Counted from the stretch's first letter, positions 1 to 64,000 are shown. The stretch: DNA of 64,000 bases from Camelus ferus (GCF_009834535.1 NC_045696.1:14138001-14202000); one strand, 5' to 3'. Program-made: numbers and translations. The notes: a model not told the origin generated them from the sequence alone.

Positions 1-1211
1 ACTTTTTTTTTCAGGTTTATATATTTTAGCTATCAGGGGTAAATTACAGTGCTTAAAAAATATTCCACATTGTAGAAATAGTACCAAACCCCAAAGAGTA
101 ATTTTTTAACTCATTCATTAGATGCAATTTAAGGGGCCATTTCAACCAGTTGATGTGGTGTGTGCTAAGACTAACAGATTCCATAGCAGTAGGTCATTAT
201 TTCATCTTCTCAGAGAATGCCTCAGACAAAGCAATGTCATACAGGATTCTATGATGATAAATAAGACCCTGCACATCTCAGATATTGGCTCTGGCCGTGT
301 CACTGTGGGGAGGAAAACCAAACCCATACCCCATATGTCTACATTCTCAGTAATATCAGATTCCTTCTCTGTGAAAGAAGTCTGCTGTAATCAACTTGCC
401 ATCAAGAGCTGTTTGATATCCTCTAAGTGTGGCACCCGATTATGGGCTCTGTGAAATTCTCTGATGTTTCCAGATTGGAAATTCAGCTCCAATATTAGCT
501 AGATCAGCTTTGTGAAAGTCCATTTCTGCCACTATGGCTACACTATGGCTACTACTACATAAGCCCTGGGGTTGCATGTGCCGGAACTGACATTCATTGG
601 CTGAGTCACTGTCTACCTGGTTGTTTACTACTTGCTCTGTTGCAGATACACTCTGGTGGGAATTAACATCAACACAAACATCTGTATGATTTTATCCACT
701 CTGATATGTCCAACTACACAATTCTTCCCAAGATCTCTTTAACTGTACTCCTTCCAGATCCTTGAACTTCAGTCAAATCATTAACAAGCCAAGACATTAA
801 TAAATGTCCAGATGTCCTTGTATGTTCTTACCTCAGATGACATCTCCCTCTGCATGAAATTGGTGATCAGGTCTGCTTAAAATCTTTGTCCACTGGGAAC
901 ATTTTCCCTTACTATTCTCTGCCAGAGCCATTCTTAGGGGGCTATAGTGCATCAGCAGTCCATTTTCAGCTGATGTCAACATCTTGAGATGACCCATTTA
1001 CGAAACAGGCATGAGTATATTCTTACTCTGCCATTTGGTCATATTAAAGCTTCAGTGGGGCCGCAGAAGTCAACTTACAGAAAGGCTTTAGTGCTACATA
1101 GATCAATAACAAGGGTAACTTACTCATAACCTTTGCACCTGCTTTAACTGATCTTGAATCTATATTCAACATTCAATTCAATATGTATTTTATTAGCAAT
1201 ATATATATATA

Positions 1212-1776
1212 TGCTACTGAACTCAGGTTCAGCTACTCACCATATGCAGGTCAATAAGTCAAGTGACAAGGTGTTGAGGCAAGGAAAGGGATTTCATTAG
1301 AAAACCTGGCTAAGAAAACGGACTATCTAAACATCTCCGAGCAGGCAAATGGCTTTTAAAGACAGTGTGAGGCAGGGTGTGGGAGCAGCTCATGCACAAT
1401 TCTCAGATTGTTTGGCATCAAGGTTAAGTTTTGAGCATCACCAGTCTCTGCATTCAACTGGTCTGGGGTCTATGTGCTTGTGGTCAGCAGTTTTGATCTG
1501 GTGGGGGTCTGCTTCTTATAAAAACAACAAATGGGAATGTATGTCAGACCTTTATTTTTCAGGGAACTGGGAGTTCAATGACTCTGCTGTGTGGCTGATT
1601 TATAGCCTAAATTGTTACCAGTATCCCTGCCCAAAAGCTATTCTTTGTTTCTACCTCTTCACATTTCCTAATAATTAACATTTGAGCTAGGCTTTGAGAC
1701 TCAGGGGAGGCCAGGGAAACTACAGCAAAAGATTTACTTCAAAAGACAGGAACACCAGGGCTTGTACACAGTTTCA
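1212..1776 (-). mobile_element. Solo LTR, ERV1-like
   Basis: ~565 bp block starting TG (tgctactgaa) and ending CA (gtttca), more GC-rich than the flanks. AATAAA is present on the minus strand near 1550. TSD not resolvable because of an adjacent (TA)n run. Confidence 0.6.
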
Positions 1777-2119
1777 TTAACACTTAACATTAAATGCCTG
1801 CTGATAAGTCCACCAAAATATATGGTTTGGTGGATCTGAGGTACCCAGTCATAATCGTCAGCTCATATTGTCATTTGACGTCATGCGCTGAGAGATGTTC
1901 AGTCCATTAATATACCAGGGACTCCTTTTTGACCTATGAATATATTCTGATACCATTCGGTCTTTCCTCAGAACTGAGACATCTGTGCTGCAATTCTCAT
2001 GTGAGGGTTTGCCAAAGACTCTGAATTTTGCAGAAGAAACACAAATGAATTAAATGAGTACCACAATTCATGTGTCTTTTAAGTCTTCATGGGTAGCAGC
2101 AATCTCTGACATTCCATGC

Positions 2120-2549
2120 TGTTATGGTTAATTTTATGTGTCAACTTCACTGGCCTAAAGGATGCCCAGATAGCTGGTAAAACTTTATTTCTGAGTGTGA
2201 CTGTGAGGGTGTTTCGAGATGAAATTAGCATTTGAATCTATAAACTAAGATCACCTTCACTGATGCAGCAGGGGCAACTTCTAAACCATTGAAGGCCTGG
2301 AGAGAACAAAAAGCGCAGAAGAGAGGTGAATTTTCTCTCAGCCGGAGCAGGACATCCACCTTCTCCCATCCTCATACATTGGTGTGGCTGCTTCTTGGGA
2401 CTTGGGATTCAGACTGGGGCTTAACACCATTGGCTCCCCTGGTTATCAGGCCTTTGGACTTGGGCTGAGTTATACCACTGACTTTCCTGGTTCTCCAGGT
2501 TACAGACAGCAGACTGTGAACCTTCTTGGAGAACCCTGACTAATGCACA
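2120..2549 (+). mobile_element. MLT2-type (ERVL) solo LTR
   Basis: Characteristic start tgttatggttaattttatgtgtcaactt...ggatgcccagatagctggtaaaac and end ggagaaccctgactaat. Confidence 0.85.
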
Positions 2550-3005
2550 TACAGTCTGACATTGATTCTAGTATACTATCTTGACTACTGACCATTTTCA
2601 GGGTCTTCCACTTGAATCTCCCCACTATATTGGTCAAGAAAACATACAAGGACTTTTTGGACTTCTCTGTATATCCATGTTATTTATGCTAAGAGAGCAG
2701 CAGGAATCACTATAGATTCATGGAAACATTAATCCTGCTATGAGACATATTTGGACCAGGACTCCAGTTGATTGGCATCTGGTCTCTGTGTGACTTCAAC
2801 TTAATAAGAAGTAATTTTTGTATTTGGGGTTTCTAGATAAACATGAGCTCCGACTTTGTGACTGACAGCACCTGAAAACTTTTGAGTATTCTCCTTTCCT
2901 AGAATTCAGTTGCTCTGATAAATTCTCAAGGTCTCTTTAAAAAAGAAATTGGATATAGACCCCTTAGAAAAAATTTAAGTGGATAGATACGGATATACAT
3001 ATAGA

Positions 3006-3057
3006 AAGATAGGTAGATGGATAGATAGATATAAAGACAGGTAGATAGGTAGGTAGG

Positions 3058-3115
<58 letters not shown>
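3006..3115. repeat. (TAGA)n/(TAGG)n microsatellite
   Basis: Seen directly. Confidence 0.95.
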
Positions 3116-3119
<4 letters not shown>

Positions 3120-5044
3120 TTATTTTCTGTGACATTGTAGCACTCTTACTCAGTGAATTCCAAATTCAGGAGAGAGGACTATGAGCAAGTAGGTGATGGG
3201 AATAATCTTCATATATTGAATATGTTGTCAAGTACATAACATTTCAGAAGGGGAATCATGGAATTTCTGATAATTATTTCTAAACCTCATCCCTACAGCC
3301 TATATCTGCACACAGGAAGAGGAACAGTGGTACATTTCCAGAACAACCATAGTGGAATTTTTTAAATTACAGTTTCATTATTCCTGACTACATAGCCTTC
3401 CCAGAAAATCTGGGAGGGCTAATTCCTTTATTTATTTAATACCTGATATGCATTCTGCTTTTGACTATGAGGAATCTTGACTGATTCAACATTGCTATAA
3501 AGTGCATATTTAAATATTTAAATAAAGTATATATTTAAAAAGGAATATAGGATTTATATTGACTTTAGGACCCAAAATGTAATCTCAGATAATTCTAATT
3601 CACAGTTTCCAAATGTCTTCAGAAAAGAAAGGAAGGTAATAATAATTTTAAAAAATATATAATTCTACAAGAAACTGATACAGAGTACTGTACATATGCA
3701 AATATGCCATCCCTTTGCAAGAATCTTGAGAGTATCACTTCATGGTATTTTGACAAGACTGGATGAAAGAAAAAGTAAATAGTTTAGGATTCTATTTATA
3801 AGAAAGAAAAACTCACCTAGGAAGCAGATAGAAGGAATCTGAAGTAGACCATCACTAACAGGCTAACACAGATCAGCCGGACAGCCACCATAAACACGAA
3901 CAATACAGTATTTTATTTAATGGTGGGAATGACTCTTCCACTTGCCCATACTATAAGGAGACCTGATAATTAATTAATATTGCTAAGCAAACAAAATAAA
4001 ATTATAAATCTAAATATATTTCTCTATAATCATCTGTGTATGGAATATCTGCATATGATGACATATAAATTCTGATGGAACAAATCTGTTGCCTAAGTAC
4101 TCAGTATGTAGATCATTTTACTTAAGGAAAAATATATAAAAAGGACTAGATATCAAAGTCAAAATAACCTAAGGATTCAACATGTACCCATCTATAGGAA
4201 TAGTGCTTTTACAAAAGAAGGAAGAAACTTTTAACATGTTTTTTTATGTTTAAAATTCCTAGTGTTTCAGAGCTGTGGAATGGATAAACCTACAGCAAGC
4301 ACACAAGCGAACAGCAAAATGTAAAAAGAATAAATATGTATTTGTGGTTAAAATGTATTCAATTTATTGAAGGCAAAGAAATTAACATGAGGTGAGATGG
4401 GGGAAAGGGATTGAGAAGTTGTCCTGGAATTTGGAGCAAAAGCATAAGAACGCAAAAATTATGGCACAGTAACAGATGTGCACAAAAGATTCTGGGTACC
4501 TAATTTAGGAGAGTTGGAATTTCATAGATGATGTGGCAGGTAAAGAACAAAGGAGGAAGGAAGAATGTCACAGAAGACTTGTCGTTCAGGGGGAAGGGTT
4601 AATAATAAACTTGACCATCTTCAGATTGTATATTCATTTAATATTAGCCAATAATAAATGATACTGGTAATTAAACTTATCCTGGGAAATTCCTTTGCAT
4701 TTAGTAGGGGAAAAATCCATCTAATTATCTAGGCAAGAAACCAACACAGAGACACCAAACAAGTGGTTATTAGACATCTCCTTGCCATATTAAACTATAT
4801 AATAAGAATAATTTTAATACAGCATAGGGTTATTCTCAGGCTTATGTGAGATAATGTATGTAAAGGACTCAGCAAGGGATTGGTAAGTAGCTAATAAATG
4901 CTATTTAAATATTATTAATATTTAGCTTATAAATTTTATACACTGCTTTTTCATATGAGTTACATAAGCATCATACAAATTTGACAGAAAAATATTATTT
5001 TATATTTAAAAAATCAGAAAATAAACCAGGCATGTAATAGCAAA

Positions 5045-5220
5045 AGCTATTATTAAATACCAAACAGTGTTCCAAGTGCTTTACATATTTTAACACACTT
5101 CGCTTTCAAAGCAACATTAGAAAGTTGGTTCAATCATTATACTTAATTTTTAAATAAGAATACCAATTCCCAAGAGGTTACATAGTTTGCCAAATGTCAC
5201 AAACCAATAAAAGGCAGGAC
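5045..5220 (-). mobile_element. MIR SINE fragment
   Basis: aagtgctttacatatt ... gaggttacatagtttgccaaatgtcaca resembles the MIR core in reverse. Confidence 0.6.
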
Positions 5221-6544
5221 TAAAAAAAGTTTCCTCTTTTATTGTGGTAATTCAGGAGGTATTCTGTGTATATTGTTGGACAGAGTAAATACAGTGATGT
5301 CGAGGTAGAGGTTTTGCATAAAAGGGAGACACAAATAAGGAATAAAGTGTAAAAGAGACCTGTGTATTTCAGTTTTAACTGGAGATATTAATAATTTGAA
5401 GACCATAAAGAAGTTTGGACAAACCCATGTGAATACAAATGGTTGTTTATTTGAGGATGATAATGGTGGCATTTAACATCAAATTCAATATGATAGAGCT
5501 GCTAAGAATATTAACCAGTTTTAGGTGATATTAAGATATGTGTTGGGGGCAGATTTGGGAAATCGTGATCAACAGTCTTGGCTTATGCCTCTATACCTAA
5601 GGTACTGCTGGGGTCCAGCAATCATGGCTTACTAAGCAAGCCAAAATAGCTGTAAAATACACTATTCCTTGACATGTGAAAGCATAAATCATCTAATTTC
5701 TACCTAATATTAGACAAACATTTTAAACTTCAAGAATAAATGTATAGGAAAGACAAGTCATCATACAGGCACACTTTTAGAAAAAAAAAATGTTCTCTTT
5801 GGAGATTTGATCCTTCTAGGGATCTTAACTCCTTCTTGTGAGGTAAGTAATTTCAAGCTGTGAACCTGTCAACATGAATGGGGGCATATCCATTACGTTA
5901 AACTAAATACAGCACTTAAGCTCACTCATGTCCAAGATCTGGAAATCTTCTTTCAAGAAAAGATAATTGACAGGTTACCAACATGTAAGTAACAAAAAAA
6001 ATATGGAAAGGTGAATAATTGTAGCTGAAACTGTGAAACCACACAAATAACAGGAAAGAATTAACTCAGGACAAACATGAATATAGAATGCTATGAAACA
6101 GCTCTAACCATAAACATGTAATGAGTTTCAAAAATAATGTCACCTTTAAAAAACAAAATTTTAAAACATAGCAAGGCATATTAAGGTTAGGAGGGGACCG
6201 GCCAGGGTAGATTTGACATTCTCAACTTCTTGAGCTGGACGAGCATGAGAAACATTTCTTGCTTAGGTATGCCAAACCCAAAAATTAGAAGCAGGAATTA
6301 TGCTTCAATACTCAAACCTTTTAAAAAATGCAGATTGTAAAACAGACATCTATAAAGATTGTTGCTATCTTAATGTCAGAACTCAGGATTTGACAGAGCA
6401 ACTGAAATAGAAAAATAAAAAGAAGATATCCCATAGATAAGACAATTGCTTCCTTGAATTAAAAACAGGAAAAAAAAGAAACCAAAAATATAAATACTGC
6501 ACATTAAATGAAAAAAATAGGCTTATTCTTCCAAATTGAAAAGG

Positions 6545-6550
6545 TTTATT
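6545..6550 (-). promoter_or_regulatory. Poly(A) signal of KRTAP6 copy A (a second AATAAA lies at 6747-6752)
   Basis: tttatt (AATAAA on minus) ~265 nt past the stop, similar to the spacing in the paralogs. Confidence 0.7.
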
Positions 6551-6813
6551 GAGAAGATAGAGAAATGAGTCGTGCATGAAAATCTAAAGGCAGAATCTGT
6601 GACAGTATTGTTTTAATAAGAGATCATGTGGGAGTTCTCATGAAAATTTCAATTCTCCCATGTTTTAGGAGTTAAATACAGAAAAGAAAGAGTTGGTGTA
6701 TCAGATGCAGAGGACATCAGAAGGCAAGTCCTCAAAAGGCTCCGAATTTATTGGTTCAGAACTGGGGAATACTGAGGTCCAGGTGTAGAGGATGAGAGTC
6801 TTCCTTGGCGTCC

Positions 6814-7017
6814 TCAATAGTAGTAGCCAAAGCCAGAGCCATAGGCAGAGCCACACCCATAGCCACAGCCACAGAGAGAGTGGGAGCCAAAGCCATAGCC
6901 ACAGCCCAGTCTGCGGAAGCCACAGCCATAGCAGGACCCATAGCCGCAGCCCAGGCCTCTGTAGCCACAGCAGCCATAGCCACGGCCCCCATAGTAGTTT
7001 CCGTAGTAGCCACACAT
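6814..7017 (-). CDS. KRTAP6: Keratin-associated protein 6 family, copy A, 67 aa (KRTAP6-2-like by position)
   Basis: [50 protein letters not shown]...GFGYYY. Kozak-like ACACCATG, TATA box upstream, AATAAA downstream, single exon. Confidence 0.95.
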
Positions 7018-7106
7018 GGTGTTGGTGTTGGGTTGAGGTTGTCCTTGGGTAGAGAAGGAGAGTAGAAGTGTCACTTCAGGGTGGACATGTCTCCCTGCAG
7101 AGGGCC

Positions 7107-7113
7107 TTTTATA
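7107..7113 (-). promoter_or_regulatory. TATA box, KRTAP6 copy A
   Basis: TATAAAA on minus, ~90 nt upstream of the ATG. Confidence 0.85.
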
Positions 7114-8799
7114 TGTCCTCAGTGTGGGTGTGACCCACCACACCTTCATGACGTTGCCAAACTTTATGACTAATCTAATTAGTTTGTTGTTCCTAAACCA
7201 TAAGATAAAGCTTCAGAGAAATTCAGGGAGCTTGCTGTCTTGGTTTCTCAGTTTGGTCTCCTCTTATGCCACTGAGGTTTGAATAAAGGAGCTACCCACT
7301 CACATCTATGCATTCAGGCCCAAAATTACACGTTCATTTTAACTTCCTGGAACCATTCTTTATATCACAGAGATGACATTTTTTAACCATACTCTTATTT
7401 GCTCTTGGCCCAAGTTTCATTAAATTTTTCTTCATCAGACTAATAGTCCTTCTGAGTTGTGGAATTTTCTTTTTGATCCAAACTGAGTACCTCCTTCAAG
7501 GATTCAATTACGTTTTGATATTGACACCATAGTGTATGTCTCATCATCATGATGTTGATAATAATCCAACTAATTAAAATTTCCCCCAAAAAACCAGTGT
7601 GAGCAAGATGTATTGTACTTTTTTACTTATGCTGATGAGTCCAAACACTTATTGTTCAATTTCTGCTGGTGGACGGCAAAACAGAAGTGAGTCTTTGAAA
7701 TCCAGTTTCTCCACTTTCCACTTGTTTTTCTAAATTGAGTATACCTTCATGCAAATTAGTTAGTTTTCACATTAATATTAGAACTATATTCTAAATGGCC
7801 AATAGGGTAACATCACATATCTACATTTATCAACGTACTAAACAGAGGTCTGTGTTTTAATCAGTATGTTCAGTCATGACTCACATTGTACCAGTCACAC
7901 TGAGTGCTGTTCCATAGTCCTACAGTGAGTTCTCTTGCATAGTCCTAGCATTATTCCTGTCTTTTTTCAAATTTGTGTTATAACCCCTCCCATTGTGAGG
8001 CACTAGAAAAGTGAGACTAGTTCATATTAGTTAAAATGTACTTTGTGTCTTTAAGAGAATGCATGTGGTGAGGTGGCATTATCCACAAATACATGTGTAA
8101 TCTATCAGTAGGTTTCTGTTATACTATTGATATTTCTGAGTCAAAATGTTATCTTTACATCTTCTCGTAACCTTAGAAAGGGACAGAGAATAGCAGATGT
8201 AGGACACCCCCTATATTTTAGCCAATTCTCCTCTGGAGATCAAAAGAATGAAGCTACAAGACTTTTAAAATTTTCCAGTTCATCTCTCCTGAGAAGTATA
8301 TCTAATAACTCAAAACATCCTTCTTAGTAAAGCAGAATGTTTTCATACTGAGGATCTGACCAAACACATTCATCTGTTCATTCAGTATGTGTTTTTGAAT
8401 GCTTTTTCCATGTGTATATTCAGTAGGGGTTTTTTTGTTTGTTTGTTTGTACAATAGATACAGTCTTGTGACTTTTATTCACCATTTGCTGAATTCAAAT
8501 ATTAGAATTACAAAAAACCTTTAAATCATTTTCATTAAAATTTCATTATTAGAACTACAAATCATCACTCTATCATTTTCAAATTTCCCATACAGAAAAT
8601 AAAGGTAGCCTCAACTATCACAAAATCAAGTCAATCAAGTGATAACTTAGAATAAGTTTCCAGTAAAAAAAGAAAAATCACTCAATAACATGATGATCCA
8701 GCTTCCTCAAGATTATTTAAGTTCTTAAAATATCACCTGAAATTGGTGTGACTAATTTGCCTCACTCAGTATATAAAAGACTATAACTGACGGGTTTCT

Positions 8800-9740
8800 T
8801 TTCAGGGGTTAGTATTTGATTCAAGTAGCCATAAAACATTATTTTGTGCAAAACAAAGTCTGATATTTACCCAAATGATCTGCTGATGTCTTCTTAGATT
8901 GTTAGTTTTCATCAAAAATTTTACAAACTGAAACTGAGTTCGTGACTCTTCACATCCCCAAACATTTCCCCCATCTTTTTTCCTACATCGTAAAGCATGC
9001 AAGATATAAATCAGAGATGGACCCTCCTAGTGATTGTCCGTTACTTTCCACATTAAGGGTCCTAGACTACACAAGACACCAGTTAAATTTCAATTTCAAA
9101 ACTCTGAAACTCAGAATATCCAATTTTCCAAACATTTCATAGGCTACACCTGTACAAAAAATGTTTCTCTGAAAATCAAGTGTATCTGAGTGTTCAGTAT
9201 TTGTATTCGCTGTGTCTGGCAACGCACACCATAGGAAGCACAGCCTTTATGGTTTACCCCGTTATAGCCTTGATCACCTCTATGAGTACGTCTTGTAACA
9301 CTATTCGTCTCCTTATGGTACACAAAAGTCAATGGCCTCTCTGCTCTTCAGATGTGCCAAGTTTGTTTCCAACTTAAAGCTGCTACATTTGAGTTACTGA
9401 CCCTTGCAAGTAACAGCACAACGGCTAGAATTCTCTGTTTCCTTGGATCTCTCAGAGAATTTCCCTGACCATCCCTTCTGAAGTAAACTCTCACCAATAC
9501 TTCTTAAAATTGCCTTATTTTGCCTTAATTTAACATTTAAATAGACTCAACTCTATCAGAAATTAATTATATCATTCACTTTGAGAATTTGCTTTCAGAT
9601 CTTTGCCTGCATTTTCTGCACTTGCACATTTCAGATGATAAGCTTCATGACAATAGAAACCTTTTCTGTCCTGTTCACGGCTCCATCCTCCATGCAGATA
9701 ACATTGCCGAACATACAATTGATTCTGAAAGTTTGATGTA
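8800..9740 (+). mobile_element. Degraded L2-like fragment (paralog at ~18330-19630)
   Basis: L2 3'-end-like motifs ttccctgacc ... tgttcacggct ... gtttgatgtatgaa. Confidence 0.45.
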
Positions 9741-10388
9741 TGAAAGAATTTAATAACTGACCAAATAAATGCAATCAAGGATTATATAAAAATAATTCTA
9801 ACTTTCTTATTCTGAAGTGATGTTAGAATTGTCAAAAGTTCCAAGAATATATAGCATATACTCTTATACCATTTAATCAATTATTTCTATGTTAGCATCT
9901 TCCAAGACCAAGAATAAATTAAGAAATTAGCCTGGTACAATATTCTTAAGTAATCTATACACATTATTTGAATTCCGTATTTTTCCACGAATTTCCGTTT
10001 TTCTATTCCAGTGTCCAATGCAAGATCCCACATGGCTTTTGGTTGTCATACCTTTAGCCTCCATCAATTAGTGACAGTTTGTCAGTCTTTAACTTTTATG
10101 GCATTAACAATTTCAAAGAGTTGAAAGTTTTGTAGTATGTTCCTCTATTTTGTCATGTCTGTTTTCTCATAACAATGTTGAGGTTATGCATTTTGTGCAA
10201 AGTGCCAAAAGAGACGTATCTATTTACAGTGTTGTAACAGTGGGTAGACAATGTCAGTAAATCTTTGACAGTCTCTGAAATAGATTAAGTTCAACTTACT
10301 AATAGGATAAATCCTTCTACTTCTGTTATAATCATAGTTCATGGATTTAAACTACAGGGACTGTATCATGGTTTTTGTTCATTTACAA

Positions 10389-10392
<4 letters not shown>

Positions 10393-10451
<59 letters not shown>

Positions 10452-10464
10452 TATATATATACAC
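10393..10464. repeat. (TA)n/(CA)n microsatellite
   Basis: Seen directly. Absent from the paralogous position near 20290. Confidence 0.95.
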
Positions 10465-11042
10465 AGTATAAATGGAAGTGAATAATACTGCTCTACAAAA
10501 TTAATAAAATAAACTAATCACTCAAGTATTTACAACTGAACCCTGCCATGTCATCTCTGTCTTCCACATATCTTCTACCATGTCTTCTCCATAAATTTCC
10601 ACTGTCCTTTTCTACTTTGAAGCCACACTTTTATTCCCAAGGCTGCATATATGCAGATAGAAGGAGGAGATTATTGAATGAAACTAAGATTTTCAACAAG
10701 AAAACTCTACATGAGTTATATGGTCACATGGCAGCTAGAATATAGTTTAAATTTGGAATCTAGAATAAACAAGCCACCAAATTAGGAGAAGACTCTCTCA
10801 TTAAAGGCACATGATCTCATGATAGGCATCGTGACACACAACAGAGTTGTCTTGGCTTGGATATATTGGTTTTGAAGAATTCCTGAGATGGTCTTCATGC
10901 TAATGAGTTTAAAATATGAGTCCAACAGTAATTTAGGTTTGCCCCACATAACACTCTGTTGGTATATAGGGCCCTGTGCAGATTATAAATTTAAGACTCT
11001 AGAAACTGACTCTGCCCTTTGACTGAGACTTCTTCTCACATC

Positions 11043-11231
11043 ATGAGCTTCTACAACAACTACTGTGGTGGCCTGGGCTATGGCTATGGTGGCCTGGGAT
11101 GTGGCTATGGATGTGGCTACGGTGGCTATGGCTATGCCTGCTACCTACCGCCCATGCTGCTATGGAAGATACTGGTCTTCTGGCTTCTACTGAGAAATTC
11201 TAGATGCTTATCTGTTCAGGATGTTCTCTGA
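11043..11231 (+). pseudogene. KRTAP22-1: KRTAP22-1-like copy 1, frameshifted (62 aa aberrant ORF; ancestral stop at 11191-11193)
   Basis: [34 protein letters not shown], then a CTAC duplication (11141-11148) shifts the frame relative to the intact copy at 20863. Confidence 0.85.
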
Positions 11232-12429
11232 TGAGGCACCATGTGTACCTCGTTCACTAATTGTAATAAGGATGTCCTTGTCTGTTCAGTAATGACTACT
11301 GAAGCTTAGAGTACCATGCAACAGCAGACCTTTTTTGACAGAATTGCCTGAGTGTCCAACCACTTAGAAAAATATTCATTAGATCTATGTTACTAATTGA
11401 ATACAATCTTAACCATTTCCATTTGGGAAACTGTCTAAATTGATTTTTCACTAAAGATACTTCATTTTTCACATCTATAATATTTTCATGAATATTTATT
11501 TATGTAGATTTCTTGTGATTGTATGAGTGTGTGTGAGTTGTGTGTGAGATGGCTGGTCTTTCACTCTCTAAGCTGACAATTTATATGTGTGGATGAAAGG
11601 TTATATTCAACAGGTGATTTTCTGTTTGTGTTTTCTGTGAGGATATACAAGGTCTACTATTGTCTGCCTCAATCTCAAGAAGGCTTATCTTTGAAACCTC
11701 CAAACTTTGATTAAGGACATCAGCAAGATGTCACCTTTCTTCTCACCATGTAATGCTATTTTTTATTATCTCATCCTTTCCTGTTACTTGATATTTGAAT
11801 ATGCCTCTGGGAGGATATAATTTTTCCTTCTCAATTTTATATTACTGCCTGTTCCCTTCCTCACTGACAATATGCACTTGAATCCATCTCATGCATTGTA
11901 GCTGCACAGGGGGCTTTTTGTCATTCTCACATTGTCACAGGAAGCTACAGAATCAAGGCCATTTTCAATGAAATTTTCAAGGGTCAGTCTCTGCTTGTCT
12001 TTTGGAAAGAGATCTGTTATGCTTCATAACAAGGCAGTGGCTCTGGTAGACTAAAATCATGCAAACATAAATCTGACGTAGAATATAGGCTGCAAATTGT
12101 ATCTCTGATTCTGGTAGTCTGAGTAATGTTCAAAAAGCTGTTCATAGTAACTTTACTTATTTCACTCTATTTATTATCATTAAGTATTAGTAATAATCTC
12201 AACGATGATAAAATAGAAATCAATAGTATCTGTGAATTTTTAGTAATTAATGTTAGAATTTAGAGTACCTAAGACTGAAAGTAAGTCCATACACAATTAC
12301 TTTCTGAACAGGGGTCAGATTATGAGACAGGCCAAAATGCATGTTTTCTGGAAGGATCTATGGGGGATAATTATGTAGATGTCTTCCCTCATCAGTTGAA
12401 GACAGACTATACATGGGACTATGTATGAT

Positions 12430-15345
12430 TTCAGTTTTTTAAAATTAATTCATTATTTCTGACCTAACGTATGGTCTATCTTGGAGAACATTCTACACGT
12501 GTACTTGAGAGAAATTTGTGTTCTCTTGTTGCTGGCTATACACTAGACTGTGCTAGGCCTAGGTGGTTTATAGAGTTCTTCAACTATTTATATTACAATT
12601 TTCTGTATAGTTGTTCTATTCATTATTCAAAGTGGAATATTGAAACCTACAACTTTTATTATTGCAATCTTTCCCTTTTCATTCTGTCAATTTTTTGATT
12701 TGTGTATAGTGGAGCTCTGTTGTTAAGTACATTTGAATTTAAAATTATTGTTTCTTCCTGATAGATTGCCACATTTATCATTACAATATATTCTTCTTTC
12801 TTTATTAAATTTTTTTGTATTACAATGTCTATTTAATCTGGTATTCTTATATCCACTCTAGCTTTCTAATGGTTACTGTTTGCAAATAAATAAATTTTTT
12901 CAAGCGAATTAGATTATTGAAATATTTTTCTGATGGCTACTCTAAAATCTGTGTCAATAATTTGAATATTCGATAAACTTTGTGTTAATTGCAGTTGATT
13001 ATATTTCTCATTGGGTTTTAATTTTCTTATTTCTTGGCATGATAGTATAAGAGAAATGTTGTGTATTAAAGGCATCTTGGTTCTACTTAAATCTTTTTTT
13101 ATTTTTAAAGCAGGAAGTCACCATGTTTAGATTTAACACATGGTTCTTGTGAGCTATGATTCATAATTTTCAGAGTTGTTGCAGTGTTCTTTTGGTCTGT
13201 TTGGTTTATCCTGACCACTGGTTGTCCCACTGGTCCCTGCCATTGCTGCCTGAAAGAACAGAAAGAATTTCACCAGCCCATGTCCTCTATGTCTTTTGAT
13301 GGAGTAGTGGGACAGTAAGATTTCCCACCTGTCTCTCTCACTGCCAAGATGGCTCTTGGATGGGATAGGAGAGTCTTACTTACATAAGGCAGAGACTTCC
13401 TGAATTTGGACATAACTGCCTCTAAATAACATATGAAGTAAAGAAGAAATCACATGAGGCATTGAAAAATATTTTAGTAACTACTAAAGAAATGCAATTT
13501 AACAAATGTCGACTTATCAATAAAGAATTAGACGTAAATTTATACCTTTAGTTATGTTAGGAGAAAAAGGACATTTTAAAAATCAGTGCTCTAAGCTTTG
13601 TTAAAAATCTATAAAGGAAAAGAAATTTAAATATAAAATAAAAAGAATGAAGGAAAAATAAAGACATGAGTGGAATCAATTCAATAGAAAAAGAATAAAC
13701 TATAGGAATATCAATAATACTCAAAGAAGGCTCTTTGAACAGATCAAACTGATAAAATCTAGAAAAATGGATAAAGAATTTTGAAGAGACAATACAAATT
13801 ATCAATCTGAGAAATAAAAGAAGCAGCATCTTTTAGATCCTATTGGCTCCAAAAATTAGTGGATATTATGAAGAATATTTTGCCTATAAATTCCACAACA
13901 TAAATTAAATGGAAATTTTCTTTTAAATACACAAATTACCAACACTGAATCAAATAAATCAGAATAGCACTGTAACTGATAAAGAAAATGAATTTATAAT
14001 TAAAATTACAAATGCAAAAGGAACAATATGGACTAAGAGGTCTTCAGTTGTAAATTCTATTAAATTTTCATAAACCATACTTATGCGTAATGGAAGGAAA
14101 TGGCAGTAGGCTAGGAATTTAACACCAATATTTTTCTCCAAAGCCATACTGACAATAGATATATTACACTTCTGCATATTTTATTAATGTACTAAAAACT
14201 GAAACTAATCTTATGAAGAATGCATATATATATATCAAGTAAACATAGAAACACACTAGTAATAATGTACAATTTTAATATTCACTCTCATAAAAAACAA
14301 ATCAAAAAGAAAAAAATAAGTAAAAAGAGAGAAAATTTAAAAATTTAATTAATTAGTTTAATTAGTTTTCAAGGATGTATACTCACCTCTATAGAATTAG
14401 TAGAGAACAACCCTTCTTCTCAAGCTTTCATAGATAGTACACAAAACTTTATCATATATTAGGTCAGAAAAATTATTGGGAGTTTTTAAATTGGTAGTGT
14501 TTAAATACTGCTGAACACATTTTCTGTTATGCTTTAAAACTAGAAATTGCTAACAAAATCAAAAGACAGAGAATCCTGTTCACCTGGAGAGTAAATCTTT
14601 GATTAAACAATTCTCAGCTGAAAGAGAAAATACAAGATGAGATTGTAGAATTTCAGATAAATAATGGTAATGATAATAGTACTTAGAATCTGCAAGAAAA
14701 CTTCAAGCAGTAATTAGAGAAAAATGCATAGCACTGAACACTTCTGTCAGTGAAAATGAAAGAAATAACACAAATAAGTTAGTACCCCAGGTTAAAAAAA
14801 AATTCATAAACAACAGTGAAGTGCAAACCAAAGAAACGGCAAGGAAGGAAGTAATAAATAGACATAAGCATAAATTAATAAAGTAGAAGCTACTAAAAGT
14901 TAGACTTTTAAAATGATTCAAAATGCTACTATTTCCAAAGTTTGACATTTATAAATCACTTGCTAATTAATTTAATCAATTTGACCATAATCAAAGAAAA
15001 AGAAGCATAAACTAAGTAAGAAATAATAAAAGGAAAATAAATATGGAAACAAGATGTTTTAAAATTCATATGAATCAAATTTGCAGATCTTTAAGGTAAT
15101 ACATTTGGAAACCTAGATGAAGAGGATAATTTCATAAAGGAATACAGATTACCAAACTTGACACCGTTACATTTAGAAAATATAAACAGACCGATTTCCT
15201 TACAACAAGCAACAGCAACAAAAAACCTTAGAAATACAACACAAAATATTCCAGGTCCAGATAATTTTTCAGGGAAGTTCTACCAAATCTTCAGATGTAG
15301 AATAATTTGATGTTCTATAGATGGTTCCCTAGCACTGCAAATGAG
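12430..15345. mobile_element. Old L1 (L1M-type) fragments, minus then plus orientation (paralog ~22170-26250)
   Basis: A-rich ORF2-like remnants such as tttggaaacctagatgaagaggataatttc and ccaggtccagataatttttcagggaagttctacca. Confidence 0.7.
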
Positions 15346-15370
15346 GGAAACTTGTATTGCTATCAATGCA

Positions 15371-15780
15371 TGTGTCGGGCAGATTATTAAAGTGTCTTCA
15401 TGATTTCTGCCTCTTGATATCAACACCCTAGTGATGCCCTCATCTTGAGTGTGGACAAGATTTGTTATTTACTTCTAACAACAAAATATGACAAAAGTAA
15501 TAAAATATATGTGATTGTATGTATGTGATTCTGTTACATAAAATTGCATGGGATTGTAGCTCCCATCTTGCTGGAGTAGCTTCCTCTCCCTTCCTGGCTT
15601 AGAGAAAGCAAACAACTGTATCTGAGAACCAACATGGTAAGGAACTACAGGCAGCCTCCTGGAGCTGAAGGTGGCCTACAGCAGACAGCCTGCAGAGGCA
15701 TCCCACCAACAGTCAACACTGAGGCCCTCAGTTATACAACCACAAGGAACGAAATTCTGCCAAAACACTGTTTGTAAGTG
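15371..15780 (+). mobile_element. MLT1-type MaLR LTR (paralog 26270-26710)
   Basis: ttacttctaacaacaaaatatg ... ggtaaggaactacaggcagcctc ... acaaccacaaggaacgaaattctgccaa. Confidence 0.75.
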
Positions 15781-15836
15781 ATGTTGGACATCAAATAACT
15801 GACGTAAAACCAGGGTTTCTGTTTAGATTGAACAAG

Positions 15837-15842
15837 TTTATT
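15837..15842 (-). promoter_or_regulatory. Poly(A) signal, KRTAP6 copy B
   Basis: AATAAA on minus ~285 nt past the stop, with T/GT-rich sequence downstream on that strand. Confidence 0.75.
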
Positions 15843-16127
15843 AGGTCAACAGAGAAACAAGCTCCAACATGAAAGTCAAGGCAGTTGCTTGACACCATCA
15901 TCCTGACAAAAGCAGAACTCTGAGGTCACAGGTGAATTTCACCATCTCATACTTCTTGAGGTAAATTCAGGGAATTTGTAGGTTGAACGGTAGGTCAACA
16001 ACAGACCATATTAGACTTCCATGATGCAGGGTAATCATCACCCAAGGGAGAGGCACAGAACATGAGAGGTTCAGAATGGGGAATCCTGAGGTCCAGGTGT
16101 AGAGGATGAGAGTCTTCCATGGCGTCC

Positions 16128-16307
16128 TCAATAGTAGTAACCAAAGCCAGAGCCGTAGCCAGAGCCACACCCATAGCCACAGTCATAACCACAGCCCAGT
16201 CTGCGGAAGCCACAGCCATAGCAGGACCCATAGCCGCAGCCCAGGCCTCTGTAGCCACAGCAGCCATAGCCACGGCCCCCATAGTAGTTTCCGTAGTAGC
16301 CGCACAT
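16128..16307 (-). CDS. KRTAP6: Keratin-associated protein 6 family, copy B, 59 aa (chimeric flanks)
   Basis: [66 protein letters not shown] at 16397-16403, AATAAA at 15837-15842. Confidence 0.95.
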
Positions 16308-16396
16308 GGTGTTGGTGTTGGGTTGAGGTTGTCCTTGGGTAGAGATGGAGAGTAGAAGTGTCACTTCAGGGTGGACATGTCTCCCTGCAGAGGGCC

Positions 16397-16403
16397 TTTT
16401 ATA
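16397..16403 (-). promoter_or_regulatory. TATA box, KRTAP6 copy B
   Basis: TATAAAA on minus, same context as copy A. Confidence 0.85.
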
Positions 16404-19400
16404 TGTCCTCAGTGTGGGTATGACCCACCACACCTTCATGACGTTGCCAAACTTTATGACTAATCTAATTAGTTTGTTGTTCCTCAGCCATAAGATAAAG
16501 CTTGAGAGAAATTCAGGGAGCTTGCTGTCTTGGTTTCTCAGTTTGGACTCCTCTTATACAATTGAGGTTTTGAATGAAGGAGGCATCCACTCACAGCTAC
16601 GCAGACATGTCCAAAATTACACGTTCATTTTAACCTCCTGGTACCATCTTTTATATCAAGAAAGGTGGTATTTTTTAGACTTTTGTCCCTCAAGAATGTT
16701 ACTATTTTATAACATTTAAAAAAATTCCTTTTGAATGATAAATTTTTCTTCTCTCTTGATCTAAATTATTGCTTTCTCCAGGGATTTAGTGTCTTTTCTA
16801 TGTATCTTTCATGCCCATAGTCTTGATAATATTTTTACTCATTAAAATTTCAAGAGAATCAGTTCTGAACAAAATGCCTTCTACTTTCCTACTTTCACCA
16901 ATGTGTGGAATTTTCATTTATGTTCAGCTTCTACTAAAGGACATGAAAATAGAATTCATTCTTTGGAATCCAATTTCCGTATTTCTTTTTTCCCTAATTG
17001 TATATATAATTATTAGTTAATATTCTAGGTAACTATTCAACTGCATTAACATTATGTACTTGTGTTAACAATGAATTAGACAGAGAACTATTCCTTTCTC
17101 AGTATATCCAGTCAGTACACTCTATAACCTGGCATGCTGAACTTTCTTGCATAACCCTTGAATTACAACTACCTTCCTTGAAATCAATGTGATAACTCAT
17201 CATTTTGGGCAGCCAAAGAAAAATGTTGGTAGTGTTATAATCAGGAAGAATATTTCTCTATCTTTAAGAAAATGAATGTGGAAAGCAGCATTATTCAAAT
17301 AGAACAAGGATTTCTGATATACAATGATAGTTCTTAGTCAAAATATTATTTTTATATGTCTCTCAGGGTAACCTTAGGCTGGATTTAGAGAGTGGAATTT
17401 GGGGCTGGTTTACATTGCAGTGAAGATGGTTTAAGAAATTAGACATCCTCTGCATTTTAACCAACTGTCTCTGTAGATCATCAAAACATGGACATTGATA
17501 TTTTCAATTACTAATTCATCTAATATGGTAACCATTTCAAATGAATCAAGAGGAAATAACATCTTAATGATACATAAAAATGTCTTCATGCTAAAGATCA
17601 GATCAACACACTCATCTGTTCAACGACATGTGTTTTTGAATATATTTCCATGTGTTCTTGGTTGGTGCATTTTTTTAAAGTAAATATCTTATTGTAACAT
17701 TTAATTCATTACTGAATTGAGATGCGATAAGCAGAGGACATCTTCAAATTTCTCATATAGAAATTAGCAGTAGCTTCATCTCCCACAGTGCCAAGTCAAT
17801 CAATCACAAGTTTTTAGTAAAAACTAGTTGATATAATAATTCTTCTCCTTCAAGGATATGTAAGTTGTTATAACATGGCTAAATTTGGTAAGCCATAACT
17901 CTATCAGTTTTTTTAATACTATTACTAACCTAGGCTTTTTATGTATTTGATTAAAAAATAGAATACATTGTTTCTATGCAGCTCAATTTTCCTAATTTCA
18001 ACATTCATTATACTTTTTCTCCTTAAGGTTACATCCAGGAATTAATTTGGTTCTTTTGAAAACTGAGTTACCCTCTCTGATCATAGCAGTGAGAGCTTTG
18101 CACTGCATCATTTTTCCCCCTATTCTATCTGGTGTGTTATTCTGAATATACTTGATTCTCAAGTATATTCCAAAATCAAGGGTAAAACAAGCCTAATTTC
18201 ACTCTTCATGACCTTCAAAGTAATCCCCATTGTCATATTCTACTTCATAGCAAAACATCACAAGTGTATTTATACCCATGGAGGCATTTTGATATTCCTT
18301 TACCTCTCTGTTCTTATTTTTTGTTCTCTGGCCTCCACTGCTCTAACTGAGATGCCCTTGCAGAGATCAAGACTTCAGTCTTGCCCTATCTAAGAAGTCA
18401 AATGTTCAATTTACTCAGCCTCTGAGTACTTTTAGATCCACCAAACTCTTTTCATTCCTAAAAGACTCCAATCTTTAGCATCACCTTACAAACACAGCTT
18501 TGGTTCAGTTCCAACCTCAGCAGCTGCTTCTTTTGAGTATCTTCTCTTTTCTCTTCTCAGATTTTTCCCTCAACTGATAGAGTGCCCAGCTATGTGTTTG
18601 CTACACATATAGTCTCTAGCTAAACCTGTAGATGGATCGCACTTGGATACATTCTTTTTCTCAATCAGTGTTAATTTCAATCTTATTTTTTCCACATATA
18701 TTTAATATATATTATATATCTCATTTTCATATATTTTTCATGTATATTACATATTTTCATATATTATATTTTTCATATATATTATATATTACATATATGT
18801 GTGTGTGTGTGTGTCTTCAAATTAACCCTTATCTCCATGGATTAATAGTCATTAGAAATTTAACAAGACAAATTGCATTCAAGGCTCTCTATACTACTCA
18901 GCCTGCTTCATTATTTTTTCTACATCTCAAAGCATGCTTGGCATAAATCAGGTTGTGACCTTCCTTTTGAAAATCCTTCAAAGTCTTCCCACATTAGAAT
19001 GGCTAGAGTAGACACCAAGCATGCCATTAAACTTCAATTTCAGAATGTTGAATTTCAAAATTCAGAATATTGAATTTCCAAAAGCTTGCAAGGGGAATAT
19101 TTAAGCTAAAATAGTTTGTTTATCGACCATTTAGATTTAACTAGATGTCTTGCATTTTCATTTGTTACATCTGTCAACCCAAGGTTTAGAAAACATAGCC
19201 ACATGGCCCAGCCCTTCCTCTCCATTATGATTCACAGAACTTAGTCGCATTTCAGCGCCTCAAAATGACCTTGTTGTTTCCGCCATAAACTCTCCGCCCT
19301 TGAGCTCTTGAAGTAATAACAAAAATATCTCACCTTCTCTCTTAGTTCTCTCAGACAGCCTTTTCTTGACCACACAGTGTTATGTAATCCCTCATCAATA

Positions 19401-20785
19401 ACTCTTTTAATTTCCCCTAATTCACCTTCATTAAATATTTATATACCCACATCAGTATCAGAAAATATTCATTTTTAAATCTTTGTCTGTCTTGAATTGC
19501 CTGACCCAGCGTGATCCAGAATATATGCTCCATAAAAATAGTGACTTCATCTGTCATATTCACTGCTCCATTCCCAGTGCTTATAATAGTGCCCAGTGTA
19601 CAGTTGGTTCTTTAAAAAGTTTGATGTATGAAAGACATCATAGATATTCAGCTCAATAAATGGAAGAGTAGTTATGTTTTCCTTTTGAATCTCATATTTT
19701 AAAATGATTTTAGATTTGCATAAAGTTATGAAAATATTAAAAAAAACTCTCATAAACTCATTACTCAATATCCCCAACCTTAACATCTTTCATAGTACTT
19801 TTATCAAACCAATAAAGTCAACCTTGTACCACACTCTTAACTATGAATTCTTATTTTATTTTTTTTCCTTTTTATCTTTTTGTTGTTGTTGTTTCAGGAT
19901 CCAATCACATTGCCTTTGGTTGCGTATTATTTTTTCTCTTCCAATTAGTGCCAGTTTCTCTTTTACACTTCTTTCCTTGAGTGTCATGGCCTTGACAATT
20001 TTAAAGATATTGATCAGATATTTAGCAGAATATTCTCAATTTGGGTTTGTTTGAAGTTTTCTCATATGCATGCTGAGGTTATACATTTCAGCAGAAAGCC
20101 AAAAGAGATGTGCCTTTTTGAGCATGACATATCAGAGGGTACATCACATCAATAAAACACTGAGAGTTTCTGGGATCATTTTTAAACTTAGATTTCTGAT
20201 AGAATGACTCCTTCCTTTCCTATACATCCAGGATTAACTAATGGGGTTAAACTTCAGGGTCTTTCCCTAGTTTTGTGTCATATGTAGAATTATAGATACA
20301 TGTTTATGTAAGGTCTAACCCAAAGGGAAGTAAATATATTACTCCTCAAAAAGTGATAAGACTGAATTATTCAATGTTTTACAAGTGAATCCTGCTGACC
20401 ATGTCTTCTGTCCCACAAAATTTCCATTCTTCTCTTTCCTGTTAAAGCAACCCTTTTATTCCTAAGGCTTCATATATACACATAGAAGGTAGATATTAAA
20501 TGAAAATAAGATTTTCAACAGGTAGAATCTGTATGGGTTATACAATCTCATGGTAGCTAGTAACACAGTTTAAATTTGGAATCTGGGATAAACAAGCCAC
20601 CAAATTAGGAAATGGATCTTTTATTAAAGGCATATGATTTCATGATAAGCATCATGACACAAAACAGAGTTGTTTTGGCTTGGATATACTGGTTAGGAGG
20701 AATACTTGAGATAATTTTAACAACAATTAGTTTGAAACATGAATACAAGAGAGCCTGTGGTTTGCCCCATATACTACTCCATAAG

Positions 20786-20792
20786 TATATAA
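20786..20792 (+). promoter_or_regulatory. TATA box, KRTAP22 copy 2
   Basis: TATATAA followed by GGCCC, 77 nt before the ATG. Confidence 0.8.
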
Positions 20793-20862
20793 GGCCCTGG
20801 GCAGATTATAAACATAAAACCCTAGAAACTGACTCTGCCCTTCGACTGAGCCTTCTCACATC

Positions 20863-21024
20863 ATGAGCTTCTACAACAACTACTGTGGTGGCCTGGGCTA
20901 TGGCTATGGTGGCCTGGGATGTGGCTATGGATGTGGCTACGGTGGCTGTGGCTACAGTGGCTATGACTATGCCTGCTACCGCCCATGCTGCTATGGAAGA
21001 TACTGGTCTTCTGGCTTCTACTGA
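20863..21024 (+). CDS. KRTAP22-1: KRTAP22-1-like copy 2, intact, 53 aa (not in the ORF track)
   Basis: Hand translation: [53 protein letters not shown]. The MSFxNNY start and the position between KRTAP6 genes fit KRTAP22-1. ATTAAA at 21282-21287. Confidence 0.9.
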
Positions 21025-22606
21025 GAAGTTCTAGATGCTCATCTGTTCAGGATATTCTCTGATGAGGCACCACATGTACCTCCTGCATTAATCCATAATA
21101 AGAATGTCCTTGTCTGTTCAGTAATGGCTACTGAATCTTAGACTACCATGCATCAGCAGACCTTTTTTAATGGAATTGCCTGAGTGTCCAACCATTTAGA
21201 AAAATATTCATTTGATCTATGTTACTGTTATAATTGAATACAATCTTAACCATTTCCATTTGGGAAAATGTCTAAATTTTCATTAAAGGTACTCTGTTTT
21301 TCACACATACAATGTTTTCATGTATATCATTTATGTAGATTTATTCCGACTGTGTGTGTGTTTGTTTAGAAGTTGTTGGCCTCTATATACACTCTCTTTA
21401 TTGACAATTTATTTGTGTGGTTGAAAAGTCATATTCAACCACTGCTTTTCTACTATGTGTTTTTTGTAAGTATATCCAGAGGCTACTATTATCTGCCTTG
21501 ATCTCATCAAAGCCTTATCTTTGGAACATTCAAACTTTGATATTGGCAAAGTGGTACCTCCCTGCTCACTACTTCATGCTGTCTCTTTAGCATCTCATTC
21601 TTTCTCTATACTTGGTATTTGAATATGCCTTTGGGAAGATGTAACTTTTTTCTTCTAAATTTTATATTACTGCTGATTCCTTTCCTACTGACAGTATGTA
21701 CTTGAACTCATCTGGTGCATTGTAGCTGCACAGGGGGCTTTCTGTCAGGAAGACAGAATTTGAGGTGTTTTTCAGTGAAATTTTCAATGGGTCAATCTGC
21801 TTTCTTTTTGGAAAGCTATCTGTTATGTCTCATAACAAGGCAGTGGCTTGGGTAGACTGAAATAATGCAAACGCAAGTCTGATCCAGAAGAGAGTCTGTA
21901 AAGTGCATCCCCAATCCTAGTAGTCTGGGTAATGTTCAGTAAAGTTGTTTACAGTAACTTTACCTAATTCACTCAATTTATTATTATTAAGCATTAGTAA
22001 TAATTTGAACAATGATGAGATATAAATCAACAATATCTATTAATTTTTTAGTAACTAATGCTAGAGTTTGTGGATGCCAAGACTGAAACTGAGTTCATAC
22101 ACAATGACTTTCTGAATACAGATCAAATTGTGAGATTGACCAAGATCTCAACTTGCCCCAAATGTGTTAATTAATTCATTCTTTTTGACCTAGCATATGG
22201 TCTATCTCGGAGAACATTCCACATGTGTACTTGAGAGAAATTTGTGGTCTCTTGTAATTGGGTATTTACTAGACGTCTGTTAGGTCTAGTTGGTTTATAG
22301 TGTTCTTCAACTATTTATATTATAATCATCTGCATAGTTGTTCTATCCATTATTCTAGTGGGATATTGAAATCTTCAACTATTATTGTTGCAGTTTTTGT
22401 CCCTTTCCATTCTGTCAATTTTTGATTTTTGGATTTTGAAGCTCTGTTGTTTTAATATATTTGAATTTAAAATTTGTTATCTTCTTGATAAATTGGCACA
22501 TTTATTATTGCAAAATGTCTCTCTCTTACTGTTTTAAAATTCCTTATTTCAAAATCCATTTAGTTGGTATTGTTAAACCCACTCAAGCTTTTTAATGTTT
22601 CTGTTA

Positions 22607-22607
<1 letters not shown>

Positions 22608-22653
<46 letters not shown>
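22608..22653. repeat. (CA)n microsatellite
   Basis: Seen directly. Confidence 0.95.
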
Positions 22654-22655
<2 letters not shown>

Positions 22656-23698
22656 ATCCTTTTGCTTTCAACCTATTTTTTTTCTAGAGATTCTGATTCC
22701 TAAAACATTTTATGATAGCTACTTTAAAATCTGTATCAGATAATTTGAACATTTGGTTAACTTATTGTTAAGGTCAAATGATTATTTTCTCTCATTCAAT
22801 TTGTAATTTTTATGTTTCTTGCTATAATAATGTGGAGAAATTATGTGTATCAAAAGCTTCTTGGTTCTATTTAAAGCTCTTTTAAAAGCAAGAAGTCACC
22901 CTGTTTAGGTTGAGGTATGTTGTGGGCTGTGATTCATAATTTTTAGAGTTGTTGCAGTAGTCTTTTGGTCTGTTTGGTTTATCTTGCACCACTGGCTGTC
23001 CCACTGGTCCATTGCTGCCTGAAAGTGCAGAAATAATTTCACCAGCCCACCTGCTGTGTGTCTTTTGGTGGAATGATGTTACAGTAAGATTCCCCACCTT
23101 TGCTCCTCAGTGCCAAGATGTGTTTGAAGAGAACAGAAGAGTGTAAAGTACATGAGAACAGTATTCCTTGATTTGGAAATAATTCCCTTTAAATAACCAA
23201 ATATATGGCTTACCACCAAAGAATTGATTAAACTGAGATTTACAGCTTTAAATATTTGTTAGGAAAGAAGGACATTTTAAAAATCAATTCTCTAAGCTTC
23301 TTTCAAAAGCAAAATAGGAAGAGAAAGTTAAATATAAAGTAAGAAGAATGAAGGAAAAATGGAGATATGAATGCAATTAATTCAATAGAAAATGGACAAG
23401 CTATAAAGAAAATCGATAATTACCTAAATTGGTAATTTGGACAGATCAATCAAATCGACAAGTTCTAGATATAAATCAAAAATACAGGAGAAAGAATATA
23501 AATTACTAGTGTGAAGAATGAAAGGATCAACATCTTTTAAAATCCCACAGGCTCAAAACATAAGTGGATAATATGAAGGATGTTAGCCAATAATTTCCAG
23601 AACGTGGATGAAATGAAAATTTTCCTTTAAATACACCAATTGCCAAAACTGACTCCAGTAAATTTGAATAACACTGTATCTAATAAAAAAATAAATTC

Positions 23699-24844
23699 TT
23701 ACAGTTTTGTAATCCCATCTATCCCTTCCCACCCTCTGCCCCCTTGGCAACCACAAGTTTGTATTCTATGTCTATAAGTCTATTTCTGTTTTGTATTTAT
23801 GCTTTTTTTTTGGTTTTTTTGGTTTTTTAGATTCCACATATAAGCGACCTCATATGGTATTTTTCTTTCTCTTTCTGGCTTACTTCACTTAGAATGATAT
23901 TCTCCAGGAGCATCCATGTTGCTGCAAATGGCATTATGTTGTCGGTTTTTATGGCTGAGTAGTATTCCATTGTATAAATACACTACTTCTTCTTTATCCA
24001 GTCATCAGTTGATGGACATCTAGGCTGTCTCCATGTCTTGGCTACTGTAAATAGTGCTGCTATGAACATTGGGGTGCAAGTGCCATCCTGGAGTAGTGTT
24101 CCTTCTGGGTATATGTCCAGGAGCAGGATTCCTGGGTCATACGGTAAGTCCATTTCTAGTCTTTTGAGGAATCTCCACACTGTTTTCCACAGTGGCTGCA
24201 TCAAACTGCATTCCCACCAGCAGTGTAGGAGGGTTCTCCTTTCTCCACAGCCTCTCCAGCATTTGTCTTTTGTGGATTTTTGAATGATGGCCATTCTGGC
24301 TGGTGTGAGGTGATACCTCATTGTAGTTTTGATTTGCATTTCTCTGATAATTAGTGATAATGAGCATTTTTTCATGTGCTTATTGATCATTTGTATGTCT
24401 TCCTTGGAGAATTGCTTGTTTAGGTCTTTTGCCCATTTTTGGATTGGATTGTTTGGTGTTTCTTATTAAGTTGCATGAGCTGCTTATATATTCTAGAGAT
24501 CAAGCCTTTGTTGGTTTCATTTGCAAAAATTTTCTCCCATTCCGTAGGTTGTCTTTTTGTTTAACTTATGGTTTCCTTTGCTGTGCAGAAGCTTGTAAGT
24601 ATCATTAGGTCCCATTTGTTTATTCTTGCTTTTATTTCTATTGCTTGAGTAGACTGTTCTTGAATAGATAAACAAGATTACACTGTATAGCACAGGGAAA
24701 TATACACAAGATCTTATGGGAGCTCACAGAGAAAAAATGTGACAATGAATAATTATATGTTCATGTATAACTGAAAAATTGTGCTCTACACTGGAATTTG
24801 ACACAACATTGTAAAATGATTATAAATCAATAAAAAAGTTTAAA
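23699..24844. mobile_element. Young L1 3' fragment with 5' inversion (minus 23699-24660, plus 24661-24844)
   Basis: Minus ORF 23983..24390 is the L1 ORF2 C-terminus ([16 protein letters not shown]...[11 protein letters not shown]). The plus part is the extreme 3' UTR with an A tail. AAATTC flanks both ends. Confidence 0.92.
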
Positions 24845-26269
24845 AAATTCATAATTAAACACAACTTTCCACAAAATAAACTTTAGGCTCCATTGTCTTC
24901 AGTGGTAAATTTTATTAAATATTTATACAGCATGCTTATAGGTACCTTAAGAAAATTGTAGAGCCTAGGAACTTGACTCCCAATATTTTTGTCCAAAAGC
25001 TCTAGTAAACAAGAGATACATTGAAGTTCTAGGTATTTTATTTACATGAAAAACACAGAAACTGTCTTCATGAAGAATCATTATCTCTCTATCTATCTAT
25101 CATCTACGTCAAGGAGAAGTAGATAGGAATACACTAATAATGGAAGACTTTAATGTACTGATCTCAGAATAAGACAGGTCAAGTAGAAAAAATAGGTAAT
25201 CAGAGAGAAGACCTAAACAATATAATCAATAAGATAGCTTTTATGGTTATATATTGACTTTTATATTCCAATAATAAAAAATAAAACTTCTTTTCAAGCA
25301 CCCACAGAACATCCACTATAATTTATTATATATTATGTCATACAGAAAATATTACTATGTTTTGTAAAGTAAAAATACTGAAAACAAATACTCGCTATTG
25401 TCATGCAACAAAACTGATAATTACTAGGAAAAAAAAGAATAGAAAATTTATTTAAAAATAAAATCAAGTGGTGGAAAAAAAACACACCTTTATCCTAGAA
25501 AGTAAAAAGTCTTTTATTAAAGAAATTGTTGGGATAAAAGAGGACATAAAAATAAAATTATAAATTTTTAAGTAATTAGTGGTAATGAAAATAGTCTATA
25601 ACAAAGTCTTTGAGAAAAATTTAAATTATTTAGAGAAAATTCATAGTGCTGAAAACATTTATAAGTAAAAATAAAAGTAAATTAATATTTCAGCTCAAAA
25701 CAATTCATAAAGGAAAACTAAGAAAACCAAAGAAAGCACAAAGACAGAAATACATCAAAAAGCAAAAATTAATGAGAATATGAAAAAGTGACTTAAATAA
25801 TGAGCCAAAATGCCATTATTTGAAATAATTAACAAAATTATTAAATTATAAACTACTTGCTAACTTGATGAAGACAAAAATAAATAAAGAAGCCATATGC
25901 AAAATATATAACGAGAAAAATGGACATTGAAATAGAAGAAATTTGAATCATCATATGAGACTACTTTTCAGAGCTCTGTGTATATAAATTTGAAAATCTA
26001 GATGAAATGGGTAATTTCCTAAAGAAATACAGATTACCAAGATGGACACTATTAGTCTTAGAGATCAGAAACAGACCAATTTCCTTGAAAGTAATAGAGA
26101 AAATTATTAACAAAATACCTCACATAAAAGCCCAGTCCCAGATGATTTCTCAGAATTCTATCAAATCTTCAAGGACAAGATAATCCTAATATTGTAAAAA
26201 TTGTTAAAGAGCACTGAAAATGGTGAACAACTTCCTAATTCCTATTAAAAAAGTACAGCATTGAGTCTG

Positions 26270-26710
26270 AGGTATGTAGACGTTAAACATGCCCCCCTGA
26301 TTCCTGCCCTTTGATGCAAATGCCCTTATGTGATCTCCTCCTGGTATGAGAGCTGTGATTTGCTTTGTAACCAATAAAATAGGGCAGTGTATGTGATTAT
26401 ATGTGCTTATGTGATTATTTTACACAAGATTGTTGCACTCATCTTGCCAGAGTCTGTCTCCCTCCTTGATTTGAGTAAACAAATATCCATGTTTGGGAAT
26501 TTACTTGGCAAGGAATTGTGGGCAGCCTTTGGCATCTGACAATGGTTTCTAGTCTGCAAGGGCCTCTGGCTAATAGTCAGCAAGAAAAAAATCCTTTTAT
26601 TCCTACAGCTAAAATGAACTGGGATGTGCCAACAATAGCATGTGCTTGGAAGTGGATCCTTCCCCAATTAAACCTCAGATGTGACCACAGCCCCATACAA
26701 CATCTTGAAC
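26270..26710 (+). mobile_element. MLT1-type MaLR LTR
   Basis: ggcaaggaattgtgggcagcct ... gcttggaagtggatccttcccca ... cctcagatgtgaccacagcccc. Confidence 0.75.
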
Positions 26711-27175
26711 TGAAAACTTGTGGGATGCTGAAGCTTCTCAGCCTGTATATGAAATAGTGTTTTTATCTGAATATTATGGCCCACTATGCATGCCAAATGA
26801 TTGTATAGTCTATTACTAGCTTGAGATCTAATACATTGTTAAACTATTCTTTAGGTTATATCTCTCATATCTTTAAAATGGATATAAGAAATACTTGGGT
26901 TAGTGTTAAGAGTTATCCAGCATAACATATCTTATTACCTGAGTAGCAGAAGAGCAAACTGAAGTCTACATAAAAAAAAAAAGATACTTTCCTAAGACAA
27001 TTGATATTTGAATTGGTAAAGAAACCAGCCTAAAAATCGTAAGAGAGAATATCTCACAAAGAACATAATTGTTAGCTTTCTTGAAAACTGAAACAAACAG
27101 ACAAAAAAACTGTAGGTAACACTGAACATCAAATAACTGACATAAAAACCAGGGTTTCTGTTTAGATTGAATAAG

Positions 27176-27181
27176 TTTATT
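27176..27181 (-). promoter_or_regulatory. Poly(A) signal, KRTAP6 copy C
   Basis: AATAAA on minus, same context as 15837. Confidence 0.75.
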
Positions 27182-27463
27182 AGGTCAACAGAGAAACAAG
27201 CTCCAGCATGAAAGTCAAGGCAGTTACTTGACACCATCACCCTGATGAAAGCAGAACTCTGAGGTCACAGGTGAATTTCACCATTTCGCACTTCTTGAGG
27301 TAAATTCAGGAAATTTGTAGGTTAGATGATAAATCAACAACAGGCCACACTAGACCTCCATGATGCAGGATAACTACTACCGAGGAAAAGGCACAAAAGA
27401 TAACTACTACCTTGGAGAATCCTGAGGTCCAGGTGCAGAGGATGAGAGTCTTCCATGACATCC

Positions 27464-27685
27464 TCAGTAGTAGTAGCCAAAGCCAGAGCCGTAGCCAAAG
27501 CCAGATCCACAGCCATAGCCACAGCCACACAGAGAGCGGGAGCCAAAGCCATAGCCACAGCCATAGCCACAGCCCAGTCTGCGGAAGCCACAGCCATAGC
27601 AGGACCCATAGCCGCAGCCCAGGCCTCCGTAGCCACAGCAGCTACAGCCACGGCCCCCATAGTAGTTTCCATAGTAGCCGCACAT
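27464..27685 (-). CDS. KRTAP6-1: Keratin-associated protein 6-1-like, copy C, 73 aa
   Basis: [40 protein letters not shown]...GSRSLCG...GYYY. Head-to-head with a KRTAP20-1-like gene, as I recall for the human cluster. TATAAAA at 27771-27777. Family certain, ortholog number inferred. Confidence 0.93.
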
Positions 27686-27770
27686 GGTGTTGGTGTTGGT
27701 TTTGGGATTGTCTCTGGGTAAAGAAGGAGGATAGGCAACTTCAGTCTGGACAATTTCCCTACAGAGAGCC

Positions 27771-27777
27771 TTTTATA
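27771..27777 (-). promoter_or_regulatory. TATA box, KRTAP6 copy C
   Basis: TATAAAA on minus, 86 nt upstream of the ATG. Confidence 0.85.
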
Positions 27778-28369
27778 TACCCTCAGTGTGAATGGGAACC
27801 ATCACAGAAGTCATACCATTGGCTAATTCGCAGGACCAATCTGAGTAAATTGTTGACTCCTGGTTTTAAATCATGGCCTCAGGGGTATTGAGGACAGTTG
27901 CTAATGTTGAGTCACATCTGAATCATTTTTGAGTCATTAGTAAGAATCAATTGTCTCATATTCAAAACTCTATTTATATAAGATCTTCAAATTATCCATT
28001 TCTAACCAACCATTATGGCAAGATAGCATTTTTAGTAGACATTCTAAACTACCCAAGACAACCAATGATAATATGTTATTTTGGCTGACATTCAGCAAAT
28101 TATGATAACCTACCTTTACCTTGAGCTTTTCTATCTCTTCTCTGCTGTTCCAAACCCATGTTTTGTTTTGTTTTGTTTTTTTTCCTTTAAGGATCCCCCT
28201 TATTTTCACAGGAGAGATGGTTTACTATGAAAAGCCAAAAAGTACCACTCAGCTTCATGAGATGATTGACAAAAACCCAATAACTTGAAATTCTGGAACA
28301 CCAGGCCTGAGAAAAATTGACTTCTATTTCTTACTTACATTAATACTTCCTTTTATGATTCTGTTTTTA

Positions 28370-29123
28370 AAACAAATGCTGGAGAGGCTGTGGAGAAAGT
28401 GGAACCCTCCTATACTGCTGGTGAGAATGCAGTTTGGTACAGCCACTGTGGAAAACAGTATGGAGATTCCTCAAAAGACTAGGAATAGATTTACCATATG
28501 ACCCAGGAATCCTGCTCCTGGGCATATATCCAGAAGGAACCCTACTTCAAAATGACACCTCTGCCCCAATGTTCATAGCAGCACTATTTACAATAGCCAA
28601 GACATGGAGACATCCTAAATGTCCATCAACGGATGACTAGATAAAGAAGAAGTGGTATAATTATACAATGGAATACTACTCAGCCATAAAAACTGAAAAC
28701 ATAACACCATTTGCAGCAACATGGATGCTCCTGGAGAATGTCATTCTAAGTGAAGTAAGTCAGAAAGAGAAAGAAAAATACCATATAAGATCGCTCATAT
28801 GTGGAATCTAAAAAAAAAAAAAAAAAAAAAAGTATAAATACAAAACAGAAATAGACTCATAGATATAGAATACAAACTTGTGGTTGCCAAGGGGGCAGAG
28901 GGTGGAAAGGGATAGACTGGGATTTCAAAATTGTGGAATAGATGAACAAGATTATACTGTATAGCACAAGGAAATATATACAAGATCTTATGGTAGCTCA
29001 CAGAGAAAAAAATGTGACAATGAATATATATATGTTCATGTATAACTGAAAAATTGTGCTCTACACTGGAATTTGACATAACATTGTAAAACGATTATAA
29101 ATCAGTCAAAAATGTTAAAAAAA
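28370..29123 (+). mobile_element. Young 5'-truncated L1, same family as 23699-24844
   Basis: ORF2 C-terminus ([14 protein letters not shown]...[14 protein letters not shown]) plus a 3' UTR nearly identical to the other copy. Confidence 0.92.
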
Positions 29124-29489
29124 TATTTCCATAGTTTTAAATTAATATTCTGAATCGATAGCCACAGAATAAAAATTATGAGATTTCATTTCTAAAGCTG
29201 CATTTTCATGAAAGAATTTTCTTCAAATTTCAACATATTTGTAATATTTCTGTTTTGACTCAAAGGTGAATATAGATATTTCATTTTTTTAAATGATAAT
29301 ACTAACAGGGGTATCTCTCATGACACTAGTAGACCATGAACTCTTGGTTAAATTTCTTGGGCTATGAGAACATATTACTTATGGACCTATTATCTTCTTA
29401 TGCAATGAAGCTTAGATTATTCTTAATTCAATAATTAAGTGAAATAGCCAGCTAAACTTGTTTTCTTAAAAAGATGACTTCATAGCTGT

Positions 29490-29742
29490 CAGTAGAGCAT
29501 AATAGGAAAAAGGGAAAACTTCCGGAATCTGTTCTTTGAGTTCAAATCTCACCTCTGCCACTTATAGCTGTATGACCACTATAACTGTGTGCTTCAGTTA
29601 TCCCACCTTCAAACGAGATGGTGAATAATAATACCTATCCTGCAAGATAATTTTGAAAGCCAAATTAGCTGATATGTGTCAAGCACCTAAAACAGTGTGT
29701 AACAAATAATAGGTACTAGAATAACATTGGCTATAATTATTT
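29490..29742 (+). mobile_element. MIR SINE
   Basis: gagttcaaatctcacctctgccactta...gctgtatgacc ... aataataatacctatcc ... aagcacctaaaacagtg. Confidence 0.8.
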
Positions 29743-30906
29743 ATTTCATCCTATAATTGTTTTCATAGGTATGCTGATGAGTTGAACAAGAGAACTCAAA
29801 AATTTTTTAAGTTCTATTTAAGGGCCTTGTGTCATTGAAGCTGAAGGAAGAGAAGCTCTATACTAAGACTATGCATCTAAAAGTAGAAAAAGTCACACTC
29901 TGGTTTTCCTAGGAATGAGCAAGCCCCATGAGTTACCCAACAAACTTAACACAAGCAAGTAGAGGATGCAACAATTGGTGCCCACTCAAAGGAATCTGAA
30001 TGCAGACTCATTGATTTTCCTAGACCAGTGAAAGACTTTTCTGGCTGTTGACCCACAAAGATGTAGCACTGAATGGTAGGTAATCGACTGACCAGAATAG
30101 GTTTTGTGTTATGTCAATGGAAAATGGCAATATGAGCTATACCAGCCAAAGATTTCAGCACAGGACAGATGGAGGTGCTCCCTCCCAATTAACAGCATTC
30201 TATTGCACATTAAAGTCTGCTTCAGGATGTGAAAAAAGAGTGGCAAAACCTTTAATAAAATGAAAATGTAATCCTAACAACTAGAATGCCATTGAATTTT
30301 GTTGAGTTTAGCTGGAAGGAACAAGAATAAATGCTTTGGCTTCTAGTGGAAATGATGAGTCAAGATAAAATTTGGTAAAATATGAGAAATACTTGTAAAG
30401 TTGTATCCTGTAAAAATGTTACTTGAATTATGTATTTTAAAAGTGTATTTTTTTCTGTAAAGAAATACTGGGCAATAATACACATCTCGTACTTTCAGTA
30501 AACTTTTCCTCTTAGCACTTCTATTTCCCCAAAACTAAAGAGAGTGACTTCCTCAACTGCAGTGGGCAGATGAATTTGAGGGTATTAATAACCTCAAAAC
30601 AATTTTAATTAATTGCAGTTTGCATAATTTCTGATTTCATAGAATCTCATGGTGGAATTTAAATTTAAGCCTTCAATAAGAAAGAGTTTCAAAACTAAGT
30701 CCAATATATGTCATTCAAAGCATATGATTTGATTGTGAAAATCTTGACACAACAGTGGAGTCATCTTGGCTGTGGAAGCTTCACTATGCCTAATGAAATA
30801 AGAGATTTATGAGAACTTCACTGTTGGTGTTGTTTGTGGTTAATGCAAAACAATTTGTTTTGAGGGCAACATTACATATGACTTGCCACACCTAACATTG
30901 AGGAAG

Positions 30907-30913
30907 TATAAAA
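30907..30913 (+). promoter_or_regulatory. TATA box, KRTAP20-1-like
   Basis: TATAAAA 79 nt before the ATG. Confidence 0.85.
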
Positions 30914-30985
30914 GACGTTGTGAAGATGGTGATATTCAAACTCAGGAAACCATCGTTCTCTTCTACACTGTCTACTCTTGACACC

Positions 30986-31144
30986 ATGACCTATTACAGC
31001 AACTACTATGGGAATTGTGGCTATGGTGGGCTTGGCTGTGGTTACGGTGGGCTTGGCTGTGGCTATCATGGATATGGTGGCTATAGATATGGCTGCTGCC
31101 GCCCATCTTGCTATGGAAGATATTGGTCATATGGGTTCTACTGA
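30986..31144 (+). CDS. KRTAP20-1: KRTAP20-1-like, 52 aa
   Basis: [60 protein letters not shown] context, AATAAA at 31370-31375. Confidence 0.92.
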   Translation: MTYYSNYYGNCGYGGLGCGYGGLGCGYHGYGGYRYGCCRPSCYGRYWSYGFY

Positions 31145-32616
31145 AAAATTCTAGAGCCATGAACCCACCAGATTCGTCCTCTTGTGAAACATGGATTCTG
31201 CTGTTGGTATTATTCATCTTGTCTCTTTGAAATAGCAAAAATCTAAATCCAGACTATGATGAAAGAACTAGGGAAGTCATCTTTCCTTGGTTCCATTGTG
31301 CAAGATCATAAAGAATATTTTTTCTTAAATGCAACAGAAGTTTCCTTTTAATCTCTAAGTATATTTTTCAATAAATTTAATCTCTTTGCAAATATGGTAT
31401 GTGTTCATGTTTATTTACTTTCACCATCATTGCATATGGATGATTGTAAGGTAAAAGCTTGTCTGTAGTTACTATTCCAAGGGACTGACACTGCTTTCCT
31501 CCACCTTTTTCCCTCTAGTTTTTGTCCCTTTACATATATCTCATACTGTAAAGCTGAGCTTCCCTGTGACATAGTTGATTGCTTCCTCCTCAATAAATCT
31601 GGCTTCCCTTTAATTCACGAGCAAAATGGTTAACAACATACCTGAAGTCTGGTAGCTGCATGAGGCTGACTGTCCTTGTTTCCCTAGAACACCATGGTAC
31701 ACACCCACATTTTAAGTGGTGCTTCTGTGAGTTTTTCAGGCATCTGCTTTCTGACTGCTTGCTGGTAACTTCATCACTAGAAAGCCTTCCAGTTGCCTGA
31801 TGTCTTTCATAGAGAATTTGTGTCGAGCCTGAAAGTGAACATAGGGAACCCTATGCCAGCCCTAGGAACCTGGCTGTGTTTTTAGTAACTCTCTTTATCA
31901 TAGACCATTTTGATTATGAAGTCAATTTCGTGTACTCAATCATTCATTCATTCATCAATACTCAGCTCCTAAAATTTGCCAGGCATGCTGCTGTGTTGGG
32001 AAAGAGCATTTTGTAAAAGATTGAGATAGTTTCCATTGTGACATTATTAAATTTTATGTATACTCTCTATAAAACTCTAACATCTGTGTAATATTTAAGT
32101 GTGAATATAGTATATTTTAATCTGTTTTTAAATTTTTCTAAATGAAGAGTTTTAGAGGTTTTGACTCCCTTTGTATTTTAAAAAAATCTCTCACTTAATT
32201 TGTAAAAACAATCTGTCAAAATGTAAAAAGATACAAATTTATTAGCCAAATTTCAAAAACAAATTGCAAAATAAATAGTGGGATTAAAATTTATTTAAAA
32301 AATTTAAAAAAAATGATTTGCTGGGTGCAGCAAATAATGTATTTTTCCAATAATTAAAATAAACTGACTTGGGGACCAAAACTTCAAATCTGGGTATCAC
32401 AGAAATTTTAAACAAAAATTTTCTAATGTATTAAAGCATAATCTATTATAATGTAAATTCTGACTAATCAATAATTCTGTATGTTTTATATTTAATGATT
32501 ATTTATTATTAATTAATGCATATAAAAACTGTAAATAAATTGTTACATTCAAATTGTGGATACAAGCTCAAAATACTTACTGGTATGGTTTTCTTACCTA
32601 AAATTTTAAAGAACAC

Positions 32617-32830
32617 TGCTATAGACCAGGACTTCTCAGAGTGATCTGTTGACACCTGTGGGAACCTGAGGCTCTTTCAAGGAGTCCATAAGCATCAAAC
32701 TATTTTCATAACATATTTATTTGTGTTTTTAACCTAATAAACTCATGAATATACAGTGGAGTTTTCCAGATATATACTATATATGATGTGCTACCACAAC
32801 AGATTAAACACAGCAGCATATATAAGAAAC
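32617..32830 (+). mobile_element. hAT-Charlie-like DNA transposon relic
   Basis: caggacttctcagagtgatctgttgacacc...tgaggctctttcaaggagtcc...tcaaactattttcata resembles a Charlie terminus (recalled). Confidence 0.45.
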
Positions 32831-33627
32831 TTGTATCACACATTTCTTTCTCCATTATTTCAAGAAAACGTTTCTGGAGAAACTCAGGGATGACTTTAAA
32901 ACCAAGTTGAGGATATGGGAACTCAAAAGTTGAGATGTAGAAGGAGACCTGATACTAATGCTTGGATTTCTAAATAAATGCTTAATTGCATAATATAATG
33001 GTATACTCAGATAATATATGAGTATGATTCAAATATATAATATGATTCAAAGTCATGGTTGATGAATAAATAAAATTCCCAAGAGGAATAAAAAAAGATA
33101 TAGGTTTTTATATTAGCATTTTAATGTGAGTGAATGTAGTCAGTTCATTGACAATAATCAGTAGAAAATATTATTTGTTCTGAAGAGTCATTTGCCTGAA
33201 AGAAAAGAATTACATAATTCAAAAGATAATTTACTTCAGGTAACTCCTCACTTTTATCCCTTCCTCACTCAAATAGATATGCTCTCAGTTCCTTGATTGC
33301 ATATCTGAATATGAAAGGGAAATTATTACTGTGAGAAAAAAATAAGAAAAATTGGGTCGAAGGACTTGAAATTTGACATTTCAAGGAACCTGAAAATAGA
33401 CTTTAATAATAAAACTCAGAGTGAGAAGATCTCCAAAATACAAGAAGAATATCTAACTAAGGATATGTGACAGGATTATTGGATTCCAGGAAAAACAGTT
33501 AATAATATTTGCTGGAGGCCCTCTCCTTACTTACTTAAACAAGTGTTTCACGAAGTTGTATTACTCAACTTTGAAATACGCTACAGAAATCGCGTGAACT
33601 TCCACAAGCAGATGATGTCTGTCTGTC

Positions 33628-33690
33628 TCTGGCTGCGGGTATGGTGGTGTCATGGCTGCTACTGCCCATCTTGCTGTGGATTCTACTGGG
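33628..33690 (+). pseudogene. 5'-deleted KRTAP20-like relic
   Basis: ggctgcgggtatggtgg...catggctgctactgcccatcttgctgtggattctac reads GCGYGG/HGCYCPSCCGFY, followed by a KRTAP20-like 3' UTR. No promoter or start codon. Confidence 0.7.
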
Positions 33691-35994
33691 GGGCATCCAG
33701 AGTGACTCAATCTGATGCACTCCTTCATCTGTGTTTTCTTGACTCTGCTTCCATGGTTAATTAATCACAAGAATAATTCTAGTCTCTACACGAACTGTGA
33801 CAAGTTTATCCAGGGTAACTTGCAAAACATCACATGCAAGTCTGATATACTTCTCAACTGATGAAAATACCCAGGAATGTGCCAAAAATTATAGATAAGC
33901 TTTATCTTTGCTATCATGTTACCAATTTACTTCTTTTCTATTGTTGATCAATTATCTTTCATGTGGGAAAATTTTAAGCTAATTTTTTAAATTGGGGTAT
34001 AGTCAGTCACAATGTGTCAATTTCTAGTGAACAGTAAGCTAATTTTTCAATGAACTTGCTTTTTCATATTCACTTTTATTTTACTTTGTTTACATTAATC
34101 TGTATGTCGCTGTGGGGAATCTGCCTTTGGACATTGCCTTTTTTGTTAGTCTGAGATGATCATTTTCTAAAGAAGGTAAGGATATGACCATCAGTTCCTT
34201 TATGACAACATGTATCTAAAAATGGATTCCTATATACACTCTAGGCAGCACTATTATTCATACATAAACAAGTTAAGTACCATTTCACACAATACTAGCC
34301 TTGTTTTCTATGACATGTGCTGGAGGTATCTGTCCTTGGCTTGTTTTTCTACAATTCTGCAGTTAGGTTGTATCATTCAGGTTTGTGCCTTAGGGTGTAT
34401 GTAAGTGGTTTATTCTGCCTCTCATAGTTCTTGCTATTCCTCTGAGTTCAGCAGCAGAAGAGTACAACACATACCTGCATCCTTGTTGAGTTTGTTATCA
34501 TTTTAGTAATGAGATCTACCAGAAAAAGCCTCTGGCTCCTTTCTTGATAAACAATGTTTCAGCAAGCCGGATCACCTTTCACTCACATTAGGGATATTCA
34601 TCTTGTTCTTCCACTTCAAATTTGAATAAAACAAAACTGGCTTTCTCAATCATTCCAGCTTTCCTCCCCTAAGCAAATGAGAGAAAGGAACCTCCATTAA
34701 TACAACATCAATGAACAGTATCTCTGAACATCCCACTCATTGTCTAGACACTATTTCCAGATATCAATCTACGTGGTTGGAAGCACTCTGGATATTTCAA
34801 AAATACATTGTTATTTGAGGCACCTTCAATAGGAAAATGCAGGAAATGTGTTTACACTTTAAGAAGTCCTATTTCATTGTCTCAACAACTGATTCAAAAA
34901 TTTCTCCTCCAATTTTTCTTCTGGGATGGTGAATTCTTCTCAAAGGCCTTCGCACAGCTGACTCATCTTCAATTAATGAATAATAGAAAAGATATTATTC
35001 CACACAATATCATTGATAAAGCATCAAAGCCCTGCAGCTAGAAGAGTTGCTGGCACATGATTGTGCCTAATACGTATTTTTGAATAAACTAATGACCATG
35101 AATGATGCCGAAAATATCTCCCTGGAATTTCATATCTTACTTTAGCAGAAGATGGCAAAGTAGAACTGTAAAGTATCTCCAGGGTCTTGATGTACAAATA
35201 ATGCTATTTCACCCAGAGTATTGATGATCTCTTTGTATGTCCTTAGAGTGGAGGGCAGTCTTATCATAAGAAGAAAAGAGACACTCTCAGTCCTCACTCA
35301 ACTGTATTATGACTCTAGAGACTGAAGACCTGTGAATTACATGAACCAGTGTTTGAGTATTCCAGTAGGGTAGATCAAAACCACCTTTTACTATATAATG
35401 GATTAAATGTATTAATTCAGTCATGTTTATCTGTGCTACTTTTCAAAAGATTCTATTTGAACATCATCATATAGCTAGGTTTCCATCTTGTAGTCATTGT
35501 GCCTTCCCCCTTCAGCTTTTTCCAAATCAGCTTCCTCCATGTAGTTCCTCCATCTAGTTTCCAGCCAAAGTTAGTAAGAACACTTCATACACTGAATGCA
35601 AATGTTCATTTTCAAGTCTAACTTGGTACATAGACTCTGCTAAGAAACAATCTAAGCTTTTTCTTAAGTGAGAAGTGTTCTCTGTCTGCATGACTCACTC
35701 CCTTTCTATTTGGCTGCAGAGCAGAATTCAAAACTCTTACAAGCCATTATATGTCCCCTTTGCTGACATCCAGCTGCTTTGTGGGGCTACTTCACTCCAG
35801 ATTCCCAGGGCTACTGTAAGATCAATGGAACACTGAGGAACTTTGTGGTGGGTGGTGGTGAATGGATGGAGAAGTCTCCAGACCTCTGCTGGAACTGATG
35901 AAAGAGGAACCCTACTTTGAAACAAACAAATTTGACACATGTGACAAAGAAAAGCAAAAAATCCAATCTGCCCATTCTCTGTAGAAAGATCAAA

Positions 35995-36850
35995 TTTTAA
36001 TAGTTTTATTGAGGTGCAACTGATAAGCAAAAAATTGCACATATTTAAAGCACTATATACAGTTTGATGCGTTTTGACATACGACTGTACTTGTGACACT
36101 GTCACCACAATCAAGGTAATAAGTGTATATGTCACCCCAAAAGATTCCTCCTGCCCTTTTGTTTTTTTTCTTACTGTTATGGAGGTAAGAACAATTCGCA
36201 TGAGAGCTCCACTTCTAACAAATTGTTAAGTGCACAATACCGTATTGTTAACTATAGACACAATGCAGTACAGCAGATCTCTGGAACTTACTCACCTTGT
36301 GCAACTGAAACTTTATACAATTTGAACAGCGACTCCTCATTTCCCTTTCCCCCAGCCCTTGTCTAACACCATTCTACTCTCTGTTTCCTGAGTTTGACTA
36401 TTTTAAATGCCTTGTGTAAGAAAAATTATGCACTATTTTTCCTTCTGTGACTGACTTATTGCACTTAGCAAAATGTCCTCCAGATTCATCTATGTTGTCA
36501 CAAAGGCAGAATTGACTTCTTTTTTAGGGCTGAATAATATATTCCATTGTATGTCTAGGCCACATTTTTTTAATCCACTCATCCAGCAGTAGACATTTGG
36601 ATTGCTTCCATGTCTTGGCTATCACAATGCTGCATTGAACATGGGAGTGCAGGCATCTCTTTCAGATCCTGATTCAATTCTTGTGACTATATACCTAAAT
36701 ATATGCCCAGAAGTGGAATTGGTTCTTATGTTAGTTCTATGTTTAAGTTTTTGAATAATTGCCATACCTTTTTTCCCATAGTGGCTACATGATTTTACAT
36801 TTCCACCAACAGTGGACAACTGTTCCAATTTCTCCACGTCCTTTTAATAC
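35995..36850 (-). mobile_element. L1MA/MB-type 3' fragment
   Basis: ttttattgaggtgcaactga ... ggctgaataatatattccattgta ... tttccaccaacagtg. The ORF track shows an ACTPMFNAAL remnant. Confidence 0.85.
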
Positions 36851-37403
36851 CTAGTAAGAAAAATGAACATGTTAAGTCAATGTTTCATTCTATAACAAGA
36901 CTGCAATTTCCCTAGAAATAACAAAGTAACAAAATTTCACATTAAAGTACGGGTGCCTTTATGGCATTTGAATATAAAATGTGTCAGTCTATCCATTATG
37001 AAGCATTGAAAGAATATTTTTTCTTGGGGAGAGAAATCATATAAAAAATACATAAGCATTTTGACAGAATTCTTACTTTAGTTAAAGTATCTGCCCATGA
37101 ACCTATAAACCCACATGAGGAGTCAGCATTCTTTAGAAATTGCATAAAACCTGGTCAAGGAATTTTCACTAGTTTGATACAGATTTGAAAATATAGCAAT
37201 TATTTATTATTTGAGTCATATGGTTCTATTGTGAGAATCCTGACCTGAAAGATTAAAAAAAAAAAAATCTAGCCTGTGAGAGTCTCTTTGCCTTAAAAAA
37301 AAAAAACAAAAAAAAAGACTTAAAGAATTTTTCTTATGTAAATTAGCATGAATTAATGAGTTCAGCACCTCCCTGTGGCTTGCCCCACCCACCACTGAAG
37401 GTG

Positions 37404-37410
37404 TATAAAA
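37404..37410 (+). promoter_or_regulatory. TATA box with upstream CACCC box
   Basis: cccacccaccactgaaggtgTATAAAAgg. Confidence 0.8.
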
Positions 37411-37491
37411 GGCCCTGGGAAGGGTGACATTCAGACTTGAATGAGGACACTGGCTTCCTGACTCTCAATTGAACCTTCAACTCCTGACACT

Positions 37492-37629
37492 ATGTACTGC
37501 TAAGGCAGCTATTATGGAGGCCTGGGCTGTGGCTATGGCTGTGGCTACAGCCATGGCTATGGCGGGTGCAGGTTTGGCTGCTGTCACCCAACTTGCTGTG
37601 TCAGATATTGGCTCTATGGATTCTACTGA
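37492..37629 (+). pseudogene. KRTAP20-like pseudogene, single nonsense at codon 4
   Basis: [47 protein letters not shown] at 37501-37503. AATAAA at 37901-37906. Confidence 0.9.
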
Positions 37630-38430
37630 GAAATTTCTGGAGACACTCCAGGACTCTCATGTGTCCTGACTCCAGTTTCTGAGTCCTCCTTGTTATGAAA
37701 TAGTGATTGTCTCATTCTGGGCTACTTGGGAAGGAAAGACTGGTCTAAATTCTACATCCATCATCTCAGTTCAGTAAAATCACCTGGAATGTCTTCCTTT
37801 ATAACAGAAAATGTGTCTCCTGTGGCTGCATTACAATTATTACTCTGCATATGTATTAGTTCAACATCCTTCATGTGAGAAAAAATTCATTTCAATTTTG
37901 AATAAAATCTTCTGTACTGACAATATTGCATGTCTATCATTACTTTTGTTGTGTCTGTTGCACGCACCTGTGTGAGAGTACTGTTGTGACAGAAACACTG
38001 CCTTTCTTCCTGTGCAAAAAATTCTAAGCCTAAGAATAAGTTATTTCTAAATGTAACTTGCTTTTGATGAATCTGTACTCACTGCACTCATCTACCCCTA
38101 ATCATACTAAAAGAGCAGCCCATACACTGAGTTTCATTAATGAATAAAACCCTTCAACAGTATTCTTATTTCTCATCATCATATTCTATGTACTTTGGCT
38201 ATTTCTTTAGATCACACATTTGGATATTTAGGATTGCGCTTTTTGGTGGTTGTACTTGGATATTCTGCTTTACATTCTTTAAATTACCCTCCATATCCCA
38301 TATCTGGGTGATGGTAGCACACACAGTTAGTCTGCACATCATTTTTGTCTTTGAGAATCTCTAGAAAGTGCCATCCCATTACCACTTCTGTGTGTCAGGC
38401 ATTAGAAATTGGGAGTGGATATAACTAACC

Positions 38431-38513
38431 GGGCTGGGTATAGCTCAGTGGTAGAGCACATGCTTAGCATGCACGAGGTCCTGGGCTCAATCTCCTGTAT
38501 CTCCATTAAAAAA
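38431..38513 (+). mobile_element. tRNA-derived SINE, Vic-1-like (camelid)
   Basis: gggtatagctcagtggtagagcacatgcttagcatgcacgaggtcctgggctcaatctcc...ctccattaaaa: A box, B box and A tail. Confidence 0.85.
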
Positions 38514-38600
38514 GAAAGAAAGAGAGAAAGAAAGAGAGAAAGAAAGAGAGAGAGAAAGAGAGAAAGAGAGAAAGAGAGAAAGAGAGAAAGAGAGAAAGAG

Positions 38601-38671
<71 letters not shown>

Positions 38672-38825
38672 GAAAGGAAGAAAGAAAGAAAGAGAAAGGA
38701 AGAAAGAAAGAGCAAGAGGAAGGAAGGAAGGAAGAGAAGGGAGGAAGGAAGGAAGGGAGAGAGGGAGAGAGGAAGGAAGGAAGGAAGGGAGAGAGGGAGG
38801 GAGGAGAGGAGAGGAAAGGAAAGGA
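38508..38825. repeat. Compound polypurine microsatellite (GAAA/GAGA/GGAA)n
   Basis: ~315 nt almost entirely purine on the plus strand, growing out of the SINE tail. Confidence 0.95.
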
Positions 38826-40033
38826 ATTAGACCACTGCTTTTGTGGAACAGTAATTTCGAATTTTATATTTTCAATGTCTCTTTTGAAGATATCAAATTT
38901 ATTTTTGTATTGAGTACAACTTTCCTCCAGACTCTATCAGAAAAAAATCAAAAAAAAAATCAAAATAATGTAATTTCAACATCAGTCTGTTGCAGAGTCA
39001 TTTTGACTTAACATTTTGTGTCATTTTGACCTTCATTTGAAATTATAAACTTCCCCCCCCCCAATTATTTTAAAGGCCAGCCACTTAATCAATATGAAAT
39101 ATCAACATGCTGCATTTTGCAGGTATTATTATTCTTTAAAAATAATATGCATGGCTAAGCAATTCTTTGAGAATTGCAAATTTATATTAATTAATTTTAA
39201 AGCTGGGTTATAAGATTAAATAAGGACATTTATGGTTTATCATAAAGTATTAAAAGCCATGTCACATTTTCTCAATATGTAAAATATTTTCATCTATATA
39301 CCCCTCTGGTTTAATGGAATTTTCTCAAAAGGCTTCCTAAAAATACCATAGCCTATGTTATGAGAGAAAAATCAAATAATGCTAAGGACACATAGCACCA
39401 GTGATAGAATTTACATGTAGCTTCCAGTACCTACAAAAGTGCCTGGCAGTAGTAAGAATTCAAATTCTTATTTTTGTTTCCAGGGTTTTTTAAATGAATA
39501 AACAGAAAATAAGTTAATTCATGAATAAGGCTGACAATTATTTGTTAATATTTTATATGACTTTTTAAAAGCTTTAAAATTAAGAGCATATTAAAAAGCA
39601 TAGCTATTCAGATGTATACACACCTGTCTCTCTCCAGAGCCTCAATTCCCAAATAATTCTGTTTTGTCCAACTGGTATTGTTCATACTTATCCAAGAGCA
39701 AGCTCAGAGGGGAAAATGAAGTTAGTAGCAGTAGAAGGTTTGTACTCCTCCATCCTTTATCTTACTTTCCTATGGACATGAATACCTGGAAGACAAAATG
39801 ATATCAGATCACCCTCTGATGGTTCTGAAAGGAGAACTGGATTGTGTGCTTAAAATTGTCTAACAAAATAAGACAAAACTAGGTTTTTATGCATAATTAG
39901 AAAAAGTCATCAATTCTCTCATATATTCATGATACCCTTCTTAAGTGATACTGTGTGCCCACCATTGCTTCAGTAGATTTCAGCCAAGTAGACACATACA
40001 ATGTCTTGGTGGTGGTGGTGGTGGTAGTGGTGG

Positions 40034-40120
40034 TTTGTTTTTAATGGAGGTACTGAGAATTGAACCCAGGACCTCATGCATGTTAAGCATGAACTCTACC
40101 CCTGAGTTATACCCCCACCA
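40034..40120 (-). mobile_element. tRNA-derived SINE, Vic-1-like, with adjacent (GGT)n at ~40007-40033
   Basis: Reverse complement: ggggtataactcaggggtagagttcatgcttaacatgcatgaggtcctgggttcaattctcagtacctccattaaaaa. Confidence 0.85.
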
Positions 40121-41305
40121 CCATGCCCCTTTTTGGTTCACACTTGGATCCAACCAATGTAGACAAAAAAAAAGCTTCAACTCAGTTATAAAAATTAAAC
40201 ATTCATTTAAACACAAAAACCTGGAGCATGTTCTTCTATAAACAGGAAATGTTTTTCTATATGCACTAAGAACAACAACCATTTGATTGCCAAGCATAAC
40301 AACATCTGTACTATGATACAAGTGCCCCCTTGCTACTGTTCAGTTAATCTGTATATGCATTTTTCAGAGGCTCTCCAGCAAAATAAACAGAGCAAAAGAA
40401 ACCCTAAGCAACTAAAAGTGATGAGGAAGGAGGACAGAAGAGAAAACAACTTCACCAACACCATTAAACTGAGCTTTCCTCATTTTCCACATCTATGTCA
40501 GTAAGATTTGATCACACTATGACAGATGAATGCATAAAATGCCATCAGTTTCTAAAATAAATAGATCAAAAAATCTCTGAATGTGGAACCATGATACATT
40601 AATGGAAAATAATATAAAATAAATGTTAAATGGTCAGAGTCATGGGTAAATGGTCAACTTCACAAAATATGATCAAACACAGACATTGAAAATTAATATA
40701 AATATAATGAAAGAGGAGGTGTCTTTATAATAGGATAGAAGTGTATTTGTAGTTAACCAAACAGTCAATGCCATTAATCAGTGAGAAACATTATTTTGGG
40801 GTGAAGAATCTTTTGCTCCAGCTGAAAACAATTCTTAAAATTTATAGACATGTGGCTTCAAGTAACCTTCTTCTTCCAACCATCCACTGCATATCTGATT
40901 ATGTAGTGAAAGTTAATATTCCTCAAATAAAAACAAGGAAAAAATCCAATGAGGTCTTATATATTCGTGGAATTACATGAAGCCTGATCCAAGATATTAA
41001 ATATATATTTTATGTAGTTCACATAGAGTGGAAAAGACTGTTCAAAATAGAATAGAACCTTCCTAATCTTAAGAGTCCAGGCATCGTAACTAAGTAATCA
41101 TAGCTTGAGGAACTCACTTCACATAATGAAGAAATAAGATTCAAGAGAAGCTCTACTGTAAATTAATCTGAAATACGAGGTCAATATTGTTTGTGGTTAG
41201 TCCCATCTGCTATTTACTTTGTATAAATCTTTTGCAGGTGGTGACACTCAGACTCAAGAAACTTATTTCCTGGTCCTCAATTGAACCTTCCCCCCTTCTA
41301 ACAAC

Positions 41306-41364
41306 ATGCTACTGCAGCAGCTACTGTGGTGGCCTGGGCGACAGGTATGGTGGTCTGAGATGTA
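41306..41364 (+). pseudogene. KRTAP20-like pseudogene, frameshift at the start and 3' truncated by L1
   Basis: atgctactgc lacks 2 nt relative to ATGTGCTAC. The ancestral frame reads CYCSSYCGGLGDRYGGLRC. TATAAAT at 41222 and the family 5' UTR motif are present. Confidence 0.8.
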
Positions 41365-42205
41365 ATGACAGACGTTCAAAAATCAATATTTTAGAACTAC
41401 TAGTAATAATGGGTCTAAGTAGCATCATCAGGGGCAGAAATTAGTAAATGAAAACTGATGAGGAAAATTGTAACATGAACCCAATTAACAATCCCAGCAT
41501 TACTAAATGTGAAGCAATAAGACAATCAAATACCATATGCCTCCTAATATTATAATAAAGAAAGTACACAAAGCACCTATAAAGTATTTTTCTTGTCAAA
41601 AATAAGGAGAATGACCAGAATTACATCAACCCTTTATATCTACCTGCCAGGACACAAATGGTATAATGAACAGAGGAATATATGAAAAGAAAAACCAGGA
41701 AGACATCAGCCATATCCAAAATTTAAGAATTCTACAGAATAATAATATTGTTTATTCAAAAGTATGTTTTAAAAAAATCACTGGAGACTATTACATATTT
41801 TTAAAGAGTTTAGAGACATTATGTCTAAATGTAATGAGTCCCAGTGCAAAAAAAAAATGACTTTAAAAATATATTTGTGAATCAATCAAGGAAATTTGAG
41901 CATGATTAAGATTAGAGGATGCTAAGAAAACTTTTAAAAAATTTCATCTGTTGATAATGATATTGTAGATATGGAAATGTTTTTAAACTGATTTTGTGAC
42001 CGAGATACACACTGCAGAAAAGTGATATTTGTCTTGGATTTGTTTTAAAATATTCATCAAAAATAACAACTATGAAAAGTATACAGGAAGAGAAGGAACT
42101 GATGGTGGAATATTGACAGTTATTAAATCCTGAAGATGTGTTTATGAAGTTTCAAAATACAATTCTATATGCTTTTATGGCTGCATGAAATTTACTTATT
42201 AAAGT
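41365..42205 (+). mobile_element. Old L1MC/ME-type 3' UTR fragment
   Basis: ggaaatttgagcatgattaagattagaggatg ... tgataatgatattgtagatatg resembles L1MC/ME 3' ends. Confidence 0.6.
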
Positions 42206-42615
42206 AAATAACAAATATGGAAAAGTTTATCTATTCTACTGAGTAAGCCCTATTGTTAAGAAAGTTATTTTTCACTCTGTAGAAGATCTGCACATAATAT
42301 ATGTGGAATTAATGATAGGCTTTTGAATGTCAACATTCTAGAAGCTAGTAAATGGTTAACTAGATAAAAACTAGTCAGATATTTTAAGCTAAATAAATGA
42401 AGGCTGAGTAAAGGTTTTAAAATAAGAATAACTAAAGCACATGAAAGGCACATGATTTGATCATAGGAATGCTCACTCAAAAACAAAGTCATTTTGCTTA
42501 CAAGAGTCTCACATTGTCTAATGAAACAAAGATTCAGGAAGTATGCTAGTGTAAATTAGTAGAAAATATGTGATCAACAAGTCCTGTGATGTGTCCCACC
42601 CACCACTGAGAAGCA

Positions 42616-42622
42616 TATAAAA
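42616..42622 (+). promoter_or_regulatory. TATA box with CACCC box, KRTAP20-2-like
   Basis: cccacccaccactgagaagcaTATAAAAgg. Confidence 0.85.
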
Positions 42623-42700
42623 GGGCATGTGCAGATGGTGATGTTCAAACTGAGGAAACAGATTCCCTGCACCTCAATCAAATCCTCTACTCCTGAAACC

Positions 42701-42865
42701 ATGTGCTACTACGGCAACTACTATGGAGGTCTGGGTTATGGTTATGGTGGCCTGGGCTACAGTTATGGCTGTGGCTATGGTGGCCTAGGCTGTGGCTACG
42801 GCGGGTATGGATATGGCTGCCACCCATCTTGCTACAGAAGATACTGGTCCTATGGGTTCTACTGA
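42701..42865 (+). CDS. KRTAP20-2: KRTAP20-2-like, 54 aa
   Basis: [60 protein letters not shown] at 43162-43167. Ortholog number inferred. Confidence 0.92.
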
Positions 42866-43276
42866 GAAATATTCAGGGAAACTCAACTGATCAGTCCACC
42901 TGGACTTCCACAATCTGTCTCCATGATTCTTCTTATTAATAATTCTATTGTCTATTCTAAATGTCAACATCATCCTCAAGAATCTGAAAAAAAAAAAAAA
43001 AAAAAAAGGTTAGATTCTCTAAGCCTCATCTGGAGTAACCGAAATCATCTGGAATGTTTCATACTTTTTTTGAAAGCTTTTCTTTTGATATTGTATTGCC
43101 TTAAAAATTTCTTACATTTTTGATCAACAACTCTTACATGAGAAAAGTTTAAATTAATTTTAATAAACATTTATCTGTTAAAATATTAATTTATTGCATT
43201 TAAGTTGATTTTTCTTCATCATTTGTGTATATATGCATATGTGCATGTGTTTTGGTGTGTTGGCAAATGGGGTGGT

Positions 43277-43708
43277 ATGATGATTAATTTTATGTGTAAA
43301 CTTGACTGAGTTCAGGGATGTCCAAAAAGCTGGTAAAACATTGTTTCTAGGTGTGTCTCCGAGGATGTTTCTGAAAGAGATTTGCATTTGAATCAGTAGA
43401 CTGAGTATAGAAGATAGCCCTTACCAACGCAGGAGGGCATCATCCAATCCATTGAGGACCTGAATAGAACAAAAAGATGGGGGAAGGGCAAACTCTATTT
43501 TCTCTTCTTGAGCGGGAACATCCATCTTCATCTGCCCTTTGGCATCGGAACTCCTGATTCTCAGGCCTTTGGACTGAATTTCACCCTCAGCTTTCCTGGT
43601 TCCCCATCTTCAGACAGCAGATCATGGGAGTTTGTGGCTTCCATAATCATTCCAATTCCCATAGTAAATTATCCATTGGTTCCGTTTCTTCTCTGGAGAA
43701 CTCCAACA
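43277..43708 (+). mobile_element. MLT2-type solo LTR
   Basis: ttaattttatgtgtaaacttgactgag...gctggtaaaacattgtttct ... ctctggagaactccaaca. Similar to 2120-2549. Confidence 0.85.
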
Positions 43709-43898
43709 GAGTTGAAGAAGAAGAAAATATGAGCAAAAGAGAGAAATTGATGTTTCCTTGTTATTTTTAGTCTCTGCTCCCTCTGTATGGCCAGCCTAAA
43801 ATCTTAGCCTTGTGCTCTACATGTTCAAATGCTTTTGACTCGATGTTTTTTTTTCCCCATCACAACTATCAATAGGCTTATAAGTTTAGGTCTGGTGC

Positions 43899-44081
43899 AG
43901 TGGTGTGTTGGAAACCATTCTTAAGAGGTAAAGAGGTCATGATTTGTGACATCGGCAGATTTCCACAGTGTAAGTACTCTTACTGTTTCTGATATATAGC
44001 TACCAACAAGATGCCTCTAAATGCAGAGGTAAGCAGAATAGGCTGTCTGAGCTAATACAAGCTGGCTTATGGACACCATTG
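43899..44081. mobile_element. MER63-like hAT DNA transposon
   Basis: Imperfect terminal inverted repeats cagtggtgt ... acaccattg. Confidence 0.6.
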
Positions 44082-45272
44082 GGTGTATCTGTCTGATATT
44101 CTAGTGCAGAACATTCCTCCAAGAGAGGTTCATTGATATCATCTCAATACAAAAATATTTAGCACTGAGATTCACTTTATATTTTTTATTTATAGACTTA
44201 TGCACTTATTTGTGTTTAATAATCCTGTTCTATCATTCAATTCTTAATTCTTAATGTCAGGTTTTCCTTTGAAGTCACAAAAATTCATTTTGCAACTCAC
44301 TTCAAATTTCTACCATCCCCTTGATCCCAATGATAAATAATGAGAAATAATATTTTCTCTGATAAGATATTCATCTGATAAAGCCTTATTTTAAATGGGA
44401 GATTTTTAAAAATTGAATTTGTAAGAAATTCTAGTACTTTGAACAAAAGGTAAACTTATACCTATTTATATTTGAAATGTCAGCATTGCCAAAGGCTTTA
44501 CAAAAGACCAACACACATAACCAAGCCAAAAACAATATTTTATAAATTATTTTTAGAAGCCCACTGTAAGCATAATAACACCATGTACAATTTAATGTAT
44601 AATTTATTGGTTCCAAATTATGATAAATTATAACTCAGTATACATTAAAATATGTACATTCTATTTTTTCCTGAAGTCCATTTAGAAGAAATTTCCAAAA
44701 AAAATCCTCCTTCCATAATTTTTACAATTTAATCTTATGAATGAAAGAAGATAGTAATTCACTGCCTTAAAATATTACCAGATTGTAGTGGACAATAAAT
44801 ATTTGTTAAATGTGCTATATTTAATCATATTAAGAACTGTGTTGGCCACTCTGCTGGCAGAATCAAATGTGACAGATATAAACAATATAAACTTTAAACA
44901 AAATAGAACAGTATTGCATTTTAATACACGAAAAAATACATCAACTCAAGGGTATTTGTATACCATTTAGTGACACTCTGCAACTATTCATCTGATACTG
45001 AATTTCACTTCATTACACAGTGTTGTGCTCTTTTTATTTGCAAAAACCTAAAAATGGTATAAGATTGATCCAGACTAAACTACCTTCAAATAAAATAAAT
45101 TGGAATTACTTTTTAACACAAGTGAAAATTACATTACTACATTACACACAAAACTACATTAATTCACCTGTGTATTAGTTGATGATATTTTATTTGAGTG
45201 ATTGGTGCAAATTAAAAGGCAGCACTGCTTATGGCTTGTGTAATGAACAAGTGAGAGGCTTTAAAAAACCCT

Positions 45273-46059
45273 CCATGTCCACTTTCTGGAGTGTTTTGAT
45301 CATAAATGGATGTTGAATTTTGTCAAAAGCCTTTTTAGAATCTATCCAGATAATCATGTGGTTTTTATTCTTCAGTTTGTTAGCGTGTTGTATCACATTG
45401 TTTGATGTGCCGATACTGAAAAATCCCAGCATCCCTGAGATAAATCTCACTTGGTCGTGGCGTGTGATCCTTTTAATACATTGTTGAAGTTGGATTGCTA
45501 GTATTTTGTTGAGGTTTGCTGCAACTATGTTCATCAGTGATACTGGCCTGTAATTTTCTTTTTTTATATCTTTGGTTTGGGTGTCAGGGTGATGCTGGCC
45601 TCATAGAATGAATTTGGAAGTGTTTCTTCCTCTGAAATTTTTTGGAATAGTTTGAGAAGAAAGGGTGTTAACTTTTCTCTAAACATTCAGTAGAATTTAC
45701 TTGTGAACACATCTGGTCTCAGACTTTTGTTTGTTGGCAGTTATTTAATTACTGATTCAGTTTTATTCCTGGTAATTAATCTGTTCATATTTTCTATTTC
45801 TTCCTGGTTCAGTCTTGGGAGAGTGTACCTTTCTTAGAAGTTGTCCATTTCTTCTAGATTGTCCATTTTACTGGCATATATTTGTTCATAGTAGTCTCTT
45901 ACAATTCTTTTTATTTCTGTGGTATCAGCTATAATTTCTCCTTTCTCCTTTCTTATTTTACATGCATCCCAATGTTCATAGCAGCATTATTTATAATTAC
46001 CAAGATATGAAAGCAATCTAAGTGTTCATCAACAGATGAATGGATAAAGGAGATGTGAG

Positions 46060-46103
<44 letters not shown>

Positions 46104-46553
46104 TGGAATACTACTCAGCCATAAAAAAACAATGAAAATTTGCCATTTGCAACAACATGGATGGACTTGGATGGCATTACGTTAAACGGCATGTCAGAGA
46201 GAGAAAGACAAATACTGTATGATATCACTTATATTTGTAATCTAAAAAATACAACAAACTAGTGAATATAACAAAAAAGAAACAAATTCACAGATACAGA
46301 GAACAAACTAGTAATTAGCAGTGGGGAGAGGAAATGTAGGAGGGGAAATACAGGGGTAGAGGAGCAAGAGGTACAAACCATTAGGTATAAATTAAGCTAC
46401 TAGGATATATTGTACAACATTGGGAATATAGCCAATATTTTATAATTTATAAAATAAAGAGTAGAACCTTTAAAAATTGTGAATCACCATATTGTACACC
46501 TATAAAGTATATAACATTGTACAACAACTATCCTTCTATTAAAAATAAATAAA
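45273..46553. mobile_element. L1 with 5' inversion (minus ORF2/RT piece 45273-45960, plus 3' end 45961-46553)
   Basis: Minus ORF has RT motifs HDQV.FI.GM and [23 protein letters not shown]. The plus part ends in (AAAT)n. Flanked by taaaa(a/g)accct. Contains (TG)n at 46061-46102. Confidence 0.9.
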
Positions 46554-46770
46554 TAAAAGACCCTGAACCAGGCAGTTGGTGACATTCAACCTGAGGAATA
46601 GATTCTTCTATTTCTGTTGCCATAAGCTGTAATGGCAAACTCCATGGCGCCTGGTCTCTGGCTATGGGCTGCTTACCCTACAGCATAATATTCTGTTCCT
46701 ATGAGCTCTATTTAGGTCCTTCCTGAGCATCTCAACCCACTGGACTCCTCCTCTTGTGTTCCCTATCCCT
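46554..46770 (+). pseudogene. Highly degenerate KRTAP20-like relic
   Basis: Family 5' UTR motif cagttggtgacattcaacctgaggaa, decayed coding end tgttcctatgagctctatttag, and 3' UTR motif ctcaacccactggactc. Confidence 0.6.
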
Positions 46771-49659
46771 ACCTCCATACTCCCATCAGACATGCCAACC
46801 TCATTCCTGACTATTAGGAAAAAAGTAATACATATTCAGCATTCCCCATTTTGATGAACCAAAACCAACAGGATGTCATAATTTATAGAAAACTTTCACT
46901 TCCATTTTGTATTAACATTATTTTCTTCAGCAATATTTATTTTATGTCATCCATGTAAGACCACAAAGTTCATGTTCATTAAAGTGTCTGTCCCTGTAAT
47001 ACTGCTTCATTGTATTTATATTAATTTCTCTCTATCATCATTTTTGCTTTTTTTAAATGTGTGTGTATGTGCTGCATGTGAAAGAGTGGAACAGAGACAA
47101 AGATAGAAATGAGAAACAGGGGAAAAGAGAGACAGAGACAAAAGAAGAGCATTGTCTTTGGATGACTCCTAAGGTGTTGATGTACCTGGAAAGTCAAGGA
47201 TCTGAACACCAGTTCTTTTTATCTTCGGCCACATGAAACCTGGGGTTTCATGTGAGTCAGCAGCCACTGTTACATCTGATCATACTATTGATTTACACTC
47301 AGATGCTATATTTTTAAATGACACTTTTGCCCAGCAAAATAGTCCTTTCTTCTATCACTACATTTAACAAGCCTTGCCTTAGTCTATTTTTTGATATGTA
47401 AGTTTAGGCAGAATTATTAAAAATCATGCCTCAGAAAGGAAATAATTTGCTCCTCTCATCTCACGTGCTTCTATTTATACTCTGCACATCATGCAGAAAA
47501 TAGTTCACAAAACACCCCATGTCTGATGGCTGCTGACTGACTCCTCATGTTTGAAGTTCAAATCCTCCAGGAGGGATCTGCACACTGATCACCACCTCAG
47601 AAGGACAGTCTTCAATGCACTGAATCATTGCCTCCCTACTATATCACTGTTCCATATTTTTGTGGCTTCATATTTTTCCTTTGAAATTCCCAAAATGAAT
47701 GTGCCCACTTACTCTATTTTTTCTTAATAAGCCCAATGACATTGGGAAATGGGAAAGAAATAACAGAATTTTGTGGAATATGGTATCAGTCAGGCAAAAG
47801 ATGTTTTTGATTAAATTGACTTTCTATTACATATTCAAGAAATTACTATACTTTGCCTCAAAACCATTTAGGTATTATATTTGAAAAGTAAACACTACCA
47901 TTTATATTTTAGTTGACTAACATAGGTGCTAAGCATCATTTTGAAACCTGAAATTCTATCTCACGTATGTGAAGAAATGTGCAATATTTCAATAATGCCA
48001 GATAAACACTGGACCCAATGAAGAAAAATGATAACTTATTTTCCAGTTTCAAAGGAAAAGAAACTTATTTTATCTTTCTTTCATAATACGGAACGTTTTG
48101 CTAATGTCCTTTTGCCATTTCTAGTATCTCTTGCTATGGATGAGAAAGCCAATGATAAGAGGAGGGGACACAGGACCAATAATAGATGCCACATAATACA
48201 GTGTCTTAAAAGTGATTGGCACATAGTTGTTAACAAATAAATAACAATTGAATGGTTGAAAGAGGCTGAAAACCTATATGAATTTCTCTCTGAGGTTTCA
48301 TATAATTCTAAATTAGAAGTATAAAGGAAAGCTGGATTCTTAATCATATCTATACACCCAACACTACTTTCAACATTTGAGGATAACAAAAGTATATAAA
48401 TGTCAGTGTTTTGGGGTCAGAGAAAATTTGGGTTCAGCAACTATAAGATCAGGGAGGAAGCTTCTCTTCTCATTATGAAATCTCCCAAAAGCTATATTTT
48501 GATTGAAGATACAAAATTTATATTAATATCATAATAATATTTATATTAATATCACTTGTCAGAAGTCTTTTAACTGTAGTCTTAAATAGATTCAATTTGT
48601 TTTATGGAAATTATATTTAATAAAATTCAGTAAACATTTAAAACCTTTTAGAAAAAAAGAAAAGAAAGGAAAAACCCTGGAGCATAGTCTCCGCTGTGTG
48701 CTAGTTTGGTCTTTCCATGACTGGGGCCTTCTATCTGCATCAGTACTTCGCCCATGGGCTGAAAACTGAAGGACTGGAGAATGAATGCAGGAAACTCTTC
48801 ACCTCTCTGATTCTGTCCACACAGATTTTCAGGATACATTCACGACTGTAAATCCAGGGCATCTGTAAAAGCAAAAATGAGTCCTGGTTCAAAAGACATG
48901 AGAGTTGAAGATGGAGCACCAAACTTAACCTTGGTGTGTTTTATAGCTCTATCTACAGCACCTTCATCTGTGATAACAAAAGGAAGCATAAAGCACAGGC
49001 AGTTTCTGCCCATAAAGTAGTAATACACTTTCTGGAAAGACCAAAGTAACACATACTAAAAGAGAGGTTCAAAAATAAATGCCAAATACATTTATATACC
49101 ATAGTAGCTTGCCACCATATTGCCCACAACATAACCAATAACTAGTCACATTAAATTAGAAGGAAGTGTTTTATAAGAGTATATGAATATACATTATATC
49201 CTTCTTTTATGAACAAAATTCAAGAAGCATGTTCCTCTGGACAAGACTCATTTTAAAACCCTCCTTCTTAATGAAGGAATGAAAACAAAACAAAAAGTAG
49301 GATAGTTGTTTTCTTGTTTTACATCATACTATCTAATCACGTCATATTTATTTAACTAAATACATATAGAATGAGACATAACATTGAAAATAGAATAGTT
49401 TCATTTTAAAGGCCCATAAATTGATCATGGAATCTTGACGTAGGGGCAAAATTATCATAATTATGGGGCCTCATTTTGCCACTAAAACAAGATATTTATG
49501 ATGTTGTCAGAAGCAAATTAGTGAGATATAGGATGCTACTTTGCTGTGGTTTTATCCACCCACCACTGAGGGTGTGTAAAAGGCACTTGGCAGACGGTGA
49601 CATTCGGACTAAAGTTACCTACTTCTTGTTGCTCAATTGAACCTCCCACTCCTGACACC

Positions 49660-49806
49660 ATGTGTTACTACAGATACTATTATGGTGGCCTGGATTATGG
49701 CTACAATGGCCTGGGATGTGGCTATGATTGTGGTTACATTGACTATGATTACAGGCATTGTCGCCCACTGTGCTGTGGAAGGTACTGGTCTCATGGCTTC
49801 TATTGA
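49660..49806 (+). CDS. KRTAP20-like, 48 aa, open frame but possibly decaying
   Basis: [52 protein letters not shown] is mutated to TGTAAAA (49575-49581) and the 3' UTR is cut by an L1. Confidence 0.7.
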   Translation: MCYYRYYYGGLDYGYNGLGCGYDCGYIDYDYRHCRPLCCGRYWSHGFY

Positions 49807-49891
49807 AGAATTTTTAGTCTACTGGCTATATCTTCCTGATTACTATCATTATGTCTAGGTTTCCTTTACATGAGAAAATTTTAAATGTTTT

Positions 49892-50667
49892 CAGTGCTGG
49901 AGATGGTATGGAGAAAATGGAACCTTCCTACACTGTTGGTGGGAATGTAGTTTGGTGCAGCCATTATGAAAAACAGGATGGAGATTCCTCAAAAATCTAA
50001 AAATAGGCTTAACATATGATCCAGCAATCCCACTTCTGGGCATATATCTGGAGGAAAATCTACTTTGAAAAGATACATGCACCCCAGTGTTCATAGCAGC
50101 ACTATTTAAAATAGCCAAGACATAGAAACAACCTAAATGTCCCTGACAGATGACTGGATAAAGAAGTTGTTGTATAGTTATACAATGGCATACTACTCAG
50201 CCATAAAAAATAAAATAATGCCATTTGCAGCAACATGGATGGACCTGGAAATTGTCATTTTTAAAGGAAGTAAGCCAGAAAGAGAAAGAAAAATATCATA
50301 TATCACTCACATGTAGAATATATTTTTTAAAAAAGGACACAAATTAACTTATTTATAGAACAGAAACAGACTCACAGACATAGAAAACAAACTTATGGTT
50401 ACTAGGGTGGGAAGGGGGTGAGAAGGGATAAATTGGGATTTCAAGATTTGCAGATACTAACGACTACATATAGAATAGATTAACAAGTTTCTTCCATATA
50501 GAAAAGGGTACTTTTTCAATATCTTGAAGTAACCTATGACAAAAAAGAATATGAAAATGAATATATGTATGTATATGTATGACTAAAACATTATGCTGTA
50601 CACCAGAAATTAACACAACATTGTAAACTGTCTATACTTCAGTAAAAAAAAAAAAAGAGAAAAAAAG
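49892..50667 (+). mobile_element. 5'-truncated L1 (ORF2 C-terminus, 3' UTR, A tail)
   Basis: tgctggagatggtatggagaaaatggaacc ... tgcaccccagtgttcatagcagcac ... tatacttcagtaaaaaaaa. Confidence 0.9.
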
Positions 50668-51160
50668 TGTCAAAAAATGCTTCTTGACAAATAAGCAGTC
50701 AGAAAACTTATTTTTATCAAGTATTAATTATAAAAATCAGTAGTTTTTTAGGCAGAAGGGAAAAGATTCACAGAAAAAAACTGGACACAAAAAAACTAAA
50801 TGATTGAAAAATATAAATAAATATTAATTGTGCAAAAATAATAATGATAATTTCTTTTGAGATTTAAATATGTAGAAAATGAGGTACATGAGAAATACCA
50901 TACCATAAAAGACTGGATATAAAAATAGCTAGCTCTAAGATCCTAGATTTATTTGGAAAGAAGTAAAAGTAACATACTTCCATAGAGTGTAAAAAGTCAT
51001 GAAGTTGATAAGGATAAAAAATACAAAGTGTATTCAATAATGTAAAACCTGCAGGCAAAAGGATAGAATTCTGGAAAACTATTTGGTGCTCTCTTTTATA
51101 ACTCAGCAATTCTGATTCTAGTCACATACCAAATCTATATGCATATTTTGATAAATTAAT

Positions 51161-51354
51161 CAGAGGTAGGCAAACTTGTTTCTGTAAACAGTGAAATATT
51201 TTAGATTTTGTAGGCCATATGCTCTGTTTCCACTGCTTAACTCTGTCATCGTAGCATGAAAATAGTCATAGACCATACATAAATGAATGGATGTGGATGT
51301 TTTCCAATAAAACTGTACCAAAGCAGATGATGACCAAGACTTTGTGGATCCCTG
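51161..51354 (+). mobile_element. MER58A-like hAT DNA transposon
   Basis: cagaggtaggcaaact...aaatattttagattttgtaggccata ... ccaataaaact ... tttgtggatccctg. Confidence 0.8.
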
Positions 51355-51364
51355 GGTTAAATAT

Positions 51365-51810
51365 TCAGCAGAATATGTTCTGTCCATCTCACCTTTAGGG
51401 CAAGATTATACATTCCTTCCCACCTGAGGTTTGCTACCAATATCACTTGATCTGGCTTTACTATGAACAGGGTGTATTTCCCTGACCCTTGCCTTTGGGC
51501 TTAACCATCTTATTTGCATTGGCCAGTAGGATGTTGGAGACATGCCTTGAGCATAGGTATATGCATGCATGTCTGAGTTTTCCTTGTGCTCTACACTTTT
51601 CTTCTGGAGAATATGCCCCGAGTAGCTGCCAGTCCAAGGAGGATGAAGGATGAATAGAGAAAGTTTGAAACCAACATACAACTTAAGCCAAATTCTCATC
51701 ATTTCAGCCAAATCTCAGCCAACCTACAAACACATTAACAAGACATAAATGTTAATGTTACATGACACTGAGGGTTTTCTAAGCATCACTAAATAGCAAT
51801 AATTAGCATG
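51365..51810 (+). mobile_element. MLT1-type MaLR LTR
   Basis: tttccctgacccttgcctttgggcttaaccatc..tttgcattggcca ... cagccaacctacaaacac ... ataaatg. Confidence 0.7.
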
Positions 51811-52789
51811 TCTTAGATACATGCATAAGTGTACCAAGAGACATGAACAACATTGTTTGTGGCAGCACTATTTGTAAAATATTGTTAAAAATTCAAAATA
51901 ACACAAATAACCATCAAAAGTACAAATTGTGATACATTTGTGCATTGAAACTTTATACGGCAGTAAGAATTAACACGAAAACAAAATATATGAATAAAAA
52001 ATGTTAATCAAAAGAAGCCAGATTTAAAGTCCTGTTTGTGTGATTCCATTTGCATAAGCTTCAAAACTTGGCAAAACAAATTTATGTTTCTGGATATCAG
52101 AGATGAGGAATGGTTACTCTTAGGCGCTGATATCAAATGGAAACAGGCATAAGGAGAGTCATTTGAGATATTAGTGTTATGCAATTTTGGGATCTAAGTA
52201 CTGATTAAACAGGTATATTTTGAATATTCATCAAGTTCTACCCTTCTGATTTACGCACACTCTGAATGTTATACAATATACATAAATAAAGGCTCTTTTT
52301 GCTTATTAAGAGCATAAACATAAGTTAAATCAGTTCATGAAAAGTATTTTGTAGGAAGCATCATCTAGTAGACAAGGCATGTTTCCATCTGAGAACAGAT
52401 GGAGAATTTGCCAGACTTCCAGCATCAAGTTCCCTTTCAAGGTACCCACTCATCCATTAAACACAACATAAAACTTTAGATTGTATAAAGGGGTTATATA
52501 TATAAATTATAATATAAAATATATATAATTATATATCATTTAAAATAGAATTATAACATGTAAATATTATGATTTATAATTAATATATGAATATTAGAGT
52601 ACATATGTAAAATAAACATTTCTAGAAATCCACAGTTGAGTAAAACAAATGTAAAAAAAATAAACCTAGAGGAATTCTTGTGTGCCCTGTGTCATCTCGA
52701 GTAATTTAGTAATATTTATCAACTGACCAAATCTAGAATGAGCAAAGGCTTTAAAAATAAACAAATTCTTCTTTCTAAAAAGAATAGAT

Positions 52790-53795
52790 TCTTTTTTTGG
52801 TCATTTTTAGACTTGCAGAAAAATTTAGCAAAAAATAAGAAAGTTCTTATACATACCTTCACCCTCCTCCCTCCAATCTCTGCTATTATTAATTTCTTAC
52901 ATTAGTGTGGTACATTTACCAGAATTGATGAGCCAATATTCATACACAGTTATTAACTAAAGACCATTGTTTACTAGTGTACATTGTGTTGTACATTCTG
53001 AGTTTTGACAAGTGTATAATAATGTATATTCACCATTATTGTATCATGCAAGGTAATTTCACTGTCCTAAAAATCTCCAGTGCTTCACCTATTTATCCCT
53101 CTTTCCCTCCCCCACACCACTGGCAATCAGTGATCTTTTTATTGTTTTATTGGCTCCATTGTTTTACCTGTTTCAGAGTGCCTTATAGTTGGAATCATTC
53201 AGTACATAGGCTTTACAGATTGTTTCAGCAATAAGCATTTAAGGTTTTTCCATGTCTTCTCATAGTTTGATAACTCACTTTATTTTATTGCTGAATAATA
53301 TTTTATTGTATGGATGTATTACAGTTTGTTTATTCATTCATCTATTGAAGGACATCTTGGCTGCTTGCATGTTTTACCATTATGAATAAAGCCACTATAA
53401 ACATCTATATGCAGGTTTTTGGGTGGACATATGTTTTCAAGTCATTTGAGTAAATACCAAGGAGCATGAATGCTAGGTGGTGTGATACGATTATGTTTAG
53501 TTTTATAAGAAACTACCAAACTCTTCCAAAATAGCTGTAGCATTTTGCATTCCCACCAGCAATGAATGAGAGTTCCTGCTGCTCCACATTCTTGCCAGCA
53601 TTTGGTGCTGTCAGTGTTCAGAATTTAACCACTATAATAGGTATGAAGTAGTTTTAATTTGCAATTCCTCAAGGATATAATATGTTGAGCAGTTTTTCAT
53701 ATGCTTATTTGTCATCTGTATATCTTCTCTGGTGAGATGTCACTCAGATCTTTGCCCATTTTTTAATTGGGTCATTTGTTTTCTTGTTGTTGAGA
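52790..53795 (-). mobile_element. L1MA/MB-type 3' fragment
   Basis: ttagtgtggtacattt ... attgctgaataatatttt ... ttgcattcccaccagcaatgaatgagagttcc. Confidence 0.85.
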
Positions 53796-54907
53796 AAATA
53801 CCTCGTGTAAACCTCACATATTCCAAAAGCCATATATTATTCCATTGCTGTTATGCAATAATATGGTTTTGTCTCTCTTTAATCAATCTTGATCAGTCTT
53901 GAATAAAAGCCTGTTATTGGAATAATTTACCTTGAAACTCTTCTAGTAAGAGGCTCTGAGAAATATAGTTTCTAGTCTCTGTGATAAAAGGAAGAAAATG
54001 TAGAGAATAGTACAGGGTTGCTCTCAGAAAATTTAGTAGTATAGGTTTTAGACAAATAATGTGTTCCTTTTTTTTCAGACCAATGCTTCTTGTTAAAAGT
54101 CCTTATTTTAGACAGAAGTTTTTGTTCCATTATAATATAAAAATTTATAAGAACATATATAATTTTCACTCATAAAGAATCAAAATTCTACCTCTAGTGA
54201 ATTAACTAATATAAGAAAAATGAATAGACAAGTAAATAATAAATTGCATGGTTGAACTGATACACTCACATAGACACAAAAATGATAAAAATCTAAATGT
54301 GAATGAAAATACCTATTTATATGAATTTATGGAACAAAAAGTCTATGACCTAATGAACAGGCAGACTGTCCATCATAAGCAATCATTAGAAATGTATAGC
54401 TACAGAAGAAATGTTTGCATTAATTTGCTTAATCAGTAAAGATAATTATCTATTTTGTGGCTTCATTAACTTTTCTCATCCAAAAATCCATACTCATACA
54501 TAAGGATATTTATAATATTACATTACACATTTCATAGTTAGATAAAAATAAATACTCCCCAAAATGTGATATAGGAGCTTTCCATGAAAATTAATCATAG
54601 CCTCTAAACAAAAATAGAATGAGTAAGGGCTTTTTAAATGGACTAAGAATTGCTTATTAAAGGCACCTGATTTGACTGTTGGAATTCTGACATAATCATA
54701 AATTATTCTTATGAGAAATTTTCTGCCAACAAACAATAGATTCAAGAAATTTTAAATGCAAATTACTCTGAAATGTGAGGCCCAAACTTCCCATGGTCGC
54801 CCCACCTTCTACTGGGTGGAAATATACAAAAGCCTATTGGCAGATGGTGATTTTTGAACGCAGGAAACTGATTCTTAGCTTCTTAACTAAACCCACTGCT
54901 CACCATA

Positions 54908-55053
54908 ATGCGCTATTACAGCAGCTACTCTGGTGGCTTGGACTGTGGCTTTGATGCCCTGGGTTCTGGCTCTGGCCATGACTGTGTCGGTCCGGATACA
55001 GCTGCTGCCACCCATCTTGCTATAATGGATGTCGGTCATAAGGACTCTACTGA
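54908..55053 (+). pseudogene. KRTAP20-like pseudogene (frameshift plus nonsense)
   Basis: MRYYSSYSGGLDCGFDALGSGSGHDC, then a shift, then GYSCCHPSCYNGCRS*GLY*. TAA at 55039-55041. TATA degenerate, AATAAA at 55343-55348. Confidence 0.85.
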
Positions 55054-56099
55054 AAAACTCCTATAGCCACTCACACTATTGGTCTCCTTCACCTGTGTCT
55101 TCTGACTTTTTCACTAAAGATCTTCTGTTCTGTCTTTCAGAAGTGAACACTTCATCCTCGGGTACCTGAAACAAACAAAACAAAACAAAACCTCCACAAA
55201 ATTATACGGTCTTGGTCCAATTTATTTCAATCTAGTTGACCAAATCCCTTATAATATCTCACAATTTACAGTAACTCTAATCCTTGATACCCCATTATCA
55301 TTATACTTCATTTATTTACTATAACATCTTTATGTCATTTTCAATAAATCCTGTGTTTTATTGTAAACAATGCTGTTTAGAATTTATTCACATTTCTATC
55401 TTATGTTTGCATGCCATGTGTGTTCAATTGTGAGTATGAAAGAAGGATAAAGGAAGAAAAGAGGAAAGAAAGGAAGACTGGAAAGAAGGGAGGAGGAAGG
55501 GAAGGAGGGAGGGACAAAGAGAGAGAGAAAGAGAAATACTTGCACAAGTTTCTCCTACAGGGATGATGTGTCTGCGAGACCTAAGAGTGGACAAACTGTT
55601 CTTCCTTTCTGCACTCATGTAAATCTGCGCATTCAAGTGCCTGTAGCCCACATATATTTATTAGCATCTGCATCCTATCAGGTTAAAGTTGGAGCCTCAT
55701 ATTTTGTGTTATTGCTTCCCCAGTGAAATTAATGACTTGATTCTCACTGGCATATTTTGTGACCGTCTCTTTTAGCTCTCTCTGGTTAGTACCAAATGGG
55801 CCGCATCGGTAAGCTGACATCACTGGCCTCTTCTACTTACAGGCTTTACTTCTTTGGGTCATCGGCAGAAATGTCCAAATCACATTTCACTTAATTCTTC
55901 ACTTTACCAGATGTGAGGGTCACTTTTATTATAAGCAATGTTGTTTGTAATGGTGTTGGTACTTATCACCTCATCAGGTTACCAGGAGAGTAAAACTAGC
56001 TAGTTAAATATAAGATTAAACTGTGATATATCAAGGAAGGGGATTTTGTCCATTATTTTTCCTATACAGCTCGATAGCAAACAAAAAGCTGAATTAGTA

Positions 56100-57340
56100 T
56101 CTTACAAAAACAAAAGATAACTAAAAATGGCTAGTGGTATATAAAAAGGTGTTCAACTGTATTAGGCATCAAGAAAGCGAAATCACTACACATCTACCAA
56201 AATGGCCAAGAGGAAAAGGCAGGTGATATGAGATGTTGGTGAAAACGTAGAGCAACAGTGTATAGAGTTATCAAAGATACAACCACTTTGGAAAACTGTT
56301 TAGTAGTTTAAAGAAACTGAACAATTTTATAGTCTATAAAACTGCAATTCCAGTTCCACTTATGCCCCCAACAAATTGCAGAATAAATCTGTGGCAGAAT
56401 AAATTGCTTTTATTCAAATATTCACTCCCTCCTCCTTGACCTCCATGAGAAGATTTTACTTCCTTTCTCCATGGTTGTTGGCTTAGCTATGGAATTTGCA
56501 TGACCGCATAGTGGACAGGATGTATGTGGACAAAGAGTATATTCCCCATGTCTTGTCTTGCTTTCAACAATAGGATTAATAGACACGAGTAAAGGCTTGA
56601 AAACTACTTCCACAATTGGACTGCACCACTCTCATATCAGTTTTCCAGACGGAGAAGGGGATGAATCAGCAGGATGCTGGTCCAAGTTAGAGGAAACTTA
56701 CACGGATCTACCCCACTACTTTGTGCCAAGTCCAGACTAGTTCAGCCAAACCACAGACAACATGAAGACACGTGAGAGTAAAGTGAATCTTTATTACCAC
56801 ATAAAAAAGTGATTTGTGTCAGTTCATTATACAACGTAATTGTGGCAATATCTGAATGGGACGTACATAAGCTTTCTGAAAGATATATGCAAGAATATTC
56901 GTGAAAGTAGTGTTAATAATGGTTAAAATTAGAAACAGCCCAACATCAACCATAAATGGATAAATAAATTGTGGTATATCATGCAAGAGAATATTATTCA
57001 GCAGTAAAAATGCACACTATACGAACAAAATATATGAGTTTCAAAATCACAATGTTGAGCAAATGAAATCAGGTAAAAATAGTACATATTGTATGAGTGC
57101 ATTTATATTATGTGCAAAGTTTGTAGAAGAGATACGTGGTTTCAAAGGCAGAATGAGTAATGCCTGGGGATGGGGGCGGTAGTGGCGCTGGGAAGAAGTA
57201 TGAGTCCCCCTGGGTTCTGCTATTCTATCTCTTGATCTGAATGCTGATTAACTTCATAGGGTTATTTTGCTAAAATTAAGCTATTTCTACACATAATGGT
57301 TTACAGTCTTTTCTGTGTGTATTTTGGATTTCAATAAAGT
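56100..57340 (+). mobile_element. Ancient L1ME-type fragment with nested MLT1 (~56390-56855)
   Basis: aaaaggtgttcaact...aaccactttggaaaactgttt...gcaattccag, then MLT1 tgtggcagaata..., then L1 resumes at aaatggataaataaattgtggtatat. Confidence 0.7.
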
Positions 57341-57858
57341 GTACTCTAAAAAGTGGAATGGCAGAAAATCTAAACTTGGAGACCCATTATCCCTAAGGAA
57401 GTGGATAGACAAATTTATCAGATTTGTGATGTCAAATAATTTCTTCTTCCTTGTACCCAAAAACTTATTATGTATGATCTGAATTGTCAGAATGTATGTT
57501 TAACTTAAAGAAAATTTTTGTTAGGAAAAACAAACATCTGGAACATGACTTTCATGTTTTACGTTATCTCTTTTAACCCAGACGTGTTATGTTACCAAAT
57601 ACAGAATTAGGAAAGGTTTGAAAATAGGAGAGAAATCACTTTTTAAGTGTGCATCATACATTTCTGGCAATCTTGACATAATAGCAAGGTTCTTGCTTTG
57701 CATAAAAGAAAGATGGATCAAAAGTTTCAAAACTTCTCATGCAAACGTAGACCAAAACTACCTGTGGTTTTCCCAATGCAGAGGGCATCCAAACAGAAGG
57801 TGATAGTCTAAGAAACTGAACTCTCTGCTCTTCAATTGAACTTTGCACTCCCAACTCC

Positions 57859-57972
57859 ATGTGCTACTACAGAAACGACTCTGGCGACCTGGGCTGTGGC
57901 TTTGGTGGGTAAGGATACTGCTGCTGCTACCTATTTTGCTGTGGCAGATACTGGTCCCATGGATTCCACTAA
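57859..57972 (+). pseudogene. KRTAP20-like pseudogene (nonsense at codon 18, TATA/CACCC lost)
   Basis: MCYYRNDSGDLGCGFGG*GYCCCYLFCCGRYWSHGFH*. TAA at 57910-57912. AATAAA at 58252-58257. Confidence 0.88.
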
Positions 57973-58599
57973 GAAACTACCAGAGCAATTCAACCCATGG
58001 GTTTCACTCCCTGACTTCCTGAACCCTGCCTCCAGTTAATTCTCCCCTCTTTTCAAACATGGACAATGCATCTTAATTTCCTGAATGTGAGGTCAGAGAA
58101 ATTCAGATGCAACTTTGTCTTCATTATTGATGAAACACACAGAATATCTTACAATTAATAGGAAACATTTCCTTTTAATTATCATTTTACTTCTGTGTAA
58201 GGTTTAATTTAATAATGTCTCTCATGTACAAAAAGTTTAACTTCATTTTTAAATAAACTCTTATTAACTACATTGCTTTATTTTCATTTATATTTCTTGC
58301 TATTAGCTTTATGCTCATGCAACGGTGTATGTGTGACCTGTCAGATGGATTTAAGTGAGGTAAGTTTCATCCTTATTAAAGACTTTTAAAAAATACCTCT
58401 TCAAAAAAATTGAATATAAGACATACCTTTACAAATGATTTTGTATACAAATGATATGATTTCAGCCAGCATATTCAAAATTGAACATGTATATTTGTTA
58501 TTTGAGAATATCCATGACAAGAATATTGACAAATATCTATTTATTCAAAATTATAAAACATGTATTGCAGTTTCATCAAAGTATTAAAGGAATTCTCTT

Positions 58600-60000
58600 C
58601 CATTTTTTCCAGAGATGGTTAATGTCACTCTAATGTCCTTGCAAACTTTCAGTGTCCTCAAACAGTACTATTTAAGCAACTTTTTGCTACTCAAATATCA
58701 TAAATTTTAATTTTAAAATTTCACATTTAAATGTACAGCCAATCTGAAATTGATTTTTGCATATGGTATGAGCCATAGAAAAAGTTTTTCAAATGATATT
58801 TTCCAGCACCATTTATTGAAAAAATTATCTTTTCACTCACTGCACTGAACTGTACCTTTGATATATATCAGGTAATTGCATATTGTTAACATGCCTGGAC
58901 TCTTGATTTTCTTTATTGACCTTTTTGTCCATCTTATGTCAATAGTGTACCATTTTGATTAATGAACTTTAATACTAAATCTTGGCATCAGGTAATGTAA
59001 GTCTTCTAATTTTGCCTTTCAACATTTTCTTAGCTATTCTTGTCCCTTGAATTTCTATATAACTTATAGAGTCATCTAGTCAATTTTGACCCCCAAAAAG
59101 CAATAATTTAAAAAGCTCTAGCATTTAGAAAGAATTCATATCATAAAATTTCTGTTTTCTGTCCTTAAATTTGATATATCCTTCCATGTATTTAGATCTT
59201 CTTTAATCTCTCTCATTAATATTTTGTGATATTTAGTTTATCTTAACTATATTTCACTATATTTATTCCTAGATATTTAGTCTTTATGCTACTGTAAATG
59301 ATTTAATAATTAATTTTAATTTTATTTATTTATTATTTATTTCCTATTTACAGAAATAATGTTGCTTTTTGTATGTTAACCTAGAGTACAGAAACCTTGA
59401 TAACTTATTAATTCTAATAGCTTATTTATAGATTATTTTTGACTTTTATTATCTTTAAATCAACATTTTATTTTTGTTTGTGTAAACAATATCTTTCATT
59501 TCCTTCTTTCTTTCTTTCTTTCTTTCGGCCTATTTGATTAGATTGTAGCTCCAGGGCACCACTGGAAAGAGACTGTGTTATCAGTTATCCTCATTTTACT
59601 TAATCTCAGGAGGAACACTTCAACATTTCACCATTAAATATGAAGTTTGTTCTCCATAGTTGATCAGAATAAGGATTTGATCTATTTCTAGTTTGCTAAG
59701 AATTGTTATTTTAAATTGCTTTTGAGTTTTATTAAGTGTCTTCTCCGCAATTTTATTGAAAAAGTGGTGAACTTTCTCTTTTATCTTGTTAGTTTGGTCA
59801 ATCATACTGACTTTTTTTCCCCACTTTTTGTTCTAAAATAACTTCAAATTTACAGAAAAACTTCAAGAAAAACACAGAATACTAGTTTATTCCCCAAACC
59901 ATTTGAAAGTAATTTGCAGACATTATGTCCCATTATCCTGAAATAGTCTAAGCATGCATTTCCTACAAATAAGGACATTCTGTTCTGCCTCATTAGGCCA
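58600..60000 (-). mobile_element. Old L1M fragments
   Basis: tgatttttgcatatggtatgag, ccagcaccatttattgaaaa, aacatttcaccattaaatatga. Confidence 0.75.
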
Positions 60001-62140
60001 TGTGAATACCTTTCTACCCTGCTCAGATTCCACAACCCATTCCAGGCTTTTGTTGCCTCCACCTCAGCTTGCCTCCACCCTTCCTAACACTGCTTATGTC
60101 TCTAGATATTCATATTAAGTAATACATGTCTCTTTTCCTTCATCTTCAAAAGTTCCTGCATTTGTTTCTACTTGCGATCACTCTTCTTCTGCAGAAAAAA
60201 AAGCTCTATTGTATTTCTTACTGCAGGTCTGGTGGCCACTTTTCTCTAGGAAAAAAATTCTTTATTTTATATTAAATTTTGAAGGATACTTTCACTCAAT
60301 ATAGCGTTATAAGCTAGCAGGAATATTTCCCCATGACTGTCATGAAAGAGGTTTTTTTTTAAAACCAAGAAAAAGAAATTTATTGTTTGACACTATAAAT
60401 TTGCCTGTTGCATTAATTCACACATATACTATATGTTATCCCCCTGAGTGATGCCTTGTGCATACAATCACACTGTTAGGTGCAATTTTAAAGGTTTGCT
60501 TAAGGAAATAGAAATCACTTGGGGTATTTTAAGCAGAAAAGGTTTAATGCAGAGAAATGCATATCAAACCATGAGAAAGGCCATAGAAACAAAGGTCGAG
60601 AAAAGTTTCTACAATCACTCAAATTCACTTTTATCTTTTGTTGAGTAAGGAAGTTTCAGGAACCATAACATACTGACACTGAATGTCGCAGCTTCCTGCA
60701 GTATGTGGGTCAGAATTTCTCAGCAGAACTCAGTTCAAAACCCTACATCTGCCGAAGGTCAAATATCTCCTTACTGATGCCAATTAAATAATATGGCTTC
60801 TGTCTGTCTTTCAGGTCCCAGTCTTACTCAGGAGACTGCGACTGGCAGAATCTCTGGAGGACCTTTCTAGCTAGTAGCTTGGAAAGTATAGATGCCCATC
60901 AGTGGAATACACAAGAGGATACAGAGGAAGGAAGAGGGCAGAGTTGCCAATAGAAGATTTAGAACTTCAGGTTTCACTCAAACACATTGGTGTGTTGTTG
61001 CTATTTTTTCCACAGCATGATGTTTTCTTTAATACCTGGGTCTATGCAGTGTAGACAAGGAACATCTCAACTATTAAATTTAGGATATTAATTTTAAAGA
61101 AGAACATGGAGCATATCTTGCTTAGGAAACAGGCCATACCTTACAGAAATGAGATGGTACCTCTCTACTAAGCATCACTTTCTCACATAAATGACTGCCA
61201 GCCAGGACTAGTATTGGGCCAATGGTTTGCATGCTTTCTTATGCAAGGTTATGCTACTTCTAGAGGACGACTGAATGGGCAAGGGAAATCCTGGGTCCAG
61301 AGAGAGGAGAGTTAGAAATATTTCATAGCTGTGCTTGAGTATCAGCTGAGTCTTCATCAGTATCCCAGTTTTGACAAAGGGTTTTGACAACAGTGTGACA
61401 TACAGATTCACAAATTTGTATACCCACTCAAGAGATTTAATTAACACACTTGAAGGAAAATTAATAAATGAGTAAATGACAAATTGCATGGTTCAATGGT
61501 AAAATCACCCAGACCAAGGCAAGAATACTGAATAATAACAAAATCTAAGGTGAAAGGAGAGACGGCATTGAAACAACAAAGAAACATACAAGAAGTCATT
61601 CTTTTATAAGTAATCGCTGGAAAGTCATCTCTAGGGGAAATAGTTGCTTGTCCCTTAAACAAAAGGTAAACTGGCAGGTTTTTTTAACTTTAGTAATGTT
61701 TCCAAATCATGAATCCATAAGCCAACAGAGGGACATTCATAAATTCTAACCACACATTTCAATGTGAGATGAAAAGTATAACAACAGAAATAATAATTAT
61801 TAAGGACTTGAAAAAAAAATGAGCTTCCCATGCAAACTTGCCATGGACTTTAACAAAAACACTGTACAGAGGACATTGCAAATATAGCAAAATTTGCTTG
61901 TTACAGTCATCTTTACTTTGGTTGCGGGAATTCTGACATAACAGCAAAGGATTCTTGGTGATGAGGGCTTCTTTCTGCCTAGTAAACTACAAATTCTGGA
62001 AGTTTAAAAGCAAATTAATGTAAAATGAGTCTTCCCCCTGCCTGTGGATTATCCCACCCACCAAGGGCGGTTCCCTTGTTAATATTCACACAGAGGAAAC
62101 CGATCCTCTGCCCCCAGCTGAACCTTCCATTCCCCATAGT

Positions 62141-62277
62141 GTGTGCTGTTACAGCAGCTACTGCAGTGGCCTGGGCTGTGGCTGTGGCTGTGGCTGTGGC
62201 TGTGGCTGTGGTGGGTAGCGATGTGGCTGCTGCCGCCATCTTGCTGTGGCAGATACTGGTCCTATGGGTTCTCCTAG
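62141..62277 (+). pseudogene. KRTAP20-like pseudogene (ATG>GTG, nonsense, 1-nt deletion)
   Basis: VCCYSSYCSGL(GC)6GG*RCGCCR, then a shift, then SCCGRYWSYGFS*. TAG at 62216-62218. CACCC box kept, TATA lost. Confidence 0.88.
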
Positions 62278-63479
62278 TTCTTCTAGAGTCACTCAGCCAG
62301 TAAACTCACTCCTGTGCCTCCCAATTATCCTTCCTGCATTCTCCTTGTAAGTAATTTTTTTCTCTTTCTAAACAGTGGAAATTTTTATCCTAGACTATTT
62401 CAACTTCAGATTGAATACTACAAATTCAACATGCTTCAAGTTGATTGACCAAAGTTACATGTAATACCTCACAATTGATAAAAATATCTATGTTTGATAT
62501 TGTATTCCTTCTTCCTTCATTGTAGCTTAGCAACATTGATGTGAACAAAATTTTAAAATTTATATTTCAGTAAACTCTCTTTCATTGCAAAGTGCTGTGC
62601 ATTTAGATTCATTTCTTTCTGCCACTTATGTATGTTTGGGTGTGTATGTTTAATCTAAGGGCACATGGGGAAAAACAGGAATCTTTACAGATGTACAACC
62701 ACACATCTTAACAGCCTGGATAGTAAAATAATAACGCTGTATAAAATGGTTTTACTTGTCAGATAAGAGGAAAACTCTGTTCCGCAGCAGTACAAAAAGC
62801 AAGGCTCATACATTTTCTGTCCCTCATTCAACCTTCCGATGGCTCTAAAGAGTCTAGATGTGTGATTTATACAGAACACTCTGCTTGGCAAAACCTCCTT
62901 CAGTTAAAAAGACTTAGATTAATGAATGAGATTACCTTTTAACACCTGCTAAAATTACTAATAACTCACAAGTAGACATAAAAAACAGATTGCTTGAAGC
63001 ATGCTCTGTACATGCTCCTCCACAGCTAAGCTTACCCAACTCTCACTGTGCTCATTTTTCCTCACCAACATATTTTGTTCCCCCCACCTGACTCCATGCC
63101 AAACAATTTTTTTAAGTAAAATGTTACATTTTACCTTAAAGAAAATCTTAAAGCAGAATCTTTCCTAACTAATGGTCTAGACTTTCCAGGAGTACAAATT
63201 TCTCTCCATTTTGCACAAAGCACCTCTGTTCTCAACTGAAAAGTGAGGAAGATTAAAAGTGGCCCCCTGCCTTATGCATGCCCTCTGTTACTGTCAGAAA
63301 ACATCTGTTTCAATCCCAGGGAAACTGTAAGACAAAGATGACCCCAGAGAATGAGGCAGAGTTGTATTTGGAGGAGACTCAATCCTAGAACTGAGATGTC
63401 AAAGAGATATCTCTATAGTACCCACAGCTGGGACAGTGGCATTTAACAGGATTGTGATACATAGGTCAGCTAGAGACAG

Positions 63480-63555
63480 AGATAGATAAATAGATGATGA
63501 TGATAATGATGATAGATAGATAGATAGATAGATAGACAGATAGATAGATAGATAA
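63480..63555. repeat. (GAT)n/(GATA)n microsatellite
   Basis: Seen directly. Confidence 0.9.
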
Positions 63556-64000
63556 CAGAGAGATGATAGAGAAATGCAGACGTAGTGAAATGTTTATAAT
63601 TGAGGAATCAGAGTAAAGAAGACATAGAAATTCTTTTTACTGGTCTTATAGTTTTCTATTTGAAATACTTCAACACAAATTATACCAAAGGTGTTCAAAG
63701 AAATGACAAAGACAAATGGCTGATCACCAATTCTGTCTAAACTGCTCATGTAAAATGCTTCTGTGTGACTCTGAGCCACTCCAATCATCAACATCTGATG
63801 TAGTTAAATTCCCATCCTTAAGGTTTTAATGATGTAGTGCCTACAAAAGCAGCACTGTTCTCATATATACGTACTGTTGGCAGTTTCCTGATGCCACTGT
63901 GCTTCTGTGTGATTGTAATGTGTTCCTCCCACATCATGGTCTTCTGATTGCTCCTCTGTAGTTCAAGGGAAAAAAGCAGAACATCTGCCATGCGTTCTGG

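Follow-up and report, generated by a model that had tools for sequence, protein, structure and literature searches.

A mosaic KRTAP6 gene at the junction of an old tandem duplication in Camelus ferus

Results

Three KRTAP6 genes and their neighbours

The DNA analysed here is a stretch of 64,000 nucleotides from Camelus ferus (GCF_009834535.1 NC_045696.1:14138001-14202000), hereafter the window, and all positions are counted from its first letter. It contains three KRTAP6 genes in one orientation, which we call A, B and C, with B located between A and C (Table 1). All three open reading frames pass the cut-off of Pfam PF11759 (B with 26.9 bits against a cut-off of 21.1) and carry the MCGYY-type N-terminal start and the C-terminal GSGFGYYY that are the conserved hallmarks of KRTAP6 proteins (PMC4820716); seven of eight matches to their nearest named homologues are named KAP6-like. 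The repeat region of the B coding sequence (CDS) has an in-frame deletion relative to A and C. We considered but rejected the short B CDS as a camel-specific character, because the alpaca protein P0013 also has a CDS of 59 aa; the alpaca gene at the position of B is given as 216 nt in PMC4180150.

Table 1 Features of the KRTAP6 locus in the window
Feature	Position	Strand	Remarks
Copy A, promoter, CDS and A-type 3' UTR	6500..7385	-	AATAAA at 6752 and 6550
Copy A CDS	7017-6814	-	intact ORF, 67 aa
Copy B CDS (KRTAP6)	16128..16307	-	intact ORF, 59 aa plus stop
Upstream promoter of B, A-type	16551..16677	-	not recently homogenised; 103/125 identical to 7261-7385
A-like block of B	16068..16550	-	best explained as a young homogenised tract; 459/473 identical to A 6763-7260
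Switch interval in B, A-like to C-like	16035..16068	-	BLAST end and max-chi split
C-type distal 3' UTR of B	15788..16067	-	246/282 identical to C
Old repeat-derived flank downstream of B	14040..15668		matches C's flank 24895-26539; 64% over 1734 columns, E 2e-138
Copy C, distinct promoter, CDS and C-type 3' UTR	27123..28040	-	AATAAA at 27181
Copy C CDS	27685-27464	-	intact ORF, 73 aa
Unit-1 head-to-head glycine-tyrosine hair gene	11044..11204	+	4-nt duplication shifts frame
Unit-2 partner gene	20863..21024	+	intact, 53 aa; PF11759 40.1 bits
Duplication unit 1: A's CDS and promoter, small hair gene, old repeats, B's 3' end	6786..16099		collinear with unit 2
Duplication unit 2: B's CDS and promoter, small hair gene, old repeats, C's 3' end	16100..27435		collinear with unit 1

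The C-type tail of B has a single AATAAA, at 15842-15837 (−). The AATAAA of A at 6752-6747 (−) lies 62 nt past the stop, at the end of the block common to A and B, and could give A a much shorter 3' UTR than the one at 6550. About 460 nt present downstream of the poly(A) region of C are absent downstream of that of B (15669-15772 vs 26540-27110), and the cleavage context of B may be altered by this absence. The TATA box of B lies near 16403-16397 (−), inside the A-like block. Upstream of the TATA boxes of A and B, in-frame ATGs extend the frames through 7149-7018 and 16439-16308 (−) to ORFs of 103-111 aa. These span the TATA box and were rejected as genes and treated as chance open frames, their use being limited to promoter typing; an exact database look-up found neither of the two extended frames. 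The camelid proteins P0003 and P0011-P0013, which begin within these extended stretches, probably have mis-annotated starts.

Each of the two intervals between the KRTAP6 genes holds a small partner gene. The unit-1 partner, which we take by its position to be KRTAP22-like, is identical to the unit-2 copy at 155 of 157 sites, with flanks at 81-83%. The frameshift in 11044-11204 removes its normal C-terminus and reflects either recent pseudogenisation or a sequencing error. The window also contains an array of KRTAP20-like genes at 30986-62300 (+), with intact copies at 30986, 42701 and 49660 and copies broken by stops or frameshifts near 37500, 54960, 57880 and 62130. An exact look-up found one of six window proteins, that of the gene at 30986; a cluster mate is named KRTAP20-1-like from dromedary.

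The middle gene is a mosaic

A preliminary description of this locus had noticed that B resembles A over its promoter and CDS to about 16068 and C, not A, from about 16060 down to 15788, and this was borne out by a three-way alignment. Between 16680 and 16068, B agrees with A at 128 of 144 informative sites and with C at 16, and between 16067 and 15788 it agrees with C at 82 of 95 and with A at 13. Nearest neighbours thus change along B, which is not equidistant from A and C, and the max-chi-square of 134 was reached by none of 1000 permutations. In a BLAST self-comparison, 6753-7385 pairs with 16068-16677 (90% with gaps) and 15785-16099 with 27123-27435 (85.8%), limits that agree closely with the positions in the preliminary description. 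The distal UTR of A is, as had been described, unlike the other two, its homology to B and C being distant (z 9.3 and 7.9, 0/200 shuffles each). At codon 20, also singled out before, A and B have AGA (Arg) where C has GGA (Gly). The mosaic nature of B is real.

The switch had been placed near 16060. It was found there as an interval, not as a point: the best max-chi split is at 16035, not 16068. Since A aligns poorly between these two positions and C carries a private 13-nt repeated word at 27411 and 27381, we give the switch as 16068-16035. The A-like block comprises ~245 nt upstream of the ATG, the CDS and 60 nt of the 3' UTR. Similarity is uneven on both sides of the switch; A and B share 459 of 473 sites over 16078-16550 and 103 of 125 just upstream, and the UTRs of B and C share 136 of 143 in the last part and 110 of 139 in the middle. 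In the shared core (16415-16068), 32 sites have B equal to A and 6 have B equal to C; with the core homogenised with A, the original crossover point would have been overwritten.

The junction of a tandem duplication falls within B

Unit 1 (~6786-16099) is collinear with unit 2 (~16100-27435) over its whole length, with offsets of 9.2 to 11.3 kb, so that the whole 9-11 kb between the KRTAP6 genes is duplicated, both unit ends fall inside KRTAP6 genes and B sits at the junction. In the self-comparison of the window, nothing on the downstream side of A matched the unit, and on the upstream side of C the only matches are a young repeat and the partner-gene promoter (66%). One unequal crossover is expected to leave a hybrid located between both of its parents and a spacer in two copies, and a single such event between an A-type and a C-type gene is the simplest history for B.

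The flank at 14040..15668 presumably consists of L1-like and MLT1-like repeats. The young repeat (91-92% identity), at 23701-24847, was inserted in unit 2 only and has a copy upstream of C at 28369-29122; relative to that copy, 23701-24269 is in inverted and 24657-24847 in direct orientation, an arrangement that we take to resemble a 5'-inverted L1 insertion.

The position of B also bears on whether the mosaic arose when the assembly wrongly joined near-identical coding sequences, a fault suspected in the sheep KRTAP6 region R3 (PMC4820716). Both flanks of B are unique and far from those of A and C, and its composition is what is expected of any internal copy of a tandem unit. Moreover, 16 of the 24 runs listed (two organism labels, four studies) hold 77-82% of the words sampled from 15500-17000, although word content indicates presence only and not linkage, and one run may be the assembly source. 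Together with the same combination of promoter and tail on single contigs of other mammals, these observations make a misjoin extremely improbable.

Blocks of different age within the locus

To compare the parts of the locus, distances were expressed as score per base of a global alignment and calibrated by simulation; raw identity from the global aligner was discarded for this purpose, as it reaches 70% even on shuffled sequence. The distances d so obtained are biased upward by long indels. Six intergenic segments gave 0.37-0.57 score per base, which corresponds to d of ~0.4-0.5 in the simulation, and the flank at 14040..15668 gave ~0.4 against the flank of C. Much smaller values were obtained for the middle UTR of B and C (~0.2), their terminal 143 nt (~0.05) and the A/B block 16078-16550 (~0.03). 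In the comparison of A with C, the UTR scored 0.25 and the promoter 0.15 per base, and d was ~0.5-0.6 for the A UTR against B or C and for the A promoter against C. A and C are thus farther apart on both sides than B is from either donor, by a small margin when set against the 0.37-0.57 between units.

A 3.4-kb block around the partner genes (10577-13994 vs 20398-23697) has d of ~0.2-0.25 in five segments, about half that of the remaining unit, and is an older layer of conversion or exchange.

The spread of block ages means that a single event cannot account for all of them, and the diverged intergenic unit set against the similar blocks argues that the duplication is old and that the similar blocks were homogenised later. 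Mammalian sequences accumulate 2-3 x 10^-9 substitutions per site per year. At this rate d of 0.4 corresponds to roughly 65-100 million years, with the upward bias from indels applying here as well.

Probable gene conversion and the age of Arg20

Homogenisation within lineages was also seen in a matrix of promoter peptides (16 sequences, 39 residues, peptide level only). Differences numbered 0-5 within camelids and 0-1 and 0-4 within two ruminant-like groups, but 6-14 between camelids and the ruminant-like groups irrespective of tail type, so that paralogues within a lineage are closer than their counterparts between lineages.

Arg20 is found in A and B of the window and in two Camelus database proteins, whereas an alpaca protein with the same promoter type has Gly; Arg20 recurs in one mole-rat and one dugong protein. 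Residue 20 could be scored in 17 of 36 proteins, with 11 Gly, 4 Arg and 2 Glu. As Arg20 arises by a CpG to CpA change and is either young or recurrent, it was rejected as a marker of the crossover, a role in which the preliminary description had cast it. The 97% identity of A and B and the shared Arg20 are best explained as young features that stem from later gene conversion. Among 56 codons compared, synonymous differences are 4 for A/B, 5 for A/C and 5 for B/C, and such low counts against flank distances of 0.4-0.6 suggest that the CDS of C was homogenised too. The terminal 143 nt of B and C were probably also converted, though purifying selection could give the same pattern.

Purifying selection acting since an old duplication might be thought to explain the high A/B and B/C identity as a whole in place of conversion, given that it is in the promoter, the CDS and the poly(A) region that the conserved blocks lie and that synonymous differences are similarly few in all three pairs. 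Selection alone, however, does not spread new variants between copies, and here lineage-specific changes are common to paralogues and the promoter peptides group by lineage rather than by tail type. We regard this explanation as very improbable and conversion as the better account.

KRTAP6 promoter and tail types in other mammals

Mis-framed database gene calls that read through the KRTAP6 promoter, CDS and UTR served as outgroup sequence. Among 62 proteins fetched, eight had tails long enough to type; six of these matched, five of them with a promoter part, and two were without a match to the A, B or C tail types. Another eight off-frame tails, of only 21 aa, proved untypable and do not enter the tail count. 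As the A/B promoter was part of the queries, the set of proteins found is biased. P0024 and P0037 combine a promoter peptide of A/B type (95-117 bits vs 24-42 for C) with a tail of B type, which scores 62-66 bits against B, 31-32 against C and 0 against A. An A/B-type promoter was also seen with a B-type tail in P0031 and P0038 and with an A-type tail in P0039, all with weak tail matches (19-20 bits). P0024, P0037, P0038 and P0039 can be read as frame-shifted forms of named Bos proteins over 36-56 residues (48-56 for P0024 and P0037), compared with at most 26 for the other proteins tried.

P0038 and P0039 diverge ~60 nt past the stop, which is expected if the boundary simply ends shared homology. 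The switch in B coincides with this end of the block common to all KRTAP6 copies and is not a point to which a crossover can be mapped.

Five published sheep primers were compared with the UTRs of A, B and C, with shuffles as a control. The KRTAP6-3 primer matches both B and C at 17/20 (0/300 shuffles), the KRTAP6-5 primer B at 15/21 (2/300), the KRTAP6-2 primer A at 16/20 (0/300) and the KRTAP6-1 primer, weakly, A at 14/20 (10/300); the KRTAP6-4 primer had no match in the A, B or C UTR. In translation, the 6-5 and 6-2 primers give words that occur in the P0037 and P0039 tails. The presence of B-type and A-type genes in ruminant-like sequences indicates that both types predate the split of camels and ruminants, unless the B type arose twice.

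In the alpaca table of PMC4180150, five consecutive spacings agree with the window within 3%, among them 5295 vs 5263, 4660 vs 4556 and 11083 vs 11378 nt for the partner genes of both units, B and C. A gene at the position of A is not listed there, and a further KRTAP6 unit is placed to the left of the region of the window. The unmatched 6-4 primer and this extra unit point to an array longer than A-B-C.

These comparisons leave little room for a recent unequal crossover in the camel lineage, dated by the 97% A/B identity and Arg20. The high identity of A and B (459/473) and of the terminal UTR of B and C (136/143) is what such an event would leave, but the duplicated DNA between the genes is ~0.4-0.5 diverged, alpaca genes lie at matching spacings (PMC4180150) and B-type genes occur in ruminants, as judged from tails and primer matches. 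A recent origin is hardly credible.

According to PMC4180150, horse and gibbon have two KRTAP6 genes in this orientation, and the mirrored arms of the artiodactyl locus place KRTAP6 genes on both strands. If the sheep order (PMC5295022) maps onto the strands of cow, the sheep trio 6-1/22-1/6-3 shows the opposite geometry of UTR types, a reading that depends on the weak 6-1 primer match and on assumed collinearity. This hints at a history of the ruminant locus more complex than one event.

Discussion

A proposed history of B

We consider it the most probable history, at roughly 70%, that B is an old hybrid of the anti-Lepore type formed at the junction of a tandem duplication and later reworked by gene conversion. 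First, a head-to-head pair consisting of a KRTAP6 gene on the minus strand and a small Gly/Tyr gene on the plus strand would have been duplicated early, giving A-type and C-type genes that differed in their promoters and distal 3' UTRs and had in common a core that starts with the TATA box and runs to ~60 nt after the stop. An unequal crossover within this core would then have duplicated 9-11 kb and created B, with the upstream side of A and the downstream side of C, before the split of camels and ruminants. Subsequently, short conversion tracts would have homogenised parts of the genes with a close partner, namely A with the promoter and CDS of B (~500 nt), the CDSs of the two small genes and, probably, the last 143 nt of the UTR between B and C. 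The distance of the A UTR from B and C (~0.5-0.55) is barely above that between units (0.4-0.5), so the order of the first two steps depends mainly on the missing homology in the flanks. An unequal crossover between A and C had been proposed from the start; the position of B at the duplication junction makes it probable, while the markers cited for it do not derive from that crossover.

The history could also run in the other direction. In this case B, with an A/B promoter and a C-type UTR, would be ancestral and A or C the true recombinant, or several events would be involved; the array would have grown by whole-unit duplications, with the tail of A or the promoter of C imported or diverged later. 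Three sequences alone cannot polarise the event, the UTR distance of A from B and C is close to the intergenic distance, primer matches assign B-type tails to two sheep genes (6-3 and 6-5), and the mirrored arms with artiodactyl KRTAP6 genes on both strands (PMC4180150) also favour this scenario. Two or more additional events would, however, be needed to erase the unit homology on the downstream side of A and on the upstream side of C, and promoters of C type are present in the other mammal sequences P0029, P0032 and P0046. P0058, which over 32 residues appears to be the same gene as P0029, has a tail of B/C type (23 bits, weak), and the two together make the C-type promoter with the C-type tail look like an old natural pairing. 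We therefore judge an ancestral B to be unlikely, though not negligibly so, and prefer B as the hybrid.

Possible function and use

As far as the sequence can tell, B most likely provides an extra dose of ordinary KAP6 hair-matrix protein. Judging by its anatomy, an A-like promoter would most likely drive its transcription, and its polyadenylation would use the C-type signal at 15842. No RNA data set is among the runs listed with words of the B region, which speaks neither for nor against expression. The five sheep KRTAP6 genes are similar in expression pattern (PMC10815594), which gives no sign of a special role for one KRTAP6 copy. A more specific proposal, which we find doubtful, is that the hybrid is artiodactyl-wide and has been kept for more than 60 million years as a mosaic with two partners, one neighbour continuing to convert its promoter and CDS and the other its poly(A) region. 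If this is true, selection would maintain a common promoter and interchangeable 3' UTRs that tune the level of KAP6 mRNA and so fibre diameter.

By tail and promoter type, KRTAP6 orthologues can be assigned between camelids and ruminants where the CDS is uninformative. KRTAP6 variation in sheep is linked to wool fibre diameter (PMC4820716 and PMC10815594), and knowing which copies have common promoters or tails should aid the design of markers and probes in alpaca and camel. In PMC4180150 and PMC2528016, a low conversion rate is reported for glycine-tyrosine KRTAPs; the A/B/C locus is a counter-example, in which the tract includes the promoter.

Comparison with known systems

The hybrid B is a known type of event in KRTAP clusters, for which unequal crossover and conversion are established, and it does not reveal a new mechanism; we found no description of a hybrid origin for KRTAP6 in literature that covered few subscription journals. 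Anti-Lepore hybrid globin genes are the duplication products of unequal crossover. Like them, B is a hybrid between two intact tandem parents: A, the downstream gene, provides its 5' side and C, the upstream gene, its 3' side, and the DNA between the genes is duplicated. Unlike them, B is fixed and very old, its crossover point has probably been overwritten and it differs from its parents mainly in non-coding parts.

The concerted evolution of KRTAP1, as described in bioRxiv 10.1101/282418, is similar in that the CDS is homogenised within species while the flanks diverge normally, with indels of repeat number in the CDS and short-tract gene conversion. The A/B tract differs from it by exceeding the CDS (16550-16068 against 16307-16128), reaching ~245 nt beyond the ATG on the upstream side and 60 nt beyond the stop on the other, and the KRTAP1 pattern is better matched by the partner-gene pair at 11044 and 20863. 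Comparable too are sheep KRTAP6-2 and KRTAP6-5, which have an identical CDS and different 3' flanks (PMC4820716), the primer matches giving 6-2 an A-type and 6-5 a B-type tail. A hybrid origin is not described for this pair in PMC4820716, and as the pair may lie in the mirrored arm, the comparison with camel A and B applies to type.
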